From: an uncultured Gemmatimonadales bacterium
GTDB lineage: Bacteria > Gemmatimonadota > Gemmatimonadetes > Gemmatimonadales > Gemmatimonadaceae
Assembly (NCBI GenBank): GCA_963701965.1
Contig: OY969695.1
Coordinates: 2,624,001-2,688,000, forward strand
Length of the DNA stretch: 64,000 bases
Direction of reading: 5' to 3'
Every line of letters begins with the position of its first letter. Positions within the stretch are counted from its first letter, which is position 1. A program made the translations under genes and the position numbers. Positions 1 through 64,000 of this stretch are shown in pieces. The notes below the pieces were generated by a model. It made no database searches. It had not been told where the DNA came from and saw only the letters and a list, made by a program, of their open reading frames with translations.

Positions 1-888
1 GCCGATCGCGGCCGCGCCCGCGTTGCGCCAGTGCAGTCGCAGGTACCAGACGGCGGCCGGCAGCGCAAAGGCCAGCGCGTCCACAGGGCGGATCGTGGCC
101 GCGACACCGAACGCCAGTCCGGCGCCGAACGCCAATCCCGGTCGCGGTCCATCGGCGCGGGCGACCTGGGCCGTCGCGGCGGCGCCCGCCAGGATCCAGG
201 CCAGGGCGGGCACGCAGCTCATGTGCGTGCCCGACATCAACGCGACGAAGGGCGCGAACGCGAACACGGCGACGGCGGCGGTCGCGATCCGGGCATCCGG
301 CTCGGCCGCCCGGGCAAAGGCCGCGAACGCCGCGACGGCGAGCGCGCCGAAGAACGGACCCGCGAGCCACGTCGCGCCCACGAGCACGAACGGCGTCAGC
401 ATCGCCGGACCACCCGGCGGATACTGCGAGTAGACCCGACCCCGCGCATCGACCATCTGCAGGACCGAGAAGAATTCCGGGTGGCGCGGCGCGGGCAGCC
501 AGAGGTGCCCCGACGCGAAAATCTGCGCCTGCCGCACCAAAGCGATCTCGTCGATCAGGATGGGCCGGCGCTCAAAGACCCACGCCGACACCGCGGCGTA
601 GAGGACGAATGCCGCCAGCGCGAGCGCTCCGGCGACGCGCCAAGGCCCCGCGCGGACCATCGCGCCGCCAATGGCGCGCGCTGGCCGGGCCGGCCACAGC
701 GCGGGGAAATGCCGGGAGCAGATGGCGAGCGTGACGCCCAGTCCCAGCACGATGGCCGAGCCGCTGATCCACTCGGTGCGCAGAACGCACAGGGCACCGC
801 GGCAGCCGATCAGGGGAAACAACCCGAGCGCGGCGAGCAGTGCGGTCGCGATAGGACCCCAGACGTCGGCGTAGCGCTTCGTCGGCAT
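1..888 (-). CDS. Polytopic membrane protein, GT-C (ArnT/PMT-like) glycosyltransferase candidate; runs off the window start
   Basis: Own translation from ATG 888: MPTKRYADVWG...RRPILIDE...YSQYPPG...ATIRPVDAL; many hydrophobic segments. Absent from the ORF track because it has no stop in the window. Confidence 0.6.
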   Translation of the reverse strand, partial: MPTKRYADVWGPIATALLAALGLFPLIGCRGALCVLRTEWISGSAIVLGLGVTLAICSRHFPALWPARPARAIGGAMVRAGPWRVAGALALAAFVLYAAVSAWVFERRPILIDEIALVRQAQIFASGHLWLPAPRHPEFFSVLQMVDARGRVYSQYPPGGPAMLTPFVLVGATWLAGPFFGALAVAAFAAFARAAEPDARIATAAVAVFAFAPFVALMSGTHMSCVPALAWILAGAAATAQVARADGPRPGLAFGAGLAFGVAATIRPVDALAFALPAAVWYLRLHWRNAGAAAIG

Positions 889-918
889 CGTCTCCGAAAG
901 GACGACCGACGACGGAAT

Positions 919-2842
919 TCAGCTACGCGCCCACGACCGTCGCTCGACCTCCAGGACCAGATTCTGGAGGTCACTGGGACTGAGGCCGGGAATGCGCGCG
1001 GCTTGCGCCAGGGTCCCGGGGCGGATCGCGGCCAGCTTTTGTCGCGCCTCGGTGGACAGCGATTTCATGCCCGCGTACGGCAGCTCCGCCGCGAGCGCGA
1101 ATTCCGCCATGCGCCGCAGCTTGTATGCCTGTTGGCGCTCGCGCTCGAAGTACCCCGCGTACTTGATCTCGAGATCCGCCGAGATCATGGCCCCGCGGTC
1201 CATGCCGCCACCGACGCCGCACGCCTGCAACAGATCGGCGAGCGTGAGATTCGGGCGACGGGCCAACTCGACGACCCGGACCGGCTCGTGCAGGGGGGCG
1301 CTGCCGACCTTCTCCAGTAGCGCCGCGACCATAGATGGGCGGGCGACAACATCCTCGGCCATCCGCATCGCATCTTCGGTGTCTTCCAGCCGGTGCCGGA
1401 CCATGCCGTCCTCGCGGCCTATATAGAATGTTGAGCTGTCGCCCAAAGGGACCGAGCCGGCCCAGCGCATTGTCCTGACGCACGGTAAGGCGGAACTCCG
1501 AGCGGGACGTGAAGAGCCGGTACGGCTCGTCGACCCCGCGCGTCACCAGATCGTCGATCAACACGGCAATGTACGATGTCTCGCGACCCAGCACGAATGG
1601 CGCTTGGCCCAGCGCCGCCAGACCCGCGTTGAGACCCGCCATGAGACCCTGCCCCGCGGCCTCCTCGTACCCCGTCGTGCCGTTGATCTGCCCGGCGAAG
1701 TACAGCCCGGGCATACTCTTCACGGCCAGCGTCGCGTCGAGCTGGGTGGGCGGATAGTAGTCGTATTCGATCGCGTAGCCCGGGCGCGTCATCCGCACGT
1801 TCTCGAGGCCCGGCACGCTGCGCAGCGCTTCCAGCTGCACGGAGGCCGGCAACGACGTCGACATGCCGTTCACGTACATCTCGGCGGTCTCGTGCCCCTC
1901 GGGCTCCAGGAAGAGCTGGTGCCGTTCGGCGTTCGGGAACCGGACGATCTTGTCCTCGACTGACGGACAGTAGCGGGGGCCGCGCGACGCGATGGCGCCG
2001 CCGTACATCGCCGACAGACCGATATTGTCGGCGATGATCTGCTTCGTCTCGGCGCCGGCGTAGGTGATCCAACACGGCATCTGAGCCGGGTGGCGCGTCT
2101 TTTCGCCGACCCGTCGGGGGCGTCTCCAGAACGCCGACCACGAGTAGTCGAATTGCTCGATCTCGCTCTCTTGCGGCTGGAGCTTCTTGAAATCGACCGT
2201 CCGCCCGTCGATGCGCGGCGGCGTCCCCGTCTTGAACCGGCCGACGGTGAGGCCCGCGGCCTCGAGCTGTTCGGCCAGGTGCGTGGCCGGCGCTTCCCCC
2301 GCCCGGCCGCCGGCGACCCGGGTCTCCGTGCCAATGTGCATGCGTCCGCGCAGGAACGTGCCGGACGTCACGACGACCGCGCGGGCACCGAACCGGCGGC
2401 CCTCGATCGTCTCGACCCCGGCGACGCGGTCGCCGTCGAACAGAATGCGGGCGACGGTGCCCTGGATCGTCGACAGGTCCTTGTGCTGCTCGAGGAGCGT
2501 GCGGACGGCGCGCCGATACAGGCCCCGGTCGCATTGCGCGCGCGGGGACCAGACCGCCGGACCCTTGCCGCGGTTCAGCATGCGAAACTGCACCGTGGCC
2601 ATGTCGGTGGCGCGGGCCATGATCCCACCCAGGGCGTCGACCTCGCGCACCACCGTGCCTTTGGCCACCCCGCCAATAGCCGGATTACAGGACATGTGGC
2701 CGATCGTCTCGATCGCGCTCGTCACCAGGGCCACGCGGGCGCCGGCGCGGCTGGCGGCGACGGCCGCCTCGGTGCCGGCGTGGCCGGCGCCGATCACGAC
2801 GACGTCGAAGTCGGCCTCGGTCCAGGTGGGCGGGGTGGACAT
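919..2842 (-). CDS. mnmG: tRNA uridine-5-carboxymethylaminomethyl modification enzyme MnmG/GidA (+1 frameshift at ~1427, likely sequencing error)
   Basis: VIGAGHAG, MSCNPAIGG, GPRYCPS, AGQINGTTGYEEAA, EPYRLFTSRSE; C-terminus (EIKYAGY...STEARQKL) is in ORF 919..1470. Confidence 0.95.
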
Positions 2843-2853
2843 ATATTGAAAGA

Positions 2854-3135
2854 ATGCCGCTCTCGGTGCCCGCGGGAAACCCAACTGTCTTCATCCGCCG
2901 GGAGGCGTTCGAGCGTGTCGGGCTCACGCGCGCGGCGCTCGACGCCCACCTCAATCTTACCGCGGACGAGTTTCGCGTGGAGGGCCAGCTCATCGCCATC
3001 GGACCCCTCGTCGGCGAAGAGGCGCCCGTGGCGCTCATCGAAGAGCTGGAGAACGTCGGGCTCGTGTATTTCGACGACTTCTTCGAGCTGACCGGCAATT
3101 GGCCGGAGTGGCTCCGCGTGGTCGCTGTCGGCTAA
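2854..3135 (+). CDS. Small hypothetical protein
   Basis: 93-aa protein-like ORF divergent from mnmG; TATATT 6 nt upstream of ATG. Confidence 0.75.
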   Translation: MPLSVPAGNPTVFIRREAFERVGLTRAALDAHLNLTADEFRVEGQLIAIGPLVGEEAPVALIEELENVGLVYFDDFFELTGNWPEWLRVVAVG

Positions 3136-3141
3136 ATCTGC

Positions 3142-3735
3142 CTACAGCGCGATAAGTCCACGGCGTAAGCCGAGCGCGACCGCCTCGGCCCGGGTGCCGA
3201 CCGAGAGCTTGTCGAAGATCGCGGCGAGATGCGCCTTGACCGTGTGATCGGAGATCGCGAGTCGCGCGGCGATCACCTTGTTGCCGAGACCATCGGCCAA
3301 CAGCGTCAGGACCTCGCGCTCGCGCGGCGTGAGTGGCTCGATCGCCGGCGTGCGGCCCCTGTCGGTGGCGCCGAGGATACCGTCGAGCGCCGGATCGAGC
3401 ACGATGAGTCCCGCGGCGATCGCGGCGATCGCCGCCGGTAGATCGTCGATCGCGTGCCGCCGGAGCACGGCGCGGGCGCCGGCGCGCAGCGCCGCGACAG
3501 CTTGGGCCGCTTCGTCCACGAACACCACGGACGGCACGTCCGGCACCGCCATCGGCGTCGCGACGTCGAGAACCACGACGTCGGCGCCCGCCGCGGTGAT
3601 TTCCCCAGTGAGCGCCGCACGCGACCGCGCACGCGAACGCCCGACGACCGTGATCGTCGGGTGTCGCGCCAGTATCGCGTCGACCTCGGCCAGCGCCGGC
3701 CCTGAGTCCGCGACGAGAAAAACGCGCGTGGGCAG
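3142..3735 (-). CDS. NarL/LuxR-family response regulator with degenerate receiver domain; start uncertain (CTG 3735 or GTG 3576)
   Basis: LTPREREVL...GNKVIAARLAISDHTVKAH LuxR HTH; receiver-like PTRVFLVAD lies in frame upstream of the tracked start. Confidence 0.85.
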   Translation of the reverse strand: MPTRVFLVADSGPALAEVDAILARHPTITVVGRSRARSRAALTGEITAAGADVVVLDVATPMAVPDVPSVVFVDEAAQAVAALRAGARAVLRRHAIDDLPAAIAAIAAGLIVLDPALDGILGATDRGRTPAIEPLTPREREVLTLLADGLGNKVIAARLAISDHTVKAHLAAIFDKLSVGTRAEAVALGLRRGLIAL

Positions 3736-4632
3736 TTACCGCGGGCGCTCGCCGACCGTGAGCGTGAGCTCCCGGGGCGCACCGGCCCGCACGACTTGCA
3801 CGGCGACCGGCTTACCAATGCGATCCGCGGTCAGCACGTCCATCAGATCGCCCGCATCGTGCACCGCCGAGCCCCCGGCGCTCAAGAGCACATCGCCGAT
3901 CATGAGGCCACCGCGATCCGCCGGACTTCCTGGTTCGACCGACACGACGATCGGCGCCAGATTCCCTTCGCGGCCGATCGTGGCGACGAGCGCCTCGGGC
4001 AGGCGGATGCCCGCCTGGAGCCCGAGACCGAGATATGCCCGCGGAATGCGCCCGGTGGCCAGCAGCTGCGTGACCACCCGATCGACCGTCGAGCCCGGGA
4101 TCGCGATCGCGCCCCCGCGCGTGAGCTCCGAAGTGTTGATGCCGGCGATCGCCCCCGCGGCGGTCACCAGCGCGCCACCCGAGAATCCGTCCGCGACGCG
4201 TAGGTCCAGCCGGATCAGGCGGTCGATGGTCCCCCCGCGCCACGTGCGCCACTCCGGGCCGATCGCGCTCACGATACCGAACGTCGCGGTGACGTCGGCC
4301 CCGGGGCGTCCGACCGCCAGCACCGGCGTGCCGACTGTCAGGGTGCCGCTATCGGCGACATCCGCGGCCGGCAACCCACTGCCGGTCAGGTTGAGGACCG
4401 CGAGATCCGTCGTCGGATCCCGCCCTACGATCGTAGCCGTATGGCGTCCGCCGTCGGCCGTCGTGACCACGATGTCCTCGTCGCGCTGAATCGTGTGGTT
4501 GGCGCCCACCACAATGCCGGCGCGCCACAGGACGCCGCTGGCCGGGATGCGCCGGCGCGCATGGATCGCCACCACGGCGCGCCCGGCGCGCGCGACCGCG
4601 CCGGCGAGATCAGTTGATTGAATGTCAGTCAT
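3736..4632 (-). CDS. Trypsin-like S1C serine protease with PDZ domain
   Basis: ANH, DLAVL and GFSGG triad motifs; C-terminal PDZ (GSPADRGGLMIGDV). Confidence 0.9.
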   Translation of the reverse strand: MTDIQSTDLAGAVARAGRAVVAIHARRRIPASGVLWRAGIVVGANHTIQRDEDIVVTTADGGRHTATIVGRDPTTDLAVLNLTGSGLPAADVADSGTLTVGTPVLAVGRPGADVTATFGIVSAIGPEWRTWRGGTIDRLIRLDLRVADGFSGGALVTAAGAIAGINTSELTRGGAIAIPGSTVDRVVTQLLATGRIPRAYLGLGLQAGIRLPEALVATIGREGNLAPIVVSVEPGSPADRGGLMIGDVLLSAGGSAVHDAGDLMDVLTADRIGKPVAVQVVRAGAPRELTLTVGERPR

Positions 4633-4698
4633 GCATTGAAGATGCCCGGGCGCCGCGCCGCGCCGGCATCGGCCGATCGGGGGGGATCGGGGGGGCCG

Positions 4699-4764
4699 GA
4701 CCCCGGCGCAGCCGGGATCGGTCCAACCGACCCGGGATCTCGCGACGCGGAGCGTCGCCGGATC
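4699..4764 (+). repeat. Dispersed GATC-bounded double-hairpin element, copy 1 (intergenic)
   Basis: Near-identical to 43419-43485 (reverse strand) and 52681-52747. Confidence 0.9.
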
Positions 4765-4766
4765 CC

Positions 4767-5039
4767 TTAGTGCTTCGTCAGCTCCGCGGACTTCGCTTCC
4801 GTCGGCGTCAACGGGCCGTGACGGAGCACACCCTCCCATCCACACGCAAAGCACCAACTCGTGCGGAGAAACGGGAAGAGGCGATTCCAGGTCGTCCGCT
4901 CGACGCGCAACGTCACCGCGTCGCAATTGGGACAGCGGTCCCCACGGGGCAGGATGAAGAAGAAGATCACGGTCGCGGCGGTCACCCGGAGCACAAAGAG
5001 GCCGCCAAACAGCAGGAAAAAAATCGCCGCGTCGCTCAT
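4767..5039 (-). CDS. Small membrane protein with two CxxC motifs
   Basis: Hydrophobic N-terminus; CPNC and CFAC. Confidence 0.7.
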   Translation of the reverse strand: MSDAAIFFLLFGGLFVLRVTAATVIFFFILPRGDRCPNCDAVTLRVERTTWNRLFPFLRTSWCFACGWEGVLRHGPLTPTEAKSAELTKH

Positions 5040-5064
5040 TCTGGCCCTCCCCCCGAGCGTGCCG

Positions 5065-5589
5065 CTACAAGCGCGCTTCCACCTGCAGCCACGGTTCGAC
5101 ATACGCGATCCCGTTCTCTACCCGCTCGATCGCGACTTCCGTGCCCACCTGGAGCACCGCACCGTCCAGGCCCCGCGCGTCCGACGTCTCTTCCCGGCCG
5201 CCGTTCTCGAACGCGATCACGCCCTCCGTGCCGTCCCCGGTCACCCGCAGCACGCGCGCGATACAACCCTGCAGGATGTAGCGCTCATCGACGACCTCGG
5301 CCTTGGCCGCCGGAATCGCCCACCCCGCGACGAGCGTGAGCGCGAGCGCGACGCCAGCCAAGCCGACGGCGCCCGCGATGGAGAGCACGGCCACGGGACT
5401 CAACGCCGTGTACCGCGTGAGCGGATACCCCGTGGCGCCGAAGACCGTGGCAAACGCGGCGACCGTCGGAATGTCGAGGGCAAACCGCCGCCGACCCGGG
5501 CGCCGGGCCGGCCGCTCGACACCGTGCAGCATCGCAAACACGGCGAGGACGAGGCCGATCAAGAAGGCGCAGACGAACGTGAGCCGCAT
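5065..5589 (-). CDS. NfeD-like membrane protein
   Basis: Three TM segments plus OB-fold-like C-terminus (GTEVAIERVENGIAYVEP). Confidence 0.7.
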   Translation of the reverse strand: MRLTFVCAFLIGLVLAVFAMLHGVERPARRPGRRRFALDIPTVAAFATVFGATGYPLTRYTALSPVAVLSIAGAVGLAGVALALTLVAGWAIPAAKAEVVDERYILQGCIARVLRVTGDGTEGVIAFENGGREETSDARGLDGAVLQVGTEVAIERVENGIAYVEPWLQVEARL

Positions 5590-5629
5590 GGAGGCGAAGA
5601 ATATCGTACAAACGCACAAGAAGAAGTTG

Positions 5630-5672
5630 CGATATATCTTTGCTTGTATTACGATATTACGTACGTAATATC
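5630..5672. promoter_or_regulatory. Putative PadR operator/promoter region
   Basis: Perfect 20-bp palindrome GATATTACGTACGTAATATC (5653-5672) plus GATATATC, AT-rich, between divergent genes. Confidence 0.6.
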
Positions 5673-5692
5673 TTTACCGAGGAGGTCGGTAT

Positions 5693-6274
5693 ATGTTCGG
5701 GGAGCACAGGAGAGGCGCACGCGGCGCGTGGGGGTTCGGGGATTCCGGGTTCTGGGGACCGGGCTTCGCCACAGGTCGCGGCGGACGGTGGCGCGGCGGG
5801 CGCATGTTCGAGCAGGGGGATCTCAAATACGTGATCCTCAAGTTGCTCAGCGAGAAACCGCGGCACGGCTACGAGATCATCAAGGCCATGGAGGAGAAAA
5901 TGGGCGGCGCGTATTCACCGAGCCCCGGCGCGGTGTATCCCACCCTCCAATTCCTCGAGGACGCGGGGTACGCGCGGACGACCGTCGACGAAGGCGGCCG
6001 CAAGATCTACGAGATCACCGCGGAAGGGAAAACGTATCTGGAGCAGAACAAGTCGAGCGTCGACGAAGTCTTCGATCGCATCGCGCAGTTCGCGGGCAGT
6101 TTCTTCGGGGGCCCCATGGTCGAAGTGCACCATGCCTTCAAGAACATCGCGCGGGCGACCTACAGCACGGCGACCAAGACGCACGACCCCGAGTTGCTCA
6201 GGAAAATCCGGGAGATCTTGAACCGCGCGACCGCTGAGATCGAGGCGGTGGGCAAGCCGACCACGAACGTCTGA
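5693..6274 (+). CDS. PadR-family transcriptional regulator
   Basis: LKYVILKLLSEKPRHGYEII...YSPSPGAVYPTL; strong SD GAGGAGG. Confidence 0.93.
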   Translation: MFGEHRRGARGAWGFGDSGFWGPGFATGRGGRWRGGRMFEQGDLKYVILKLLSEKPRHGYEIIKAMEEKMGGAYSPSPGAVYPTLQFLEDAGYARTTVDEGGRKIYEITAEGKTYLEQNKSSVDEVFDRIAQFAGSFFGGPMVEVHHAFKNIARATYSTATKTHDPELLRKIREILNRATAEIEAVGKPTTNV

Positions 6275-6277
6275 CCG

Positions 6278-7239
6278 TCAGCAACCCGTGTAGGCGCTGT
6301 TCCACCGCACGCGCCAATGCCCCGGGCCGGCACGCTCGATGAGCGTGTACGCGCCGCCGTCGCCGTAGTCGCGACCCACGACCAGCGACGGCGCGCGGCC
6401 CGGACCGAGGCGCACGGCGGCGAGCGCATCGCTGGACTCGACGTCATCCTCCGAGCCCGACGCGCGCTCCGAGTAGGCCGCGACGTACGACACCGGACCC
6501 GCGGCCGGCGGATGCGCGCTGTCGCGCTCGGCGATCAGCAAAATGTGCTCTTCGCGCGGGCTCGCCTCCTCGTTCAGGTGGCGCACGAGCACCGCGACCA
6601 AGGCGTCGATCCCCGGCGCGACCGGGAAGCGATTGGCGTGTTGGATTTCGTAGGGCACCCCGCGGAATGACACCGCCGTGTCGTTGGGCAGCGCCGCGGC
6701 CAGGCGCGTGATCTCCGCCGCGCGGCGGGCCGAGTCGGCCGGCGAGAGCATGGGCACGGAGTCCATGGCGATCGCGGTGGCGTGCCCCGCCACGAAACCG
6801 ACGGTCCATGGGCCGGGCACGCCGCCCGCCGTGCGATCCAGGGCGCGCACGCGTCCCGACGGCCACGCCGTGCAGTCACCCCCGAGCACGCCGGCCGACG
6901 TGGGCACGATGCTCGCCGCCCCGACGGCGCCGCCGCGGGCAAAGAGATCGGCGCGCGCCTGCGAGACGACGCCCGTGTCGAGCGCCGACACGGTGCCGAG
7001 CGTGCTGTCGGTGTAGTGCGGGAACACGAGCGCGGCGTCGGTCTCGTTGCTGCCGGCGACGAAGAGCACCGGACCCATGTCCGCGTCCGCCCAGCCCGCC
7101 AGCGCATCGCTCGACGGCGGCGCCGCGGTCGATGTGGCGCCGTTCCCCGACGGCGCCGCGGAGCGCGCCCGCTCGCACGAGGCCAGCGTCAACGCCAGTG
7201 CCAGCGCGCCGGCAGCGACTGTCGCGATCCGCGATCCGC

Positions 7240-7243
<4 letters not shown>
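6278..7243 (-). CDS. Hypothetical lipoprotein
   Basis: Signal peptide with LASC lipobox; ATGA overlap with the polA stop. Confidence 0.75.
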
Positions 7244-10098
<2,855 letters not shown>

Positions 10099-10103
10099 GC
10101 GAG

Positions 10104-10127
10104 CTGAAAGTTACACTGAAAGTTACA
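10104..10127. repeat. 12-bp direct repeat (CTGAAAGTTACA x2) just upstream of polA
   Basis: Seen directly in the sequence. Confidence 0.85.
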
Positions 10128-10755
10128 CGTGTCCCGTGAGACGTGACGCGAGGATGAGGACGGCGGCCGTCGCGGCGACGACGCGGACGTTGTCGTCGAT
10201 CGCCGAACGCGGCCACTCGGCGGCAGTGCCGGCGGCGGCGACCGCCAGTGCCAGCGGCGCCGAGAGGGCCGCCAGACCGTATGCGCCGGCGAATGTCGCC
10301 ACGAAGCACGCCGCGCTGCCCTCGAACGACTTGCCCGAGAGAGACGGCCCTCGCGCCAAAGGCCCGCTTGCCGGCCGGGGCAAAAGCCGGCCGCCGAGGA
10401 CGATCCCGATGAGCGCAGCGCTGGCGTCGCCGACCGACGCGGCCCACGTCACCGCGATCGCGTCCTGCACCGGTAGCAGCCAGACCGCCGCGCCCAGCGC
10501 CGCGAGGAGCCACGTCGCGCCGGTCCAGTGATCGCGGCGCTCGGACTCGCGGAGGAGCGGCCCGACGCTCCGCGTGAACAGCGTGTCCACGACGGCGGCG
10601 CGCCGGCGGGCGATTTCGAGAGCGATCGCCAGCACCAACATCGCCGCCAACGCCTGGGCGGCGCGCGCGGCCGGAAAACCCGACGCGAGCGCGATGGGAA
10701 CGGCGGCGAACGCGAGATGCAACAACTTACGCGCCAGCTCGCGCGACAACGCCAT
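10123..10755 (-). CDS. Dolichol/phytol kinase-like (CTP-dependent polyprenol kinase family) membrane protein
   Basis: RKLLH, GDASAALIG, KSFEGS, DDNV motifs. Confidence 0.82.
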   Translation of the reverse strand: MALSRELARKLLHLAFAAVPIALASGFPAARAAQALAAMLVLAIALEIARRRAAVVDTLFTRSVGPLLRESERRDHWTGATWLLAALGAAVWLLPVQDAIAVTWAASVGDASAALIGIVLGGRLLPRPASGPLARGPSLSGKSFEGSAACFVATFAGAYGLAALSAPLALAVAAAGTAAEWPRSAIDDNVRVVAATAAVLILASRLTGHV

Positions 10756-10760
10756 CCGGC

Positions 10761-12005
10761 TCACCGGTGCGTTCTCGCGCGCGCCAGGATCGCCGGCAGC
10801 TCGGCGCGGCACCGCGCCGTCAGCCGCCACGCGCCGGTCGCCGGGTCGGCGACGAACACCAGCCGCGAGAAATACCGTGTGTAAGCCCAGATCTCGGCCA
10901 TCCGGTCCTCGACATACACTTGGTCGGGCTCCCCGAGCCTGAGATATACGCCGCCGCGATCGGTCTCCCAGCCGGGCACCGGTTCGCCCCGATACCGCTC
11001 GTTGGCTTCGTGCACCCGGTCGACGTAGTCAATCAGAAGATCTCCGCGCCCCGCTAAAAGCGCCGCCCACACCGCCGGCCGGCGCGCCGGCGCCGCGGCA
11101 CGCAGCGAATCCAACTGGTCCGGCGCCGCGAAATATCGAAGCATCGCGACCAATTGGTCGAACGACACCGCCGGGACCCGGCTCCCAAATCCCACGAAAA
11201 CAGGGACGGCGGCGCTGTCCGTGCCCGTCGAAATCATCACCGACGCCTCGCCCAGACCGAGCCGCGCCACCGGCACCAGGACCACGCCGCTTGCGAGATC
11301 CCTGCCACGCTTCGCGTTGCGAGACAGCGAGACCGTGTCGCTCCAGACCTCCGCCTGCGCGACGCGCGCCGTGACCCGCACGGGACCCTCGAGGCCATAT
11401 GCTTCGAGATACAACGCGATGGCGCTGTCGCGCCCGACGATGGCCGTCGCGCGCGGGCGGGCAATGACGCGGAGCGGCGACGCCCGGTACGCCCGTGGCG
11501 TCGCCTCGTACACCGGGATCGGGCTCGCGAGTCCCCGCGCCGCGAAGCGCGGCACGGCCAGCGGCCACGATCGCGTCCCGAACGCGACCGTGTAAGACCC
11601 CGGCGCCAACGCGGTCGTCACGCCGAAGACGATCGACTCCGTGAGACCGCCGGCGGGCGTCTGCGTCGAGCGGGTCATGGCCGAAGCGTTGATCCGCCGG
11701 ACGATCGTATCGCCGCGCGTGATGTCGATGGTGATCGCGTCCCGCGGCGGGTACGCGTACGACAACGCGACCAGCGCCAGGGTCGAATCCAATGTCGTGC
11801 CGGCGACGAACGCTACTTGCGCGACCACCGGGCTGGGCGCGTCCCACACGATGAGCCCGTGGCGCTCGTACTCAGCCATGGCGGCCGCCATCTGCTCGGC
11901 GGCCGCGTTCGGCACCGCACGGGGCCGGGCCACGGGTGTCGGCGGGGTGCGCGCGCACGCCGCGATACCGGCCGCGGCGGCGCCCGCGCGCCACGCGCGT
12001 GTCAT
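10761..12005 (-). CDS. GWxTD-domain lipoprotein
   Basis: GWETDRGGVYLRLGEPD; IAAC lipobox. Confidence 0.82.
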   Translation of the reverse strand: MTRAWRAGAAAAGIAACARTPPTPVARPRAVPNAAAEQMAAAMAEYERHGLIVWDAPSPVVAQVAFVAGTTLDSTLALVALSYAYPPRDAITIDITRGDTIVRRINASAMTRSTQTPAGGLTESIVFGVTTALAPGSYTVAFGTRSWPLAVPRFAARGLASPIPVYEATPRAYRASPLRVIARPRATAIVGRDSAIALYLEAYGLEGPVRVTARVAQAEVWSDTVSLSRNAKRGRDLASGVVLVPVARLGLGEASVMISTGTDSAAVPVFVGFGSRVPAVSFDQLVAMLRYFAAPDQLDSLRAAAPARRPAVWAALLAGRGDLLIDYVDRVHEANERYRGEPVPGWETDRGGVYLRLGEPDQVYVEDRMAEIWAYTRYFSRLVFVADPATGAWRLTARCRAELPAILARARTHR

Positions 12006-12078
12006 CGTACGGATCGCGAACAATTCACGGACGTTTCATAGTTGCGCCTCCCCGAACCGGACGGTTACCTTCGCGGAC

Positions 12079-12982
<904 letters not shown>

Positions 12983-12993
<11 letters not shown>

Positions 12994-14041
12994 TCGCCGC
13001 GACCTGACCCGAGGCCCGGAGCGCGGCGGCCTTGGCGTCCACGGCATCGACGGGCAGCCAGACGGTGAAGGTCGAGCCCCTCCCGACTTCGCTCTCGACC
13101 ATGAGATCGCCGCCCAGCAGGCGGGCCAGGCGCCGGGAGATCGCGAGGCCAAGTCCCGTGCCGCGGCGGACCGAGTCGCCGCGCGGGCCCGCGTTCACTT
13201 GCTCGAATTCCTCGAAGATGCGTTCGCGGTCCTCGGCGGCGATCCCAATGCCGGTGTCGGTCACGGCCAGCGCCACCCACAAGCTGCTCAATGTCGGCGT
13301 CGGCGGGGCGGGCACACCGGGCATGCCGTCCTCGCCGCTCACGAAACGCCCTCGCACGGCGATACCGCCGGTCGTCGTGTACTTCACGGCGTTGCCGAGC
13401 AGATTCATGAGGATCTGGCGCACGTGCGACGGGTCGGTGCGGAGACGCGGCAACGAGGCGGGGATCGACATGGATAGGTTGAGTCCGCGCTCGGTGGCCA
13501 GGGGTTCGACTTCAGTGGCGACGTCGAGGACGAACGGGCGGAGATCGAGCGGCTCCGTGTGCACTTCCATGCGGCCGGCCGTCATCTTCGCCAGGTCGAG
13601 GACCTGGTCGACGAGGTGGCGCAGGTGCACGGCCGAGGCTTCGATGCGTTGCACCGGGCCGACCTGACGCGGCTGCAGCTCGCCGTAGACGCCATCGCGC
13701 AGCAAGTCCAGGAATCCCACGATCGCATTGAGCGGCGTGCGCAGCTCGTGCGACACGTTCGCCAGAAACTCGCTCTTGGCGCGGTTCGCCCGCAGCAGCT
13801 CTCCCGAGAGTCGCTCGAGCTCGGCGGACCGCTCGGCGATCCGCCGGGTGAGACGACGCTCATGAAACATCGCCACCGTCAAGGCGACGAGGGTGACGAC
13901 ACCCATTGACCAGAGGCCAATACGCAGTGGCCCCATGCCGGGCGACCGGGCCAGCTCGCGGTCCGATACGTACAGCACGGTAATGGCAAAGGCGGCGACT
14001 GCCGCCAGCGCGAGAGACGAAAATCGGACCGGAGCGCGCAT
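12983..14041 (-). CDS. Membrane sensor histidine kinase
   Basis: Two TM segments; SHELRTPLN, NAVKYT, DTGIG, GTGLGL. Confidence 0.93.
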
Positions 14042-14102
14042 CACCACGACCTTGGCACCACGACGTTGACGCCGGCCGCCACGACGCCTACCCTGCGGCA
14101 CC

Positions 14103-14687
14103 ATGAGCCCCGGCGTACACGACCACGACGACTACGATACACTCGTCGCCTTGCTGGCGCGACGGTCGGCTCGGCTGGGGGACTTCACCCTGGCCTCCGG
14201 CAAGCGCTCGTCACTCTACGTCGACGCCCGGCTCACGACCATGAGCCCGGAAGGGCAGGCGCTCATCGGGCCGATGGCGCTCCACGCGATCCGCGCCGCG
14301 GGCTGGCCGCTCGACGCCGCCGGCGGCCTGACGCTGGGCGCGGACCCCATCAGCTACGCCATCGCGTTCGCCTCGGCGCTTCCCGGCGGCGCACCGCTCG
14401 TCCGCGCGTTCACGGTACGCAAGGAACCAAAAGCCCACGGCACTGGAAAGCTCATCGAAGGCCCGTTCTCGTCCGGCGATCGCGTGGTCATCGTCGAGGA
14501 CGTCATCACGACCGGCGGGTCGGCACTGCGCGCCGCCGAGGCCGTGCGGGCGGCCGGCGGTGTGATCTCCGGCATCTTGGCCCTCGTCGACCGCGAGGAA
14601 GGCGGCCGCCAAACCATCGAGCAGGCCGGATTCGCCGTCGTCGCGTTGGTACCCGCGCGCGACATCGTCGCCCGGATGCCGCGCTAA
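14103..14687 (+). CDS. pyrE: Orotate phosphoribosyltransferase
   Basis: FTLASG, RKEPKAHG, VEDVITTGGS. Confidence 0.96.
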   Translation: MSPGVHDHDDYDTLVALLARRSARLGDFTLASGKRSSLYVDARLTTMSPEGQALIGPMALHAIRAAGWPLDAAGGLTLGADPISYAIAFASALPGGAPLVRAFTVRKEPKAHGTGKLIEGPFSSGDRVVIVEDVITTGGSALRAAEAVRAAGGVISGILALVDREEGGRQTIEQAGFAVVALVPARDIVARMPR

Positions 14688-14695
14688 CGCGGCGC

Positions 14696-15523
14696 CTAGC
14701 GCGGGTCGAAGCGCAGCAGGACGTCGCGGTGGGGCGCCACGAGCTCGCGGCGAAATCGTTCCACCATGCGCTCGCCGTCGTATTCGCGGCGAAAGGCCGT
14801 GGCCGGGATCCCGAGCGTCAGGTGCACGTGCCGTCCGAAGGATTGCGGCGACGAGTACTGCAACCGGTTCGCGACGTTGGCGATGGAGAGGCCCGGGTTC
14901 TCCAGGAGTCTGGCGGCGCGCGTCAGTCGCGCGGCGTTGAGATATCGCCGCGGCGACGGAAGCCCGGAGCGGCGGAACTGGCTCGCGAAGCGAATGGGCG
15001 GGACGCCGAGGATGCGACACAGACCGAGCGCCGTGCTGACGGCCGGCGGAGCGGTGAAGAGCGCGTCGAAGAACGTCCAGAGCGGATGCGAGACGCCGGG
15101 CAAATCGCGCGCGAGACGATCGAGCGCCATCCGGGCCGCCTCGGCGGCCCATCGGCCATCGGCGAGCACGGTTCGCAACTGGCGCCATCCTTCCGGCGTC
15201 CGGACATCGACCAGCGTGCGTACGCCGCTCCGGCCGAGCGAGAGCACGGCGTGCGGCGACGCGGCGCCGCTCACCAGCGCAATGGCGGGGACGCGCGGAA
15301 ACTCCCGGACTATGCGGGCGACGCGGCTGGCCTCGCCATACGTGCAGCGCGCCACGGAGACCACGACGGCGGAGACGTGCGCCTCGCGAACGTCGCGTAT
15401 GACCTCGTCGAGCGAGTCGCGGTGGAGCGTCGCATAGAGGCCATGGCCGGCGGCGTCGAGCGAGAGGCGTTCCGCCGGCGTCAGCATAGTCGAGATCGGC
15501 GGAGGAAATTGACCGGGTGACAT
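14696..15523 (-). CDS. AraC-family HTH regulator
   Basis: C-terminal RLTRAARLL...SIANVANRLQYSSPQSFGR. Confidence 0.85.
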   Translation of the reverse strand: MSPGQFPPPISTMLTPAERLSLDAAGHGLYATLHRDSLDEVIRDVREAHVSAVVVSVARCTYGEASRVARIVREFPRVPAIALVSGAASPHAVLSLGRSGVRTLVDVRTPEGWRQLRTVLADGRWAAEAARMALDRLARDLPGVSHPLWTFFDALFTAPPAVSTALGLCRILGVPPIRFASQFRRSGLPSPRRYLNAARLTRAARLLENPGLSIANVANRLQYSSPQSFGRHVHLTLGIPATAFRREYDGERMVERFRRELVAPHRDVLLRFDPR

Positions 15524-15581
15524 TTACACCGCACAGTCATCACCCCCGTCAGGCTCCTGTCAGCTTATATTTCCCCGGCGA

Positions 15582-15991
15582 GAGCGTCGGTCGGACGGTC
15601 GCGACACAGGAGCAGGTTTCCTGCGCCGAGGAAAGTCCGGGCTCCGTAGGGCAGACTGCCAGGTAACGCCTGGGCGCGAGCGCGCAGTGGCGCACGTGAC
15701 GGACAGTGCCACAGAAATGACACCGCCGATGGCCTTCGTGGGCGACCCCGGAGGATCAGGCAAGGGCGAACCGGTGTGGGTAAGAGCCCACCGCGCTCCC
15801 GGTAACGGGGGCGGCATGGTAAACCCCAGTCGGAGCAAGGTCAAATAAGCGGCGAGGGGTGGCCCGCCCCGACCTAAGACGCCGCGGGTAGACTGCTGGA
15901 GGGTACGGGTGACCGTACCCCGAGAGAAATGACCGTCCGGACGGGGACTCGTGCTCCGTCCGACAGGACCCGGCTTACAGACCGGCGGCTC
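15582..15991 (+). ncRNA. rnpB: RNase P RNA (class A)
   Basis: GAGGAAAGTCCGGGCT, AGTGCCACAGAAA, GGTAAACCCC, GAGCAAG, AGAAATGA, ACAGGACCCGGCTTA; complementary ends forming P1. Confidence 0.97.
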
Positions 15992-16000
15992 ATCGCTCGG

Positions 16001-16031
16001 CAGCCCTCCGGGGGAAGTCCCCGGGGGGCTG
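16001..16031 (+). terminator. GC hairpin after rnpB (possible terminator or processing stem)
   Basis: CAGCCCTCCGGGG-GAAGT-CCCCGGGGGGCTG; weak U tract. Confidence 0.4.
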
Positions 16032-16052
16032 TCCCGTTCTGGGAGGAAAGGG

Positions 16053-16973
16053 ATGTCGACAAGGTCGCTCGGTCTGCTCGCCACCACGCTCTTGATCGCG
16101 ACCGCGATCGCGACCGCGATCGCGACCGCGTGCGGCCCATCCGTGTCGCGCGAGCCCCACGGACCTCCGCCTCCCGCGCCCACCGCGCGACCGGCGGCGC
16201 CCGCGCCTCTCACCTCGCCACCGCGCTACGCCGCGGGACGGGCGTCGTACGAAGTCGCGAACGTGACGACGATCCAGTTCGCCGGCGACTCCTCCGCCCG
16301 CCCTGACACGCTCGCCACCGCCGTGGTTCTCCGGTACGAGTCCAACTGGACGCGCACCGGCCTCGAGGCGACCGGCACCGCGCAGTCGCGCTTCGGCGCC
16401 ACCAGCGCCGCGATGCGCCGCACCGCGAGTGAATCCCTCGACCCGCTGCCGTTTCACGCGACGGTCGATACGGCGACCGCGGCGGTGCGATTCGCCAGCG
16501 ACTCGGCCGCCGGCGCCGGCGCCTGTCCGTCGGCCCACGCTGGTGCCGAAGCGATCGCCCGTCAGTTCCTGATGGCAATCCCGCGCACTCTCGCGCCCGG
16601 CGCATCGTGGACCGACACGGTGAACACGGTCACGTGCCGCGGCGACATTCCAGTGACGACGACCGCGGTGCGCCACTTCACGGTGACCCTCCGGCCCTCC
16701 TCTGGCCCCGAGGGCGCGACGATTGTCGTCTCGCGGGCGACTACGGCCCAGGTGCACGGGCAGGCGCTGCATCGCGGCCAACCGGTGACGCTCACCGGGT
16801 CCGGCACCGGCCTACATGAGGATCGCTACGACGCGCTCACGGGAAAGCTCTTGGGCGCCGGTGGCGCGTCGGACGCCGACGTCAGCGTCGGCGTGGCGGC
16901 GCACGAGAGTCGGCTGCACGAGCACATCGACCAACGGGTGACGCTAGTCGACCAGGCGGAGGGGCATCACTAG
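16053..16973 (+). CDS. Hypothetical lipoprotein
   Basis: SD GGAGG; signal peptide with (IATA)x3 from a 12-bp repeat at 16094-16129, then Cys. Confidence 0.75.
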   Translation: MSTRSLGLLATTLLIATAIATAIATACGPSVSREPHGPPPPAPTARPAAPAPLTSPPRYAAGRASYEVANVTTIQFAGDSSARPDTLATAVVLRYESNWTRTGLEATGTAQSRFGATSAAMRRTASESLDPLPFHATVDTATAAVRFASDSAAGAGACPSAHAGAEAIARQFLMAIPRTLAPGASWTDTVNTVTCRGDIPVTTTAVRHFTVTLRPSSGPEGATIVVSRATTAQVHGQALHRGQPVTLTGSGTGLHEDRYDALTGKLLGAGGASDADVSVGVAAHESRLHEHIDQRVTLVDQAEGHH

Positions 16974-18053
16974 GCAGAGATACTTGGCCGGGTGGTCCCA
17001 GCCTTCCGGCTCGATCGTCGCCGCGCGCTCGGGCGCCTTGAACGTGAGGCGCACTTCCTCGGTCGGCATGAACTTGAGGACTTCGAGCAGATACGACGCG
17101 TTGAATCCGATGTCGAGCGGGTCGCCCGTGTAGCGGACCGCCAACTCGTCCTGCGCTTCGCCGAGATCCGGCGTCTGCACGCTGAACTTCACCATGCCGG
17201 CGTTGAGCGACAGCCGGATCCGATGGGTCTGGTCCGACGCGACGGTCGACATGCGGCGGAGGGCGCCGGCCAAGGCCTGCTTGTCGGCGATCGCCACGCG
17301 GTCGTTATCGCGGGGGATGACTTCGGCGTACGGCGGATACGGCCCCTCGATCAGCCGCGTGTAGACGGCGGTCACGGGCGACCGGAACCCCAGGTGGTTT
17401 TCGCTCCGCGCGATCTCCAGCTCCTCTTCGGCCGGAAAGAGCCGCCGCACCTGGTCCAGCGCCTTGGGCGGCACGATGAGGTCACTCGCGCCCCCCGTCG
17501 ACGCGATGGGGAGATCCATTTTCGCCAGCCGGTGCCCGTTGGTGGACACCATGCGCATGTACTCGGGACGGAGCTCCCACAGGACACCGTTCAGGATCGG
17601 CCGGCTCTCCTCGGTGCTCACCGCGAACGACGTGTGCGAGATCAACTCCTGCAGCTCGCCCGACCGCACTCTCCACGTCCCGTCGAACTTGATGCTGGGG
17701 AAGGTGGGAAACTCATCGCGCGGGATCCCGAGGAGCTTGAACCGCGAGCGCCCGCACTCGAGCGTGATCCGCTGTTCGCCCGCGGCCGCGATCTTGACCG
17801 GCGACGGCAGGAGCTCGCGCGCGATCTCACTCAGTTTCCGCGCCGGAATCGTGACGGCGCCGTGCGCCTCGATATCGGCGTTGACCTCCGTGCTCACCGC
17901 GATATCCAGATCGGTGCCCGACAACCGGATCCCGCGATCCGTCGTCTCGATCAGGATGTTCGCCAAAACGGGGAGCGTCGTCTTCGACGGGATGCTCGCC
18001 GTGACGGCCGCCAACCCCTCCTGGAGTTTTTCACGCGAGATCGTGAAGCGCAT
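16944..18053 (-). CDS. dnaN: DNA polymerase III beta sliding clamp
   Basis: GTDLD, SRPILNG, STNGHRL, IGFNASYL, LVMPLR. Confidence 0.98.
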   Translation of the reverse strand: MRFTISREKLQEGLAAVTASIPSKTTLPVLANILIETTDRGIRLSGTDLDIAVSTEVNADIEAHGAVTIPARKLSEIARELLPSPVKIAAAGEQRITLECGRSRFKLLGIPRDEFPTFPSIKFDGTWRVRSGELQELISHTSFAVSTEESRPILNGVLWELRPEYMRMVSTNGHRLAKMDLPIASTGGASDLIVPPKALDQVRRLFPAEEELEIARSENHLGFRSPVTAVYTRLIEGPYPPYAEVIPRDNDRVAIADKQALAGALRRMSTVASDQTHRIRLSLNAGMVKFSVQTPDLGEAQDELAVRYTGDPLDIGFNASYLLEVLKFMPTEEVRLTFKAPERAATIEPEGWDHPAKYLCLVMPLRLVD

Positions 18054-18303
18054 GTCTACTGTTATTAAGTAGTAGTATTAAAAGCCAGTAGCACTAGTAG
18101 GGGATGTGGGGTTGTGAACAATCGCGGCAAGTTACGACAGGCGCAGAACTTTGCCTAGTCTGCGTACTGTGTGTTCGAGCCGGACAGGTCCGAGTTATGC
18201 CCGCCTGGTCACACCGGCGCCGCCAGCAATGTGCCCCACTGTGCATATCGCCGCCCGTGTGCACACTGGTGTGGACAGCCACTGTGGATTCTAGGAGTGA
18301 GCT
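18054..18303. other. Chromosomal replication origin oriC
   Basis: dnaA-dnaN intergenic; several TGTG-core DnaA-box-like sites (TGTGAACAA, TGTGGACAG, TGTGGATTC, TGTGCATAT); TAG trios and an AT-rich patch. Confidence 0.85.
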
Positions 18304-19741
18304 CTAGGGCCTGAGCGATGCGAGCTGCGCGCGCACGCGCTCCACGCGTGTGCGAAACGTCGCGTCCGTGGTCATCTCCTCGGTGACGCGCTCCAAGCTG
18401 TGAATCACCGTCGAGTGGTCGCGGCCCCCGAACGCGTTCCCGATCTCCACCAGCTGCACTTGGAGGAGCTCGCGGGCCAGAATGCATGGCCACCTGGCGG
18501 GGCGTGGTCAGCGCCTTGGTGCGGGTCTTGGACTTGAGCCCGTCGACCGTGACGCCCCACTCCTTCGCCACGCTGTGCTGGATCGCGTGCACCGTCAGGC
18601 CCCCGGCGGCATCGGGCGCGACGCTGCCGTCCGGCGCCAGCCGGATTTTGTCGCGGAGCGCGTCGCGCGCCAGGTCGACGCTGATCGCGCGGTGCTTGAG
18701 CGACGAGTAGGCGAGCAGCTTGATGATCGACCCTTCGAGCTCGCGCACACTGGAGCGCACGTGCTCGGCGATGAACCCGATCACGTCGTCCGGAATCGTG
18801 GTCTCCAGGTGATCGAGCTTGGCCTTGTGGCGCAGGATCGCGATGCGGTGCTCGAGATCGGGGGTCCCGATGTCGGCCACCATCCCCCACTGGAACCGGC
18901 TCACCAACCGCGCTTCGAGCCCGGGGATTTCGCTCGGGGGCCGGTCGGACGTCAGGATGATCTGGCGGCCGGCCTCGTACAGGGCGTTGAACGTATGGAA
19001 GAACTCTTCCTGCGTGCTCTCCTTCCCCTTGAGAAAATGCACGTCGTCCACGAGCAGCATGTCGGTCTCCCGATAGCGCCGGCGGAACTCGTGGTTGGTC
19101 CGCGTCTGGATGGCGGCCACCATCTCGTTCGTGAATTGCTCCGTGCCCACGAGCATGATCCGCGTCGACGGATGCCGCTGCAGGACGTCGTGGGCGACAG
19201 CCTGCATGAGATGGGTCTTGCCCAAGCCGGTGGCGCCGTAGACGAACAGCGGGTTGTAGAACTTGCCGGGCCCCTGGGCTACGGCCTGCGCCGCGGCAAA
19301 GGCCAGCTCGTTCGATTTCCCGGGCACGAAATGGTCGAACGTGTAGCGCGGCGTCAACGGCGCGTTGATCAGGGCCTGTCGCTTGGTCGCGGGCTCCTCG
19401 GGCGGCGGTGCCACGAACAGGTCCATCTGCGGCCGCGCCTTGCGCTCGTCGCTCACGCGAAACACGACATTCACCGGATGGCCCACGGCGACTGGCGCGA
19501 AGCTCGCCAGGAGATGCGCGTGCTTCGACTCGTTCCAATCCGCCGCGAACTGGTCGGGCGCGCTCACGACCAGCGATTGCGGGGCCGGCGTCGCGCCGTT
19601 CGTCGCCCCATCCTCGAGCCGGAGCGCTTCGGTGGGCTCGAGCCAGGTCCGGAACGTCTGCTCGGGCAGCGCTTGACGCGCCCGTTCGAGCAGACGGCTC
19701 CAGACTTCGGCGGCGGTGAGTGAGGCGGTCGTTGAAGACAT
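18304..19741 (-). CDS. dnaA: Replication initiator DnaA (+1 frameshift at ~18481, likely sequencing error)
   Basis: [32 protein letters not shown]; domain [12 protein letters not shown] continues in the shifted frame to TAG at 18304. Confidence 0.96.
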
Positions 19742-19751
19742 CGGGGGCGCG

Positions 19752-19781
19752 AACGTAGGATCGCGCGGGCAGAAAAGTCAA
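19752..19781 (-). promoter_or_regulatory. Sigma70-like promoter of dnaA
   Basis: TTGACT-N18-TACGTT ending 10 nt before the ATG. Confidence 0.6.
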
Positions 19782-19824
19782 CCTGGACCAAGGTCGACCG
19801 AATCGGAATCCGAACCGGCGTCGC

Positions 19825-19853
19825 TTGACCTACCGTCAAGCGTCCCATACGTT
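19825..19853 (+). promoter_or_regulatory. Sigma70-like promoter of the rpmH operon
   Basis: TTGACC-N17-TACGTT, overlapped by the inverted repeat CGCTTGAC-N5-GTCAAGCG. Confidence 0.6.
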
Positions 19854-19889
19854 TCCGTGTCTGTATCCGAATTGGAGTTCGAGGAAATA

Positions 19890-20054
19890 ATGGGAAAGCC
19901 CACCTATCGTCCCCGCAACAAGCGCCGCATCAAGACGCACGGGTTTCGGGAGCGGATGTCCACCCGCTGGGGACGCGAAGTTTTGAGCCGGCGTCGGAAG
20001 AAGGGCCGCAAGCGCCTCGTCGTGAAGCTGCCCTCGAAGTACGGCGGAGCGTGA
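19890..20054 (+). CDS. rpmH: 50S ribosomal protein L34
   Basis: [23 protein letters not shown]...[16 protein letters not shown]. Confidence 0.97.
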
Positions 20055-20391
20055 GGCGTTTCCGCGCGCCTACCGGCTGACGCGCGGTGCGGATATCGCC
20101 GCCGTTCGTCGGCAAGGCAAGCGTATCCGCCTGAACGATCTCAATGTGCGGGCGAACGTCTCCGGGCGGTCGCACCCTCGGGTCGGAGTCATTGTGCCTC
20201 GCTATAAACACACCGCAGTGGATCGCAACCGTCTCAAGCGGCGGTTGCGCGAGCTGGTGCGGCGCCGGCTGCTGGCCGAACTGCCAGCGGTCGACGTCGT
20301 CATCCGCGCGTTGCCCAGCGCGTACGGCACGCCGTTCGACGGACTGGCCGCGCAGGTCGACGTCGTGCGCGCCGCGTATCGTCGGAGCTGA
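20051..20391 (+). CDS. rnpA: RNase P protein component (probable 1-nt deletion near 20060, or non-canonical start)
   Basis: FPRAYRL...RVGVIV...[13 protein letters not shown] (RNR motif); the coupled GTG at 20051 is out of frame by one base. Confidence 0.9.
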
Positions 20392-20394
20392 GCG

Positions 20395-20604
20395 ATGCGC
20401 ACGGTGTTGATCGCCATGGTACGACTGTATCAGGTCGGTCTGTCGCCGCTCTTGCCCGCGTCCTGCCGTTATTATCCGACCTGTTCGGCGTATGCGGTGA
20501 CCGCGCTCGAACGCTACGGGGCCGTCCGCGGCGCGTGGCTCGCGGCGCGCCGCATCGCCCGCTGTCATCCGTTCCATTCCGGCGGCTACGACCCGGTTCC
20601 ATAG
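20395..20604 (+). CDS. yidD: Membrane protein insertion efficiency factor
   Basis: [10 protein letters not shown]...RIARCHPF...GGYDPVP. Confidence 0.96.
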
Positions 20605-20619
20605 AGCATTCCACAACGC

Positions 20620-22290
20620 ATGGAAAAGCGACTGCTAATCGCGCTGGTCCTCGTGGCCGCCGTCATCGTGGTGTTTCAGTGGCTCTATCCCACGGTGCCG
20701 TCGCCGTCGGCGCGTCGCGGCTCCGGCGCCACGCCCGGCGCCGTTCTCGACTCGACGCACCACGACACCACGCTCGCCGCGGCGGCGCCGCCGGCCGCGA
20801 CGCCCACGACCGTCGCGCCGTCGACCGCTCCAGGGATCGCCGCCGAGACGACGGAAGTGCGCACCGCCCACGCCGTGTACCTATTCACGAATATCGGCGC
20901 CGCGCCGCTCAGCGCCACGATGCTCGACTACAAATCAACGAATCCCGCGTTTCATGGCGACCCGGTGCACCTCGGCGTGCCGGGCGAACCAATGCTCCGC
21001 TATCGGATCGTCGGCGCGCGCGACACACTGGCCATCGATCGCACGGCGTTCCGGAGCACGCGAACGCGCACGCCGGACGGGGCGACGACGCTCACATACC
21101 AGGGCGACGCCGGGGGCAATCACCTCACGATCGCGTACACGGTGCCGCCGGGCGACTACGGCGCCACGGTGACCGGCACGATCGCCGGGCCGGCGGCCAG
21201 TGACACGTCGTACCTGTTGACCCAACTCCCGTCGAGCTTCCGTTCGGCGGAGGCGGACACGGTGGACGACCAGCGGCATCTCGCGTTCGCCGCGAAACCG
21301 GTGCGCGAGGACCCGCAGAACACCGCGTTCGGCAAGCTGGACCCCAACGAACGCCACGTCATCCGCGGCCCCATCGCCTGGGCCGCCGCGCGCAACAAGT
21401 ACTTCGTCGTCGGTCTCTTGACGCCAACGCCGGCGTTCGCCGAGGTCGACTTGGTCGGTACTGCGAAGGCGCCCGGAGCCAAGACACAGACGGTTGGCCT
21501 GGGCACCGTCGTGCAGCCGCTCGATCGCGGCCGCTTCGCGTTCGAGCTCTACGCCGGTCCACAGGAATGGCGGCGCCTGCACGCCCTCGGTCACGAGTTC
21601 GAGGATGTGAACCCCTACGGCGGATGGCTGCATGGCATCCTGCAGCCGTTCGCCACGCTCATCGTCCGGGTCATCATCTGGCTGCGGGGCGTGCTCCAGC
21701 TCAACTACGGCTGGGTGATCATCATCTTCGGCATCGCCATCCGGATCCTGCTCTGGCCGCTCAACCAGCGCGCCATGCGCACGAGCCTGCGGCTCCAGGC
21801 GCTGCAGCCGGAGCTGCAATCCGTGCAGGAGCGCTACAAGAGCGACCAGACGCGGCTTTCGCAGGAGATGATGAAGGTGTACAAGGAGCACGGCTTGAGT
21901 CCGCTCTCGCCGGTCGTCGGCTGTCTGCCGATGCTCATTCCGCTCCCCATCCTCTACTGCCTGCTGTTCGTGCTCCAGAACACGATCGAGTTCCGCGGCG
22001 TGCCGTTTCTGTGGCTGCACGACATCTCGCTCAAGGATCCGTACTACATCCTCCCGCTCCTCATGGGCCTGTCATCATACCTCGTCTCCTGGATCGGCAT
22101 GCGGAACTCGCCGCCGAATCCGCAGGCCAAGATGATGACCTATCTCTTCCCGGTGATGATGACGACGTTTCTGGCGAACGTCTCGGCGGGACTCAATCTC
22201 TATTACGCCGTGCAGAACCTGGCGACGCTGCCGCAGCAATGGTTCCTGTCGAACGAGCGAGCGAAGGCCGCGGCCCGACGCTCCGGGTGA
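20620..22290 (+). CDS. yidC: Membrane protein insertase YidC
   Basis: YAGP, NYGWVII, GCLPMLI, FLWLHDISLKDPYYILP; synteny. Confidence 0.96.
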   Translation: MEKRLLIALVLVAAVIVVFQWLYPTVPSPSARRGSGATPGAVLDSTHHDTTLAAAAPPAATPTTVAPSTAPGIAAETTEVRTAHAVYLFTNIGAAPLSATMLDYKSTNPAFHGDPVHLGVPGEPMLRYRIVGARDTLAIDRTAFRSTRTRTPDGATTLTYQGDAGGNHLTIAYTVPPGDYGATVTGTIAGPAASDTSYLLTQLPSSFRSAEADTVDDQRHLAFAAKPVREDPQNTAFGKLDPNERHVIRGPIAWAAARNKYFVVGLLTPTPAFAEVDLVGTAKAPGAKTQTVGLGTVVQPLDRGRFAFELYAGPQEWRRLHALGHEFEDVNPYGGWLHGILQPFATLIVRVIIWLRGVLQLNYGWVIIIFGIAIRILLWPLNQRAMRTSLRLQALQPELQSVQERYKSDQTRLSQEMMKVYKEHGLSPLSPVVGCLPMLIPLPILYCLLFVLQNTIEFRGVPFLWLHDISLKDPYYILPLLMGLSSYLVSWIGMRNSPPNPQAKMMTYLFPVMMTTFLANVSAGLNLYYAVQNLATLPQQWFLSNERAKAAARRSG

Positions 22291-23021
22291 CGGCTGTCGG
22301 GCACGCGACGATGCTGCTCGAGCTGGGCGGCGCGCGCGTGCTCACCGATCCGAACTTCGACCGGCGGCTCGCTGGTGTCCTGCGGCGCGTGAGCGCACCC
22401 GGCATCGCGCTCGATCAGATCCCGCACCTCGACGCCGTCCTGATCTCGCACGGCCACGCCGATCACCTGTCTGTCGCATCGTTGGCGGTGCTGGCGTCGC
22501 GCCAAACGCCACTGTTGGCGCCGCCGGCCGTGGCCGCCCGGTTGCGCCGGCGCGGCTTCACCTCGGCTCAGGCGATCGCGCCGGGCGAGTGGACGACGAT
22601 CGGCGGACTGACGATCACCGCGGATCGCGCGGCGCACCGCGTCCGGGGGCGGGCGAACATGTATCTCCTCGATGATGGCACGGCGAGCGCGTTCTTCGCC
22701 GGCGACACCGGGCTCCGCGCGGGGACGCACCGTCTGGTGGAGTCCATCGGCGGACGGCGCCTCGACGTCGCGCTGCTGCCGATCGGGCACGCGCCGTGGT
22801 GGCGACCGGGATTCCGGCGCGGGCATTTGTCGAGCGAGGATGCGCTGGCCCTGTTCGAGCGGCTGGGCGCGCGGTATCTCATCCCCTACCATTGGGGGAC
22901 GTTTCAGCACCTGACGTCGGGGCCGTATGATGCCAAGCGGCGGCTGGATGGGCTGCTGGCCGCGCACCCGCGTTCGGGCGATGTGATCGCGCTGGCGCCG
23001 GGAGCGTCGCATGCTGTCTGA
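22287..23021 (+). CDS. Metallo-beta-lactamase-fold hydrolase (UPF0173-like)
   Basis: GHAT, LTDP, SHGHADH, FAGDT, PYHWGTF; GTGA coupling to yidC. Confidence 0.85.
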   Translation: MTAVGHATMLLELGGARVLTDPNFDRRLAGVLRRVSAPGIALDQIPHLDAVLISHGHADHLSVASLAVLASRQTPLLAPPAVAARLRRRGFTSAQAIAPGEWTTIGGLTITADRAAHRVRGRANMYLLDDGTASAFFAGDTGLRAGTHRLVESIGGRRLDVALLPIGHAPWWRPGFRRGHLSSEDALALFERLGARYLIPYHWGTFQHLTSGPYDAKRRLDGLLAAHPRSGDVIALAPGASHAV

Positions 23022-24351
23022 GGACACCATCGCGGCTGTCGCCACCGCTCCGGGACGGAGCGCGTTGGCGTTGGTGCGCGTCAGCGGGCCGGACGCGTGG
23101 GAGATCGCGGGCCGCGTCCTGGGACCGTGGCCGCCGGTGCCGCGGCGCGCAACGTTGCTCACGGCGCGCGACCCGGAGACCGGCGAGCGTCTCGATCGGG
23201 TGATCGCGACGACGTTCGAGGCGCCGCACTCGTTCACCGGCCAGCGGGTCGTGGAGATCGCGACGCACGGCGGGGCGCTCATACCCGCCACCATCCTCGC
23301 GGCGCTGGTCGCGGCCGGCGCCCGGCCCGCCCTGGGGGGCGAGTTCACGCGGCGCGCGTTGCTGGGCGGCAAGCTGGACGTGGCGCAGGCCGAGGCGATC
23401 GGCGATCTCATCGACGCGCGGAGCGGCGCGGCCCGGCGCGCGGCGCTGGCGCAGCTCGACGGCGGGCTCTCCCGCCGGGTGGCCGCGCTGCGCGCGGCCC
23501 TCATTGAGACCGAGGCGCTCATCGCCTACGAGATCGACTTTCCCGAGGAGGACGACGGTCCGATTCCTCCCGCCCGCATCGCCGCATCCGCGGCGGCCGC
23601 CGCGGGCGCGCTGGCGCAGCTTCTGGCGACGGCGCCGGTCGGCGCCCTCGTACGCGAGGGCGCGCTCGTCGTCATCGCGGGGCCGCCGAACGTCGGCAAG
23701 TCCTCCCTGTTCAATGCGATCCTCGGGCGCGCCCAGGCGATCGTCACCGAGATTCCGGGCACGACGCGCGACGCCATCGAAGCGCTCGTCGAGCCGCCCG
23801 GCGCCGCGTTTCCACTGCGGCTCGTCGACACGGCGGGACTCCGCGAGACCAGCGACGTCGTCGAGCGGCTCGGCATCGAGGTATCCGAACGCTATCTCGC
23901 CGGCGCCCACGCGATCCTGGCCTGTGGCGAGACTGCGGCCGCGATCGACGCCACGGTCGCCCGGGTGCGGGCCCACAGCGAGGCCCCGGTGGTGTCCGTC
24001 CTCACCAAGGCCGACTTACGCGGCGCGATTCTCCACGGCGCCATCGCCACCAGCGCTGAAACGGGTGCCGGCATCCGTGAGCTCCTGGCCGCGGTTTATG
24101 CCGCCGTCGGCGCCGCGACGCCCGATCCCGACACGCCGATCGTCACCCGCGCGCGGCATCGGGAGAGTCTGACCCGGGCCAGCGCCGAGCTACGGCTCTT
24201 CGTGGACACGTGGGAGGCGCACACGGTGCCAGCGGTCATCGCCGCGGTGCACTTGCGAAGCGCGGTCGATGCACTCGAGGACATCATCGGCGTTGTCGAC
24301 ACCGACAATGTCCTCGATCGACTCTTTTCCGAATTCTGCGTCGGGAAATAG
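23011..24351 (+). CDS. mnmE: tRNA modification GTPase MnmE
   Basis: DTIAAVAT, GEFTRRA, GPPNVGKSS, GTTRD, DTAG, FCVGK. Confidence 0.97.
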   Translation: MLSEDTIAAVATAPGRSALALVRVSGPDAWEIAGRVLGPWPPVPRRATLLTARDPETGERLDRVIATTFEAPHSFTGQRVVEIATHGGALIPATILAALVAAGARPALGGEFTRRALLGGKLDVAQAEAIGDLIDARSGAARRAALAQLDGGLSRRVAALRAALIETEALIAYEIDFPEEDDGPIPPARIAASAAAAAGALAQLLATAPVGALVREGALVVIAGPPNVGKSSLFNAILGRAQAIVTEIPGTTRDAIEALVEPPGAAFPLRLVDTAGLRETSDVVERLGIEVSERYLAGAHAILACGETAAAIDATVARVRAHSEAPVVSVLTKADLRGAILHGAIATSAETGAGIRELLAAVYAAVGAATPDPDTPIVTRARHRESLTRASAELRLFVDTWEAHTVPAVIAAVHLRSAVDALEDIIGVVDTDNVLDRLFSEFCVGK

Positions 24352-24356
24352 ACGCG

Positions 24357-25058
24357 CTACGCTGTTGCCGCGGCGGTGCCCTTTCGCCCGGCATCGCGCA
24401 GTCGCCGCGCGACGATCGTGTGGCCTTTGGCCGAGGCGACCATGGCGGGGGTTTGGTCGCTGTCCATGCGGATCGTCGGATCGGCGCCGAGTCGGAGGAG
24501 CGCATCGATCAGCGCGACGGTGCCGCGCGCCGCGGCGTTGTGGAGCGGCGTGATGCCCGCGCTGGCGCGGGCGTTGGGCAGCGCGCCCCGGCTGATGAGG
24601 ATTTCGATCACCGTCGGGTTGCCGATGCCCGTGACCGCGAGATGGAGTGGCGTGTTGACCATGGCATCGGCGATCGCCGCGTTGGGATTGGCGCCGGCGT
24701 CCAGCACGCGCCGCACGGCGCTCGCCTGCCCCGCGAACGCCGCCAGGTGCAGCATCATCCACCCATTCGCCAGCCGGGCGTGGACCAGCGACGGTTCGGC
24801 GCCCAGCAGCGCGTCGAGCCGGGGGATCGCGCCGACCGCCGCCGCCTCGAACGCATCGAGATCCGTGCGTTCGGCGACCAGGACCGCGACGTCGAGCCGT
24901 CCCTTGTAGATGGCCGGCAGCACCATGCTTTCGCCGGTCGCGCGCCGGGCGGCGCTGGCCAGCTCCGGCGCCGCCGCCAGCAGCGCGCGCACGGCGATCA
25001 AATCGCCGTGCCGGACCGCTTCGACAAACGCGTTGGTCGCGAGGGGGAAGTCACGCAT
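24357..25058 (-). CDS. Ankyrin-repeat protein
   Basis: TPLHLA, TPLHNAA, GANPN and GADP repeats. Confidence 0.9.
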   Translation of the reverse strand: MRDFPLATNAFVEAVRHGDLIAVRALLAAAPELASAARRATGESMVLPAIYKGRLDVAVLVAERTDLDAFEAAAVGAIPRLDALLGAEPSLVHARLANGWMMLHLAAFAGQASAVRRVLDAGANPNAAIADAMVNTPLHLAVTGIGNPTVIEILISRGALPNARASAGITPLHNAAARGTVALIDALLRLGADPTIRMDSDQTPAMVASAKGHTIVARRLRDAGRKGTAAATA

Positions 25059-25122
25059 AGGGCCCTTACCCTACCCCTCACCCCACCCGGCCGCAAGAGT
25101 TCGGCCCCCCGGTGCGGCCAAG

Positions 25123-25308
25123 TCAGGGCTCGCGCGGCGGCTCGCGGGTCGCGGACTCCCAGATTTCGTCCGCCAGCCATTCCAGACGGCGTTGCGCGTA
25201 GTGCAGGTCGTCGGGTGACATGCTGCGCGCGCCGCGAGCCAGAGTGCGCACATGCCCGACCAATTCGTCGAGGATCTCGCGCAACTCCCGCTGGCTGCGG
25301 CGCTCCAT
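25123..25308 (-). CDS. Small hypothetical protein
   Basis: Helical 61-aa ORF co-oriented with its neighbours. Confidence 0.55.
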   Translation of the reverse strand: MERRSQRELREILDELVGHVRTLARGARSMSPDDLHYAQRRLEWLADEIWESATREPPREP

Positions 25309-25323
25309 GGTCACATCTACAAC

Positions 25324-26262
25324 TTACGCCGAGACCGCGGTGGTGCGACCCGACGCCGCGATTTCTTCCGCGCTGGCCCGCGCGCACCATGCCAGGCCAT
25401 GCGCCGCGACAGCAGCCTCGGCCATGCGGGCCCCCAGGTAGTACCCGCTGCGCTCGGGCAGCACATACCGGTCGACGGTGCGCGCTTCGTCGCTGACGCC
25501 GCCCGAGAGGTAGCGGAGGCGGAGCCCCAGCCCGCGCGCATCCAGATCGGCGTCGGCCGAGCGGGCGATCACGGATTCCAACTCGCGCACGCGCGCGTAT
25601 TGCCGGCGGCCGTACCCGAAATACTCCCACGCCGCGTGACCGGGGCTCAACGTGCGCGAGACGTGCACGGAGAGCCCCTCGTTGATCAGGAGCTCGCGCA
25701 GCGTCGCTTGGCGGCCCGTCTCCCAGTAGGAGTATTCACCGCCTGCTTCGCGGACCAACGCCGCCATGTCACTCCGGCTGCTGGGCGACGTGTAGCGCAC
25801 CGCGTGCGCGATCTCATGCGACAGCCAGAGCGGCATCAACTCCGGGTCGAGACCCAGCCCCTGCGTCTCGGCGTTCGCCACGCTCGTGAAGTGCTCCAGG
25901 CACACGAAGGCCGTGCCGCGACCGCCGACCACCAATTCGCCGGCGTTGGCCGCGCCAACACCCACCATGAGCACCGCGTCGATCTCGACGTCCGCCTCCA
26001 GCACCCCCAAGCACGCCTCGGCGGTGACGCGGGCCAGTGCCTCGACGTCCGTGCGCTCCAGCATGGCGATGAGGTCACCCCGATCGGCGTTCGCCGCCGC
26101 GCGAACCACGTCGGCGAAGTGCGGGCCGTCCGGGTCGACCACGTAGTTGTGCCAGTACGCGTCGAGGATCGCGCGGTGGGCGTCGTAATAGCGGAGATAC
26201 GCCTGCACCCGATCCGTGCTGTTCAGGACTGCGAAGAAGTCGGGCAGCAGATTGATCAGCAT
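25324..26262 (-). CDS. Putative Zn-dependent protease (DUF2268-like)
   Basis: HEIAH...NEG...GYYLG. Confidence 0.75.
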   Translation of the reverse strand: MLINLLPDFFAVLNSTDRVQAYLRYYDAHRAILDAYWHNYVVDPDGPHFADVVRAAANADRGDLIAMLERTDVEALARVTAEACLGVLEADVEIDAVLMVGVGAANAGELVVGGRGTAFVCLEHFTSVANAETQGLGLDPELMPLWLSHEIAHAVRYTSPSSRSDMAALVREAGGEYSYWETGRQATLRELLINEGLSVHVSRTLSPGHAAWEYFGYGRRQYARVRELESVIARSADADLDARGLGLRLRYLSGGVSDEARTVDRYVLPERSGYYLGARMAEAAVAAHGLAWCARASAEEIAASGRTTAVSA

Positions 26263-26282
26263 CAGCGCCCAAGATAGCCAGT

Positions 26283-26912
26283 CTACCGCGTTCCGAACAA
26301 CCGATCGCCCGCGTCGCCCAGGCCGGGAAGGATGTAGCCGTGCGCGTTCAGCTCCCGATCCAGCGCCGCGCAGTACACGCGGACATCCGGGTGCGCCGCC
26401 GCCAAACGCGCGACGCCGGCCGGCGCCGCGACGACGCACAGAAAGCGAATGCGCGTCGCCCCGGCCCGTTTGAGCGAGCCGACGGCCGAAACGGCGCTCC
26501 CACCGGTGGCCAGCATCGGATCCAGGACAAAAAAATCCCGCTGCGCCGCGTCGCCCGGGACGCGAAAGTAGTAGTCGACCGGTTCCAGCGTGTCGTGGTC
26601 GCGATAGAGGCCGATGTGTCCGACGCGCGCCCCGGGCACCAGGCGGAGGACGCCCTCGACCATCCCCAGCCCGGCGCGCAGGATCGGCACCAGGACCAGC
26701 TTCTTGCCCCGCACCTGCATGCCCGTCGTGCGTTCCAGCGGTGTGTCGACCTCGGTCGGCTCCAATGCCAGATCGCTCGTGGCCTCGTAGGCCATCAGCA
26801 TTGCGATCTCGTCGAGCAGCTCCTTGAAAATCTTCGTCGGTGTGCGCCGGTCGCGGAGCAGCGTCACCTTGTGCTGGATCAGCGGGTGGCGCGCGATCGT
26901 GAGGGTATCCAT
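26283..26912 (-). CDS. upp: Uracil phosphoribosyltransferase
   Basis: [30 protein letters not shown]. Confidence 0.97.
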
Positions 26913-26943
26913 AGGCGCCTCAAGCTAGTATCTTCGCGACTGC

Positions 26944-27138
26944 ATGGCATCGAAAGAATACCAGGCCGTCATGCTGCGGCTCACGCACCATCCGCGAGAC
27001 GACGAGGATGCGCTGACGGATTTGTTGAACGAGCGCAGTCGCGGCGGCTGGGAGCCCGCGGTGCTCGCGCAGAGCGGCGCGCCGGGCGGCGAGCGGCTCA
27101 CCGTGATCTTTCAGCGTGTGACGGCACCGGAGCACTGA
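26944..27138 (+). CDS. Small hypothetical protein (DUF4177-like)
   Basis: EYQAV...LLNERSRGGWE...VIFQR pattern. Confidence 0.65.
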   Translation: MASKEYQAVMLRLTHHPRDDEDALTDLLNERSRGGWEPAVLAQSGAPGGERLTVIFQRVTAPEH

Positions 27139-27150
27139 CCGACGGGTGCC

Positions 27151-27750
27151 GTGCGGTGGGCGCTTCGCGTAGTTGGCGGCGTCGCCGCGCTGGCCCTGTT
27201 GGCGTGGGCCGCGTCCGCGGTGCTCGTGGTTGTCTGGAGCCGGCGTGACGAGGCCCGACCGGCCTCAGCGATCGTCGTGCTCGGCGCCGCCCAATACCTC
27301 GGCCGTCCTTCCCCGGTTTTGCGCGCGCGTCTCGACCACGCGATCGACCTCTGGCAACACGGCTTGGCCCCGATCCTCGTGCTGACTGGCGGTCGTGGTG
27401 TCCATGACACCACGAGCGAAGCCGAAGTGTCGCGGGTCTATGCAGCGCGGCGCGGCGTGCCCGACAGTGCGGTCCTGCTGGAGACGGCGGGGCGCACATC
27501 CGACGAGTCGATGCGCGCCGTCGCTACCATGATGCACGCGCGCGGGATGCGCGACGCGATTTTGGTGAGCGACCCCTTCCATATGCTGCGGCTGGAAGTG
27601 CTGGCATCGCGGCTCGGGCTTACCGCTTATACGTCGCCTACGCACACCAGCCCCATCTCCGCCCATCGCGAGCTCGTGGCTGAGTACATCCTCGGCGAAT
27701 CGCTCAAGGTGCCGTTCACGCTGCTATTTGAACATGAGCACGCACCCTGA
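27151..27750 (+). CDS. YdcF/DUF218-family protein
   Basis: AIVVLGAA, RLD, TGG, SEA, VSDPFHMLR. Confidence 0.9.
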   Translation: MRWALRVVGGVAALALLAWAASAVLVVVWSRRDEARPASAIVVLGAAQYLGRPSPVLRARLDHAIDLWQHGLAPILVLTGGRGVHDTTSEAEVSRVYAARRGVPDSAVLLETAGRTSDESMRAVATMMHARGMRDAILVSDPFHMLRLEVLASRLGLTAYTSPTHTSPISAHRELVAEYILGESLKVPFTLLFEHEHAP

Positions 27751-27781
27751 GAGACGGCGCATATCATCTGAGAAGTAGCAC

Positions 27782-27811
27782 TTGCTTTATGCGCCTGTGG
27801 AGGCACATTAT
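27782..27811 (+). promoter_or_regulatory. Putative sigma70 promoter of the PQQ dehydrogenase operon
   Basis: TTGCTT-N18-CATTAT; predicted +1 at ~27817. Confidence 0.45.
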
Positions 27812-27816
27812 GTGGC

Positions 27817-27889
27817 GACAACAATAGGAAGCGCCCGTTGATCGGCCAGCCGGGTGTCGTGGAGAGTAATCTCCGCGGCACCCGCTCTG
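27817..27889 (+). ncRNA. Candidate structured RNA motif, copy A (5' leader of the PQQ dehydrogenase)
   Basis: Shared with 33285-33355; 15-bp stem with two U-G pairs and a GUAA tetraloop. Confidence 0.55.
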
Positions 27890-27957
27890 GCTTAGGGCCG
27901 TCAGGACGCAAGCAGTGTGTCGAGCGCGTTGTCAGCCGTCCAGAACCAGGAGGGGTC

Positions 27958-29661
27958 ATGCGCACCAGCCGGCTGCTCGTATCGAGTGCCGTGGGAGCAT
28001 TTCTCGCGACGACGGTGTTCGCGCAAGAACAGGTCGAGACGAAGACGAAGAAGGAGGCCGCCCCGACCTTCACCGCCGTTTCGGATGCCATGCTCCGCGA
28101 TGCCCGAGCGGATGCGAAGAACTGGCTCATGATCGGCCGCGACTACACGAACCAACAATGGTCGCCACTCACACAAATCAACGCCACCAACGTTCAGGGC
28201 CTGCGGGTGGCATGGATGTACCAGACCGGCATCTCGCGACTCGGGTCGTTCGAGACGAGTCCGGTGGTGGTGAATGGCGTGATGTACGTGACGACGCCAT
28301 ACAGTACCGTCATGGCCGTCAACGCGCGCACGGGAAAAGAGATCTGGCGCTATGAGCCGAAACTCGCGACGACGATTTTCTGTTGCGGACCGAACAACCG
28401 CGGCGTCGCCATCTCCGACAACACCGTGTACTTCGGCACGCTCGATGCGCGACTCATCGCGCTCGAGGCGCAGACCGGCAAGGTGAAGTGGAACGTGGCC
28501 GTCGCCGATCCCGACGCGGGATACAGCGAGACCCATGCGCCGCTCGTCATCGGCGACAAGGTCATCATCGGCATCTCCGGTGGCGAGTACGGCATTCGCG
28601 GATTCGTGCGGGCGTACAACAAGGAAACCGGCGAACCCGTGTGGACGACGTACACGACGTTCCAGGACAACTGGTTCGGGAAGTGGACGCCAAAGACTTG
28701 GGAAGGCGACTACTCGCTCAATCGGAACATCGACGCGGAGAAGGCCGATTCCGGCAAGTACGCCGATGCGTGGCAACGCGGCGGGGCCGGCGTCTGGATG
28801 AATCCCGCGTACGACGCCGCCACGAACCAGATCTTCGTGGCCAGCGGCAACCCGTCCCCCGACCTCGACGGCAGCGTCAGACCGGGGGACAATTTGTGTG
28901 CGGACTGCATCATCGCAATGGATGCGGGGACCGGGAAGATCACGTGGTACTATCAGGAAGTCCCACACGATGTGTGGGATCTCGACGCCGTCAGCCCGCC
29001 GGTCGTGGTGAAGTTGAAGGATGGGCGGACGGCGGTGGCCCAGGCCGGGAAGACGGCGTGGGTATACGTGCTCGATGCGAAGACCGGCAAGCTCATCCGC
29101 AAGTCGAAAGCGTTCAATCGCATCGAGAACATGTTCGCGCAGCCGACCGCCGACGGTGTCCGGATGCTCCCCGGCGCGAACGGCGGGTCGGAGTGGTCGC
29201 CGATGGCGGTCAATCCAACGCTCGGCTACGCGTACGTCATGGGTCTCGAGCAACCCATGCACTACATCACGCACAGCGCTCCGCTGACCAAGGGGCAACT
29301 GTGGCTCGGATCGGCGTTCAAGGCGGTGCCGGGCGAAGACCAATACGGCACCTACACGGCGATCGATCTCAATACGGGCGCCATCGCGTGGCAGAACAAG
29401 ACCGAGCAGCCGATGATCGGCGGCTCGCTGGCCACGGCGGGCAACCTCGTCTTCACGGGCGAGGGCAACGGCCATTTCGACGCGTTCGACGCACGCACCG
29501 GAAAGCTGTTGTGGCACTTCGCGGCGGGTGCCGGCTGCAACGCGCCCCCCGTGACCTACGAGCTCGATGGCAAGCAGTACATAGCAGCCGCCTGCGGCGG
29601 CAATTTCCAGCTCGGATATCCGTTGGGTGATGCCGTGTTGGTATTCACGCTTCCCCAATAG
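27958..29661 (+). CDS. PQQ-dependent alcohol dehydrogenase-family protein, probably lanthanide-binding
   Basis: Signal peptide, vicinal CC (FCCGPNNRG), GGEYG, HDVWDLDA (DxD), Trp-docking repeats. Confidence 0.9.
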   Translation: MRTSRLLVSSAVGAFLATTVFAQEQVETKTKKEAAPTFTAVSDAMLRDARADAKNWLMIGRDYTNQQWSPLTQINATNVQGLRVAWMYQTGISRLGSFETSPVVVNGVMYVTTPYSTVMAVNARTGKEIWRYEPKLATTIFCCGPNNRGVAISDNTVYFGTLDARLIALEAQTGKVKWNVAVADPDAGYSETHAPLVIGDKVIIGISGGEYGIRGFVRAYNKETGEPVWTTYTTFQDNWFGKWTPKTWEGDYSLNRNIDAEKADSGKYADAWQRGGAGVWMNPAYDAATNQIFVASGNPSPDLDGSVRPGDNLCADCIIAMDAGTGKITWYYQEVPHDVWDLDAVSPPVVVKLKDGRTAVAQAGKTAWVYVLDAKTGKLIRKSKAFNRIENMFAQPTADGVRMLPGANGGSEWSPMAVNPTLGYAYVMGLEQPMHYITHSAPLTKGQLWLGSAFKAVPGEDQYGTYTAIDLNTGAIAWQNKTEQPMIGGSLATAGNLVFTGEGNGHFDAFDARTGKLLWHFAAGAGCNAPPVTYELDGKQYIAAACGGNFQLGYPLGDAVLVFTLPQ

Positions 29662-29672
29662 GCCGGGCATCG

Positions 29673-30050
29673 ATGCGGCGGCTCGCGATCGGCGCGGCAC
29701 TCACCGTCGGGGCATTCGGGGTTCTGGCGCAGTCCTCAGACCCCGCGCCGACGAGCTTGGGCGGCCACTATTGGGGCCGCCTGAGTGCCGCCGAGAAGGA
29801 GTCGTACCTCACCGGTTTTCTTGCCGGTGCGGCCGCCGAGCAGGCGCGGGCCGGAGACAGCACGCGGGTCACCGGCGCCGCGATCGATGCGTTGCGTACC
29901 CGTGCGGCGCTGCGTTTTCGATTCTCGCCGAACGTGTATGCCGCGCAGATCGACGACTACTACTACTCGCGGCAGGATCGCCTCGACGTGCCGATTGTCG
30001 AGGCAATGATCGTGCTCAACGGCGCCATGCTGGAGCAGCAGCGGCGCTAA
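29673..30050 (+). CDS. Small exported hypothetical protein
   Basis: Signal peptide; lies within the operon. Confidence 0.7.
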   Translation: MRRLAIGAALTVGAFGVLAQSSDPAPTSLGGHYWGRLSAAEKESYLTGFLAGAAAEQARAGDSTRVTGAAIDALRTRAALRFRFSPNVYAAQIDDYYYSRQDRLDVPIVEAMIVLNGAMLEQQRR

Positions 30051-30077
30051 GTCCACACTTCGCTGCAGGAGAGCAAG

Positions 30078-31379
30078 ATGAAACGACTCGCTGTGTTGGG
30101 TTTCACCGCGTTTCTCGCCGTGGCTCACAATGCCCGTGCGCAATTGACGATGCAAATGAGTAACGGCTGGAACTTTACCTTCGCGGGCAACGTCAACGCT
30201 TTCTACGTCGAGCAGTGGGGCAACGCGCTCGCCAATGCGGGCCCCGGGGGCGCACCAGTCATCAACGGTGGACTCGTCGCGCAAGGCGAAGGCACGAACG
30301 CGAACATCCGCACGGGACTCCTGCCCGCGGCTGTGACATTCGACGCCAAAGGGAAGGAGGGCGATTTGCTGCTCGGCGTGCACTTCGGCTTTTTCCCGCA
30401 GATTCAAAACGGCGGTGATGGTCGCCTCACCGGGCAGTCCGGCAACATCCATGATCAGTTCGGCGCACAGATCGACATGCGCCAGGTCTATTTGACAGTC
30501 GGCGGCGATTGGGGTCAGATCCTCGCCGGTCGTGAGATCGGCCTCTATCAGCGCCAGAACATCCTGACGGACGCGACGCTCTTCGGCATCGGCGCGAGCG
30601 GTGGCAATCTGGGCGCCGGTGGGACGACGCTCGGCCGCATCGGATTCGGGTACGTCTATCCGAACTTCGAAGCGCAGATCACCTACAGCACGTCGGCGAC
30701 GAGCCCGCTGCAATTTGCGATCGGTGTCTTCCAGCCGAGTGAGGTCGGCGCCGCCGGGACGGCGTACGTGTACACGCCGCTGCCGCGCGTCGAGTCTGAG
30801 ATCTCGTACACGGGCAAGTTAGGCCAAGCCGAAGGCACGACGAACAAGTGGATGGTCTGGGTCAATGGCATGGTGCAGCAGGCGCAGAACGCGCCGACGG
30901 GTACGACGCCCAGCGGCGCGCCGGACACGACGACCAAGGTGACCTCGGCAGGCGTCGGCGGCGGCCTCAAGCTCGACTTCTCGCGTCTGTCGCTCGTCGG
31001 CTCCGGGTACTACGGCCGCGGCATCGGGACTGTCCTCATGTTCGGTGGCACGGCGATCGATGCCAATCCGGCCGGCGCGCAGGGGCGCATCGGCTACGGC
31101 TACATTGGCCAGGCCTCGTTCAAGCTCGATCCCAAGTGGACGCTCGTCGGCAGCTGGGGCGAGAGCATGACGACGGGCACCAATTTCGACAACGCCAACT
31201 TCGCGACCCAGGATGGCCCGCTCCTCAAGTACAACGCATTGGGAGTGGGTTCGCTCGTGTATCAAATGACGAAGTCTCTCAAGTGGGTCATCGAATACGA
31301 CTACACGGAGGCGGCAAACCAAGCCCACCAGAAGCAAGTCGCGAATCAGGTGGCGACGGGCTTCATGGTCTTCTTCTAA
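30078..31379 (+). CDS. Outer-membrane porin
   Basis: Signal peptide, amphipathic beta strands, C-terminal Phe. Confidence 0.85.
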   Translation: MKRLAVLGFTAFLAVAHNARAQLTMQMSNGWNFTFAGNVNAFYVEQWGNALANAGPGGAPVINGGLVAQGEGTNANIRTGLLPAAVTFDAKGKEGDLLLGVHFGFFPQIQNGGDGRLTGQSGNIHDQFGAQIDMRQVYLTVGGDWGQILAGREIGLYQRQNILTDATLFGIGASGGNLGAGGTTLGRIGFGYVYPNFEAQITYSTSATSPLQFAIGVFQPSEVGAAGTAYVYTPLPRVESEISYTGKLGQAEGTTNKWMVWVNGMVQQAQNAPTGTTPSGAPDTTTKVTSAGVGGGLKLDFSRLSLVGSGYYGRGIGTVLMFGGTAIDANPAGAQGRIGYGYIGQASFKLDPKWTLVGSWGESMTTGTNFDNANFATQDGPLLKYNALGVGSLVYQMTKSLKWVIEYDYTEAANQAHQKQVANQVATGFMVFF

Positions 31380-31457
31380 GACAAATCCACCAGGCGTTTC
31401 ACGGCGTACCGGATGCAGTACTCCTTGCTCGTTCATCTTCACATCACGGGGCAGCTC

Positions 31458-33276
31458 ATGAATCAGCTCAACCGCCCGATGCGGATCGGTGCGTTGGTAG
31501 CCGGTTCACTGGCATTGTGCGCCGCAACCGCGGTCGCACAGGATCAGTTGGCCGACATGACGAAAAATGCCAACCAGTGGGTGATGACGGGTCGGACCTA
31601 TGACCTACAGCGTTATAGCCCGCTGGCGCAGATCACCGCCGCCAACGTCGCACACCTCCACCCGGCGTGGAGTTTCTCGACCGGCACGCTGCGCGGACAC
31701 GAGGGCAACCCGCTCGTGATCGGCAGCGTCATGTACGTGCACTCCTCATTCCCCAACAAGGTCTACGCGCTCGATCTCACCAAGCCCGGCGCGCCCCAGA
31801 TCTGGCAGTACACGCCAGAGCAGGACGCCAACGTGATCCCGATCGCGTGCTGCGACGTGGTCAACCGCGGCCTGGCCTATCACCCCAGCGGCAAGCTGTA
31901 CATCGAGCTGCTGCAGGGGGACTTGTTGGCCCTCGACGCCAAGACCGGGAAGAAGATCTTCCAGGTCAAGAGCGCCGATTTCCACAAGGGCGAGACGATG
32001 ACCAACGCCCCGCTCGTGGTGAAGAACGTCGTGCTCACGGGGATCTCGGGCGGGGAGTTCGGCGTCCGGGGCCGCATCACGGCCTTCAATGCCATGGACG
32101 GCCATGAACTGTGGCGCGGGTACTCGACCGGTCCGGACGCCGAGGTCAAGATCACTGGCGTGCCGAACGCGAACTATCCGTCGATGCAGGGCAAGGATCT
32201 CGGTGTCTCGACGTGGCAGGGGGATGAGTGGCAGCGCGGCGGCGGCACGACGTGGGGATGGTACTCCTACGATCCGCAACTCAACCTGTTCTACTACGGC
32301 TCGGGCAATCCGGGGACGTGGAACCCCGATCAGCGGCCGGGCGACAACAAGTGGTCGATGTCGATCTGGGCCCGGAACCCGGAGACGGGCGAAGTGAAGT
32401 GGGTCTATCAGAATGACCCCGCACGATGCGTGGGACTATGACGGCGTGAACGAGATGATCTTGAGCGACCAGACGATCGGCGGGAAGCCCGTCAAGGCGC
32501 TGACGCACTTCGATCGCAACGGGTTCGGCTACACGCTCGATCGGACGAATGGGAAAGTCTTGGTGGCCAACCCCTACGGGCCGACGAACTGGGCGAAGTC
32601 GGTCGATCTGACGACGGGACGGCCGGTGGAAGATGCCTCGAAGCGGACGACGGCCAAGGGGAACACGGAAGGGATTTGCCCGGCGGCGATCGGGTTCAAG
32701 GATCAGCAGCCGGCGGCGTACTCGCCGAAGACGCAGCTCTTCTACGTGCCGGTGAACAACATCTGCATGGACTACGAGGGCGTGGAAGTGAAGTACGCGG
32801 CGGGGCAGCCGTACGTGGGCGCGATCGTGCGGATGTTCCCGGGCCCGGGCGGCAACCGCGGGCGCTTCATCGCCTGGGATCCGCGCCTGGGGAAAGTGAT
32901 GTGGGAGGACAAGGAGAATCTCGCGGCCTACGGCGGGGTGCTGACGACTGGCGGCGATCTCGTCTTCTACGGGACGATGGAAGGGTGGTTGAAGGCGGTG
33001 GATCCGAAGACGGGCAAGCTCTTGTGGCAGTACAAGACGCCGTCGGGGATCATCGGGAACCCGATGACGTATGTGGGGCCCGATGGGAAGCAGTACGTGG
33101 CAGTGTTGTCGGGGATCGGCGGGTGGGCCGGGATCGGCGTGGCCGCCGGGATCGGGGCCGAGGATCCGACCGCGGGCCTGGGCGCGCTCGGCGCGTTCGG
33201 GGACGCCGGATCCTTCACGACGCAAGGTGGTGTCCTGACCGTGTTCTCACTCGACGGTCCGGCGATGGCGAAGTAA
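31458..33276 (+). CDS. xoxF: Lanthanide-dependent methanol dehydrogenase XoxF (+1 frameshift at ~32412, likely sequencing error)
   Basis: WSFSTGTLRGHEG, ACCDVVNRG, GGEFGVRG, RPGDNKWSM, HDAWDYDGVNE (DYD); followed by xoxJ/xoxG-like genes; no mxaI in the window. Confidence 0.9.
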
Positions 33277-33284
33277 AAGCAAGA

Positions 33285-33355
33285 GACAACAAGAAAGCGC
33301 CCGTTGATGGACCAGCCGGGTGTCGCGGAGAGCAATCTCCGCGGCACCCGGTCTG
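33285..33355 (+). ncRNA. Candidate structured RNA motif, copy B (xoxF-xoxJ intergenic)
   Basis: 16-bp stem at 33316-33351 with a GCAA tetraloop; 5' GACAACAA...AAGCGCCCGTTGAT shared with copy A. Confidence 0.55.
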
Positions 33356-33400
33356 ACATGAAGACTAGATTTCCTGTGAGGACCAGGCTGCGAGGGTTTG

Positions 33401-34243
33401 GTGGATCGAATACTACACACGCTCTCCGTCGCGCTCTTTCTTTCACTCGCCGGCATCGAGGCCGGGGCGCAACAAGCGCAACTATCCGGACCGCTCTTGC
33501 TCCGGGTCTGCGCCGATCCCAACGATCTGCCCGTCTCGAACGACAAGCGCGAGGGCTACGCCAACAAGATCGCCGAGCTCATTGCCAGCGACCTCGGCGC
33601 GCAGGTGACATACACGTGGTGGCCCAGCCGGCGCGGGTACATTCGGAATACGCTGCGCGCTGGGGATTGCGACGTCGTCATCGACGTGCCGGCGCAGTAT
33701 GAGCTGGTCGCGGCCACCAAGCCGTACTACAGATCGGTCTATGTGGCGGTCAGCCGAAAAGACCGCGATCTCCGCATCAGCTCGCTCGACGATCCCCGAC
33801 TCAAGACGCTCAAGGTCGGTGTCAGCGAGATCGGCGACAACTATACGCAGACACCGCCGGCCGACGCGCTCTCCGCGCGCGGGATCTCGAGCAACCTCGT
33901 GTGGTTCACGTCGTTCTACGACCCCGACCATCACCCCGGGGACATCGTGAACGCGGTCGCCGACGGCAAGGTCGACGTCGCGTTCGTGTGGGGGCCGTTC
34001 GCGGGATATTTCGCCAAACAGTCGGCCGCACCGCTCGACATCACCTTGTTACCCGACAGCGACGCCATCACCGGCAAGCAACTGGCATTCACCCAAGCCA
34101 TGGGCGTCCGCCGCAGCGATCGCGAGCTGATGGATAAGCTCAACAATGTCATCGAGCGCCGGAAGACGGACATCGACAAGATCTTGCATGACTACGGCGT
34201 CCCGACGCTGCCGATCACCGCGACGCAGGCCGACCGCAAGTAG
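33401..34243 (+). CDS. xoxJ: XoxJ/MxaJ-like periplasmic binding protein
   Basis: LRVCADPNDLP, CDVVI, TKPYYRS, VWGP, ILHDYGVP. Confidence 0.88.
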   Translation: MDRILHTLSVALFLSLAGIEAGAQQAQLSGPLLLRVCADPNDLPVSNDKREGYANKIAELIASDLGAQVTYTWWPSRRGYIRNTLRAGDCDVVIDVPAQYELVAATKPYYRSVYVAVSRKDRDLRISSLDDPRLKTLKVGVSEIGDNYTQTPPADALSARGISSNLVWFTSFYDPDHHPGDIVNAVADGKVDVAFVWGPFAGYFAKQSAAPLDITLLPDSDAITGKQLAFTQAMGVRRSDRELMDKLNNVIERRKTDIDKILHDYGVPTLPITATQADRK

Positions 34244-34265
34244 TCACCAACTCTCCCCAACGCAT

Positions 34266-34691
34266 ATGCACATTTTTCTTGCCATCCTTTCCTTGGCGCT
34301 CCCGCCCGACAGCCTCGGCGTGAATGCCGTCGTGTACCAGGGCTGGAAAATGTTCGAGGTCTATTGCACGCGCTGCCACGGCGAGGATGCGGTCGGTTCG
34401 AGCTTCGCGCCCGCCCTCAAGAAGTCGGTGGGGCCTGACGGCACCATCGATCACAAGGCCTTCTGGCTGACGGTGACGAATGGCCGCCCGGGCAAGGGTA
34501 TGCCGACGTGGGGCAACCTGCTGTCGCCGGAGCAAAAGGAAGACGTCTGGAATTACCTGCGCGCGCGCGCCGTCGGCCATCTGGCGCCCGGCCGTCCGCA
34601 TCTCATCAAGGGCGCGAACCGGGACTCGACGGCGTTTCCGCCGGCCCAGGGAAACGACACGACGTTCGTTCCGCCGTTCTTGAAGGAGTGA
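34266..34691 (+). CDS. xoxG: Cytochrome c (XoxG-like electron acceptor)
   Basis: CTRCH heme motif, GMP axial Met; position after xoxFJ. Confidence 0.75.
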   Translation: MHIFLAILSLALPPDSLGVNAVVYQGWKMFEVYCTRCHGEDAVGSSFAPALKKSVGPDGTIDHKAFWLTVTNGRPGKGMPTWGNLLSPEQKEDVWNYLRARAVGHLAPGRPHLIKGANRDSTAFPPAQGNDTTFVPPFLKE

Positions 34692-34700
34692 CGCCCGAAC

Positions 34701-35432
34701 ATGCACGGCCACCTGTTCCTCGCGTTGGGCCTCCTCGCGGCCGTCCCGCTGGCCGGCCAACCCATGAGTCGCGAGTCCGTGGCGCGGTTGATCGCCGCCG
34801 CGGGCCCCGACCATGGGCCCGATCTCTCCGGTCGTGACCTGTCGGCCCTCGACCTGTCCGGTCTCAATCTGTCGCGCGCGAAATTGACCCAGGCGACGTT
34901 GAACGGAACGAAGTTCACGCACGACACGATGTTCGCCGCGGATTTGAGCGGCGCCCACGCCCATGGGGCCAACTTCGACGGGGCGGTGCTCGACGTCGCC
35001 GTCATGCGGGGTACGGATCTCACGGGTGCATCGTTTCGGAATGCCAGCATCTACGCGGTCATCATGCTGAACGCCGACTTGAGCGGCGCGGATCTCACGG
35101 GCGCCCGATTGATCGGCGCCATGACTGACACGAAGCTGGTGCGCGCCAAGTTGGTGGACCTCAAGGGCGGCGCGGACATGCGCAATCAACCCATGGGACT
35201 CATGCGCACGGACTTGACCGGCGCCGATCTCACCGGTGCCGATCTCACGGGCGCGAACCTGCAGCACGCCAAGCTGGTCCGCACGAATTTCACCAACGCG
35301 ACGGTCACGCGCGCCGATCTCGCGAACGCCAATGTCAACAGCGCGATCTTCACGGGCGCGAAGGGCCGCGACACGATCGTGGGCTGGAATCGCGCGCTCA
35401 ACACCGACCAGGCCATACTGGATCCTCAATGA
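34701..35432 (+). CDS. Exported pentapeptide-repeat protein
   Basis: A(D/N)LxG repeats. Confidence 0.92.
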   Translation: MHGHLFLALGLLAAVPLAGQPMSRESVARLIAAAGPDHGPDLSGRDLSALDLSGLNLSRAKLTQATLNGTKFTHDTMFAADLSGAHAHGANFDGAVLDVAVMRGTDLTGASFRNASIYAVIMLNADLSGADLTGARLIGAMTDTKLVRAKLVDLKGGADMRNQPMGLMRTDLTGADLTGADLTGANLQHAKLVRTNFTNATVTRADLANANVNSAIFTGAKGRDTIVGWNRALNTDQAILDPQ

Positions 35433-36373
35433 CCCCTGTCACACGTCTCACGCTCGCCGTACTGCTCACGCCCGCGGTCGCTCATGCCCAGCGGCTATAC
35501 GCCAGCAACGAAGGCGGCAACAGCATCTCGATCGTGGATCTCCGCACGGGGACCATGACGGGCACGTTCCCCGTCGGCAATCGGCCCCGAGGCATGGTGT
35601 TGAGTCCTGACGGCAAGACGGTCTATGTCGCGCTGGGACGGGACAATGCCATCGCCGTGATCGACGTCGCCAAGGACAGCGTCGTCGACAAGATCCCGGC
35701 GAGTGTGGATCCCGAGCAGGTGACGTTGAGTGTCGACGGCAAGACGGCATTCGTCTCGAACGAAGAGACGGCCATGGCGTCGGCGATCGATCTGGCGACG
35801 AAGCAGATCAAATGGACCGTGCCGGTCGGCAAAGAGCCGGAAGGCGTAGGCGTCACTCCGGATGGCACGCGCCTCTACGTGACCGGCGAATCCGACAGCA
35901 GTGTCACGGTGCTCGACGCCAAGACCGGAAAGCGCATCACGCAATTCCGCGTTGGCGCGCGACCGCGGTTCGTCGCGTTCGATCGGACCGGGTCACGCGG
36001 GTACATCACGGCGGAGGCGGGGGGGAAGGTCACGGTCGTCGACGCGCCGGTGAATCGCGTCCTCAAGACGGTCAGCGTCGGGGATTCGACCCGGCCCACC
36101 GGGGTCGTCGTCGCGCCCAATGGCCGGGAGGTGTACTTCGCCAACGGCAAAGCGAATCGCATCTCCGTGTTCAGTCCGGCGGCCATGATGGTCACGGACA
36201 CCATCCCGGTCGGCCAACGGCCCTGGGGCGTCGCATTGTCGCCGGACGGGAATACGCTCTACTCGGCCGACGGCCGATCCAATCAGATCTCGGTGATCGA
36301 CGTCGTCCGCAAGAAGGTGATCCGCACGATCACCGTCGGCGAGCGACCCTACGCCCCGCTGCTGGTTCGCTGA
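35429..36373 (+). CDS. YVTN-type beta-propeller protein (PQQ-catabolism associated)
   Basis: Repeated VG..P.G...SPDG..LYV units. Confidence 0.9.
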   Translation: MTPVTRLTLAVLLTPAVAHAQRLYASNEGGNSISIVDLRTGTMTGTFPVGNRPRGMVLSPDGKTVYVALGRDNAIAVIDVAKDSVVDKIPASVDPEQVTLSVDGKTAFVSNEETAMASAIDLATKQIKWTVPVGKEPEGVGVTPDGTRLYVTGESDSSVTVLDAKTGKRITQFRVGARPRFVAFDRTGSRGYITAEAGGKVTVVDAPVNRVLKTVSVGDSTRPTGVVVAPNGREVYFANGKANRISVFSPAAMMVTDTIPVGQRPWGVALSPDGNTLYSADGRSNQISVIDVVRKKVIRTITVGERPYAPLLVR

Positions 36374-37577
36374 CGGTGAACGCGCCGGCGTCGTAGGCCT
36401 CGGCAAACTCGTCGTAGTTCGCCCGGACGACGTTGCGATAGCGCCGGGCGTAGACGAGCGTCTCGCGGATCCACCACCGCTCGGCGCCAAACGCGAGCCA
36501 GGCGTCGGCGGTCGCCGCGCCCTCGCGGCTGGCGCTCCGCAAGTGGCTCCAGGCGACGACGTGCGCCATGGTGCCCATGATCTCGGGAACCTTGCCCGCG
36601 TTCGCCTTGGTGAGCGCCAGGCGATCGATGGATGGTTGGAGCTCTTTGAGCACGTAGGGCACCCGGCCCATGGCGACCGGGTGCAAGAGCGCCGGCGCGA
36701 TGGCCTCGGCGCGCCGCTGGACGGAGACCACGCGCGCGGCCTGGCTCGGCCATGCCGGCTGCGGCGTGGCGACGTAGGGCGCCAGGGCCGAGGGACGCGC
36801 CTCTTTGAGATCAATGACGAAGTGCCCGTCCGGCGCCCCATGCCCCTGCACCAACACCGCAAACCGCCGGATGCCCAGACTCCCCGTACCCGCGACCCGC
36901 CGGGCGACGTCGAGCACGCGAAAAAAGTCCCCCTGAAACTCCTCGGGGCAATGCTCGCTGGCCGCGAACGCTTTGATGCAGGCCACCACGCCGGCCCGGT
37001 CGGCGCGGGAGACCGGAAGCCGCCGGTCGTCGATCCGGAACGCCCGCCCGGCGCGCCGGCCGACGGTGACGATGTCGAGCAACTCGCGCCGCGTACGTTG
37101 CTTGATGATCCGCAGGAGCTTGCGCACCAGGCCGACCGCCGTCTGCCGCTCGACCCACCGCGCTTTGCCCTCGCGCAACATCGCCGCGTACGAGTCGAGG
37201 AACGTCCGCGCCAACGTTCGCGCCGCGGCATCCTCGACCCCAAAGCTATGCGCCGCCAAATGCAGGCTCGTAATGAAGCGCGTCAACTCCCACGTCGCCG
37301 GCGCCAAACACGCCTCGTCGAAGTCGTTGAGATCGAAATACCCCAGCCGGTTGTCGCCCTTGTATGTCCCGAAGTTCTCGAAATGCAGGTCGCCGCAGAT
37401 CCACGCCGCCGGCGCTCCGTCCAACGCGCCGTCCTTCGGCCAATCCTCGTAAAAGAGGTGGCACGTTCCGCGGAAGAACGCGAAGGGACTCCGCCGCATG
37501 GCCGCATACTTCATAGCCAAACGCTCCGGCTCGCGCCCCGCGTTGAACGCCCGGATCCGCTCGACTACTCCGTCCAC
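36330..37577 (-). CDS. DUF2252-family (kinase-like fold) protein
   Basis: SPFAFFRGT, CGDLHFENFG, FDLNDFDE, GTGSLG, LKEA. Confidence 0.85.
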   Translation of the reverse strand: MDGVVERIRAFNAGREPERLAMKYAAMRRSPFAFFRGTCHLFYEDWPKDGALDGAPAAWICGDLHFENFGTYKGDNRLGYFDLNDFDEACLAPATWELTRFITSLHLAAHSFGVEDAAARTLARTFLDSYAAMLREGKARWVERQTAVGLVRKLLRIIKQRTRRELLDIVTVGRRAGRAFRIDDRRLPVSRADRAGVVACIKAFAASEHCPEEFQGDFFRVLDVARRVAGTGSLGIRRFAVLVQGHGAPDGHFVIDLKEARPSALAPYVATPQPAWPSQAARVVSVQRRAEAIAPALLHPVAMGRVPYVLKELQPSIDRLALTKANAGKVPEIMGTMAHVVAWSHLRSASREGAATADAWLAFGAERWWIRETLVYARRYRNVVRANYDEFAEAYDAGAFTVSEPAAGRRVARRR

Positions 37578-38527
37578 ATGCGCGCTCCGACTTGGCTAAA
37601 CGGCCCTTCATAGACGTCGGCCACGTCTTCGGACACGGCGGTCCGTATCCGCGTCACCAGGTCGGCGCCCGCCGCCGGGTCGCCAACTATACCATATACA
37701 GCCGGCCCCCACGAGCTCTGACCCACGCCCGCGGCGCCCCACTCCCGCATCCGCGCGATCAGTGATGCGCCAATGCCCGGGGCGAAAGCGCCGCCCTGCG
37801 CGCTGGCAAACCACCGCCCGGTCGTGAATTGCACTTCGGTGAGGGCCGCGCCAAAGGCCTCGAGATCGCCATCGGCGAGCGCGGGGAGCAACGCCATCAA
37901 CACGAGATGTGCCACATGCTCGACGTCGCGCAGGGGTGGCTCCGGCAGCGACGCAAACGCCGCCACCTCGGCGTCGCCGCTGACGCCTAATGCCGTCCGC
38001 GGGACAATGATCACGCAACGCCAGTCGGGGGGGATCGCCAACCGCGCGATCAACGGCGCGGGCTGGTCCGGCGCGTCCCCCGCGCCCGATCGGCGTCCGC
38101 CCTCCAACACGAATCCGCCATAGGCGAACGTCCACGTCCCCACCGCCGACCGTCGGGCCCGGCCGACGGCGCTGGCCAGCGTCGCAATGTCATGGTCCAA
38201 CTCATAGAGCTCGGCCATGGCGCGCGCGACCGCCAACGCCAGCTGGGTGCCCGACCCGAGGCCATTGTGCGGAGGGATCGCCCGCGCAATGTGCAGGTGC
38301 ACGCCGCACCCCTGCAACCCGTAATGATCAATGAATCGTTGCGCGAACCGCACCGCGCGCTCGGCCTCCGGCCCCTCGGCCGTGAACGCGGCCGACGCTT
38401 CGGCCGAGAGCAGTAGCGAAGGCGCCGGGACGGCGGCGCCGATACCGCCAAACCGGCGCCCCAGCGTCCCCGAAAGATCCAGCATCCCGAAATGCAGCCG
38501 GGCCGGGGCCTCAATGGACACCCTCAC
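37565..38527 (-). CDS. mptG: Beta-ribofuranosylaminobenzene 5'-phosphate synthase
   Basis: PARLHFG, HNGLGSGTQ, GQSSWGP. Confidence 0.92.
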   Translation of the reverse strand: MRVSIEAPARLHFGMLDLSGTLGRRFGGIGAAVPAPSLLLSAEASAAFTAEGPEAERAVRFAQRFIDHYGLQGCGVHLHIARAIPPHNGLGSGTQLALAVARAMAELYELDHDIATLASAVGRARRSAVGTWTFAYGGFVLEGGRRSGAGDAPDQPAPLIARLAIPPDWRCVIIVPRTALGVSGDAEVAAFASLPEPPLRDVEHVAHLVLMALLPALADGDLEAFGAALTEVQFTTGRWFASAQGGAFAPGIGASLIARMREWGAAGVGQSSWGPAVYGIVGDPAAGADLVTRIRTAVSEDVADVYEGPFSQVGARMWTE

Positions 38528-39078
38528 GCCGTGTGGCGCTCCACATAGGCGGCCACCACGGCCCACGCCTCCCGCTCCCGCGGGCCGGCCGTCTTCTCGA
38601 CCAACACCGCCAACGCATCGACCTGTCGCCGCACCTCGTTGTGCGGGATGAGGTGCAACCGGGTGGCCAGGATCGTCGCCTCGAGCACCGCGTGCCGCGC
38701 GCGGTTGAACCCCAGGAACTCGGCGCGCATCCCGCGGTGCACGACCCGCGTCTCGATCCGCGAACGCGGCGGCGTCGCGTCGATCGCCGTCACCTCCAGC
38801 TCGCGCCACGAGCAGGCGGCGGCCAACACGACGCCTGGGACCATCACAGCGGGCACCGTTGCTTCGCTCGCAGTCGCCAGTGCGGCGCGGGCAAAGATGC
38901 GCACGTCGTCCGTGAGATTGACCACGGCCGCGCCGGTCGCGCGCAGGTTCTTGAACGTCGTCGTATCGAGAAACGGCCTCACGACCAGCCGTTCGTCGTC
39001 ATCCCACTCGACGCCCATGGGCGCCACGTTGACGGCTCCCCGCGCGTCGAGCGTGGTGACGATCGTCTCGATGATCAC
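38524..39078 (-). CDS. DUF447-family methanopterin biosynthesis protein (Orf19-like)
   Basis: IIETIVTT, NVAPMG, FNRARHAVLEATILATR. Confidence 0.85.
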   Translation of the reverse strand: MIIETIVTTLDARGAVNVAPMGVEWDDDERLVVRPFLDTTTFKNLRATGAAVVNLTDDVRIFARAALATASEATVPAVMVPGVVLAAACSWRELEVTAIDATPPRSRIETRVVHRGMRAEFLGFNRARHAVLEATILATRLHLIPHNEVRRQVDALAVLVEKTAGPREREAWAVVAAYVERHTA

Positions 39079-39935
39079 GACTCGCGCTCGATCTGCACGC
39101 GGGCCTGGTACGCGCCGATCACCGCGGTCGTCACCGGGCCCGGTGCGGTCAGGGAACGCCCATCGAGCGCGTCGACCGGCGTGATCTCGCGCACCGAGCT
39201 GGTCAGAAAAACCTCGTCCGCCGCGGCCAACTCCTCCGCCGAGATGGGCCCATCGCCCAGCGACAACGCCTCGTCCTTCATCGCCCGCAGGAGCTCGAGC
39301 ACCGTCTCCCGCGTGATCCCGGGGAACGCCCCGCAGGACGTCGGCGGCGTCCGCACGACGCCGTCCTTCACCACGAAGATGTTGCTGGAGGTCGCCTCGG
39401 CGACGTGGCCCTCCGTGTCGAGGAACACCGCGTCCTCGGCGCCCGCCTCCGTCGCTTCCATGACGGCCACGATGTTCTCGGTGTAGGAGAGCGTCTTGAT
39501 CCCCGCCGTCATCGAGCGCTCGTTCCGCCGCCCGCTCGCCGTCCGCAGGCTGATCGACATCGGAGGGGTCGACAAGCCCTGCGCCAGGAGAACGACGGTC
39601 GGCTGGCCGACGCCACGCACTACCCCTAGTCCGTGGACTCCGGGCCCGCGCGTCACCGTGAGGCGCACGATCGCATCGAGCGCGCTGGCACGGAGCTCTT
39701 TCTGTGCCTCCGCCAGCATCTCCACCATGTGTGCCGGCCGGGGAAACCCGAGTCGCTCGGCGCCGCGCGACAGCCGGGCCATGTGTGCGTTGAACCGGAA
39801 GATGGCGCCGCTGTAGGCCCGCATCGTCTCGAAGAGACCGTCGGCGAGCGTGAATCCTCGATCGAGCGCCGACACGTGAGGGGCGCCGAGGTCGACGCGC
39901 TTCCCATCGACCCAACAAGCCGGAAGTACCGTCAC
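39075..39935 (-). CDS. pabC: Class IV PLP aminotransferase, probable aminodeoxychorismate lyase
   Basis: DRGFTLADGLFET, IKTLSY, EATSSNIF, GITR; follows pabB/pabA. Confidence 0.75.
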   Translation of the reverse strand: MTVLPACWVDGKRVDLGAPHVSALDRGFTLADGLFETMRAYSGAIFRFNAHMARLSRGAERLGFPRPAHMVEMLAEAQKELRASALDAIVRLTVTRGPGVHGLGVVRGVGQPTVVLLAQGLSTPPMSISLRTASGRRNERSMTAGIKTLSYTENIVAVMEATEAGAEDAVFLDTEGHVAEATSSNIFVVKDGVVRTPPTSCGAFPGITRETVLELLRAMKDEALSLGDGPISAEELAAADEVFLTSSVREITPVDALDGRSLTAPGPVTTAVIGAYQARVQIERES

Positions 39936-40595
39936 CGCACTAACTCCACCGGTGGTGGGACGAACGCAGGCTCGGCGGGATCGCGGCTACTGAACGCGCC
40001 ATCGGCGCGATCCGGGATGTTGGTGCCCGGATGGCCGTTGAGAAAGGTGGACAGCATCCGGTACCCGAACTCGGTGAGCGCGGATTCAGGATGAAATTGC
40101 ACGCCGACGGTCAGGATGCACGCGGTGCGCCACGGCCATGATCTCGCCGGCCGGAGAGAACGCCGTGACCCGCAACTCCGGGGGCAGCGCGTCAGCCTCA
40201 ATGATCAGCGAGTGGTAACGCGTCGCGCGGAACGGCGACGGCAGGCCGGCGAATACGCTGGTGCCGTCGTGGGTCACGAGGGACACCTTGCCGTGCATTG
40301 GCCGCGTAGCGCGCACAATGCGGCCGCCGTAGGCCTCGCCAATGCATTGGTGACCGAGGCACACGCCGAGGATGGGGATCGTGGGCTCGAACCGTCGGAC
40401 GACATCGGTGGAGATTCCGGCCTCGGCTGGCGTGCAGGGCCCGGGCGACACGATGATGTGTGTGGGCGCCATCGCCGCGATCTCATCGAGCGTGACCGCA
40501 TCGTGCCGGCGGACGACCGCGTCGTGGCCCAGCTCGCGGACGTAGCGCGCCAGGTTGTAGACGAACGAGTCGTAGTTGTCGATGAGTAGGATCAC
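39932..40595 (-). CDS. pabA: Aminodeoxychorismate synthase glutaminase subunit (+1 frameshift at ~40114)
   Basis: IDNYDSF, SPGP, GVCLGHQ, RYHSL; GVQFHPES in the next frame. Confidence 0.9.
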
Positions 40596-40608
40596 GGGGA
40601 TGAGCCGA

Positions 40609-42021
40609 TCACGGACGAAGAGCGGCGATCAGCGCGCGGGCCTTGTCGAGTGTTTCCTGATACTCGGCCGCCGGGTCGGAATCGGCGACGATACCACCGC
40701 CCACGGAAAAATACACGCGGTTCCCGAGGGCGAGGTAGGTACGGATGACAATGCTGGTATCGAGGGGACCACTGGCGCTGAGATAACCGATCGAGCCGCA
40801 GTAGACCCCGCGGCGCGAGGGCTCGAGCTCGGCGATGATCTCCATGGCCCGGACCTTGGGCGCACCCGTGATCGAGCCGCCGGGGAAGCTGGCGCGCAAG
40901 AGATCTATCCCGTCGATCTCCGGCGGAAGCTCCCCGACGACGGTTGATACGAGATGATGCACCGTGGGATAGTGCTCCAACAAGAACAGCTCGGGGACGC
41001 GCACGGTGCCGGGCGCGCAGACGCGGGACAAGTCGTTTCGCAGCAAGTCCACGATCATGAGATTTTCGGCGCGGTCCTTCTCGCTCTCGGTGAGCGCGAG
41101 GCCGAGGGCCGCATCGTGCTCCGGGCCGATCCCTCGGGGGCTCGTGCCCTTGATCGGACGTGTCTCGACCGCGCGGTCGGCCGAGACCCGCAGAAAGCGT
41201 TCCGGGGACGCACTGATCACCGCGAAGTCGCCCAAGTCCAAGTACGCCGCGAACGGCGCCGGGTTGATGGTGCGCAGGCGGCGATACAGCGCCCAGGGCG
41301 ATTCGTCGAGGGGCGCCTCCAAGCGCTGGGAGAGGTTGGCCTGGAAGATGTCGCCGGCCACGATGTACTCCCGTACGCGCTCCACCGCGGCGAGATACGC
41401 GTCGCGCGTGAAGCTCGATCGCAGCGCGATGTCCCCGGCCGCCTCCGGCGGCACGGGATACGACGGCGCGCTCTCTCGGGCGCTCTCGCGGCCGCGTACG
41501 TCTGATGACGCGAGCGGCGCGGTCGGTGGCGGATCGCTGCGGCTCGTGCCGCGCGCGATGGCGCGCGCATCGCGCAGCCGCGCCGCGGCGCGCGCCGCGT
41601 CGCCAATGACAATGATCCAGGCCCGTCCCAACTGGTGGTCCCAGGCGATGACCCAGTCATAGATGCCGAGCACGACATCGGGGATCGCCAGATCATCGTA
41701 TCGCGGAACGGGAAGCCGCTCCAGAACGGCGCCGTAGTCATATCCAATGTATCCCGCGGCACCGCCTTGAAACGGCGGCAGGTCCGGGATGACGTCAGCG
41801 CGATACGGCAGCAGCGCGTCTCGTGCCGCGGCCAGGGCGTCGGTCCGCGAGCCCTTGCCCTGTATCACCGTGACCGGATCGGCGACGACGAACGAGTAGC
41901 GGCCCAGTCGTTGCGGATCGCTGGCGCTGTCGAGGAGAATGCGGTACGGCAGCCCCGCGGTGCGCTCGAACGTCGCCAGCACGTCGGGCGCGGGAATGAT
42001 TTCCTCCACGAGCGGCCGCAC
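40609..42021 (-). CDS. pabB: Aminodeoxychorismate synthase component I
   Basis: SPERF, TRPIKGT, KDRAENLMIVDLLRND, FPGGSITGAPK. Confidence 0.92.
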   Translation of the reverse strand: MRPLVEEIIPAPDVLATFERTAGLPYRILLDSASDPQRLGRYSFVVADPVTVIQGKGSRTDALAAARDALLPYRADVIPDLPPFQGGAAGYIGYDYGAVLERLPVPRYDDLAIPDVVLGIYDWVIAWDHQLGRAWIIVIGDAARAAARLRDARAIARGTSRSDPPPTAPLASSDVRGRESARESAPSYPVPPEAAGDIALRSSFTRDAYLAAVERVREYIVAGDIFQANLSQRLEAPLDESPWALYRRLRTINPAPFAAYLDLGDFAVISASPERFLRVSADRAVETRPIKGTSPRGIGPEHDAALGLALTESEKDRAENLMIVDLLRNDLSRVCAPGTVRVPELFLLEHYPTVHHLVSTVVGELPPEIDGIDLLRASFPGGSITGAPKVRAMEIIAELEPSRRGVYCGSIGYLSASGPLDTSIVIRTYLALGNRVYFSVGGGIVADSDPAAEYQETLDKARALIAALRP

Positions 42022-42022
42022 G

Positions 42023-43499
42023 TCAGCCGGCGCGCTCCCGTCGCGCGGTGACGCGCAAATGTTCGCCGATCGGGTCGTCCGGCGGGGTGAGATACCCCCA
42101 CGCCAGCGATCCCTCTTGCCGATACGTCTTGCCGAGCTGGATGGCGATCTTGGCCTTGGCCAACTCTTTCCCCAGGTAGAACGCGTGCGTCGGCTCTTCG
42201 ACGCCCAGCTGCGCGAAGATCGCCTGGATGTCGGTGCCGCGGACGAAGCGCTCGCTGTTGAGCACCGTGATCGTATCCCGATCCGTGAAGATGCGGAAGT
42301 TCGCATCCGTGATGGACGCTTGCAGGGTCCGCAGCTCCGCCTCGGAATAGGCGAGGAGATCCGGGTCTTTGACGGTCACCAGCCGATCATCAATGTGCTT
42401 CGGCAGCGATTGCTTGGAGACCGCGTAGTGCATGAGACGGCGCGCGACGTCGAGCTCGCGGACGGCGCCCCGGGCCCAGGGAATGACTTCCGTGGTCAAC
42501 ACGCCGCGGACGCCGGTCTCCTGGGCGATGGCCATGAGGATCGCGTTGACGCCGGTGGTATCGGCCGCGGTGAGCTCGGTGAGATTGCCGATGCCCATGA
42601 ACAAGGGCGCGTCGGGAAACCGGCGATGGGCCTCGGCGAACCGTTCGATCGACGCCGTGAACCCGAACCCGATCGGTTCGATGACGGGGTCGATGAGATA
42701 GGGCACGCCCCACTGTTCGAGCGCCGCGATCGTCGGGTCGATGGTCGCGAGACCGGCGCCGAGGTCGGGAATGGCTACCACGCGGGCCCCCGATCCCGCG
42801 ATCTCGCGGGCGACATCGCGATTCGCGCCGTGGATGCTGAGCACGAGGGTAGCCCCGGCGCCGACCGCCGTCAGGATTTCGTCGCGCTCGAAGCTGTCGA
42901 TACTGAGGCGGAGTCCGAGACCGACCAGCTCGCGCACGAGGTCGGCGAGCTCGGGAAACGGGCGGCCGGGTGTCATCCCGAGATCGATGATGTCGGCGCC
43001 GCTGTCGCGGAAGTACTGCTGCCTGGCGCACCACCTCGGCCCGCGACAGCCGCGGCACGTTGTTGATCTCGGCGACGATTTCGATGTCGTAGGCGCCGTA
43101 CTCGCGCGCGACGTCCGCCCGGCCAAACCACGTAGGGATTTCGCGGAGGTCCTTTGGCCCTTTCACAACGGCGACGCCGACCTTGTCGGTGATGACGGCC
43201 GGATCGCCTTCGCAGAGGCCCGGGATCATCACCAGGTCGGTGCCCGCGGGCACTTCCAGAAACCGCGCGATCCACGGCGTGGTCATGAGGGCCGCGACGG
43301 TGATCTTGAGCGGCACGACCGAGTAGGCGAACCCGGGCGCCATCGCCGTGAGCGTCTCGCGCAGCGCGGGCTCGGCCAGCCGCCCGGTCACGAATGCGAC
43401 TGACCGGGCGTTGCTAACGATCCCGGCGACGCTTCGCGTCGCGAGATCCAGTGTCGGTTGGACCGATCCCGGCTGCGCCGGGATCCTAGCCGCGCTTAT
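42023..43499 (-). CDS. Dihydropteroate synthase-like methanopterin biosynthesis protein (Orf20-like); frameshift at ~43020, start uncertain
   Basis: FVTGRLAE, VAALMT, PGLC, GPKDL, GADIIDLG, GNLTELT, HAFYLGKEL. Confidence 0.88.
43419..43485 (-). repeat. Dispersed GATC-bounded double-hairpin element, copy 2
   Basis: GATCCCGGCG terminal inverted repeats; in frame with the Orf20-like N-terminus. Confidence 0.9.
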
Positions 43500-43858
43500 C
43501 GCCGCTCCCCGCTCTGCACCCACTTCGTCGGCGTGCCCTCGAGCGCGCCGCCGGGTGTCGGGCGCCACAAGGCGACGTCCTCGATCTTCCGTGCGAGATC
43601 GAGATCTTTGCCAGTGATGCCGCCGGCCGAGTGCGTCTGCAATTTCACGCCGACGCGGGCCCAGGTGACGCTCAGGTCCGGGTGATGGTTTGCGGCCTCG
43701 GCGAGATACCCGATGGTGTTCACCAGCATCAGCGTCGTGCGCCAACCGTCGGTCTTGTAGTACCGCCGTACCCATCCGTCCTCGTAATACCAGCCGGGGA
43801 GGGCCGCGAGTTGACTCTCGATCTCGGCGTCCGTGAATATCGGCTCTTTCTTGGTCAC
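43496..43858 (-). CDS. Pterin-4-alpha-carbinolamine dehydratase family protein
   Basis: AEAANHHPD, THSAGGITGKD. Confidence 0.92.
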   Translation of the reverse strand: MTKKEPIFTDAEIESQLAALPGWYYEDGWVRRYYKTDGWRTTLMLVNTIGYLAEAANHHPDLSVTWARVGVKLQTHSAGGITGKDLDLARKIEDVALWRPTPGGALEGTPTKWVQSGERR

Positions 43859-44617
43859 ATCACGACTCCTCCATTAATGAGCATCGTTTGACCGGTGATG
43901 AACGACGCGGCGGGTGACGCGAGGTAGACAGCGGCGCCGGCAACGTCGTCCGGCGTGCCCCATCGCCCGAGCGGGGTGGCGTCGCTTACCTGTCGCCGGC
44001 GCCCGGCGTCGAGGCCGGCAGCGAACGCGGTGTCGATCCACCCTGGCGCGAGGATGTTCACCCGGACCTTTGGGGCAACCGTGCGGGCGAGCGACTTACT
44101 GAAGCTCAGCACGCCGCCCTTGACGGCGGCGAACATCTCCGGGTTCCGGCCCTCCATCCCCGCTAAGGCGTGGTCCCAGCTCATGTTGATGATGACCCCG
44201 CCCGCGGGCTGCGCGGCCATCAGATCGGCGGCGGTCCACGATGCGAGCATCGTTCCGCGGCAGGTCGACCGTCAGGAGTCGGTCGAGCTTCTCGTGGGTC
44301 GGGAGCGCCGCGCCGGCGCCGGTCAGAATGTCGGCGCCCGCGTTGTTGACCCAGACGTCGATCCGGCCGGCGGCCGCTCGGGCCTGCCTGGCCAACGCCG
44401 TGATCGACGGCTGGTCCGCGAGGTCCAGCGGGAATACGTAGGCGCGGCGGCCTTTGGCGCGAATGGCCGCGGCGACGGACTCGGCGTCCGTGGCATCCCG
44501 CCAGTAAGTCGCCACCACATCGGCGCCCGCGTTCGCGCAGGCGAGCGCGATGGCGCGGCCGATCCCGCTGGATGCGCCGGTGACGAGCACCACGTGACCG
44601 ATCAGGCTCTCTCCCAC
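43855..44617 (-). CDS. SDR oxidoreductase with FxxxK in place of YxxxK (frameshift at ~44259)
   Basis: TGASSGIG, VNNAG, MFAAVK, APGWIDT, ITGQ. Confidence 0.88.
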
Positions 44618-44649
44618 ACCGGGCCTCTCAGGTGTTAGCGTAAGCTAGC

Positions 44650-45564
44650 ATGCGACTCCTGGTCAGTGTGGCGGACGCGGCCGACGCGTACGCGGCAGTC
44701 GACGGCGGCGCCGACATCGTCGACGCCAAAGACCCGACGCGCGGCGCCCTCGGCCCCGTCTCGCCGGCGGCGCTTCGCGCCATCATCGGCGCCGTTGCCG
44801 GCCGGCGGCCAGTCAGTGCCGCGATCGGCGAGATCACGGACGGCATGCTCGGCGCACGCGCCTTCGGCGCGGCGCCGCACTGTAAGCAAGCCGGCATCGC
44901 ATCGCCGCCACTCGTCCAAGGCGACTTCGCGTTGTCCCCAGTCGTGCACGGCGATTTCGCATCGTCGCAATTCGTCCCGGGCGACATCGCGCTGCCGCCA
45001 TTCGCCCAAGGTGAATTCGCATCGCCGCCACTCGTCCGAGGCGACATCGCGCTGCCGCCATTCTCCCACGGCGACTTCGCATCGCTGCAATTCGTGAAAG
45101 TCGCCTTCGCGCCTGGGATGTCGGCGACGGCGGCCGCGAAGCGGGCCGCCGAGATGATCGACGTGGGGACCGTGCGCTGCGTGTTGGCCGCCTACGCCGA
45201 TGCCGGGCTGCATCGCGATGACGTCGTAGAGATCGCCGCGCAGATCGGCGCGTCGGGCGTATTGCTCGACACGTTCGATAAGACCGGTCCGGGTCTCTTC
45301 GACGTGGTCGACGACGACACGTTGGCGCGCTGGGTCCGGGGCGCGCAACGGGCGGGGTTGACCGTCGCGTTGGCGGGGCGTCTCTCGGCCGCTGAGCTGC
45401 CGCGGGTGGCGGCGCTCGGTGCGGACATTGTCGGCGTGCGCGGGGCCGCGTGTGTGGGCGGCCGCGAGGCCCAAGTCTCGCCGGCCGCTGTCCGCGCGCT
45501 CCGCGCTACGATCCAGCGAGAAACCGCTCCCATGCCGGATTGCCGCGCAGCGGCCAGTACGTGA
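44650..45564 (+). CDS. mfnB: (5-formylfuran-3-yl)methyl phosphate synthase, MfnB/Orf22-like, with an internal repeat insert
   Basis: GADIVDAKDPTRGALG, VSAAIG, LLDTFDK, LAG, GVRGAAC. Confidence 0.85.
   Translation: MRLLVSVADAADAYAAVDGGADIVDAKDPTRGALGPVSPAALRAIIGAVAGRRPVSAAIGEITDGMLGARAFGAAPHCKQAGIASPPLVQGDFALSPVVHGDFASSQFVPGDIALPPFAQGEFASPPLVRGDIALPPFSHGDFASLQFVKVAFAPGMSATAAAKRAAEMIDVGTVRCVLAAYADAGLHRDDVVEIAAQIGASGVLLDTFDKTGPGLFDVVDDDTLARWVRGAQRAGLTVALAGRLSAAELPRVAALGADIVGVRGAACVGGREAQVSPAAVRALRATIQRETAPMPDCRAAAST
44893..45099 (+). repeat. Coding 30-bp tandem repeat (six full copies plus one partial)
   Basis: GGCGAC/GGCGAT/GGTGAA recurs at 44920, 44950, 44980, 45010, 45040 and 45070. Confidence 0.92.
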
Positions 45565-48166
45565 TGTCGGTCCGCGCGGACCACAGCGAGAATCCCGTCT
45601 TGAGCGTCATCAGCCGGCGCAGGTGCGCGATGGCGGAATCGGCCATGCCAATGGTCCCGAACACGGCCGCAACAGTCTGCTCGAAGTTCGCCCGCTGCGG
45701 ATCGTCAGCGCTGAGCGAATCCGCGTAGCGCTCGAGCGAGATCACCTGTTGCATGGCCTTCGGGCGGTCGCCGCGAAATGAGTAGCCCCATCCAAGCAGC
45801 TGATAGCGGGCGAAGATGAGCGGGCCGGTCAAGCGCGGCGACAGCCCGATGCGCACGACCGAATCCCCGTACGCGCGCGCCGCCTGCTGATCGCCGAGCG
45901 CGAGCACCGCCAGTCGCTTCGCGATATAGAACGTGCTGGAATCCAGAAACTGCCCCGCGTGCGCGTCCTCGAGCGACATGTGCTGCAGTTTTTCCCAGCC
46001 CGTGCGGCCAAAGTTCGTGTACTGCGTCGCCAGCGTCACGGTCATCACCACGCCGCGCGCTTCGGCCGTATCCATGGTCCGGCGTCCCGCCGCCGTGTCT
46101 CCGCGCCCGTCGATCTCGGCGTTGATGCGCCAGCTGTACCCGATCGACGACGTCGGCGCCAACGCGATATACCGATCCGCGTACCGTTCCGTCTCGGCGT
46201 AGCGGTGATAGTTGTACGTCTGACCGATGACCCGCTGCAGGGTGACGAGTGCCCGCGGATCCAGCTTCACGGCCTTGGCCAGGTTCGCGAACCCCTCCGT
46301 CGTCTGGCCTTGGACGATCTGCGCGCTGCCGAGACGCGAGAGGAGATTCGCATCGTTGGGCCGCAACGCCTGGGCCCGCGTCAACTCCTCCATCGCTCGC
46401 GCCTTGTCCTTCAAGAAGAAGTCCAGGTAGAAGGCGCGGACCGCGTGTCCGTCGGCGAGACCCGGCTTGAGCGCAAACGCCGAATCCAGGGAGCGCTTCG
46501 CGGACGCGAGGCGACTCGTGTCGGAGATATCCAGAATGGCCCAACTGAATTGCGCATCGGCGAGCTTGGCGAACGCCAACGCGAACGATGGGTCGAGATG
46601 TGTGGCCTCCCCGAACGCGCCCATGGCCTGGCGAATGTTCTCGGGGGAGAGCTCGTTAATGGTCTGGTCGAACGCCTCTCCGCGCATGTACGCATCGTAC
46701 GCCCGCGGGTTGGCCGTCGGGCGATCCACGAGCGCCTTCTGCTCGTCGCCGTTGAGCGTGACGTTGAGCGCGTCGGCGACCTCGGTCGCCACCTTCGTCT
46801 GCACATCGAACACATCGGCGGGCGAGACCTGGTACGGTCCGCCCGCGGGCTTCGTGGTCAGATCGTTCGTGCTCACCAGCGATGGCGAGATCTGCACCAG
46901 CGGCGCGCCCTTCTCGTTCGACGCCCAGCGCACGGTGCCTTCGAGCACGTACTGGACCCCGAGCTCGCGGCCGATCTGCCGCACCGATTTCGTCGTGTTC
47001 CGGTACTGTCCGGCGCTCCGCCGATCGATGACGCCGAGGTTGTGCAGGCTCGCCAGGCGATTCGTGATGGCCTCGGTAAGCCCGTCCGCGAAATACGCGT
47101 CCGACGCCGGTCCCTGATTCTCGAACGGCAGGACCGCGAGCATGGTCTGCCCCTTGGGCGTATCGAACCGCTGGCGATGCAACAGGGTCCAGGCGCCCGC
47201 GGCCACCGCCAGAAACGCCGCCGCGACCGCGGCGACGCGAGGATGCGAGGGCCGCCGGCTCCCCCGGCCGGCGGGAACCGCCGCGTTGGTCGGCGTCCAC
47301 GTGCCGCTCGATGTGGGGATCGAGTCCAGCACCCGGATGATCTCGTCCGCCGATTGCGGGCGGTCGGCCGGCCGCTTCTCCAGGCACCGCATGACCACCG
47401 CGCCCAGCGCCTGCGGGATCGCCGGGCGGCGCCGGGTGACGGATTCCGGCGTCTCTATCGCATGCGCGGCCAACATCGCCTGGGCCGGTCGCCCGGCGAA
47501 CGGCGGATCGCCTGTCAACAGCTCGTACGACATCGCGCCGAACGCGTACAGGTCGGCCCGGTGGTCCGTCGCCGGATCGGCCGCGGCCTGCTCCGGCGCC
47601 ATGTACGCCGGGGTGCCGAGCGCGACGCCGAACTGCGTGAGTTGCCCCTGGCCGCTCATCGTCGCCGCGGCATTGAGCGCCTTCGCCACCCCGAAATCGG
47701 TGACCATTGCCGACCCGCCGGAGATCAGCACGTTGTCCGGCTTGATGTCGCGGTGGACCACGCCGTTGGCGTGCGCATAGCTCAGTGCCGACGCTACTTC
47801 GCGGAGCACCCGCACGGCCTCGCCGACGGGCAGTTCGCCGCCCTTGGCCAGCCGATTTCGCAGGGACTCGCCGTCGATGAACGGCATCGTGAAGTACGGG
47901 AGACCGCCCGACTCGCCCGCCGCGAGCAACGGCACGATGTGCGGATGCTGGAGCCGCGCCGCTACCTGGATCTCGCGGCGGAACCGTTCCACATTGAGGC
48001 CCTCGGCCAGCTCCGGGGACATCACCTTGATCACGACCGTGCGCGCCAGCACCGTCTCTTCGGCCACGAAGACGCGCGACATGCCCCCACCGCCGAGCTC
48101 TCGCTCGAGGCGATAGGCGGTTCCCAGGGTCGATTGGAGGCGGGCGCGGAGCGCGTCGTCGGTCAC
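45506..48166 (-). CDS. Membrane Ser/Thr protein kinase with TolB-like and TPR domains
   Basis: GGGGMS, HRDIKPDN, DFG, YMAPE; TM; AVLPFEN; TPR-like helices. Confidence 0.93.
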   Translation of the reverse strand: MTDDALRARLQSTLGTAYRLERELGGGGMSRVFVAEETVLARTVVIKVMSPELAEGLNVERFRREIQVAARLQHPHIVPLLAAGESGGLPYFTMPFIDGESLRNRLAKGGELPVGEAVRVLREVASALSYAHANGVVHRDIKPDNVLISGGSAMVTDFGVAKALNAAATMSGQGQLTQFGVALGTPAYMAPEQAAADPATDHRADLYAFGAMSYELLTGDPPFAGRPAQAMLAAHAIETPESVTRRRPAIPQALGAVVMRCLEKRPADRPQSADEIIRVLDSIPTSSGTWTPTNAAVPAGRGSRRPSHPRVAAVAAAFLAVAAGAWTLLHRQRFDTPKGQTMLAVLPFENQGPASDAYFADGLTEAITNRLASLHNLGVIDRRSAGQYRNTTKSVRQIGRELGVQYVLEGTVRWASNEKGAPLVQISPSLVSTNDLTTKPAGGPYQVSPADVFDVQTKVATEVADALNVTLNGDEQKALVDRPTANPRAYDAYMRGEAFDQTINELSPENIRQAMGAFGEATHLDPSFALAFAKLADAQFSWAILDISDTSRLASAKRSLDSAFALKPGLADGHAVRAFYLDFFLKDKARAMEELTRAQALRPNDANLLSRLGSAQIVQGQTTEGFANLAKAVKLDPRALVTLQRVIGQTYNYHRYAETERYADRYIALAPTSSIGYSWRINAEIDGRGDTAAGRRTMDTAEARGVVMTVTLATQYTNFGRTGWEKLQHMSLEDAHAGQFLDSSTFYIAKRLAVLALGDQQAARAYGDSVVRIGLSPRLTGPLIFARYQLLGWGYSFRGDRPKAMQQVISLERYADSLSADDPQRANFEQTVAAVFGTIGMADSAIAHLRRLMTLKTGFSLWSARTDITYWPLRGNPAWERFLAGS

Positions 48167-48726
48167 GGTACCATAAGATTATGCCAGACCTCGTCGGAGG
48201 CGAGCGCGATGTTGAGCTCGCCGGCGCGGCCGGCGGCCAACACGCGGGCGTCCAGGGCCTTGGGTCGGGCGCACGGGAAGTAGCGATCCGTCGCCCCAGG
48301 TACCGCCGCCGGCTTGATCAAAAGGAGCCGCCGGGCGCCGACGGCGCCGGCGATCCAGGCGGCGATGCTGTCGCTGGTGACATCCCAGGAGTGGGGCAGC
48401 GGATCGGCGGCCCGGAGCCACCGGTACGGGGCGAGGATGCCGAGCCCCCCGAATGGGGGTCGATCCGCCACGACCGCCTGTGGGAGGCGCGACGCCAGCA
48501 CCCAGGCGTATTGGTCCATGGCGAGAATCGCCGCCCAATGGGCGGCGTCCGCGCCCAGCCCCAGTGTCCTATCGACCGCACGCACGGCGTCGGCAAACGG
48601 ACCACCGCCCGGGACGATCAACGTTCGGCCATTGGCGGGAATGCTGGCGAGCTCGGCCACAACCGCATCAAAAAGCGGGCGATCCGCCAACAGAGCGCCG
48701 CCTACTTTCACGACAGTGTCGATCAC
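48163..48726 (-). CDS. Amino-acid-kinase-family protein, MfnE/Orf21-like
   Basis: VVKVGG, PGGGPFADAVR, AHWAAI, SWDVTSDSIA. Confidence 0.87.
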   Translation of the reverse strand: MIDTVVKVGGALLADRPLFDAVVAELASIPANGRTLIVPGGGPFADAVRAVDRTLGLGADAAHWAAILAMDQYAWVLASRLPQAVVADRPPFGGLGILAPYRWLRAADPLPHSWDVTSDSIAAWIAGAVGARRLLLIKPAAVPGATDRYFPCARPKALDARVLAAGRAGELNIALASDEVWHNLMVP

Positions 48727-49751
48727 GCCCGGGCCAGGAGGAGCGCGACCGCCGCGGCCGGCGCACATTCCGCGGCGGCGACGCCCAGCGTGTCGGAGAG
48801 CGCGATCGGCTGCAGCCCTGCTTGGCGGCAGGCCGCCTCGGCGATCGCCGCGCCGATGCCGGCAACGACGCCCGTGGACAGCGAGGGGTGGCGCTCCCGG
48901 ACCCGGGCGATCGCGCCCGCGGTGCGCGCCACCTGCGCGTCGCCGACGTACGTGGCGATGGCATTGATCGCCTTTTCGTCCAGCATTTCCCGGTCGGCGC
49001 ACACGACGCGGGCGATCCGCTCGGCCGCGAACGTACGCGCCGCGGGGCGGCCATCGGGCGTTGGCGCCGTGTACACCGTGGAACTGATCGTTCCGCGCCA
49101 CACGTGCACATCGCCCACGAGCGCGAAGCCCTCCGCGCTCACGCCGGCCCAACCAGCGCCCAGCGGCACCGCCCGCACGATCGCTTCGACCGGTGTCCGC
49201 ACCGCGCCCAGGTAGACCAGCTCACCCGATGCCAGACGTTCGGGATCGGTATGTCCCTCGGCGACGACCCGCCCGTCGACGATCGGGATGATGTCGGTCG
49301 TCGTCGAGCCGATATCGACCAGGACCGCATCCGGGACGTGCGCGGCGACCATCTGCGCCATGGCGACCCAGTTGGCGGCCGCCACGGCGAGCGGCTCGCG
49401 CCGGGCCGACTCGACCGTGAGCCAGCGGCCGTCGGTCGTGAATACCGCGATGCGGGCGCGCGGGAACGCGGCGGCGACGCCATTGAGCACAAACGCGACC
49501 CCTTCGCGCTTCGTCCGAAAGGCCTGTGACAGCTCGGCGGTCATGGTCACCGCGTGGGCCTCTTCGCCGATCCCCCCGATCTCGGCGGCGAGCGTGGTCA
49601 AGAGCCCGGGCAACGCGCCGAGGTCGCGCTGGATCTCGTAGGGCCGCGACCGCACGGCGACCACGCCGGGCCGCCCCGCGGCGTCCACGCCAACGCCGGC
49701 GACCTTGGTGTTGACGCCACCGATGTCCCAGCCGATTACCGTACAGGTCAT
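48723..49751 (-). CDS. Hydantoinase/oxoprolinase-like MfnF/Orf9 homolog
   Basis: GWDIGGVNTK, TMTAEL, AAANW, DIGSTTTDI, GELVYLG. Confidence 0.88.
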   Translation of the reverse strand: MTCTVIGWDIGGVNTKVAGVGVDAAGRPGVVAVRSRPYEIQRDLGALPGLLTTLAAEIGGIGEEAHAVTMTAELSQAFRTKREGVAFVLNGVAAAFPRARIAVFTTDGRWLTVESARREPLAVAAANWVAMAQMVAAHVPDAVLVDIGSTTTDIIPIVDGRVVAEGHTDPERLASGELVYLGAVRTPVEAIVRAVPLGAGWAGVSAEGFALVGDVHVWRGTISSTVYTAPTPDGRPAARTFAAERIARVVCADREMLDEKAINAIATYVGDAQVARTAGAIARVRERHPSLSTGVVAGIGAAIAEAACRQAGLQPIALSDTLGVAAAECAPAAAVALLLARA

Positions 49752-50436
49752 GCGGCTCATTGGGGTGATCGACTTGGCCGGCGGGCAAGCGGTCCACGCG
49801 CGCGGAGGGCAGCGGGCCGCCTACGCGCCCGTTCGATCCGCGCTTTTACCTTCCGGCGGCGGCGCCGATCCCGTTGCGCTGGCGCGCGCCTATCTCGATG
49901 TGCCGGTCGCGGAAATATACGTGGCCGATCTCGATGCGATCGCCGGCGACGAGCCGGCTTGGGATACGGTCGAGGCCCTGTCGCGGCTCGGCGTGCCGGT
50001 CTGGATCGATGCGGGCCAGCGCTCGGTCGAGGTCGCGGCGGGAGCGCCCACGGTGCGGGCGGTGATCGGGCTCGAGACGTTGCGCTCATGGCACGAGCTG
50101 GCAGCGCCAGGCGCTGCCTTCAGCCTCGATCTCCGACGTGGCCGCCCACTCGTGGGCGACGAGCCGCCCGCGGCCCTGGCGCGGCGCGCAGTGGCCGCCG
50201 GCGCTTCCGCCATCGTCCTGCTCGACCTCGCCCGCGTCGGGTCGTCAACCGGGCTCGACTGGGTAACGGTCCAGGAAGTCCGTACGTCAACGATGGGGGT
50301 GGAACTCATCGTCGGCGGAGGCGTACGGGACTCACAGGACGTGGATCGGCTGGCGGATCTGGGCTGCAACGGAGTCCTCGTCGCAACTGCCCTCCATGAG
50401 CGTCGCCTTGGGCACGGAGTTTTCCTGAGGACTTGA
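49750..50436 (+). CDS. HisA-related TIM-barrel protein (Orf17-like)
   Basis: IGVIDLAGGQAVHARGG, YVADLDAI, LDLARVG, GGGVR, ATALH. Confidence 0.87.
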   Translation: MRLIGVIDLAGGQAVHARGGQRAAYAPVRSALLPSGGGADPVALARAYLDVPVAEIYVADLDAIAGDEPAWDTVEALSRLGVPVWIDAGQRSVEVAAGAPTVRAVIGLETLRSWHELAAPGAAFSLDLRRGRPLVGDEPPAALARRAVAAGASAIVLLDLARVGSSTGLDWVTVQEVRTSTMGVELIVGGGVRDSQDVDRLADLGCNGVLVATALHERRLGHGVFLRT

Positions 50437-50439
50437 GGG

Positions 50440-51084
50440 ATGAGAAAAGCGACGGCGGTATTCGTGGCGGCGATAGCGGCCGGGGTCGCCACTGGCGGCG
50501 CCCTACCCGCGCAAGCGGTGCGGCTGGGAGTGGTCATGGATGGACCACGGCAACAGCTCATCGAAGCGTGGAACGATGCGAACCCGCGGCAGGTCGAGCG
50601 CGCGTACTGCGTCGTCGATTGGTCGTTTGGCGTCTACCATGTTTCGCGCACGCCGCCGATTCAGGATGACACGGTGTTCCGCGTGTTCGCCATCAAACCG
50701 ACGGACGTGTCCAACGCGACGCCCGCGTCCGCGGACTTCGAGTGCCCCACCGGGAGCCCGGAGTTGCACGTGCACACGCCGACGACGTGTATGGGCGACG
50801 ATGTCGACACGTGCCGGCTGGGCGGCCTCAACGCATATAGCTGTCAGCCGAGCCGCAATGATTACGAGAAGCTCGTGCGCCGGCACGACACGTTCGGTGT
50901 GATCCAGTGCGACCGGCGGTCATTTCGCTTCTACTATCCGAGCGACTACGCGACGCCCGACGAGACGTGGCTGTCGAGCGCCGCGGGCAAGCCGCCGGAG
51001 GTCAAACAACGGCCCGGGAATCTGACGCCGGCCATGAAGCCTGGATATGAGCGTCAGCCCCATCAGGGCGACCAACAGCCCTAG
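50440..51084 (+). CDS. Secreted Cys-rich protein with a JAB/MPN+-like motif
   Basis: Signal peptide ending AQA; E (VERAYC)...HVH...PSRND. Confidence 0.6.
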   Translation: MRKATAVFVAAIAAGVATGGALPAQAVRLGVVMDGPRQQLIEAWNDANPRQVERAYCVVDWSFGVYHVSRTPPIQDDTVFRVFAIKPTDVSNATPASADFECPTGSPELHVHTPTTCMGDDVDTCRLGGLNAYSCQPSRNDYEKLVRRHDTFGVIQCDRRSFRFYYPSDYATPDETWLSSAAGKPPEVKQRPGNLTPAMKPGYERQPHQGDQQP

Positions 51085-51267
51085 TGTCTGGTCGTATCCT
51101 TCGGCATTCTGTTGGTGCGCCATGCCCGTGTCGGTCGACGCCGCTGGCGGCGGCTGCGTCGCTGCCGCGCCCGTATCGGCCATTGCGCCACTGCTCGAGT
51201 TCGATGTTCGCCCCCCGCTGCAGGCGGTGAGCAAGGCGGCGACTGCTATCGCTGTCACGTATCTCAT
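51081..51267 (-). CDS. Small lipoprotein (probable +1 frameshift at ~51107)
   Basis: SD GGGAG; LTAC lipobox; removing one base gives ...QMPKDTTRH* with stops overlapping at CTAG. Confidence 0.6.
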
Positions 51268-51344
51268 GGATTGTGCTCCCCGAAGTTGGATAGTCCCCGA
51301 AACCACGGTGTTTGAGCAAGTACCGGACCCATTAGGTTGCAGAC

Positions 51345-51786
51345 ATGGATCGTCGCGCATTCCTTTACGCTGGTACGAGCGCAGCTGTAGGACTGCTGTT
51401 CCGGCAGCCTGACGACGATGAGCCGACGGAGGCCGTGAAACGCGTATTGGCTACGCGCTTCGGGTCTCGTCCGCTGACCAAGGGGCATGTGCAGTTCGAC
51501 ATTCCCGAAAACGCGCCCGATGGCCGCGCGGTGCCGGTATTCATCGAGACGGATTTACCGATGACGCCGGAGCGTTACGTCAAGGCGTTCCATCTCCTTG
51601 TCGACCACAACCCGGACATTTATCTCGCCGGGTTCACGTTCTCTCCGGCCCTCGGCGCGGCGTCGATCGACACGCGCATCAGAGATGCGGCGCACGTCCT
51701 ATGTGCGCGCCATCGCCGAGATGTCGAGTGGCGAGTTGTACGTGTCGGCGAAGAAAGTGTTCGTTTTGCTCAACGGGTGCGGCTGA
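51345..51786 (+). CDS. SoxY-like sulfur carrier with Tat signal (frameshift at ~51682)
   Basis: MDRRAFL; PENAPDGRAVPV, VDHNP, TRI; the shifted frame ends NGCG. Confidence 0.85.
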
Positions 51787-52124
51787 TGGCGACCGGCGAT
51801 GCGCGCGTGATCGTTCCCGCCGGTATCAAGGCCGGCGATGTCATCTACGTGCGGGCCATCATCGAACATCCCATGGACACGGGATTCTTTCGCACCCCCG
51901 ACGGCCAGCCGATCCCGGCGTATTTCATACAGGATGTCACCGTCCGATACGGCGAGGACGAGATCGCGCACTACGAGTGGACGTCGGGGGTGAGCCGGGA
52001 TCCATCGGTGACGTTCGCGTTGAAGGCGGTGCGTGAAGCGCCGATCGCCGTGACGTGGAAGGACAACAAGGGTGGTGTGTACCACCAGTCGGCCGACGTG
52101 AGATTCGCGCCGCAGGCGCAATGA
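51786..52124 (+). CDS. SoxZ-like protein
   Basis: IIEHPMDTG, IPAYFI, VSRDP, WKDNKG. Confidence 0.87.
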   Translation: MATGDARVIVPAGIKAGDVIYVRAIIEHPMDTGFFRTPDGQPIPAYFIQDVTVRYGEDEIAHYEWTSGVSRDPSVTFALKAVREAPIAVTWKDNKGGVYHQSADVRFAPQAQ

Positions 52125-53939
52125 TCGCGCGGGCGCTGCTCGGCGCCCTGGTTGCTCTCCCGCCGCTGTTGCCGTTACCCCGACCAACGGCGTATCCCAG
52201 CGTCAGATTGGCCGAAGGGGTGTACGCGGTGCCCGGCGACACGGGACGCGGCTCCGAGGGACGGGCCAACGCGGGCTTCGTCGTCACGGACAGCGGCGTG
52301 GTGGTCATCGACGCCGAGTCCAGTCCCTATCAAGCCAAGCGCCTGCTCGCCAGCATCCGGCGTGAGACGCCGGCGCCCGTGCGGTGGCTGATTCTCACGC
52401 ACCACCATCCCGACCATACGTTCGGCGCGATCGTGTTCAAGCGGATGGGCGCTCAGGTGATCGCGCATCCCGATCGACATTTCCTCGCCGCCGAGGAAGG
52501 CGACGATGCGCTGGTCGCCAACTGGGATGGCGTCGTCGGTGTCCAGCAACTGGTGGGGTTCGCGTTCGCCGACACGCCGGGTTTGGCGATCACGCACGAC
52601 ACCACGCTCACGCTCGGCCGTCGCCGCATCGAGATCCTGCATCCGCCCGACGCGCACACGGCGGGGGATCTCGCTGTCTTGATCCCGGCGCAGCCGGGAT
52701 CGGGCCAACCGACCTCGGATCTCGCGACGCGAAGCGTCGCCGGGATTCCCGACGTCCGCGTGCTCTTCGCCGGGGACATCGTTGTCGAGGATGGGGTGAG
52801 CATGGTGGTCGATGGCACGGCGTCGGGGACGCTGCGGGCGCTCGACCGGTTCGAGGCGTTGCATCCCGCCGTCGTCGTGCCGGGGCACGGGCGGATCGAG
52901 GCCGATCCGGCATCCCAGATCGCGCGCACGCGGACGTACCTCGACTCGGCGCGGACCGCGCTCAAGGCCGCGCTCGATCGCGGGATGCCGCTCAGCCGTG
53001 TGCTGGCGCGGATGCCGCCGCCGGATTCCGGACGCCCGGTGTCGCTCGCGTCGCGCCATCAGCGGAACGCGGTGCGCATCTACGCCGAGCTCGAGAAGGA
53101 ATTGATAGACCCGCCCCATTCAGGTCTGATCTCGACCGACTCATTAGCGAGTCTGATCAAGAACGGCCAGGCGACGATCGTCAATGTGCGTACGGACGTC
53201 TCGTTGTATCTGGAGTCGCACATTCCTGGCGCCGTATATCTGCACGCCGAGTCGCTGCGATCGTTCGACCACGGGGTGCCGAATCTGCTCCTCCCACCGG
53301 AGAGCTACGCGACGCTCTTCACGCGCATCGGCATCCGCCCCGACCGCCCCGTCATCGTGTACAGCGCGGGAGACACGCGCAACATCGACGCGACGTATCT
53401 GGCGTGGATCCTGGATGGTTTCGGGGTGCCGGTGTCGGTGCTCGACGGTGGTTTTCAGAAGTGGGATCTGGACCAGAAGCCCACGGGGCGCACGTACCCG
53501 GCACCGGTGCCAGGCACGTTTCCCGTGCGGGCGTTTGAGCCGGCCCGGGCCACGCTCGATGATGTGAAGCACGTCGTCGAGGCGCATCCCGCGGACGCGG
53601 TGCTCGTCGACGCGCGGTCGCCAGAGCAATATGCCGGGCAAGCGGGCGCCCAGAATGCGGCGCGGACACATTCCGGGTGCGGTCAATCACCCGTGGACGA
53701 CCGATCTGACGACGGGGTTGTCGCACGTCTTCAAGGATCGCGATGCCATCCGCACCAGCTATGTGACGCAGGGTATCACGTCGGACAAAGCCATCATCGC
53801 GTATTGCAACGGCGGACTCGAGTCCAGCCACATCTACTTCGTGCTGCATATGGTGCTCGGCTATCCGCGCGTCCGGGTGTACGACGGTTCGTACACCGAG
53901 TGGGCGGCGCACACCGAGCTGCCGGTGGTGGGCCCTTAG
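52121..53939 (+). CDS. Exported MBL-fold (SoxH-like) plus tandem rhodanese fusion (frameshift at ~53654)
   Basis: NAGFVV, THHHPDH, AHT.GD, FAGD, PGHG; HIPGA twice, LDGG, YCNGGLES, YDGSYTEW. Confidence 0.85.
52681..52747 (+). repeat. Dispersed GATC-bounded double-hairpin element, copy 3, in frame inside a CDS
   Basis: Encodes IPAQPGSGQPTSDLATRSVAGI. Confidence 0.9.
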
Positions 53940-54478
53940 CGCACGACGATCAGCGCCGGGTGGCGGATCCCGCCATCGGCGAGGCGCACCGCGGCGTCGA
54001 TCGAGTCGGCGTCCCAGGCCGCGAGCACGACGCGGTCCGTGCCGGCGGCGAACGTGGCCAGGTCAGTCGAGGACAGCACCGGCTCTTTGAGCGCGTGCCC
54101 GACCGAGTCGGCGCGGTAGGGGTGCGTGTGCCACGTGCCAATGAGCGCGGACACGTGTGTGCAGGTACCGGTGACCGCGAACTGGAGCTGGTGGAGCCCC
54201 AAAGCCGGCGTCCAGTCCGTGATGTAGACGGTGTCGGCGCTGACGTGGCCGATGAGACAGCCCAAGTATTCGCGCTGGGTCGGTTTCCCGGTGCCCAGCA
54301 TCTGGGTCAGCGTGTTGACGTCGGACAACTCGTTCCAATGCGTGTTGTTGCGGAGCCAGATGGCGTTGATCGAGTCGGCGACCGGACGCGCGATCACCAC
54401 GACGGCGGGTGGGTGGGGTGCGGGCGACAGGGCTACCCCGGCACACAGTAAGACTCGAAGCAACGACGGGCGCAGCAT
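53936..54478 (-). CDS. Secreted JAB/MPN+-like metalloprotease
   Basis: Signal-like N-terminus; REYLGCL...GTWHTHP...LSSTD. Confidence 0.72.
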   Translation of the reverse strand: MLRPSLLRVLLCAGVALSPAPHPPAVVVIARPVADSINAIWLRNNTHWNELSDVNTLTQMLGTGKPTQREYLGCLIGHVSADTVYITDWTPALGLHQLQFAVTGTCTHVSALIGTWHTHPYRADSVGHALKEPVLSSTDLATFAAGTDRVVLAAWDADSIDAAVRLADGGIRHPALIVVR

Positions 54479-54490
54479 AGGTTTTAGCAC

Positions 54491-55393
54491 ATGGTACCGA
54501 GACATACGACCCTGGTGGAATCGCCTCGGCTGTCCGACCGCCTTGGCGTGGCGGTGACGCTGGCGTCCGAGACCTTTCAGTATACCGGAAGCTTCAAATT
54601 TCGCGCGGCGAGCTATGTGGTGGGTCATGTGCCGAACCCCGCGGTAATCACCGCGTCGTCCGGCAACTTTGGCCAGGCCATGGCCTACGCCTGCCAGCAG
54701 GCGGGCAAGCGGTGCACCGTGGTCATGCCGGCGAATTCGGTGCGGGTGAAAGTCGACGCGGTCCGCGATTTCGGCGCGACGGTCGATCTCGTGGACACGA
54801 CGAAGATCACGCGGGCCGCACGGGTCGCCGAGCTGAGCGCGGCGCAGCCCGACGCGTACGTGGCCAGTGCCTACGATGATCCCTTGGTGATCGCCGGCAA
54901 CGCCACGCTCGGGCGCGAGCTGGCCGCGCTGCCGCAGCGGTTCGACGCGATCATCGCGCCCGTGGGCGGCGGCGGTCTGTGTTCGGGGATCATTCAGGGG
55001 TTGCGGGCGGCGGGCGATACGACGCCGGTCATCGGCGCCGAGCCGTTGTTGGCGAACAATGCGGCGCAGTCGCTGCGGACGGGGCGGATCGTTGCCAGCG
55101 ACCACGAGGTGCAAACGATCGCCGACGGCGCGCGCACCATGAGTCTCGGCAAGCATAACTGGGCCATCATTCAGAGCGGCGTCGAGACGATCGTCGAAGT
55201 CTCGGAGGAGCAGATTCGCGAGGGGGTACGGCTCTTGTTCGCGTTGGCCAATCTCAAGGCCGAACCCACCGGCGCGTTGACGCTCGGCGCCGTGCTGGCC
55301 GATCGGAACCGATTGCGGGATCGACGCATTTGCTGCATCGTGAGTGGCGGCAACGCCGATCCACACCTGTATCGAGAAATTCTGGGCGACTAG
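54491..55393 (+). CDS. PLP-dependent threonine/serine dehydratase-family enzyme
   Basis: TGSFKFR, SSGNFGQA, PVGGGGL, EPTGA, SGGN. Confidence 0.92.
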   Translation: MVPRHTTLVESPRLSDRLGVAVTLASETFQYTGSFKFRAASYVVGHVPNPAVITASSGNFGQAMAYACQQAGKRCTVVMPANSVRVKVDAVRDFGATVDLVDTTKITRAARVAELSAAQPDAYVASAYDDPLVIAGNATLGRELAALPQRFDAIIAPVGGGGLCSGIIQGLRAAGDTTPVIGAEPLLANNAAQSLRTGRIVASDHEVQTIADGARTMSLGKHNWAIIQSGVETIVEVSEEQIREGVRLLFALANLKAEPTGALTLGAVLADRNRLRDRRICCIVSGGNADPHLYREILGD

Positions 55394-55394
55394 C

Positions 55395-55683
55395 GGGCAA
55401 TGCCCAGATCTTGCTACGGCCCACTGGGCGTAGCAAGATCCTGGTCGGTTGAACAGATCTGGGCTTTGCCCAGATCTTGCTACGGCCCACTGGCGTAGCA
55501 AGATCCTGGTCGGTTGAACTGATCTGGGCTTTGCCCAGATCTTGCTACGGCCCACTGGCGTAGCAAGATCCTAGTCGGTTGAACTGATCTGGGCTTTGCC
55601 CAGATCTTGCTACGGCCCACTGGCGTAGCAAGATCCTGGTCGGTTGAACTGATCTGGGCTTTGCCCAGATCTACCTACGGCCC
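55395..55683. repeat. Tandem array of 65-bp palindromic units (REP/BIME-like), four full copies plus a partial one
   Basis: Units start at 55402, 55468, 55533, 55598 and 55663; GTAG next to the GATCTGGGC-AAA-GCCCAGATC hairpin; between convergent genes. Confidence 0.93.
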
Positions 55684-55856
55684 GATAGTTGCAACCTATG
55701 GTCGCGGTATTAAATGAGGGCACCCCCGATGACCATCACTCGCTCGACCGATCGCCCGTCAGCGCCAAAGAACCCCCGTCCCGCAAGCCCGCCTCCAAAT
55801 GACGAGCCCCGGGTGATCGTTCGTGGACGCGTGTCCCATGTCGAACACGAAATCGA

Positions 55857-56405
55857 TCAGCCGGAGCCGATGCCCGTGCGCAAGTCCGGGGACCGCCCCA
55901 CGGCCTCGCGGTAGACGGCCGACTGGCCGAAGTTCTCCTCTACCTCGATCTCGATCACCCCAAGTCGACCCGCCGCGGAGCCGAGCTCCGTTTTGACTCG
56001 CCCGGCCAAGTACTGGGCCAACATCTCGACGGTGGTGTTCGGGATCGGGAGGAGAACGCAGTCTTCGCGGGGAAACACGTAACGGGGGCGGTGCTCGTAG
56101 GCCACCGTTATCGTTTCCCCCTGCTCGCCGATCACGAGCTTCGGGTTCTCCAAGGGCAGGAGCACCCAATGGTCGATCTCATCGCACAGCCGCTTCATCA
56201 GCCGCTTGAGGTCGACAAAGTTGAACACATACCAACTTTCGGGATCGAGTGGCCCCTCCAGCGCGACGGCGACACGGTAGTTGTGGCCGTGCAGGTTCTC
56301 GCAGCGGTGTCCGGCGAACGTGATGAAGTGCGCGGACGAGAACACGAGATAGTCTTTCGTGACCTGCACCCGGAAGAGCTTTTCGGCGTGATCAGTGGTC
56401 GGCAT
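55857..56405 (-). CDS. 6-pyruvoyl-tetrahydropterin synthase/QueD-family protein
   Basis: FSSAHF, CENLHGHNY, NTTVE. Confidence 0.9.
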   Translation of the reverse strand: MPTTDHAEKLFRVQVTKDYLVFSSAHFITFAGHRCENLHGHNYRVAVALEGPLDPESWYVFNFVDLKRLMKRLCDEIDHWVLLPLENPKLVIGEQGETITVAYEHRPRYVFPREDCVLLPIPNTTVEMLAQYLAGRVKTELGSAAGRLGVIEIEVEENFGQSAVYREAVGRSPDLRTGIGSG

Positions 56406-57285
56406 GCCAGAGTCCCGAGAGAAGACCAACAAAGAGCGAAGCCGCGGTGAGATCCGCGGTCGTGCCGGGATTCAACCGGCGCTCGCGCAGCGTGTGGTCA
56501 AATGTGGAAAGCGTCACGCGCCCGGCGAGCACGGCCGCCGCGCCGCGGCTGACAGCCGCGGCCGTGGGGGCGCCATGGCGACGGGCAATATGTGTATCGG
56601 GCGCGGCAGCGAGAAGGTGTAGGTAGGTGTCCACCGTCGCGGGCTCCCAACCCGCGCCCGTCGCCAGCGCCGCTCGCAACGTCGGAAACCCGAGCTCGAA
56701 CGTCGTCTCGAAATCCGTCGCGTACTCGCGGGCGACGCCATCCCGCTCGGCAGCCAGGCGCATCGTCTCGCGCAAGGCGATCCGAGGCTCGGCCGCAACG
56801 TCCTCGGCGCTGACGGCGCCGAGCCCGCCCGGTCGCGCGAGCCGGATCGCCGCATAGACCTCGCGCGCGTCCTCCACTGTCGTCGCCGCTAACATCTCGC
56901 CCAACGCTTCCCGAAGCCTCTTCGGGGCGCGAGATCCCTTGTCGATAACAGGGGTCGCGGCTTCGCCAGGATGCATGCGCTCGGTTTCACGGGCCCCGGC
57001 CTGGGCCGCGCGCGCAGCGCGCGCCAGCGGGACGATGAGCAGGACGATGCCGAGGTTGGTGTTCGAGCGCGTCCAGCGCGCTGTTGCCTGTACGGCCGCG
57101 TGTATGGTGGCGCCGAGCGGGCGGTCACCAGCGAGCGCGGGGCCGAGCGCGGCAGCGCTCGCCAAAAAGTCCTCGTAGCGCGCATCATGAAAATGTCGAT
57201 CGGGCGACACGTTGCCGGGTTTGGGCGCGCTCGCTTCCAGGAGGCAGGCGAGCTGGGCGGCCGCGACAATGAAGTCATCCGTCAT
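56392..57285 (-). CDS. CitG-like triphosphoribosyl-dephospho-CoA synthase family protein (Orf7-like)
   Basis: LEASAPKPGNV, NTNLG, DTHIAR, NPGTTAD. Confidence 0.9.
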   Translation of the reverse strand: MTDDFIVAAAQLACLLEASAPKPGNVSPDRHFHDARYEDFLASAAALGPALAGDRPLGATIHAAVQATARWTRSNTNLGIVLLIVPLARAARAAQAGARETERMHPGEAATPVIDKGSRAPKRLREALGEMLAATTVEDAREVYAAIRLARPGGLGAVSAEDVAAEPRIALRETMRLAAERDGVAREYATDFETTFELGFPTLRAALATGAGWEPATVDTYLHLLAAAPDTHIARRHGAPTAAAVSRGAAAVLAGRVTLSTFDHTLRERRLNPGTTADLTAASLFVGLLSGLWHADH

Positions 57286-58146
57286 GTCGCCAGCGCCGCG
57301 TCGACAATAGCGCCAGCCACGTCGAGCCCAGTAGCCTCCTGCAACCCGCGCCACCCCGGAATGCCATTGACCTCCAGCGCATACACCGGCCCTTCGCGCG
57401 AGGGCAGGAGATCGACGCCGGCGTACATGGCGCCAACGGTGCGCGCCGCCGTGATCGCCATATCGCTCCAGTCCGCCGGCAGCGTAAACGGCCGCGCGCT
57501 TCCCCCGCGCGAGTAGTTCGTCCGCCAGCCAGGCCCATCGGCGGATGCCGACCGTTCGATGGCGCCGACGACGCGGTCGCCAACGACGAACGCGCGAACG
57601 TCGCGCCCTTCGTGGGCGATGAACCGCTGCAGATAGAAAACCCCCCGCAGCTGCTCGATCGCCCGAAAGACCCGCCACGCGACGTCCTCGTCGGACACGC
57701 GCACCATGCCCAGCCCCATGGAACCAAAGAGCGGTTTGACAATGACGTCGCGCAGATCCCGAAACGCCGCCATGGCGTCATCCGCCCGCTCGCAGACGAC
57801 AGTCTCCGGCGTCGCCAACCCGGCGCGCTCGAGCAACGCCGACGTCAAGAACTTGTCCACCGTGCGCTCAATGGCACGCGGCGCATTGACGACCCGCACG
57901 CCCACATCACTGAGCCAGTGCAGCGCATCGATCCGATAGAATGATCTGCTCCAACGACCCGTTGGGGATGATGCGCGCCAGCACGAGATCCCCGGGCCGG
58001 ATAGACGGCGGAACGCGGCGGCCTGCGCCCAGGCGGCTCACGATGCCTTCCCACGGGACGATCCGCACCGCCGCCCCGCGTTTGGCGAACGCGCGGCAGA
58101 GCTGCTCCGTATGCCAGCCCTGTCGTGACGCGAGAATCGTGACTAC
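57282..58146 (-). CDS. RimK-family ATP-grasp glutamate ligase (Orf5/MyfA-like); frameshift at ~57940, no canonical start
   Basis: GWHTEQL, IPNGSLEQI, VDKF, KPLFGSMG, DVRAFV, EVNGIPGW. Confidence 0.88.
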
Positions 58147-58466
58147 TTGGACGACTCCACGCCGATCAGCGCGGTGAGACCACCCGTGGCAAAGTTCGCC
58201 AGATCGTCCGACACCTTCTTGAACCCCGGCGTAGCCATGCCCTTCTTGAGCGCGTCCAGCGACGGAAAGAAGAGTTGCGCCTGGCGGTACAACGTCGGCG
58301 TCTTTCCGTCCGCGGTCGACACGAACTTGGTGAGGATCACGTTGGAAATCCCGATCTCTTTCGCGTTCGCGCTCACGAGCGGCAGATGCGTCGCCTCGTA
58401 GTAGCGTTCAAACGCCGCGGCGTCCTTCGGCGTGTTGTACAGGACGACCAGCTCCGCTTGGGCCAT
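58143..58466 (-). CDS. EthD-family protein
   Basis: VLYNTPKDAAAFERYYEATHLPL...DLANFA. Confidence 0.85.
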   Translation of the reverse strand: MAQAELVVLYNTPKDAAAFERYYEATHLPLVSANAKEIGISNVILTKFVSTADGKTPTLYRQAQLFFPSLDALKKGMATPGFKKVSDDLANFATGGLTALIGVESSK

Positions 58467-58482
58467 CGCGCGATCTCCGCAG

Positions 58483-59439
58483 TCAGGAGTAAAGAGAGGA
58501 CCGAAGAATGTTGGGATTGAGGTCTCCGCCCTGGAAGGTCCGCCCGGAGCGCGCACTCGTCAACCAGACTTCGGCGGGACTGAACAACAGCGGGTCGATC
58601 TTGTAGAAGTCGCCTTTGTAGCGGGTAAACGTCTCGTAGAACGGCGTGCCGTAGTCGGACGACGCCGAGGCCGGAAGCTTGGCGGCGAGCGGTTCCAGCT
58701 CCGCGTCGTCGGCATCGATCAGGAATCGCGCCTCCCCGCCGTACAGGATGCAATCATTCGTGCGGCCTATCGCCCGGAGATCGTTGGTGCAATAGGGAGG
58801 CACCGGCGCCGACCCGGCGGCATGCACGACGCGGGTCACATCGAAGCCCAGCGCATCCATCTTGTGCAAGCCGGTTTCCAGCACGCGGGCGACGATCTGC
58901 ACGCTGCCCGCGGTGCTCGCGGTGGGGGCCACGACGAACGTCAGCTGTGGCGGCGTGAGACGCGCGCGGGCGGCGACCCACTCGGCCACCGCGTCGGTCG
59001 GGTGGGCGCGGGTCTCCATCACGAGTACGCCGCGCGCCGCGGTCTCCTGGTACCGGAGCTTCTCGAACAGCTCCTTCTCGACGCGGGCATGAGCCCGGAG
59101 CGGCCCCGACCCCATCGCGAAGAACTTGTCGACCTGAATCGCCCAGCCCGCGTACTGCGAAGCCATGCAGGAAACCGCGGGATGGTCAGTCCAGACTTCG
59201 ACGCCCGTGTAGTCGTCGGGCCCTACGCGCACCGTTTGATAGGCAATGTGTCCGAGACCACCCATGCACACCTGCGCCAGCGCCAGGCCCGCGCCATAGC
59301 CGCCCGGCACGTCGATCCCCAGGTCAATGATCCGCGCGCCGGATGGGAGTGTCGAGACGGCGATACGCAACTCCTCGCTGCGCGCCGCGACGTCATCCGC
59401 GATCGTCGCGGCCCTCGCGTTCAGTCTCAGGTCGTCCAC
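58483..59439 (-). CDS. mch: Methenyl-H4MPT cyclohydrolase
   Basis: CMGGLG, SQYAGW, MGSGP, RVLETGLHK, GRTND, IDPLLFSPA. Confidence 0.96.
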   Translation of the reverse strand: MDDLRLNARAATIADDVAARSEELRIAVSTLPSGARIIDLGIDVPGGYGAGLALAQVCMGGLGHIAYQTVRVGPDDYTGVEVWTDHPAVSCMASQYAGWAIQVDKFFAMGSGPLRAHARVEKELFEKLRYQETAARGVLVMETRAHPTDAVAEWVAARARLTPPQLTFVVAPTASTAGSVQIVARVLETGLHKMDALGFDVTRVVHAAGSAPVPPYCTNDLRAIGRTNDCILYGGEARFLIDADDAELEPLAAKLPASASSDYGTPFYETFTRYKGDFYKIDPLLFSPAEVWLTSARSGRTFQGGDLNPNILRSSLYS

Positions 59440-60239
59440 TGGAGAATCTCTCCTTTGCCGACGTCCGCCAGGTCGCCGACCCAGCGCGTGAAGAGCCCCG
59501 TGCCATATCCGGCGTCGATCGGGAAGTTCCGGACGCGGCGGAGGTAGCGGACGAGTACCGCAATGTGCGGCGGGCGGTACGTGCAGGCGAAACCATAGGT
59601 GGCCGGGATGTCCACGCCGCCCAGGGCGACGATCGAGCCGCGCTTGGACCACAGCCCCGTGCCGGGACCGGCGCGGCCGCACACGACGAGACTTCCGGCG
59701 ATCATGGCGTGCGCGGCGCGCGGCCCCGCATTGCCGCCGACGACGATCAGGCCGCGGCGCGCCCGCGCGCCGGCATCGGCGCCGGTGTCGCCGCGCACGA
59801 TGATCTCGCCCCCGATCATCCCACGCGATGCCCCCGGCGCCGCGCCGCCGAGCCGGTCGCCGGCCGAGCCGCGGATGGCCAGATACCCGCCCGCCATCGC
59901 GACGGCCGCACCGTCGCCGACGTCGCCCGTGGTCGCGATCGTCCCGCCGGTCATCGCCAGCCCGACGTCGCGGCCCGCCGGCCCGTCGATCGTGAGGGTC
60001 CCGCCCGTCATGTTCGTGCCCAACCCATCGACTTGTCCCAGCTCCCCCACGACGGTCACGTCCGCGCTCCGCTCTCCCTCGACATCGAAGATGTCGCCCA
60101 GCGCTGCGCGCTGGCGACCCACCCACACATCGAGGTGGGCGATCTCGGCCGTGCCAAGCGTGGCCAACCGATCGGCACAGATCAGCGAAGCGTCGATCGA
60201 CGCCGGGGCGCCTGGGCGCAGGGTGAGCGTGACACTCAT
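59427..60239 (-). CDS. fhcC: Formyltransferase/hydrolase complex subunit C
   Basis: GXGXG beta-helix repeats (MTGG); C-terminal GDLADVGKGE. Confidence 0.92.
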   Translation of the reverse strand: MSVTLTLRPGAPASIDASLICADRLATLGTAEIAHLDVWVGRQRAALGDIFDVEGERSADVTVVGELGQVDGLGTNMTGGTLTIDGPAGRDVGLAMTGGTIATTGDVGDGAAVAMAGGYLAIRGSAGDRLGGAAPGASRGMIGGEIIVRGDTGADAGARARRGLIVVGGNAGPRAAHAMIAGSLVVCGRAGPGTGLWSKRGSIVALGGVDIPATYGFACTYRPPHIAVLVRYLRRVRNFPIDAGYGTGLFTRWVGDLADVGKGEILQWTT

Positions 60240-61138
60240 GCGACGATCTTGCGCAGATAGAAGTGGTGCGGCCCGAGCTTGCCGCCGTAGTTGCCGGCGG
60301 TGATCAATCGGATGCCGGGCAGACAGGCGGCGGGAATGCCGGCGCGCATGGCGCGGGCAATACTGTCGAAATCCACTCCGTCGATGACAATCTCCATGAC
60401 CGAGTTGACGCCCGCCGGCAGCTCGGTGGCCGTCACGGGCCGCAGGGTCGGCGCGAACGCATCATTCGTCGTCGCGATCATGCTCGGGTATCGCTTCGAC
60501 CCGACTTTGCTGCCGCTGCGCACAATGCCCCCGGGAAAGGGCATGATGACGCCCGCGACGCCCGACATCGCGTCGATCGCCGCCTCGGCGGCCGCCAAAG
60601 CCCGCTCGGCGCTTTCCCCAAGCACGAGGAAGTTGCCGCCGCCGACGCCGGAGACCTTTCCGAAGCTCTCCTCGATCAGGCATTCGCCTTCCATGACCGG
60701 CAACCGCCAGTAGCGCGTGCCGCCGATCATCTTGCTGGACTGAAAGCCGTCGGCAAACACGCGCAACGCTTTGCCGACGGGCATCCGGTCCGGCGAGCCG
60801 GGAATCCCATCGAAGATCGACGTGGTCGGACAGGTGAGCACGGTTTGCCCGAGGCGTTCGATGAGCCGCTGCTGCAACCCGGCCGAGTCGGGCGTGAAGA
60901 CCAGCACGCTGATGCCGGGGCGACCGTCCGGGGTCTCCTCGCCGTCGATCTCGCGCTCGATGCCGGCTTCGACCTTGCAGCCAATGACCGAGGTCGCGAA
61001 TCCGGTCATCGTCGTCGCCGCCACGCGCGCCCAGCGGGCGTTCACCGCCGTGATGATCACGCGCGCGGCGCGCATGGGGAACGCCTCGGCGAACGTGTCG
61101 GCGATCTCGACGCCATTGATCGCAAACGGTTCACTCAT
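60236..61138 (-). CDS. fhcD: Formylmethanofuran:H4MPT formyltransferase subunit D
   Basis: DTFAEAF, TPDGRPG, VGGGNF, RSGSKVGS, AGNYGGKLG. Confidence 0.96.
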   Translation of the reverse strand: MSEPFAINGVEIADTFAEAFPMRAARVIITAVNARWARVAATTMTGFATSVIGCKVEAGIEREIDGEETPDGRPGISVLVFTPDSAGLQQRLIERLGQTVLTCPTTSIFDGIPGSPDRMPVGKALRVFADGFQSSKMIGGTRYWRLPVMEGECLIEESFGKVSGVGGGNFLVLGESAERALAAAEAAIDAMSGVAGVIMPFPGGIVRSGSKVGSKRYPSMIATTNDAFAPTLRPVTATELPAGVNSVMEIVIDGVDFDSIARAMRAGIPAACLPGIRLITAGNYGGKLGPHHFYLRKIVA

Positions 61139-62754
61139 CGAGCCACCGGATAATTCTCGAACGACACCGTGCCGTGCGCGTCGAAGTACCGCTTGATGTC
61201 GCGCTCCACCGCCGCGTCATACGCGGGTTGCACGCGCAGGCGGCGCCCTTGCGGCGCGCGCCGTAACTGACCCTCTTCGACGACCAGCGTCCCCGCCTTG
61301 ATCACGTAGCGCGGCGTCGAGAACATCTCGGCCAGGTTATCGGAACGGGCGTAGATCGTCACGTCGGCGTCGGCGCCGACGCCGAGGTGGCCCTTGTCGC
61401 GCAGCCCGAGGAGCCGCGCCGGGCCGGCCCGGGTGACGATGGCGATCTCGTTGAGGGTGTACACGCGGGCCAGGCCGTCGGCCAACGCGCTCCCGGCGAG
61501 CATCTTGTGATTGACGCGCTTGAGCTGGTCGTCGCGGTACGTCTTGTCCATCAGCAACCGGATCAACTCCGGATAGCTCATGAACGACCCGCCATTGGGA
61601 TGGTCTGTCGACAGCACCAGCCGCCAAGGGTCCGGCGACAGCAGAAACAGCTCCAGCCCGACGACCCACTGGAGCGCCGCGACCGCCGCGCTGTCCTTGT
61701 AGACGTAGGGCACGATGCCGCACCCCGTCTCCATCTCGATGTCGACGTTGACCCACTTCTTCCCGGTCGACATGTGGAGCAGATACTCGACGGCGCCGTC
61801 GGCGGTCAGCGTCGTGGCGTCGCCGAACATGACCTGGCCGACGTCGCCGCTGACTTCGGGATGGGTCGCGAAGTACTCGGCGATCTGCTTGGCCTCGGAC
61901 GTCCACGGCTTGCCGCGCGCGCCGCCATAGCTATGGAACTGCAGGTGCGTGAAGTGCGCCCGCCGCCCGGCGACGGCGCGCATGCTGTCGAGCGTCATGG
62001 CAATGTTCCCGGGCACGCCCAGATTGTTGCAATGGATGTGCACGGGATGGGGAAGCCCCAGCGCGTTGGCCGCGTCGGTCAACGTCTCCAGCACGGCGCG
62101 CGGCGTGACCGTGGGCGCGCCGATGGGGTCATCGAGCGAGTGGATCTCGCGCACGTTGCGCTTCCACAGCTCCACGCCGCCCGGATTCACGATCTTGATC
62201 GCGTAGCCCTGGATGGCGCCGAGGAGCCAGGCGGCGTAATCGCGGGCCCGATCGCGCTCACCCGCGGCGATCTGGCGCAGCAGGTAGTCGTCGTTTCCCA
62301 ACAGCGCGAAGAAGCCGGCGTCGATGATCGGTGTGTCGTCGAGCTGTGCGTGCGTGGACCGCGCCGTGATGGGGGCGACCGCGGCGTCGAACACCGTCGT
62401 GTAGCCCAGGCCCGCATACCGGTACCCCGTGGTGAAAGTGCTCGGCACGGTCCCACCACTCCCCGACCGGGCGAGCGAGGGTTCGTCATCCGCGAAGCGC
62501 GGAGCGCGAGCGGGGTCGGCCGCGTGCTCCTCGGGGAGGAGTTGCCGCGCCAGATTGGTGCTGGAGGCGGCGACGTGGGCGTGGATGTCGATCCCGCCCG
62601 GCATGACCACCATCCCCCGCGCATCGAGTCGCGGTGCATCGCCGCTCAGCGACGCGACGATCCTTCCGTCCTGGATGCGGATGTCGCGGATCTCGCCATC
62701 GACGCCATTCGCCGGGTCGTGGACGGCGCCACCGGTAATACGCAGCGCGCTCAT
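61135..62754 (-). CDS. fhcA: Formyltransferase/hydrolase complex subunit A (amidohydrolase)
   Basis: DIHAH, KIVNPGG, HIHCNNLG, HLQFHSYG, STDHPNG. Confidence 0.95.
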   Translation of the reverse strand: MSALRITGGAVHDPANGVDGEIRDIRIQDGRIVASLSGDAPRLDARGMVVMPGGIDIHAHVAASSTNLARQLLPEEHAADPARAPRFADDEPSLARSGSGGTVPSTFTTGYRYAGLGYTTVFDAAVAPITARSTHAQLDDTPIIDAGFFALLGNDDYLLRQIAAGERDRARDYAAWLLGAIQGYAIKIVNPGGVELWKRNVREIHSLDDPIGAPTVTPRAVLETLTDAANALGLPHPVHIHCNNLGVPGNIAMTLDSMRAVAGRRAHFTHLQFHSYGGARGKPWTSEAKQIAEYFATHPEVSGDVGQVMFGDATTLTADGAVEYLLHMSTGKKWVNVDIEMETGCGIVPYVYKDSAAVAALQWVVGLELFLLSPDPWRLVLSTDHPNGGSFMSYPELIRLLMDKTYRDDQLKRVNHKMLAGSALADGLARVYTLNEIAIVTRAGPARLLGLRDKGHLGVGADADVTIYARSDNLAEMFSTPRYVIKAGTLVVEEGQLRRAPQGRRLRVQPAYDAAVERDIKRYFDAHGTVSFENYPVAR

Positions 62755-63977
62755 CGCGCCCTCACCAGCGCCGTCAGCGCGCCCACGGTGCCCGCGGTCT
62801 CGCGGATGGTGCCGGCCAGCGGCGGCCGCAGCGGAAGCGGGATGTCATCGGCGCGCACGGCCGTCCCGCCGTCGTGAATGCCGGCCATGCCGGTGTCGAT
62901 CGCCACCGCGGCGTCGGTCGCGGTCGCGCGTGGTCCAATCACGATGCGGGATACTTTGGCGAAGCTGCCGGACGGGATCGACCCCGCGGCGCCGACGATC
63001 AAGACCACGTCGGGGTCGACGCGGGCGTCGGGATCATAGCGCGGGGCGCCCCGGGCGAAATCCACGGCCATCGGGTATCCGGTCTGCCACGTGAGCACCG
63101 ACTCGGCCCCCACACGGTTCCCTCCGGCGCGCATCGTGACGAGCGCGCACCGCGTGGGCCCATTGAGCGCCTCGGCCAACGCCAACAACGCCTCGGCCCG
63201 TCCCTCGTCGCGGCCCGGCCGTGGCTCGGCGTCGGCGATGAGGGCGACATACTTGGCGGCGACGAGCCGCGCGGCGAGCGCCGCGGGCTTGTCGCCGATC
63301 GGTGCAAGCGCGGCGCTCATGGGCCTGTCGCCACCGGGCATTCCGCCCGACGGCGCAACGGTTATAACGCGACCCAGTACCGCGGCGCGCATCAGCGCGG
63401 CCGCGGCGAGTTCCTGCGCGGCCGGGAACGCGAAGCGTTCCGCCGCGTCGGGCGGCCCGGCATCATCGCCAATGTCCACCGCGATGATCCCGGCGGGATT
63501 GGTCAGATAGCGCGACCGAAGTCGCGGATAGCCGCGCGCGGGGTCGATGCCCCAGAACACAATGACGTCGGCCCGGTTCCGCAGCTCGCCGAACGTCGCC
63601 CCGGCGCGCCCGCGGCGCTGCGCGGCGATGAGCCAAAACCCGGCGGTCAATGCCGTCAGCGTGTCGAGCGCCGCGCCCAGCGCATCGGCCAGCGCGACGG
63701 CTTCGCGCTGCGCCACACTCGACAGCTCGGCCGCGAGATAGATCAACGGACGCTTCGCCCGCATCAAGAGTGTCGCGGCTTCGCGCAGCGCGGTTGACGC
63801 GTCCGTGTCGGCGCCGCGCACACGGACACCGGAGGAGATGGCACCGTCGCCGAACCACGCCACGCCCAGCGGGCACGCGTTGCGGGCATCGGTGATCCGA
63901 CCGGCCGTCACCGTGACGGCAATGTCATCGCAAGCCAGCCCGCAGCCCAGACACGTGACGTGATCCACGACGGTCAT
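62751..63977 (-). CDS. fhcB: Formyltransferase/hydrolase complex subunit B
   Basis: CLGCGLACDD, RNRAD, WQTGYP, GTAVRAD. Confidence 0.92.
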   Translation of the reverse strand: MTVVDHVTCLGCGLACDDIAVTVTAGRITDARNACPLGVAWFGDGAISSGVRVRGADTDASTALREAATLLMRAKRPLIYLAAELSSVAQREAVALADALGAALDTLTALTAGFWLIAAQRRGRAGATFGELRNRADVIVFWGIDPARGYPRLRSRYLTNPAGIIAVDIGDDAGPPDAAERFAFPAAQELAAAALMRAAVLGRVITVAPSGGMPGGDRPMSAALAPIGDKPAALAARLVAAKYVALIADAEPRPGRDEGRAEALLALAEALNGPTRCALVTMRAGGNRVGAESVLTWQTGYPMAVDFARGAPRYDPDARVDPDVVLIVGAAGSIPSGSFAKVSRIVIGPRATATDAAVAIDTGMAGIHDGGTAVRADDIPLPLRPPLAGTIRETAGTVGALTALVRAR

Positions 63978-64000
63978 GCGGCCACCCGCCCGGCGCGGGC

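Follow-up and report, generated by a model that had tools for sequence, protein, structure and literature searches.

The window analysed here, a 64,000-nucleotide stretch of contig OY969695.1 from an uncultured member of the Gemmatimonadales, carries a plus-strand operon with two PQQ-dependent dehydrogenase genes. A ~72-nt block occurs twice in it, once in the leader (copy A) and once between xoxF and xoxJ (copy B).

27782..27809, plus strand: predicted sigma-70-type promoter (TTGCTT, 16 nt, CACATT), kept in the genus
27817..27850, plus strand: copy A, genus-specific 5' segment; exact matches confined to this genus among 151 family genomes
27851..27884, plus strand: copy A, conserved hairpin of 15 bp with two U-G pairs and a GUAA loop, in the leader of the first PQQ dehydrogenase
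27958..29661, plus strand: PQQ-dependent alcohol dehydrogenase; TIGR03075 above cut-off, D-x-D (WDLDA) lanthanide-type motif
29673..31379, plus strand: ORFs of 125 and 433 aa without a family match ("porin-like" is our own label)
31413..33276, plus strand: xoxF-type methanol dehydrogenase with a WDYDG motif, in two frames
33285..33314, plus strand: copy B, A-type 5' segment, at a B site in this genome only
33315..33352, plus strand: copy B, xoxF-xoxJ hairpin of 17 bp with a GCAA loop and a B-type 3' flank
33398..34691, plus strand: xoxJ (TIGR03871 above cut-off) and a c-type cytochrome, assigned as xoxG by position

Two copies of a structured repeat in one operon

The D-x-D motif is present in both dehydrogenases, the first of which has 6zcv as its best solved relative, and in this assembly a single surplus base near 32413 splits xoxF between two frames. 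Copy A begins 8 nt past the CACATT hexamer (27804-27809), which TTGCTT precedes by 16 nt, and comparable TTGC..CA.ATT pairs lie upstream of the orthologous gene in other genera. The original prediction had placed the beginning of copy A at the promoter's +1; a consensus promoter scanner called no promoter here, so we can only infer the operon's +1. Copy B starts, as had been noted, 9 nt past the xoxF TAA (33274-33276).

The two copies agree at 65 of 73 aligned positions, and their differences include the base pair (U-G or C-G) and the loop (GUAA or GCAA) originally described. BLASTN of the repeat against the whole 5.12-Mb genome matched the copies at E=8e-17 and returned no third one; rather than being scattered genome-wide, both copies lie at this operon. 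Their plus-strand folds reach -47.1 and -41.2 kcal/mol for A and B, respectively (z=-4.9 and -6.7), and 0 of 200 shuffles were as stable. A further stem proposed between CAAC and GTTG has to be given up, being absent from both full-length minimum-energy folds, with CAAC not preserved in other A copies; the 5' part has a better partner in the 5' arm of the hairpin itself. The hairpin of copy A scores 43.4 bits against a hairpin profile whose training set includes it, while that of copy B has the top genome-wide score against a pair profile from whose training the copies of this genome were withheld. The other high-scoring stems in this genome are coding or tRNA-adjacent and therefore do not constitute a genome-wide motif family, and no such motif was seen in rRNA flanks inspected by eye. 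On the minus strand, a terminator-like match at 33306-33287 is one of 5, with 5.4 expected.

Conservation of the hairpin and of the leader segment

In relatives, the hairpin (15-17 bp, GC-rich) lies 19-76 nt downstream of the xoxF stop. By our reading of the scan output, it occupies the orthologous xoxF-xoxJ gap in 38 of the 54 loci with an xoxF at least 70% identical to that of this genome, and none of 19 more distant xoxF-xoxJ pairs has it; there were 119 other xoxJ matches, 80 of which were fetched, with xoxF directly upstream in 73. Carriers span 14 genera in two families of Gemmatimonadales, all within one XoxF clade (SH-aLRT 99 in a quick tree), and one hairpin site per genome is the rule (13 of 15 genomes, with two sites in one and none in another). 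At ~20 loci the xoxF stop is followed by a different hairpin before the conserved one, which often lies behind a TAnnnT hexamer. Four loci with AGGGGCGGG hairpins were not counted as carriers because genomes of one genus have such hairpins at 3-6 sites each, behind genes that are unrelated. An apparent "third copy" in four genus relatives was dropped, as it lies inside an apparent coding frame, and a loose phylum-level pattern was uninformative, matching 382 of 401 genomes.

Homologues of the hairpin covary strongly. In a 42-sequence alignment, which leaves out two long-stem variants (L256, L257), three g86 variants and three near-duplicates, 96.5% of cells pair and 11 of 15 pairs show two-sided changes; covariation is 0.54, against 0.22 in shuffled alignments (0/500) and at most 0.12 in slid ones. 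Core stem cells hold 40 G-U and 0 A-C combinations, and thus the plus-strand RNA is the folding strand. Invariant G-C pairs and a recurrent U-G pair mark the stem, the arm spacing varies, and the apex is free to change, so that, judged from the alignment, the widely conserved unit is a single hairpin with a freely varying apex and is not aptamer-like. Stem likeness across families reaches 11.3 of 13, against 6.1 for shuffles, among sequences chosen by the same motif; for the types furthest apart it is only slightly above shuffles (6.6 versus 6.1 of 12). Along the XoxF tree the stem sequence changes step by step, for the most part in transitions via G-U, and in some sublineages it has been replaced. 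A peptide encoded across the hairpin was rejected, since loop lengths shift the frame among homologues. Rfam gave no gathering-level match in the window or in 20 homologous loci, generic hairpin matches falling far below cut-off, and in a literature search confined to main texts, mostly outside the subscription journals, no description of the element was found. The original picture of a conserved, operon-specific, plus-strand structured RNA is supported, as neither of the outcomes that would have refuted it, copies scattered regardless of gene context or homologues lacking covariation, was seen.

The 5' part of the block has a far narrower distribution. The ~34-nt segment is present in all seven leader (A) copies of one genus and, among B copies, in this genome's only; it is absent from the five closest B copies, from other genera examined and from all eight leaders of the orthologous gene in other genera, and was not found in viral contigs. 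Across the genus, 58-61 of 67-68 nt of the A-type leader are identical, compared with 48-50% at the adjacent gene's four-fold sites, and the leader alignment contains two compensatory pairs. By this comparison, conservation of the leader far exceeds that of neutral sites, which indicates that purifying selection on the 5' segment is strong; the segment's distribution indicates that it is under selection in the leader position only. Because it occurs in all A copies and in just one B copy, local copying from A to B is likely, presumably onto the xoxF-xoxJ site of this genome, where copy B has an A-type 5' end and a B-type 3' flank. A recent copying event would more simply account for the segment in both copies, although as to direction an ancestral B form, retained here and lost in the sister lineage, is also possible.

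Within the segment, positions 27831-27840 are predicted to pair with 27847-27857 (helix P1, -13.1 kcal/mol), an alternative helix that takes in part of the hairpin's 5' arm. In all seven nascent transcripts the lowest-energy fold is P1 until the 3' arm appears; for the full-length RNA its equilibrium weight is close to nil. None of its paired bases differs among the seven copies, changes being confined to its loop and the unpaired 5' end; it shows no covariation, and shuffled 5' segments pair equally well in 8-28% of trials (p 0.08-0.28). Pairing of the 5' segment with the 3' flank in an outer helix beats shuffles in two near-identical copies of five (p 0.03-0.04), the others giving p 0.2-0.3. 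A leader-peptide attenuator was rejected: the segment's TTG frame spans 18 aa or 87 aa or is fused to the gene, and its ribosome site is weak (-3.5 to -4.2 versus -10 to -13 kcal/mol, and -0.2 in copy B).

A proposed leaky terminator and competing explanations

The best explanation, about evenly balanced between right and wrong, is that the hairpin between xoxF and xoxJ is an internal terminator that leaks and also stabilises the 3' end, with a leader copy in one genus and a segment copied from A to B. Some polymerases would stop at the GC-rich stem and its broken U tail, and the stem would then shield the xoxF mRNA from 3'-5' decay; the remaining polymerases would read on into xoxJG, leaving more xoxF mRNA than xoxJG mRNA. 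More tentatively, P1 in the leader may form first during transcription and delay the hairpin, a delay that might tune read-through into the whole operon as a kinetic attenuator requiring no ligand. The setting of stoichiometry, one of the roles originally offered, is thus the best reading, while the riboswitch option, which drew on the conservation of the 5' part in both copies, is weakened by the absence of that part from the closest B copies and from the other genera examined. The original remark that no U tract follows holds for the two copies here (3 U in 8 nt each) but not across homologues, whose tails are U-enriched yet broken, in GC-rich genomes (mean 3.7 U in 8 nt; at least 4 U in 25 of 45). 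At least 5 U are reached in just 9 of 45 tails, which speaks against a terminator. At the ~20 loci with two hairpins a pure 3' stabiliser would be redundant, and the cross-family stem likeness appears to be more than a terminator needs. RNase III was not found in this 95%-complete genome and was detected in 1 of 61 genomes of the order, so the stems would not be cut by it, and a model of RNase III processing stems failed.

An attenuator that responds to a signal would be an unlikely alternative for the leader copy. Terminator/antiterminator attenuators include the BglG RAT, ANTAR and riboswitch expression platforms, and copy A would resemble them in that, close behind a predicted promoter, P1 is predicted to capture the 5' arm of the terminator. 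Here, a ligand (lanthanide, PQQ or a C1 metabolite) or a protein would stabilise P1 and so block the terminator, with xoxJG under the same switch in this genome. Mutually exclusive helices predicted directly after the predicted promoter, strong purifying selection on the 5' segment, P1 paired bases free of changes, four U after the stem in one A copy and the D-x-D motifs of both dehydrogenases would suit such a switch, but the 5' segment is limited to one genus, orthologous leaders elsewhere lack it, the loop that an aptamer would use varies, and Rfam offers no match. Riboswitches would be expected to keep unpaired nucleotides of a multi-element aptamer across taxa; here the apex varies freely, and no aptamer is recognisable. 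The BglG-type CAT RNA-binding domain (PF03123) was not found in the genome, on which the BglG/SacY RAT model failed, there is a single NusG, and the weak TTG site opens frames of unrelated length. ANTAR targets consist of two tandem hairpins with A1/G4 hexaloops; the genome has one ANTAR-domain gene, but each copy has a single hexaloop, with G4 in this genome's two copies and not in five others, and that model failed as well. The fuller scenario, in which a lanthanide, PQQ or C1 attenuator was born in one Gemmatimonadaceae genus by copying the terminator to the leader, adding an antiterminator strand and spreading to xoxJG by gene conversion, is decidedly doubtful.

Rather improbable, too, is a hairpin that caps the 5' end of a transcript arising from an internal promoter or from an RNase E/G cut in the A/U-rich linker, thereby protecting the xoxJG mRNA and, in this genus, also that of the operon. 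This would unify A and B, both 5' of a gene, and 17 of 47 copies have a TAnnnT hexamer 10-23 nt ahead of the hairpin (shuffled mean 4.2, most copies being kin), but the hexamer is missing before copy B here and in most single-hairpin genera, and U-enriched tails are not expected of a cap. Moreover, the fold of copy A leaves 11-14 unpaired 5' bases, and 5' protection usually tolerates fewer. The hexamer's letters can often also be read as the RNase E motif RNWUU, as given in PMC5222698, the genome has two RNase E/G-family genes and no RNase J was found in it, and the cip-cel operon offers a precedent in stem-loops that, according to PMC10311766, are cleavage signals and protect both ends. A sequence-specific site for a protein co-ordinating the two dehydrogenase units is very unlikely. 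Invariant G-C pairs, the recurrent U-G pair and cross-family likeness above shuffles are compatible with it, as is a similar stem ~180 nt upstream of the start of an unrelated xoxF1-type gene at one metagenome locus; that case reaches only ~20 bits, however, by our queries 109 of 119 metagenome pattern matches do not lie near xox genes, and there is no match near 12 Acidobacteriota xoxF-like loci. The stepwise drift and replacement of the stem also argue against a protein site, and the variable arm spacing against a DNA operator. That A and B are released as small RNAs acting in trans through the conserved 5' segment is highly improbable: copy A, with its predicted promoter and 3' hairpin, would form a ~70-nt unit, and copy B resembles a 3'-UTR-derived sRNA, but most B copies lack the segment, which is itself predicted to be paired, and neither the outer helix nor a target is supported. 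There is equally little to recommend the idea that the B hairpin alone matters, and does so as a generic stem, with copy A and the shared 5' part as neutral leftovers; similar GC-rich hairpins do arise by chance in many metagenome contigs, but the leader's conservation and its two compensatory pairs are not those of neutral sequence.

Significance and closest known systems

According to PMC10875860, soil and weathered rock commonly harbour XoxF systems of Gemmatimonadetes, which have had no biochemical study. Under the leaky-terminator reading, a conserved RNA element likely sets the ratio of enzyme to partner; in an OM43 methylotroph, the xoxJG transcript level is below that of xoxF, as reported in PMC5120137. 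Should the leader copy be signal-responsive, it would amount to an RNA switch in lanthanide-dependent metabolism, none of which was found described in literature searched mostly outside the subscription journals; if the attenuator is real, this would be a new switch for lanthanide-dependent methylotrophy with its parent element still in place. Otherwise, the element is an ordinary, well-supported operon stem-loop with an instructive duplication history.

Internal terminators are described in PMC9045158 as having a long GC stem and low U, and the long GC stem here, with its reduced U tail, fits that description. Those of ABC-importer operons also lie inside an operon, in the gap that follows the gene presumed to have the highest expression, but here the phylum and operon are different, the stem is kept across families, a second copy lies in the leader, and the role is predicted. 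The clostridial cip-cel SRPS stem-loops (PMC4423207, PMC10311766) occupy orthologous intergenic sites, mostly with no U run, and accompany unequal transcript levels; the hairpins described here are likewise orthologous intergenic stem-loops kept across species, although the nucleases there are other ones. A different kind of comparison is with repeated palindromes. REP/BIME elements are short extragenic GC-rich palindromes with many copies per genome; the hairpin is alike as a repeated element of that kind, but the REP/BIME model failed, as a carrier genome has one copy or two, in fixed orthologous positions.

The repeat and its operon

The original prediction described a ~72-nt block occurring twice, and the repeat is indeed present, with 65 of 73 positions identical between the two blocks (E=8e-17). 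Nor is it a scattered, generic repeat; a search of the whole 5.12-Mb host genome (67% GC, single contig) found exactly two copies, A and B, each comprising a 5' segment and a hairpin. The following features bear on their setting:

27817-27889: copy A, in the leader of the first PQQ dehydrogenase gene
33285-33355: copy B, in the gap between xoxF and xoxJ
Operon, plus strand, in order: PQQ alcohol dehydrogenase, 125-aa ORF, 433-aa ORF, xoxF, xoxJ, c-type cytochrome, pentapeptide-repeat protein, beta-propeller
37565-63977: H4MPT/methanofuran-type C1 genes (RFAP synthase-like, mch, fhcD, fhcA/B-like) and a SoxYZ-like carrier

The hairpin within each copy has 15-17 bp and a GNRA loop, and the plus-strand folds lie well under shuffled sequences (z -4.9 and -6.7); the second stem once proposed from CAAC/GTTG is not conserved. 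With the exception of RNase P (class A RNA, 15583-15993), Rfam gave no gathering-level match in the window, and both copy sites drew generic hairpin matches alone, all under the cut-off.

The operon is adjoined by H4MPT-pathway genes, D-x-D motifs are seen in both dehydrogenases, and the first dehydrogenase has its near relatives in Gemmatimonadaceae/Gemmatimonadales assemblies; xoxF clusters of this type are already known from the phylum (PMC10875860, in excerpt). A second, intact xoxF elsewhere in the genome (C1:646.5-648.3 kb) lacks the repeat element and is 96% identical to the window xoxF, with differences in patches. Relative to it, the window xoxF carries one extra A at 32413, either an assembly error or a real break. 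A trpG-like ORF (40086-40595) also appears to end prematurely.

An old hairpin with a young 5' segment

The xoxF-xoxJ hairpin is old. A search of 401 genomes from the phylum returned xoxJ in 93, and among 80 of the 119 other xoxJ matches taken for survey, xoxF lies directly upstream in 73. A hairpin with the core GGYGYCG/CGRCRCC occurs in 38 of the 54 loci whose xoxF shares 70% identity or more with the host's, 19-76 nt past the xoxF stop where the stop call is reliable; three others have a related variant, 13 have other stems, and the core is found in none of the 19 more distant pairs (xoxF <70% identical). Its carriers span 14 genera, two families and one XoxF clade (SH-aLRT 99, quick tree), within which a few sublineages have replaced it. 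Covariation, on which the proposal of a structured RNA hung, is present among homologs: in 42 aligned copies, 96.5% of cells are paired and 11 of 15 pairs show two-sided changes, with a score of 0.54 that exceeds 500 of 500 shuffles and every slid control, although kinship among copies inflates these counts. Core cells hold 40 G-U and no A-C combinations, which argues for selection on the plus-strand RNA. The 3' tails average 3.7 U per 8 nt, with U as first base in nearly all.

A covariance-model search of 95 + 29 sources gave scores above ~30 bits solely in the A leaders and the gap between xoxF and xoxJ, and neither this model nor pattern searches found a match near Acidobacteriota or betaproteobacterial xoxF loci. 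REP identity was rejected: in 13 of the 15 genomes searched, type-specific patterns match a single site. A metagenome pattern scan gave at least 119 matches (39 of 119 with short flanks); among those listed, nine were orthologous sites, 109 by our own queries lay away from xox genes, and one was upstream of an unrelated xoxF1-type gene. This last match, at locus L163 (2495-2544), is a similar stem scoring ~20 bits against the model; the gene, whose best solved relative is 7o6z, starts ~180 nt further on, is followed by xoxJ and has a homologue of the 433-aa ORF near. In one genus (L301-L304, L311), AGGGGCGGG-type hairpins are repeated 3' of several genes, one of them behind a gene read from sequence as fae and ahead of mtd.

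The 5' segment is young. It accompanies 7 of 7 A copies seen (this genome, three further genomes, G001, G003 and G005, and loci L166, L189 and L206), and at 0-1 mismatches is confined to one genus among 151 genomes of the family; the element was absent from all 8 orthologous-gene leaders examined in other genera. (The 401- and 151-genome tallies take in two unpublished genomes, G012 and G704, and no claim is made on either singly.) The five closest B copies (G001, G003, G004, L108, L204) have the hairpin and lack the segment. This genome's B combines an A-type 5' end with a B-type 3' flank, and its GACAACA is common only to its own A; A-to-B conversion would most simply account for the segment there. 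The patchy identity of the second xoxF indicates that such homogenisation occurs in this genome, and agreement between A and B is thus weak evidence of function. Similarity among the A copies argues strongly for function: they are mutually identical at 58-61 of 67-68 nt, whereas four-fold sites of the adjoining gene are 48-50% identical.

The segment is predicted to form a competing helix, P1 (GCGCCCG-UUG with CAG-C-CGGGUGU; -13.1 kcal/mol), that occupies the hairpin's 5' arm. For each of the seven nascent RNAs, P1 has the lowest folding energy as long as the 3' arm does not yet exist, and all sequence changes fall in its loop or upstream. It shows no covariation, does not stand out strongly from shuffled sequences (p 0.08-0.28) and has negligible weight in the full-length ensemble. 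Nearby, a promoter-spacer palindrome (27791-27805) reads GCCT..AGGC here versus GCCC..GGGC in relatives, a two-sided change; it is a possible operator or hairpin.

Readings of the element

No description of the element was found in the literature searched, and PMC12530212, in the part available, deals with other riboswitch classes. Functionally, the element would belong to a known kind; it is the leader duplicate with its competing helix that is worth testing. We give roughly an even chance to a reading in which B would be a leaky terminator that also acts as a 3' barrier, with A the same type of stem under kinetic control by the predicted P1. This reading draws on the weak U tails, on precedents and on the nuclease set. 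For example, internal terminators that set operon ratios likewise have long GC stems and poor U tails (excerpts of PMC9045158), and in the cip-cel operon orthologous stem-loops set the ratios through stabilisation (excerpts of PMC4423207, PMC10311766). In OM43, xoxJG levels are under those of xoxF (PMC5120137, in part), and strain AP8 shows a difference between xoxG and xoxJ (PMC7907005, in part). As for nucleases, the genome encodes two RNase E/G genes, and neither RNase J nor RNase III was found in it; RNase III (PF00636) was found in one of 61 Gemmatimonadales genomes examined (this one and 60 others), a scarcity on which a literature search found nothing.

The main difficulty for the terminator/3'-barrier reading is a set of ~20 loci where the conserved hairpin stands second, behind another hairpin and a linker rich in A/U whose letters include TAnnnT or RNWUU (the latter read with excerpts of PMC5222698). 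This arrangement would suit a 5'-end element, which we nonetheless regard as improbable. It is also unlikely, if slightly less so, that the leader is a signal-responsive switch; the architecture fits, but the range is narrow, the loop is variable, and BglG, ANTAR, NusG-paralogue and leader-peptide models each failed their tests. The features of ANTAR, RAT and REP elements used here, and the tolerance of 5' hairpins for unpaired bases, are general knowledge.

Other motifs near xoxF starts

Ahead of the xoxF start, the two families of the hairpin-bearing XoxF clade share a separate conserved motif, GARCGNRGYCCNCC (L021:11501-11514, L022:11477-11490, L025:12490-12503 and 26 of loci L218-L295), flanked mostly by variable stems. 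It is absent ahead of the window's xoxF, has no Rfam match, and yields no consensus fold by plain alignment. It is possibly a more general xoxF regulator and merits separate study. Finally, xoxF starts in L227-L295 have a conserved pyrimidine-rich stretch ahead of the ribosome site (CACCCTTCATC..GAGGTCAG.TATG), with which it could pair.

What the first reader, a model, noticed from the sequence alone, without database searches (positions are those of the whole stretch)
50440..54478. Candidate new system: two secreted JAB/MPN+ proteases bracketing a periplasmic SoxYZ-like/MBL-rhodanese relay
Seen: 50440-51084 (E..HVH..PSRND, Cys-rich) and 53936-54478 (E..HTHP..LSSTD) both show the E-HxH-SxxD JAMM pattern and N-terminal signal-like peptides. 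They flank a Tat-exported SoxY-like carrier ending NGCG, a SoxZ-like gene and an exported MBL-rhodanese fusion. No soxAXB/CD is in the window. Established: JAMM enzymes process or deconjugate the C-termini of ubiquitin-like and sulfur-carrier proteins, normally in the cytoplasm; SoxYZ-like, SoxH-like and rhodanese genes accompany quinoprotein dehydrogenases with unknown function. Inference: an extracytoplasmic carrier cycle in which JAB enzymes trim or unload the SoxY arm, perhaps serving dehydrogenase maturation (vicinal disulfide) or formaldehyde/sulfur handling.
Basis: partly seen in the sequence, partly recalled or inferred. Interest (0 to 1): 0.78.

Follow-up and report, generated by a model that had tools for sequence, protein, structure and literature searches.

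The report
Exported JAMM enzymes serving methanol oxidation
Two conserved genes of a Gemmatimonadota bacterium encode proteins with the predicted fold and intact catalytic motif of ubiquitin-clipping (JAMM) zinc enzymes plus likely export signals; they track the methanol-oxidation gene set and likely serve it, but are probably not dedicated to the SoxYZ-like sulfur carrier they flank here.

Summary
Observation confirmed. Both ORFs (JAB1 50440-51084 +; JAB2 53936-54478 -) are conserved genes with predicted MPN/JAMM folds (Z 9.3 and 14.3 to PfJAMM1), near-invariant E/HxH/SxxD residues, invariant cysteines and signal-like N-termini. The SoxY(NGCG)-SoxZ-MBL-rhodanese cassette lies between them; two of its genes carry probable assembly frameshifts.

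The proposed system is only partly supported. The bracket is lineage-limited: SoxYZ neighbours 5 of 41 JAB2 loci, and JAB1/JAB2 lie beside 0 of 60 other SoxY loci. JAB2 tracks the H4MPT C1 marker mch (39 of 40) better than SoxY (32 of 40), with no residual SoxY link among mch-positive genomes (p 0.46). SoxY ends at a stop codon, so there is nothing to trim. Four exported JAB subfamilies occur in 70 of 85 mch-positive genomes; two were absent from 80 controls.

Best reading: a likely periplasmic zinc amidohydrolase clade accessory to XoxF methanol oxidation, parallel to the SoxYZ relay; substrate inferred only. Not found in print; this scan reported exported JAMMs near xoxF before, on other DNA.

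The parts
50440..51084 (+). JAB1: JAMM/MPN+ fold protein, 214 aa, signal-like N-terminus ending A-Q-A, six invariant Cys, low-confidence C-terminal tail
   Evidence: 158 homologues
51345..51786 (+). SoxY-like carrier, twin-Arg N-terminus (DRRAFL), C-terminus LNGCG; frameshift near 51683 (probable assembly error)
   Evidence: intact in homologues
51786..52124 (+). SoxZ-like protein; start overlaps the SoxY stop (TGATG). The apparent 259-aa SoxYZ fusion ORF results from the frameshift
52121..53939 (+). Signal-bearing SoxH-like metallo-beta-lactamase fold fused to a tandem rhodanese (active-site loop CNGGLES); frameshift near 53635
53936..54478 (-). JAB2: JAMM/MPN+ fold protein, 180 aa, signal-like N-terminus, invariant C74/C106, conserved insertion of about 25 residues before the catalytic Glu
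   Evidence: 621 homologues
49723..50436 (+). HisA/F-like gene of the methanofuran/H4MPT cluster, 3 bp upstream of JAB1; present at all 18 closest JAB1 loci
31458..36373 (+). Context: xoxF-type dehydrogenase (vicinal CC and a D-x-D motif recalled as the lanthanide site; split near 32420), xoxJ, cytochrome c, pentapeptide protein, YVTN propeller
55857..63977 (-). Context: H4MPT C1 cluster (PTPS-like, CitG-like, RimK-like, mch; then genes read as fhcC, ftr, fhcA, fhcB by recall)
   Evidence: for PTPS, CitG, RimK, mch; for gene order

Best explanation
JAB1 and JAB2 are likely exported, likely disulfide-stabilised zinc amidohydrolases of the JAMM fold that likely act as optional periplasmic accessories of the lanthanide XoxF methanol-oxidising machinery, in parallel with the SoxYZ-MBL-rhodanese relay rather than on it. 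Steps. (1) Shown: conserved genes, intact E/HxH/SxxD residues, invariant Cys, predicted MPN fold. (2) Inferred: Sec export and disulfide formation; all four subfamilies keep a Cys four residues after the catalytic Glu and a second Cys before HxH. (3) Inferred from the family: Zn bound by His, His, Asp and Glu-activated water hydrolyse an amide bond in an extended substrate. (4) Shown: genome-level and repeated physical linkage to the XoxF/H4MPT module by four divergent subfamilies. (5) Inferred, weakest: the substrate is an amide-linked tail or adduct on periplasmic proteins of that module, most likely a maturation or repair step (for example removing formyl or cross-link adducts left by periplasmic formaldehyde). 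The bracket in this window would reflect accessory genes collecting in one C1 island.
For: Fold. Residues. Export heuristic. JAB2 (E < 1e-40) in 40 of 401 phylum genomes, 39 mch-positive; mch in 85 of 401. Any of four subfamilies in 70 of 85 mch-positive genomes; JAB3 and JAB4 in 0 of 80 genomes lacking mch and SoxY. The 18 closest of 53 JAB1 loci all lie among methanofuran/H4MPT genes, 6 without SoxY. JAB4 lies within 30 kb of mch in 23 of 25 same-contig cases, directly after the YVTN-propeller gene in the loci read. No residual JAB-SoxY association among mch-positive genomes. Eight JAB2 genomes, 90-100% complete, lack SoxY.
Against: No activity, localisation or substrate was measured. Most JAB2 loci (36 of 41) and 35 of 53 JAB1 loci lie outside the H4MPT cluster, beside varied genes. 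15 of 85 mch-positive genomes have no strong hit. JAB1 occurs in 4 of 15 genomes without mch, once in a prophage. Kin are not independent: mch, SoxY and the JABs cluster in the same genera, so the p-values overstate and shared ancestry or lifestyle could explain the nesting. mch is a proxy; xoxF itself was not scanned across genomes. In this genome's family JAB2 matches SoxY better than mch.
Confidence: 0.45

Rival explanations
1. One reading: the exported JABs reset the SoxY swinging arm by hydrolysing an adduct at or near its C-terminal CG, in an extracytoplasmic carrier cycle with the MBL and rhodanese.
For: Identical JAB2 and SoxY sets in this genome's family (10 of 94): four mch-positive genomes lack both and one genome without detected mch has both. 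JAB1 directly precedes SoxY at 11 of the 18 closest loci and six show the full bracket. A third subfamily sits two genes from the cassette in G056. JAMM pockets suit extended tails of small residues (PMC3239186, passages).
Against: JAB1/JAB2 beside 0 of 60 other SoxY loci; 13 of 69 SoxY genomes lack a strong JAB hit (one of them not scanned for JAB3/4) and 16 JAB- and mch-positive genomes lack SoxY. SoxY has no extension to trim, and five JAB2-positive genomes have SoxY ending in Val. SoxY is not a beta-grasp protein, its cargo is thiol-linked, and C-terminal activation needs ATP, which the periplasm lacks (established knowledge).
Confidence: 0.15
2. General envelope isopeptidase: the JABs cut peptidoglycan or lipoprotein amide links, and the C1 link reflects shared ancestry and habitat of these Gemmatimonadales.
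For: Most JAB2 and distant JAB1 loci lie among unrelated genes. A JAB1 relative lies in a prophage near lysis-like genes. Distant relatives include lipoprotein-like N-termini. The periplasm's natural isopeptide bonds are in peptidoglycan (established knowledge).
Against: Four deeply separated subfamilies (quick tree) recur in or near the C1 island. None found in 80 control genomes that include the same families and some of the same genera. No peptidoglycan-binding domain fusion was found. No relatives in viral contigs.
Confidence: 0.22
3. Small-molecule hydrolase or metal handler: the enzymes free C1 substrate (methyl esters, N-methyl or N-formyl amides) or open a lanthanide chelator in the periplasm.
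For: Linkage to the C1 module as above. JAB2 has a conserved insertion just before the catalytic Glu that could cap the cleft (capping inferred, coordinates not inspected). The fold's ancestral substrates are argued to be non-peptide (PMC3239186, passages).
Against: JAB3 and JAB4 lack that insertion. No conserved transporter or chelator-synthesis gene travels with the JABs. Characterised JAMMs are peptidases.
Confidence: 0.18

Closest known systems
Prokaryotic and archaeal JAMM/MPN+ peptidases (PfJAMM1 5ld9, AfJAMM 1r5x, Caldiarchaeum Rpn11 6fnn, Cap3 9ild, DRJAMM; Pfam Prok-JAB PF14464)
   Same: Predicted fold (JAB2 Z 14.3, rmsd 2.6 over 118; JAB1 Z 9.3, rmsd 2.2 over 98); E/HxH/SxxD residues; stand-alone small domain.
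   Different: Signal-like N-termini, invariant Cys pairs, long HxH-to-SxxD spacing (16 and 25 residues), no Pfam or NCBIfam hit for either query, no conserved beta-grasp or E1 neighbour.
Quinoprotein relay system (fused SoxYZ-like TIGR04557, SoxH-like TIGR04558/TIGR04559, rhodanese; PP_2666/2677/2678 in PMC12997753)
   Same: SoxYZ-like carrier, SoxH-like hydrolase and rhodanese in genomes with PQQ/XoxF dehydrogenases; the MBL's best family is TIGR04559; function untested in print, disulfide maturation proposed (PMC12997753, passages).
   Different: Separate SoxY and SoxZ with an NGCG arm, tandem sulfurtransferase-type rhodanese, scores under the cut-offs (150-166 vs 280), usually away from the xoxF island; the passages read mention no JAB.
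Canonical Sox thiosulfate oxidation (SoxYZ, SoxAX, SoxB, SoxCD)
   Same: Twin-Arg SoxY with a C-terminal Cys arm, plus SoxZ (SoxZ just over the TIGR04490 cut-off).
   Different: SoxY under the TIGR04488 cut-off (76-95 vs 125 for intact homologues); arm NGCG; no SoxB or SoxC motif and no credible SoxA in the genome by recalled motifs.
Polymorphic-toxin JAB/deaminase-fold domains (Tox-JAB recalled; DUF4329 from the Atlas)
   Same: Secreted deaminase-like fold; DUF4329 clusters are JAB1's nearest Atlas look-alikes (0.90-0.91).
   Different: Stand-alone proteins with no carrier repeats, no conserved immunity-like neighbour, and strong conservation.

Membership tests
JAMM/MPN+ metalloproteases | MPN fold | tested here: met
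   Predicted models; top matches are MPN domains
JAMM/MPN+ metalloproteases | E ... H-x-H ... S-x-x-D catalytic residues | tested here: met
   Kept in 119-120 of 120 homologues each; spacing longer than canonical
JAMM/MPN+ metalloproteases | Zn-dependent (iso)peptidase activity | not testable with these tools
   Needs an assay
Pfam Prok-JAB PF14464 | Score over the gathering cut-off | tested here: not met
   No hit for either query; 38 of 120 JAB2 homologues hit weakly, best E 0.0018; 0 of 120 JAB1 homologues
Prokaryotic Ubl/sulfur-carrier JAB systems | Conserved beta-grasp carrier and E1 in the neighbourhood | tested here: not met
   None among 87 recurrent neighbour families scanned; sporadic TusA-like or ThiS/MoaD-like neighbours at three loci, named by recall
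Exported proteins | Cleavable signal peptide | tested here: inconclusive
   Heuristic positive in 106 of 115 and 92 of 98 vs 10 of 172 controls; SignalP and localisation not run
Quinoprotein relay system | Fused SoxYZ (TIGR04557) and SoxH-like (TIGR04558/9) over cut-off | tested here: not met
   separate genes in homologues
Quinoprotein relay system | Co-occurrence with PQQ/C1 dehydrogenase genes | tested here: met
   64 of 69 SoxY genomes are mch-positive; the cassette abuts the xoxF operon tail in L195-L197
Canonical Sox pathway | SoxY over the TIGR04488 cut-off with a GGCGG arm | tested here: not met
Canonical Sox pathway | SoxAX, SoxB, SoxCD in the genome | tested here: inconclusive
   Recalled short motifs found none; no HMM scan of the genome
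Proposed JAB-SoxYZ system | Conserved linkage and mutual dependence of JAB and SoxYZ | tested here: not met
   5 of 41 and 0 of 60 adjacency; conditional p 0.46 and 0.51; met only within this genome's family

The most novel reading that the evidence does not exclude
The exported JAMMs are the resetting enzymes of an ATP-free, periplasmic conjugation and deconjugation cycle that matures or repairs XoxF, with the Ig-fold SoxY arm as the first non-ubiquitin-fold carrier of a JAMM enzyme; different JAB subfamilies substitute for one another across Gemmatimonadales (56 of 69 SoxY genomes carry one).
Probability: 0.13. Interest if true: 0.9.

Novelty: new variant of a known kind. Interest (0 to 1): 0.55.

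Why it matters
Characterised JAMM enzymes work inside cells on ubiquitin-like tails. A clade with export signals and disulfide-ready cysteines would have a different substrate in a compartment with no ubiquitin-like chemistry. [quoted passage not shown] The role of the SoxYZ-like relay beside PQQ dehydrogenases is itself open (PMC12997753, PMC11237559, passages). These small proteins can be expressed and assayed against SoxYZ, XoxF/J/G and small amides, which makes both questions testable.

Tried and rejected
Complex prediction of a cognate JAB2 with SoxY from G343: no verdict (score 0.00, controls not folded); not used as evidence. Sequencing runs: no RNA holder listed; the single DNA run did not cover the frameshift sites. 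PDB sequence searches with both profiles found nothing. Viral-contig scans found no relatives. A small four-Cys membrane-anchored neighbour (c3; 17 loci) was considered as a partner and rejected: it occurs in 19 of 21 same-order control genomes lacking mch and was not found in this genome. Fusions: one long JAB1 form joins the HisA-like gene to JAB1 with the signal peptide left in the middle, read as read-through; the few long JAB2 forms read look like mis-calls. The 259-aa 'fused SoxYZ' ORF was rejected as a frameshift product. No sigma-70 promoter pattern and no excess of terminators. The family tree finished only as a quick tree without outgroup, so one origin of the exported clade is not shown. 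Paper searches (JAB/JAMM with signal peptide, periplasm, Gemmatimonad terms; SoxYZ with quinoprotein terms) listed no description of an exported stand-alone bacterial JAMM; listings only, and subscription papers and supplements were not seen.
Full report
Setting. The window is G000:C1:2624001-2688000 of a 5.1-Mb single-contig genome. Named homologues are Gemmatimonadota. It holds a methylotrophy island: a xoxF-type dehydrogenase with xoxJ, cytochrome c and a YVTN propeller, then methanofuran/H4MPT genes including mch. Methylotrophy in this phylum is in print (PMC5103831, passages read).

Observation. Both ORFs exist at the stated coordinates. JAB1 has 158 and JAB2 621 homologues; the best 120 of each were aligned. 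The E/HxH/SxxD residues are kept in 119-120 of 120, with six invariant Cys in JAB1 and two in JAB2. Pfam and NCBIfam miss both queries; 38 of 120 JAB2 homologues hit Prok-JAB weakly. AlphaFold2 models match MPN domains first: JAB2 Foldseek E 2e-6 to an Rpn8/Rpn11 chain and Z 14.3 to PfJAMM1; JAB1 E 3e-3 and Z 9.3, weaker but with MPN domains filling the top of both lists. A simple heuristic calls signal-like N-termini in 106 of 115 and 92 of 98 testable homologues against 10 of 172 cytoplasmic controls. JAB2 is convergent with the cassette. SoxY and MBL-rhodanese are frameshifted, like four other nearby genes and xoxF; assembly error is likely but reads could not test it.

Is the bracket conserved? 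In 401 phylum genomes JAB2 matched 46; 40 genomes (41 loci) had E < 1e-40 and the six weak-only genomes were set aside as other subfamilies. SoxY/SoxZ lie within about 10 kb at 5 of these 41 loci, all in this genome's family; some loci end at contig ends. The rest sit among varied genes. SoxY occurs in 69 of 401 genomes. Of the 64 genomes not already seen I fetched 60: the SoxY-SoxZ-MBL-rhodanese cassette is conserved, and neither JAB1 nor JAB2 lies beside it in any; one, G056, has a third subfamily close by. JAB1 matched 15 of 401 (one of them, G157, is unpublished and enters this count only). A scan of all species genomes gave 53 JAB1 loci, partly the same contigs as the sample: the 18 closest all lie among methanofuran/H4MPT genes, 12 with SoxYZ within 8 kb and 6 with the full bracket; none of the other 35 has SoxY or those markers.

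What do the JABs track? mch is over its cut-off in 85 of 401 genomes (one weak hit dropped). JAB2: 39 of 40 mch-positive, 32 of 40 SoxY-positive. SoxY: 64 of 69 mch-positive. Among mch-positive genomes JAB2 and SoxY are not associated (31/8/33/13; p 0.46). Weak hits revealed two more signal-bearing subfamilies, JAB3 and JAB4, sharing the Cys after the catalytic Glu and the Cys before HxH. They were scanned in 80 of the 90 mch- or SoxY-positive genomes (nine of the other ten already had JAB2; G397 untested) and in 80 of the 311 double-negative genomes, where none was found. Any exported JAB: 70 of 85 mch-positive, 56 of 69 SoxY-positive; 16 carriers lack SoxY; conditional p 0.51. JAB4 lies within 30 kb of mch in 23 of 25 same-contig cases, often as a tandem pair after the YVTN gene. 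These genomes are related, so the p-values only describe the sample. Against my reading: in this genome's family the JAB2 and SoxY sets are identical (10 of 94); JAB1 occurs in three double-negative genomes, one JAB3 genome lacks detected mch, and a fifth type occurs in two genomes of another order.

Chemistry. JAMM enzymes bind Zn by two His and an Asp and cleave after the C-terminal Gly of ubiquitin-like or MoaD-type proteins (PMC8832034, passages); their pocket suits extended tails (PMC3239186, passages). All 54 aligned SoxY sequences end NGCG (49) or NGCV (5) at the stop (truncated gene calls and two other SoxY types were left out), so there is no pro-peptide. The five NGCV genomes carry JAB2 unlinked. 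Thiol-linked cargo would be the business of the rhodanese and the SoxH-like hydrolase (inference). The cassette resembles the quinoprotein relay system but scores under its cut-offs; that system's role is open (PMC12997753, PMC11237559, passages).

Verdict. Both belong to the C1 module, but a dedicated JAB-SoxY cycle is not supported across the phylum. I put 0.45 on accessory amidohydrolases of the XoxF machinery acting beside the relay, 0.22 on an envelope isopeptidase that hitchhikes with this lineage, 0.18 on a small-molecule hydrolase and 0.15 on the SoxY model. Paper searches listed nothing describing this clade (listings only; searches were for background). This scan noted exported JAMMs of Gemmatimonadota, several beside xoxF, on other DNA; no look-alike of JAB2 was on record. 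What this report adds is two divergent subfamilies, the phylum-wide tally, and the test of the SoxY link. Novelty: new variant of a known kind. Interest 0.55.

Noticed in passing
window 50920-51267 (-): Small ORF with a lipoprotein-like N-terminus (LLTAC) between JAB1 and SoxY, overlapping the JAB1 tail; reality untested.
   Followed up: no
window 52681-52746: A dispersed repeat of about 66 bp (38 BLAST pieces in the genome) is inserted in frame in the MBL domain; absent from the one homologue compared.
   Followed up: partly
window 44897-45110: 30-bp unit, 7.1 copies, in frame inside the 4-HFC-P synthase (mfnB-like) gene.
   Followed up: partly
window 55401-55683: 65-bp tandem repeat, 4.3 copies, 97% alike, after the PLP dehydratase gene; related copies elsewhere in the genome.
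   Followed up: partly
window about 32420, 40110, 43015, 44260, 57950: Further frameshifts in xoxF and four C1-cluster genes, pointing to indel errors in the assembly.
   Followed up: partly
G000:C1:2726540-2727091 (L003, L082): A second JAB1 paralogue about 52 kb away, in an unrelated neighbourhood.
   Followed up: partly
L083 9680-10228 (G228): A signal-bearing JAB1 relative inside a prophage, between lysis-like and regulatory genes.
   Followed up: partly
L041 (G056); L157 and L158 (G226): Exported-type JABs next to cytoplasmic sulfur-carrier-like genes (cysteine synthase plus TusA-like; ThiS/MoaD-like), named by recall; three isolated cases.
   Followed up: no
L085, L086 (G306, G049): A fifth signal-bearing JAB type in another order, among housekeeping genes, in genomes without mch or SoxY.
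   Followed up: partly
L033:9364-9642 and homologues (alignment A3): c3, an unannotated 89-aa membrane-anchored protein with four invariant Cys, near-core in the sister family.
   Followed up: yes
window 16944-24351: dnaN, dnaA, yidC and mnmE-like genes (names by recall) place the C1 island close to the replication origin.
   Followed up: no

Follow-up and report, generated by a model that had tools for sequence, protein, structure and literature searches.

We found that an MBL-rhodanese gene of an uncultured Gemmatimonadales bacterium carries a 63-base repeat. The insertion is real, lies in coding sequence and belongs to a new repeat family that is specific to the lineage. The gene lies in the 64,000-nucleotide stretch of DNA that we analysed (the window). 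The repeat sits in frame and has duplicated nothing at its target. It is probably a non-autonomous, single-stranded element that chooses its site by pairing a 4–6-base arm with the 3′ flank, and a separate enzyme would do the cutting and joining. The features of the window, with their strands, are as follows.

52121..53939, plus strand: host gene, an MBL-fold hydrolase fused to two rhodanese domains, downstream of soxY/soxZ-like genes
52680..52742, plus strand: mobile unit of 63 bases with corrected ends, the 5′ end one base before hairpin A and the 3′ end two bases past the bulge
52681..52701, plus strand: hairpin A, a 9-bp stem with a GNA three-base loop, from covariation across the repeat family
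52702..52712, plus strand: conserved single-stranded core, consensus HGTYCAACCGA, with one change in the 52680 copy
52713..52716, plus strand: free 4-base spacer, unrelated to the flank (34/92 paired versus 34.3 expected)
52717..52722, plus strand: six-base arm complementary to the host target, the putative guide, from arm-flank pairing counts
52723..52742, plus strand: upper part of hairpin B, with a 6-bp stem, a GAA loop, one bulged C and two closing bases
52743..52748, plus strand: host target sequence pairing with the arm (family target RGATYY)
4698..4764, plus strand: further copy, just beyond the stop codon of a minus-strand gene
43420..43486, minus strand: further copy at a gene 5′ end, possibly coding
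55395..55688, minus strand: intergenic array of four 65-base variant units with a partial hairpin A at the end
56909..56972, minus strand: degenerate older copy inside a CitG-family gene, within a 31-residue extra segment

The CitG-family gene (56395–57285) has one stretch of 62 residues versus 31 in its orthologue L237, and the degenerate copy is perhaps an old domesticated insert. Genes resembling accessory genes of the methanopterin/methanofuran pathway flank the soxYZ-MBL-rhodanese operon (48163–50436 and 55857–57285); they are probably HisA-like, hydantoinase-like, CitG and PTPS genes. Five diverged 30-base direct repeats lie at 44868–45107.

The preliminary description had proposed a repeat element, in frame within an enzyme gene, that adds 21 residues. 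The detection of 89 HMM units and of empty orthologous sites confirmed this. In the reading frame of its host gene, which starts at 52121, the insert gives the MBL-fold/rhodanese protein a net gain of 63 bases, or 21 residues. The spacing between the His and Asp metal-ligand motifs is 33 residues, versus 12 in 107 of 120 homologues matched by one search pattern; it is equally short in 12 further homologues matched by a second pattern, and one of the 120 was unmatched. The extra residues are missing in 119 of the 120 homologues and in all five same-genus orthologues, each of which aligned as two abutting tblastn pieces across the insertion site. Orthologues free of the repeat thus have empty sites and no loop of comparable length. 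A short-read contig from a 2024 soil run (depth 3, possibly the source sample) spans 52536–52720 with one difference, which rules out a long-read artefact at the left junction.

In an alignment-based structure model the fold was confident (pTM 0.88), and the insert formed a coil of low confidence where the chain turns from one strand to the next, with pLDDT below 50 at model residues 175–184. The closest solved structure to the host protein is 8d2z, an uncharacterised MBL-superfamily protein. The insert is predicted to be a loose surface loop that leaves the fold intact. Most likely, the protein simply tolerates the extra peptide as a passenger within a surface turn. The insert could also be real while its host is a decaying pseudogene, so that tolerance is only apparent. 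The assembly does hold a single-base frameshift in the soxY-like gene (~51690) and one in the second rhodanese domain of the host gene (near 53655). However, the metal-ligand motifs are intact, the protein is 69–76% identical to its genus orthologues, similar frameshifts split genes in another long-read relative, and pyruvate kinase, HisH and other single-copy hosts of the repeat have open frames. Both frameshifts are probably long-read errors, and we consider a decaying host distinctly improbable.

The ends of the insert were fixed by comparing 13 possible 63-base excision registers, of which only 52680–52742 restores the Trp found at this site in 117/120 homologues (the other three have Ser, none has Leu). 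The earlier proposal that removing 63 bp restores a normal MBL segment was therefore right in length and wrong in boundary. In AlkA, the corrected register leaves Arg and the alternative leaves Met; among the 111 matched AlkA homologues, the site is Lys in 87, Arg in 11, Ala in 8, Met in 3 (one of them the query) and Thr in 2. Genus AlkA proteins are too distant to serve as orthologues, and other AlkA homologues were compared instead. In four informative arrays (genome positions 2274911, 2569706, 2607086 and 4078030), the base before internal units is that of the left copy, not that of the right host flank. The array at genome position 3407072 and the relatives' arrays L082 and L145 do not follow this one-base rule exactly. 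Among 23 copies, the base taken as the 5′ end of the element is G in 13, A in 8 and T in 2.

These results bear on the duplicated GATC/IP target that the preliminary description had read at the site. A classical MITE- or RPE-like element that inserts at GATC and duplicates three or four bases is suggested by GAT, which most 63-base copies have at each end and which is shared in arrays. But its register leaves Leu in place of the nearly invariant Trp and Met in place of Lys/Arg, the array junctions carry the left copy's base, terminal inverted repeats are absent, and GAT is missing to the right of several copies, among them the 60-base variant and the copy in a TMEM260-like gene. Because Trp restoration, AlkA and the tandem-array junctions share one register, the sequences argue for insertion without target duplication, and the GAT at both ends only resembles one. 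Insertion with GATC duplication is largely refuted, and we regard it as very unlikely.

In each unit, a conserved core separates hairpin A, which has the GNA loop, from hairpin B, in which one base is bulged; a three-hairpin form occurs in relatives too. GNA three-base loops are a known trait of stable DNA hairpins. Both hairpins covary around the fixed core, hairpin A strongly so (90% of cells paired, 50 double changes, 0/500 shuffles), although kinship of the sequences inflates these values. Rfam covariance models run on nine loci gave no match in the repeat and one chance-level hit away from it.

BLAST detected at least 45 copies in the genome, with sharp limits at 52681 and 52746, and an iterated HMM detected 89 units, spread over 55 loci of this Gemmatimonadota genome, of which 32 lie within 0.8 Mb of dnaA versus 17 expected. 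In the window, dnaA is at 18875–19357 and the GC-skew minimum about 50 kb further on; the replication origin is probably in or near the window. The family occurs in all six genomes of the genus, one of soil bacteria. A strict pattern recovered it in the other genus genomes (5/5) and, among 95 further relatives, matched a single time in each of two, apparently by chance; a covariance model found 8–14 copies in four of the other genus genomes. Beyond the genus this model gave weak hits only, in 9 of 148 other family genomes and one among 150 phylum genomes. The other genera searched yielded no strong match, and a loose pattern run across 301 family genomes returned mostly noise (genomes marked unpublished enter the strict- and loose-pattern tallies as negatives only). 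Viral contigs contained no match and plasmids only chance hits. In the openly searchable literature, we found nothing on this repeat or on REPs of Gemmatimonadota. The sister-genus genome G023 (L159, L169) has a look-alike repeat, with a hairpin-core-hairpin plan, the core GTCGAARCAC and alternating inverted arrays like BIMEs. Several genus members (L044, L082, L091, L094) have a copy between infB and rbfA that overlaps both the stop of infB and the start of rbfA; one has it doubled.

Copies of the element are complementary to the host DNA on their right. In the 63-base subfamily, the arm and the six host bases right of the insert form 100 Watson-Crick and 13 G-T pairs, no A-C and 7 other combinations (n = 120, from 20 of 23 loci, three having been dropped as out of register), and these young copies show no pairing beyond the six bases. 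Older AG-type copies, scorable at 21 of 32 loci, have 70/84 Watson-Crick pairs at flank positions 3–6 versus 30.8 ± 4.2 expected, a match reached by 0/5000 permutations, with 19 different arms in the 21 loci and no clear excess of pairing at positions 7–9. The three-hairpin variant has 83/95 pairs versus 61.7 ± 3.1 expected (19 loci) and none beyond position 5, and the arm of the 60-base variant pairs with a wholly different target. The left flank has no consensus; the paired target lies on the 3′ side.

We compared the paired flank of eight relatives' loci with the empty site in this genome. L066, L079, L109, L111 and L113 matched at 8, 8, 7, 7 and 6 of 8 bases and L150 at 5/8, and L153 and L082 had no automatic projection. 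By this comparison, the paired flank is host DNA at the relatives' loci that could be checked. Rule-based removal of the unit restored the orthologue length without a gap in four coding cases, L054, L062, L070 and L132; in L148 it removes 76 bases, in an open frame.

Arm-flank complementarity is thus established, and pairing is its likely cause through target choice. Alternatively, the site might be chosen otherwise. Template switching (quasi-palindrome correction) could rewrite the arm to match its flank, during or after insertion, or the unit could be copied in through microhomology between the new site and the flank of a donor; no dedicated enzyme would be needed. That imperfect palindromes are corrected by template switching is well established. 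It would suit old copies that almost each have their own arm, the many compensatory changes in hairpin A, the few stems that reach 8–16 bp, the failure of our searches to find a mobilising enzyme, and occasional longer flanking duplications, such as those of 12–25 bases at L142 and L178. However, pairing ends at a fixed 5–6-base window in both old classes, and the same few arms recur at independent sites in the three-hairpin class. Moreover, young copies pair about as well as old ones and retain their 13 wobbles, all of the top-strand type, and 7 mismatches uncorrected. We therefore hold arm rewriting to be somewhat unlikely and favour target choice by the arm.

Two further copies concern a UvrC-like GIY-YIG gene next to mutM (L178 1790–1900 and L185). 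In G003 a variant copy sits where the two genes meet, and the final codons of mutM are repeated, in diverged form, on its flanks; in this genome, a four-unit array lies about 250 bases behind the same GIY-YIG gene. This mutM-linked gene was considered as a mobiliser and rejected: a copy is nearby in 2/6 genomes, but the gene also occurs without a copy and outside the genus.

If the arm does select the target, the element would most likely move as follows. The top strand, which bears the GNA loops, would fold as single-stranded DNA and be excised as a circle. Hairpin A would hide the element's own 5′ end and leave the arm free to pair with a single-stranded target, splinting that target beside the element's 3′ end. 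Strand transfer would then insert the unit without duplication, the enzyme supplying cutting and joining, and tandem arrays would reflect repeated or concatemeric insertion.

Searches for such an enzyme were negative. Y1 transposases (PF01797) were found in none of the six genus genomes, five of which are fragmented. Extending the PF01797 search to 60 relatives gave no mobiliser; 27 Y1 proteins of these relatives had no match in this genome, and no repeat lay beside any of the 27 genes. No transposase was recognised by Pfam among 77 ORFs neighbouring copies, an HUH-motif scan of predicted proteins gave only two unrelated hits, and a search for Y2 proteins of the IS91 kind (PF04986) gave no matches, as did its control. 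Five IS110 loci contained no copy of the repeat, and no tyrosine recombinase was adjacent to a copy. Among near-identical strains in two soil read runs (coverage well under 2), we saw neither an empty allele nor a circle junction. Replication-strand bias was absent (31/55, p = 0.42), in an assembly of irregular GC skew.

Judged by open frames and Pfam, 21 of the 55 loci lie in frame within genes, two of them uncertain (a PaaD start, and ImuB with a frameshift 15 bases on). Hosts include pyruvate kinase, AlkA, Ogt, HisH, Lhr and an ABC ATPase with 7 units, and the insertions use both orientations and several frames. Seven were verified against insert-free relatives: MBL-rhodanese, pyruvate kinase (80 residues versus 59 in all five relatives compared), AlkA, an unnamed gene (20 extra residues), the ABC ATPase, HisH and the TMEM260-like gene. 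Relatives too carry in-frame copies. In the ABC ATPase (L032 2086–2529), the seven units together with a 12-base remnant add about 151 in-frame residues to the first strands of an ABC ATPase domain; tolerance of such an insert would be surprising.

Of the 25 loci of the GGATC-arm subfamily, 18 lie in genes, versus 3 of the 30 other loci (p = 3e-6), and 84% of the subfamily's target sites are coding; this fits filtering by length and stop codons. Array periods are divisible by three in 6/6 coding arrays versus 2/6 non-coding ones. Members of the subfamily that spread in this genome measure 63 bases and mostly lack stops, and their gene insertions therefore survive; variants that differ in length or contain TAG persist chiefly at stop codons. 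The view of a mobile repeat tolerated by proteins is supported by the empty sites, the roughly 21 in-frame loci, the predicted surface turn and the single-copy housekeeping hosts, and the associated idea of new peptide loops is shown at the DNA level only.

Coding insertion as such is already known from Rickettsia RPEs and intragenic REPs; what is new here is arm-flank complementarity without duplication. In the available text of PMC3733652, RPEs and intragenic GTAG/CGTC REPs are in-frame palindromic repeats in ORFs, with 20–30 residues per insert and larger clusters, whose ends supply TAG stops and whose hosts often act in DNA repair. The 63-base repeat likewise lies in frame in ORFs, forms clusters and has TAG-supplying ends, and its repair hosts are AlkA, Ogt, ImuB, Lhr and an SNF2-type helicase. 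Unlike the GTAG/CGTC REPs, it has no GTAG or CGTC tag at the hairpin foot, and its flanks and first bases vary freely; unlike RPEs and REPs generally, it is a fixed hairpin-core-hairpin unit in head-to-tail arrays, with no inverted REP dimers. The parallel to RPEs drawn earlier hence stands for coding insertion and falls for membership of the RPE/CGTC family by sequence. The same text describes no RPE or REP whose inner arm is complementary to the host flank, and gives the CGTC class as lacking a dedicated transposase. How RPE- and CGTC-type repeats enter genes has yet to be explained, since no transposase is known for either.

IS608 (PMC5934647) and some RAYTs (PMC8266576, PMC6006769) are described as choosing their targets with a guide and duplicating nothing. 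Like IS200/IS605 elements and IS608, the repeat has imperfect hairpins on one strand, a bulged base and no target duplication. By analogy, its putative guide arm would match the short, changeable DNA-DNA pairing guide of IS608, which is four bases long, lies 5′ of the hairpin foot and has its target 5′ of the insertion (PMC5934647, PMC6006769). Here, in contrast, the arm is 4–6 bases and pairs as a normal antiparallel stem with the bases 3′ of the insertion; it varies naturally between copies, no TnpA was found, and orientation is not biased to the lagging-strand template.

Like REP/RAYT systems (REPtron, BIME, REPIN; PMC8266576, PMC3116915), these are genus-limited hairpin repeats at gene ends and in arrays; some such systems cut at CT, and the older copies here break at CT^AG. 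Unlike them, the family has no conserved GTAG foot and no RAYT gene flanked by the repeat, and the class 3 RAYT repeats given for Solibacter in PMC6006769 show no resemblance to it. It shares with MITEs (PMC2229807, PMC10969869) that it is small, non-coding, non-autonomous and sometimes fused in frame, and differs in having neither terminal inverted repeats nor target duplication.

Tentatively, the family might represent a new class of DNA-guided mini-transposon of 60–80 bases. Its arm would select a 4–6-base target 3′ of the cut and retarget by mutation, insertion would be seamless and made by an enzyme outside Y1/RAYT, and the 63-base form would seed peptide loops across the proteome. The family supplies exact boundaries, empty sites, a testable targeting rule and natural variants of the putative guide, each of which predicts its target. 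Should that rule prove causal, the enzyme would be a programmable, scarless single-strand inserter. A length divisible by three and the loss of TAG turn an intergenic repeat into a coloniser of proteins, including pyruvate kinase and repair enzymes.
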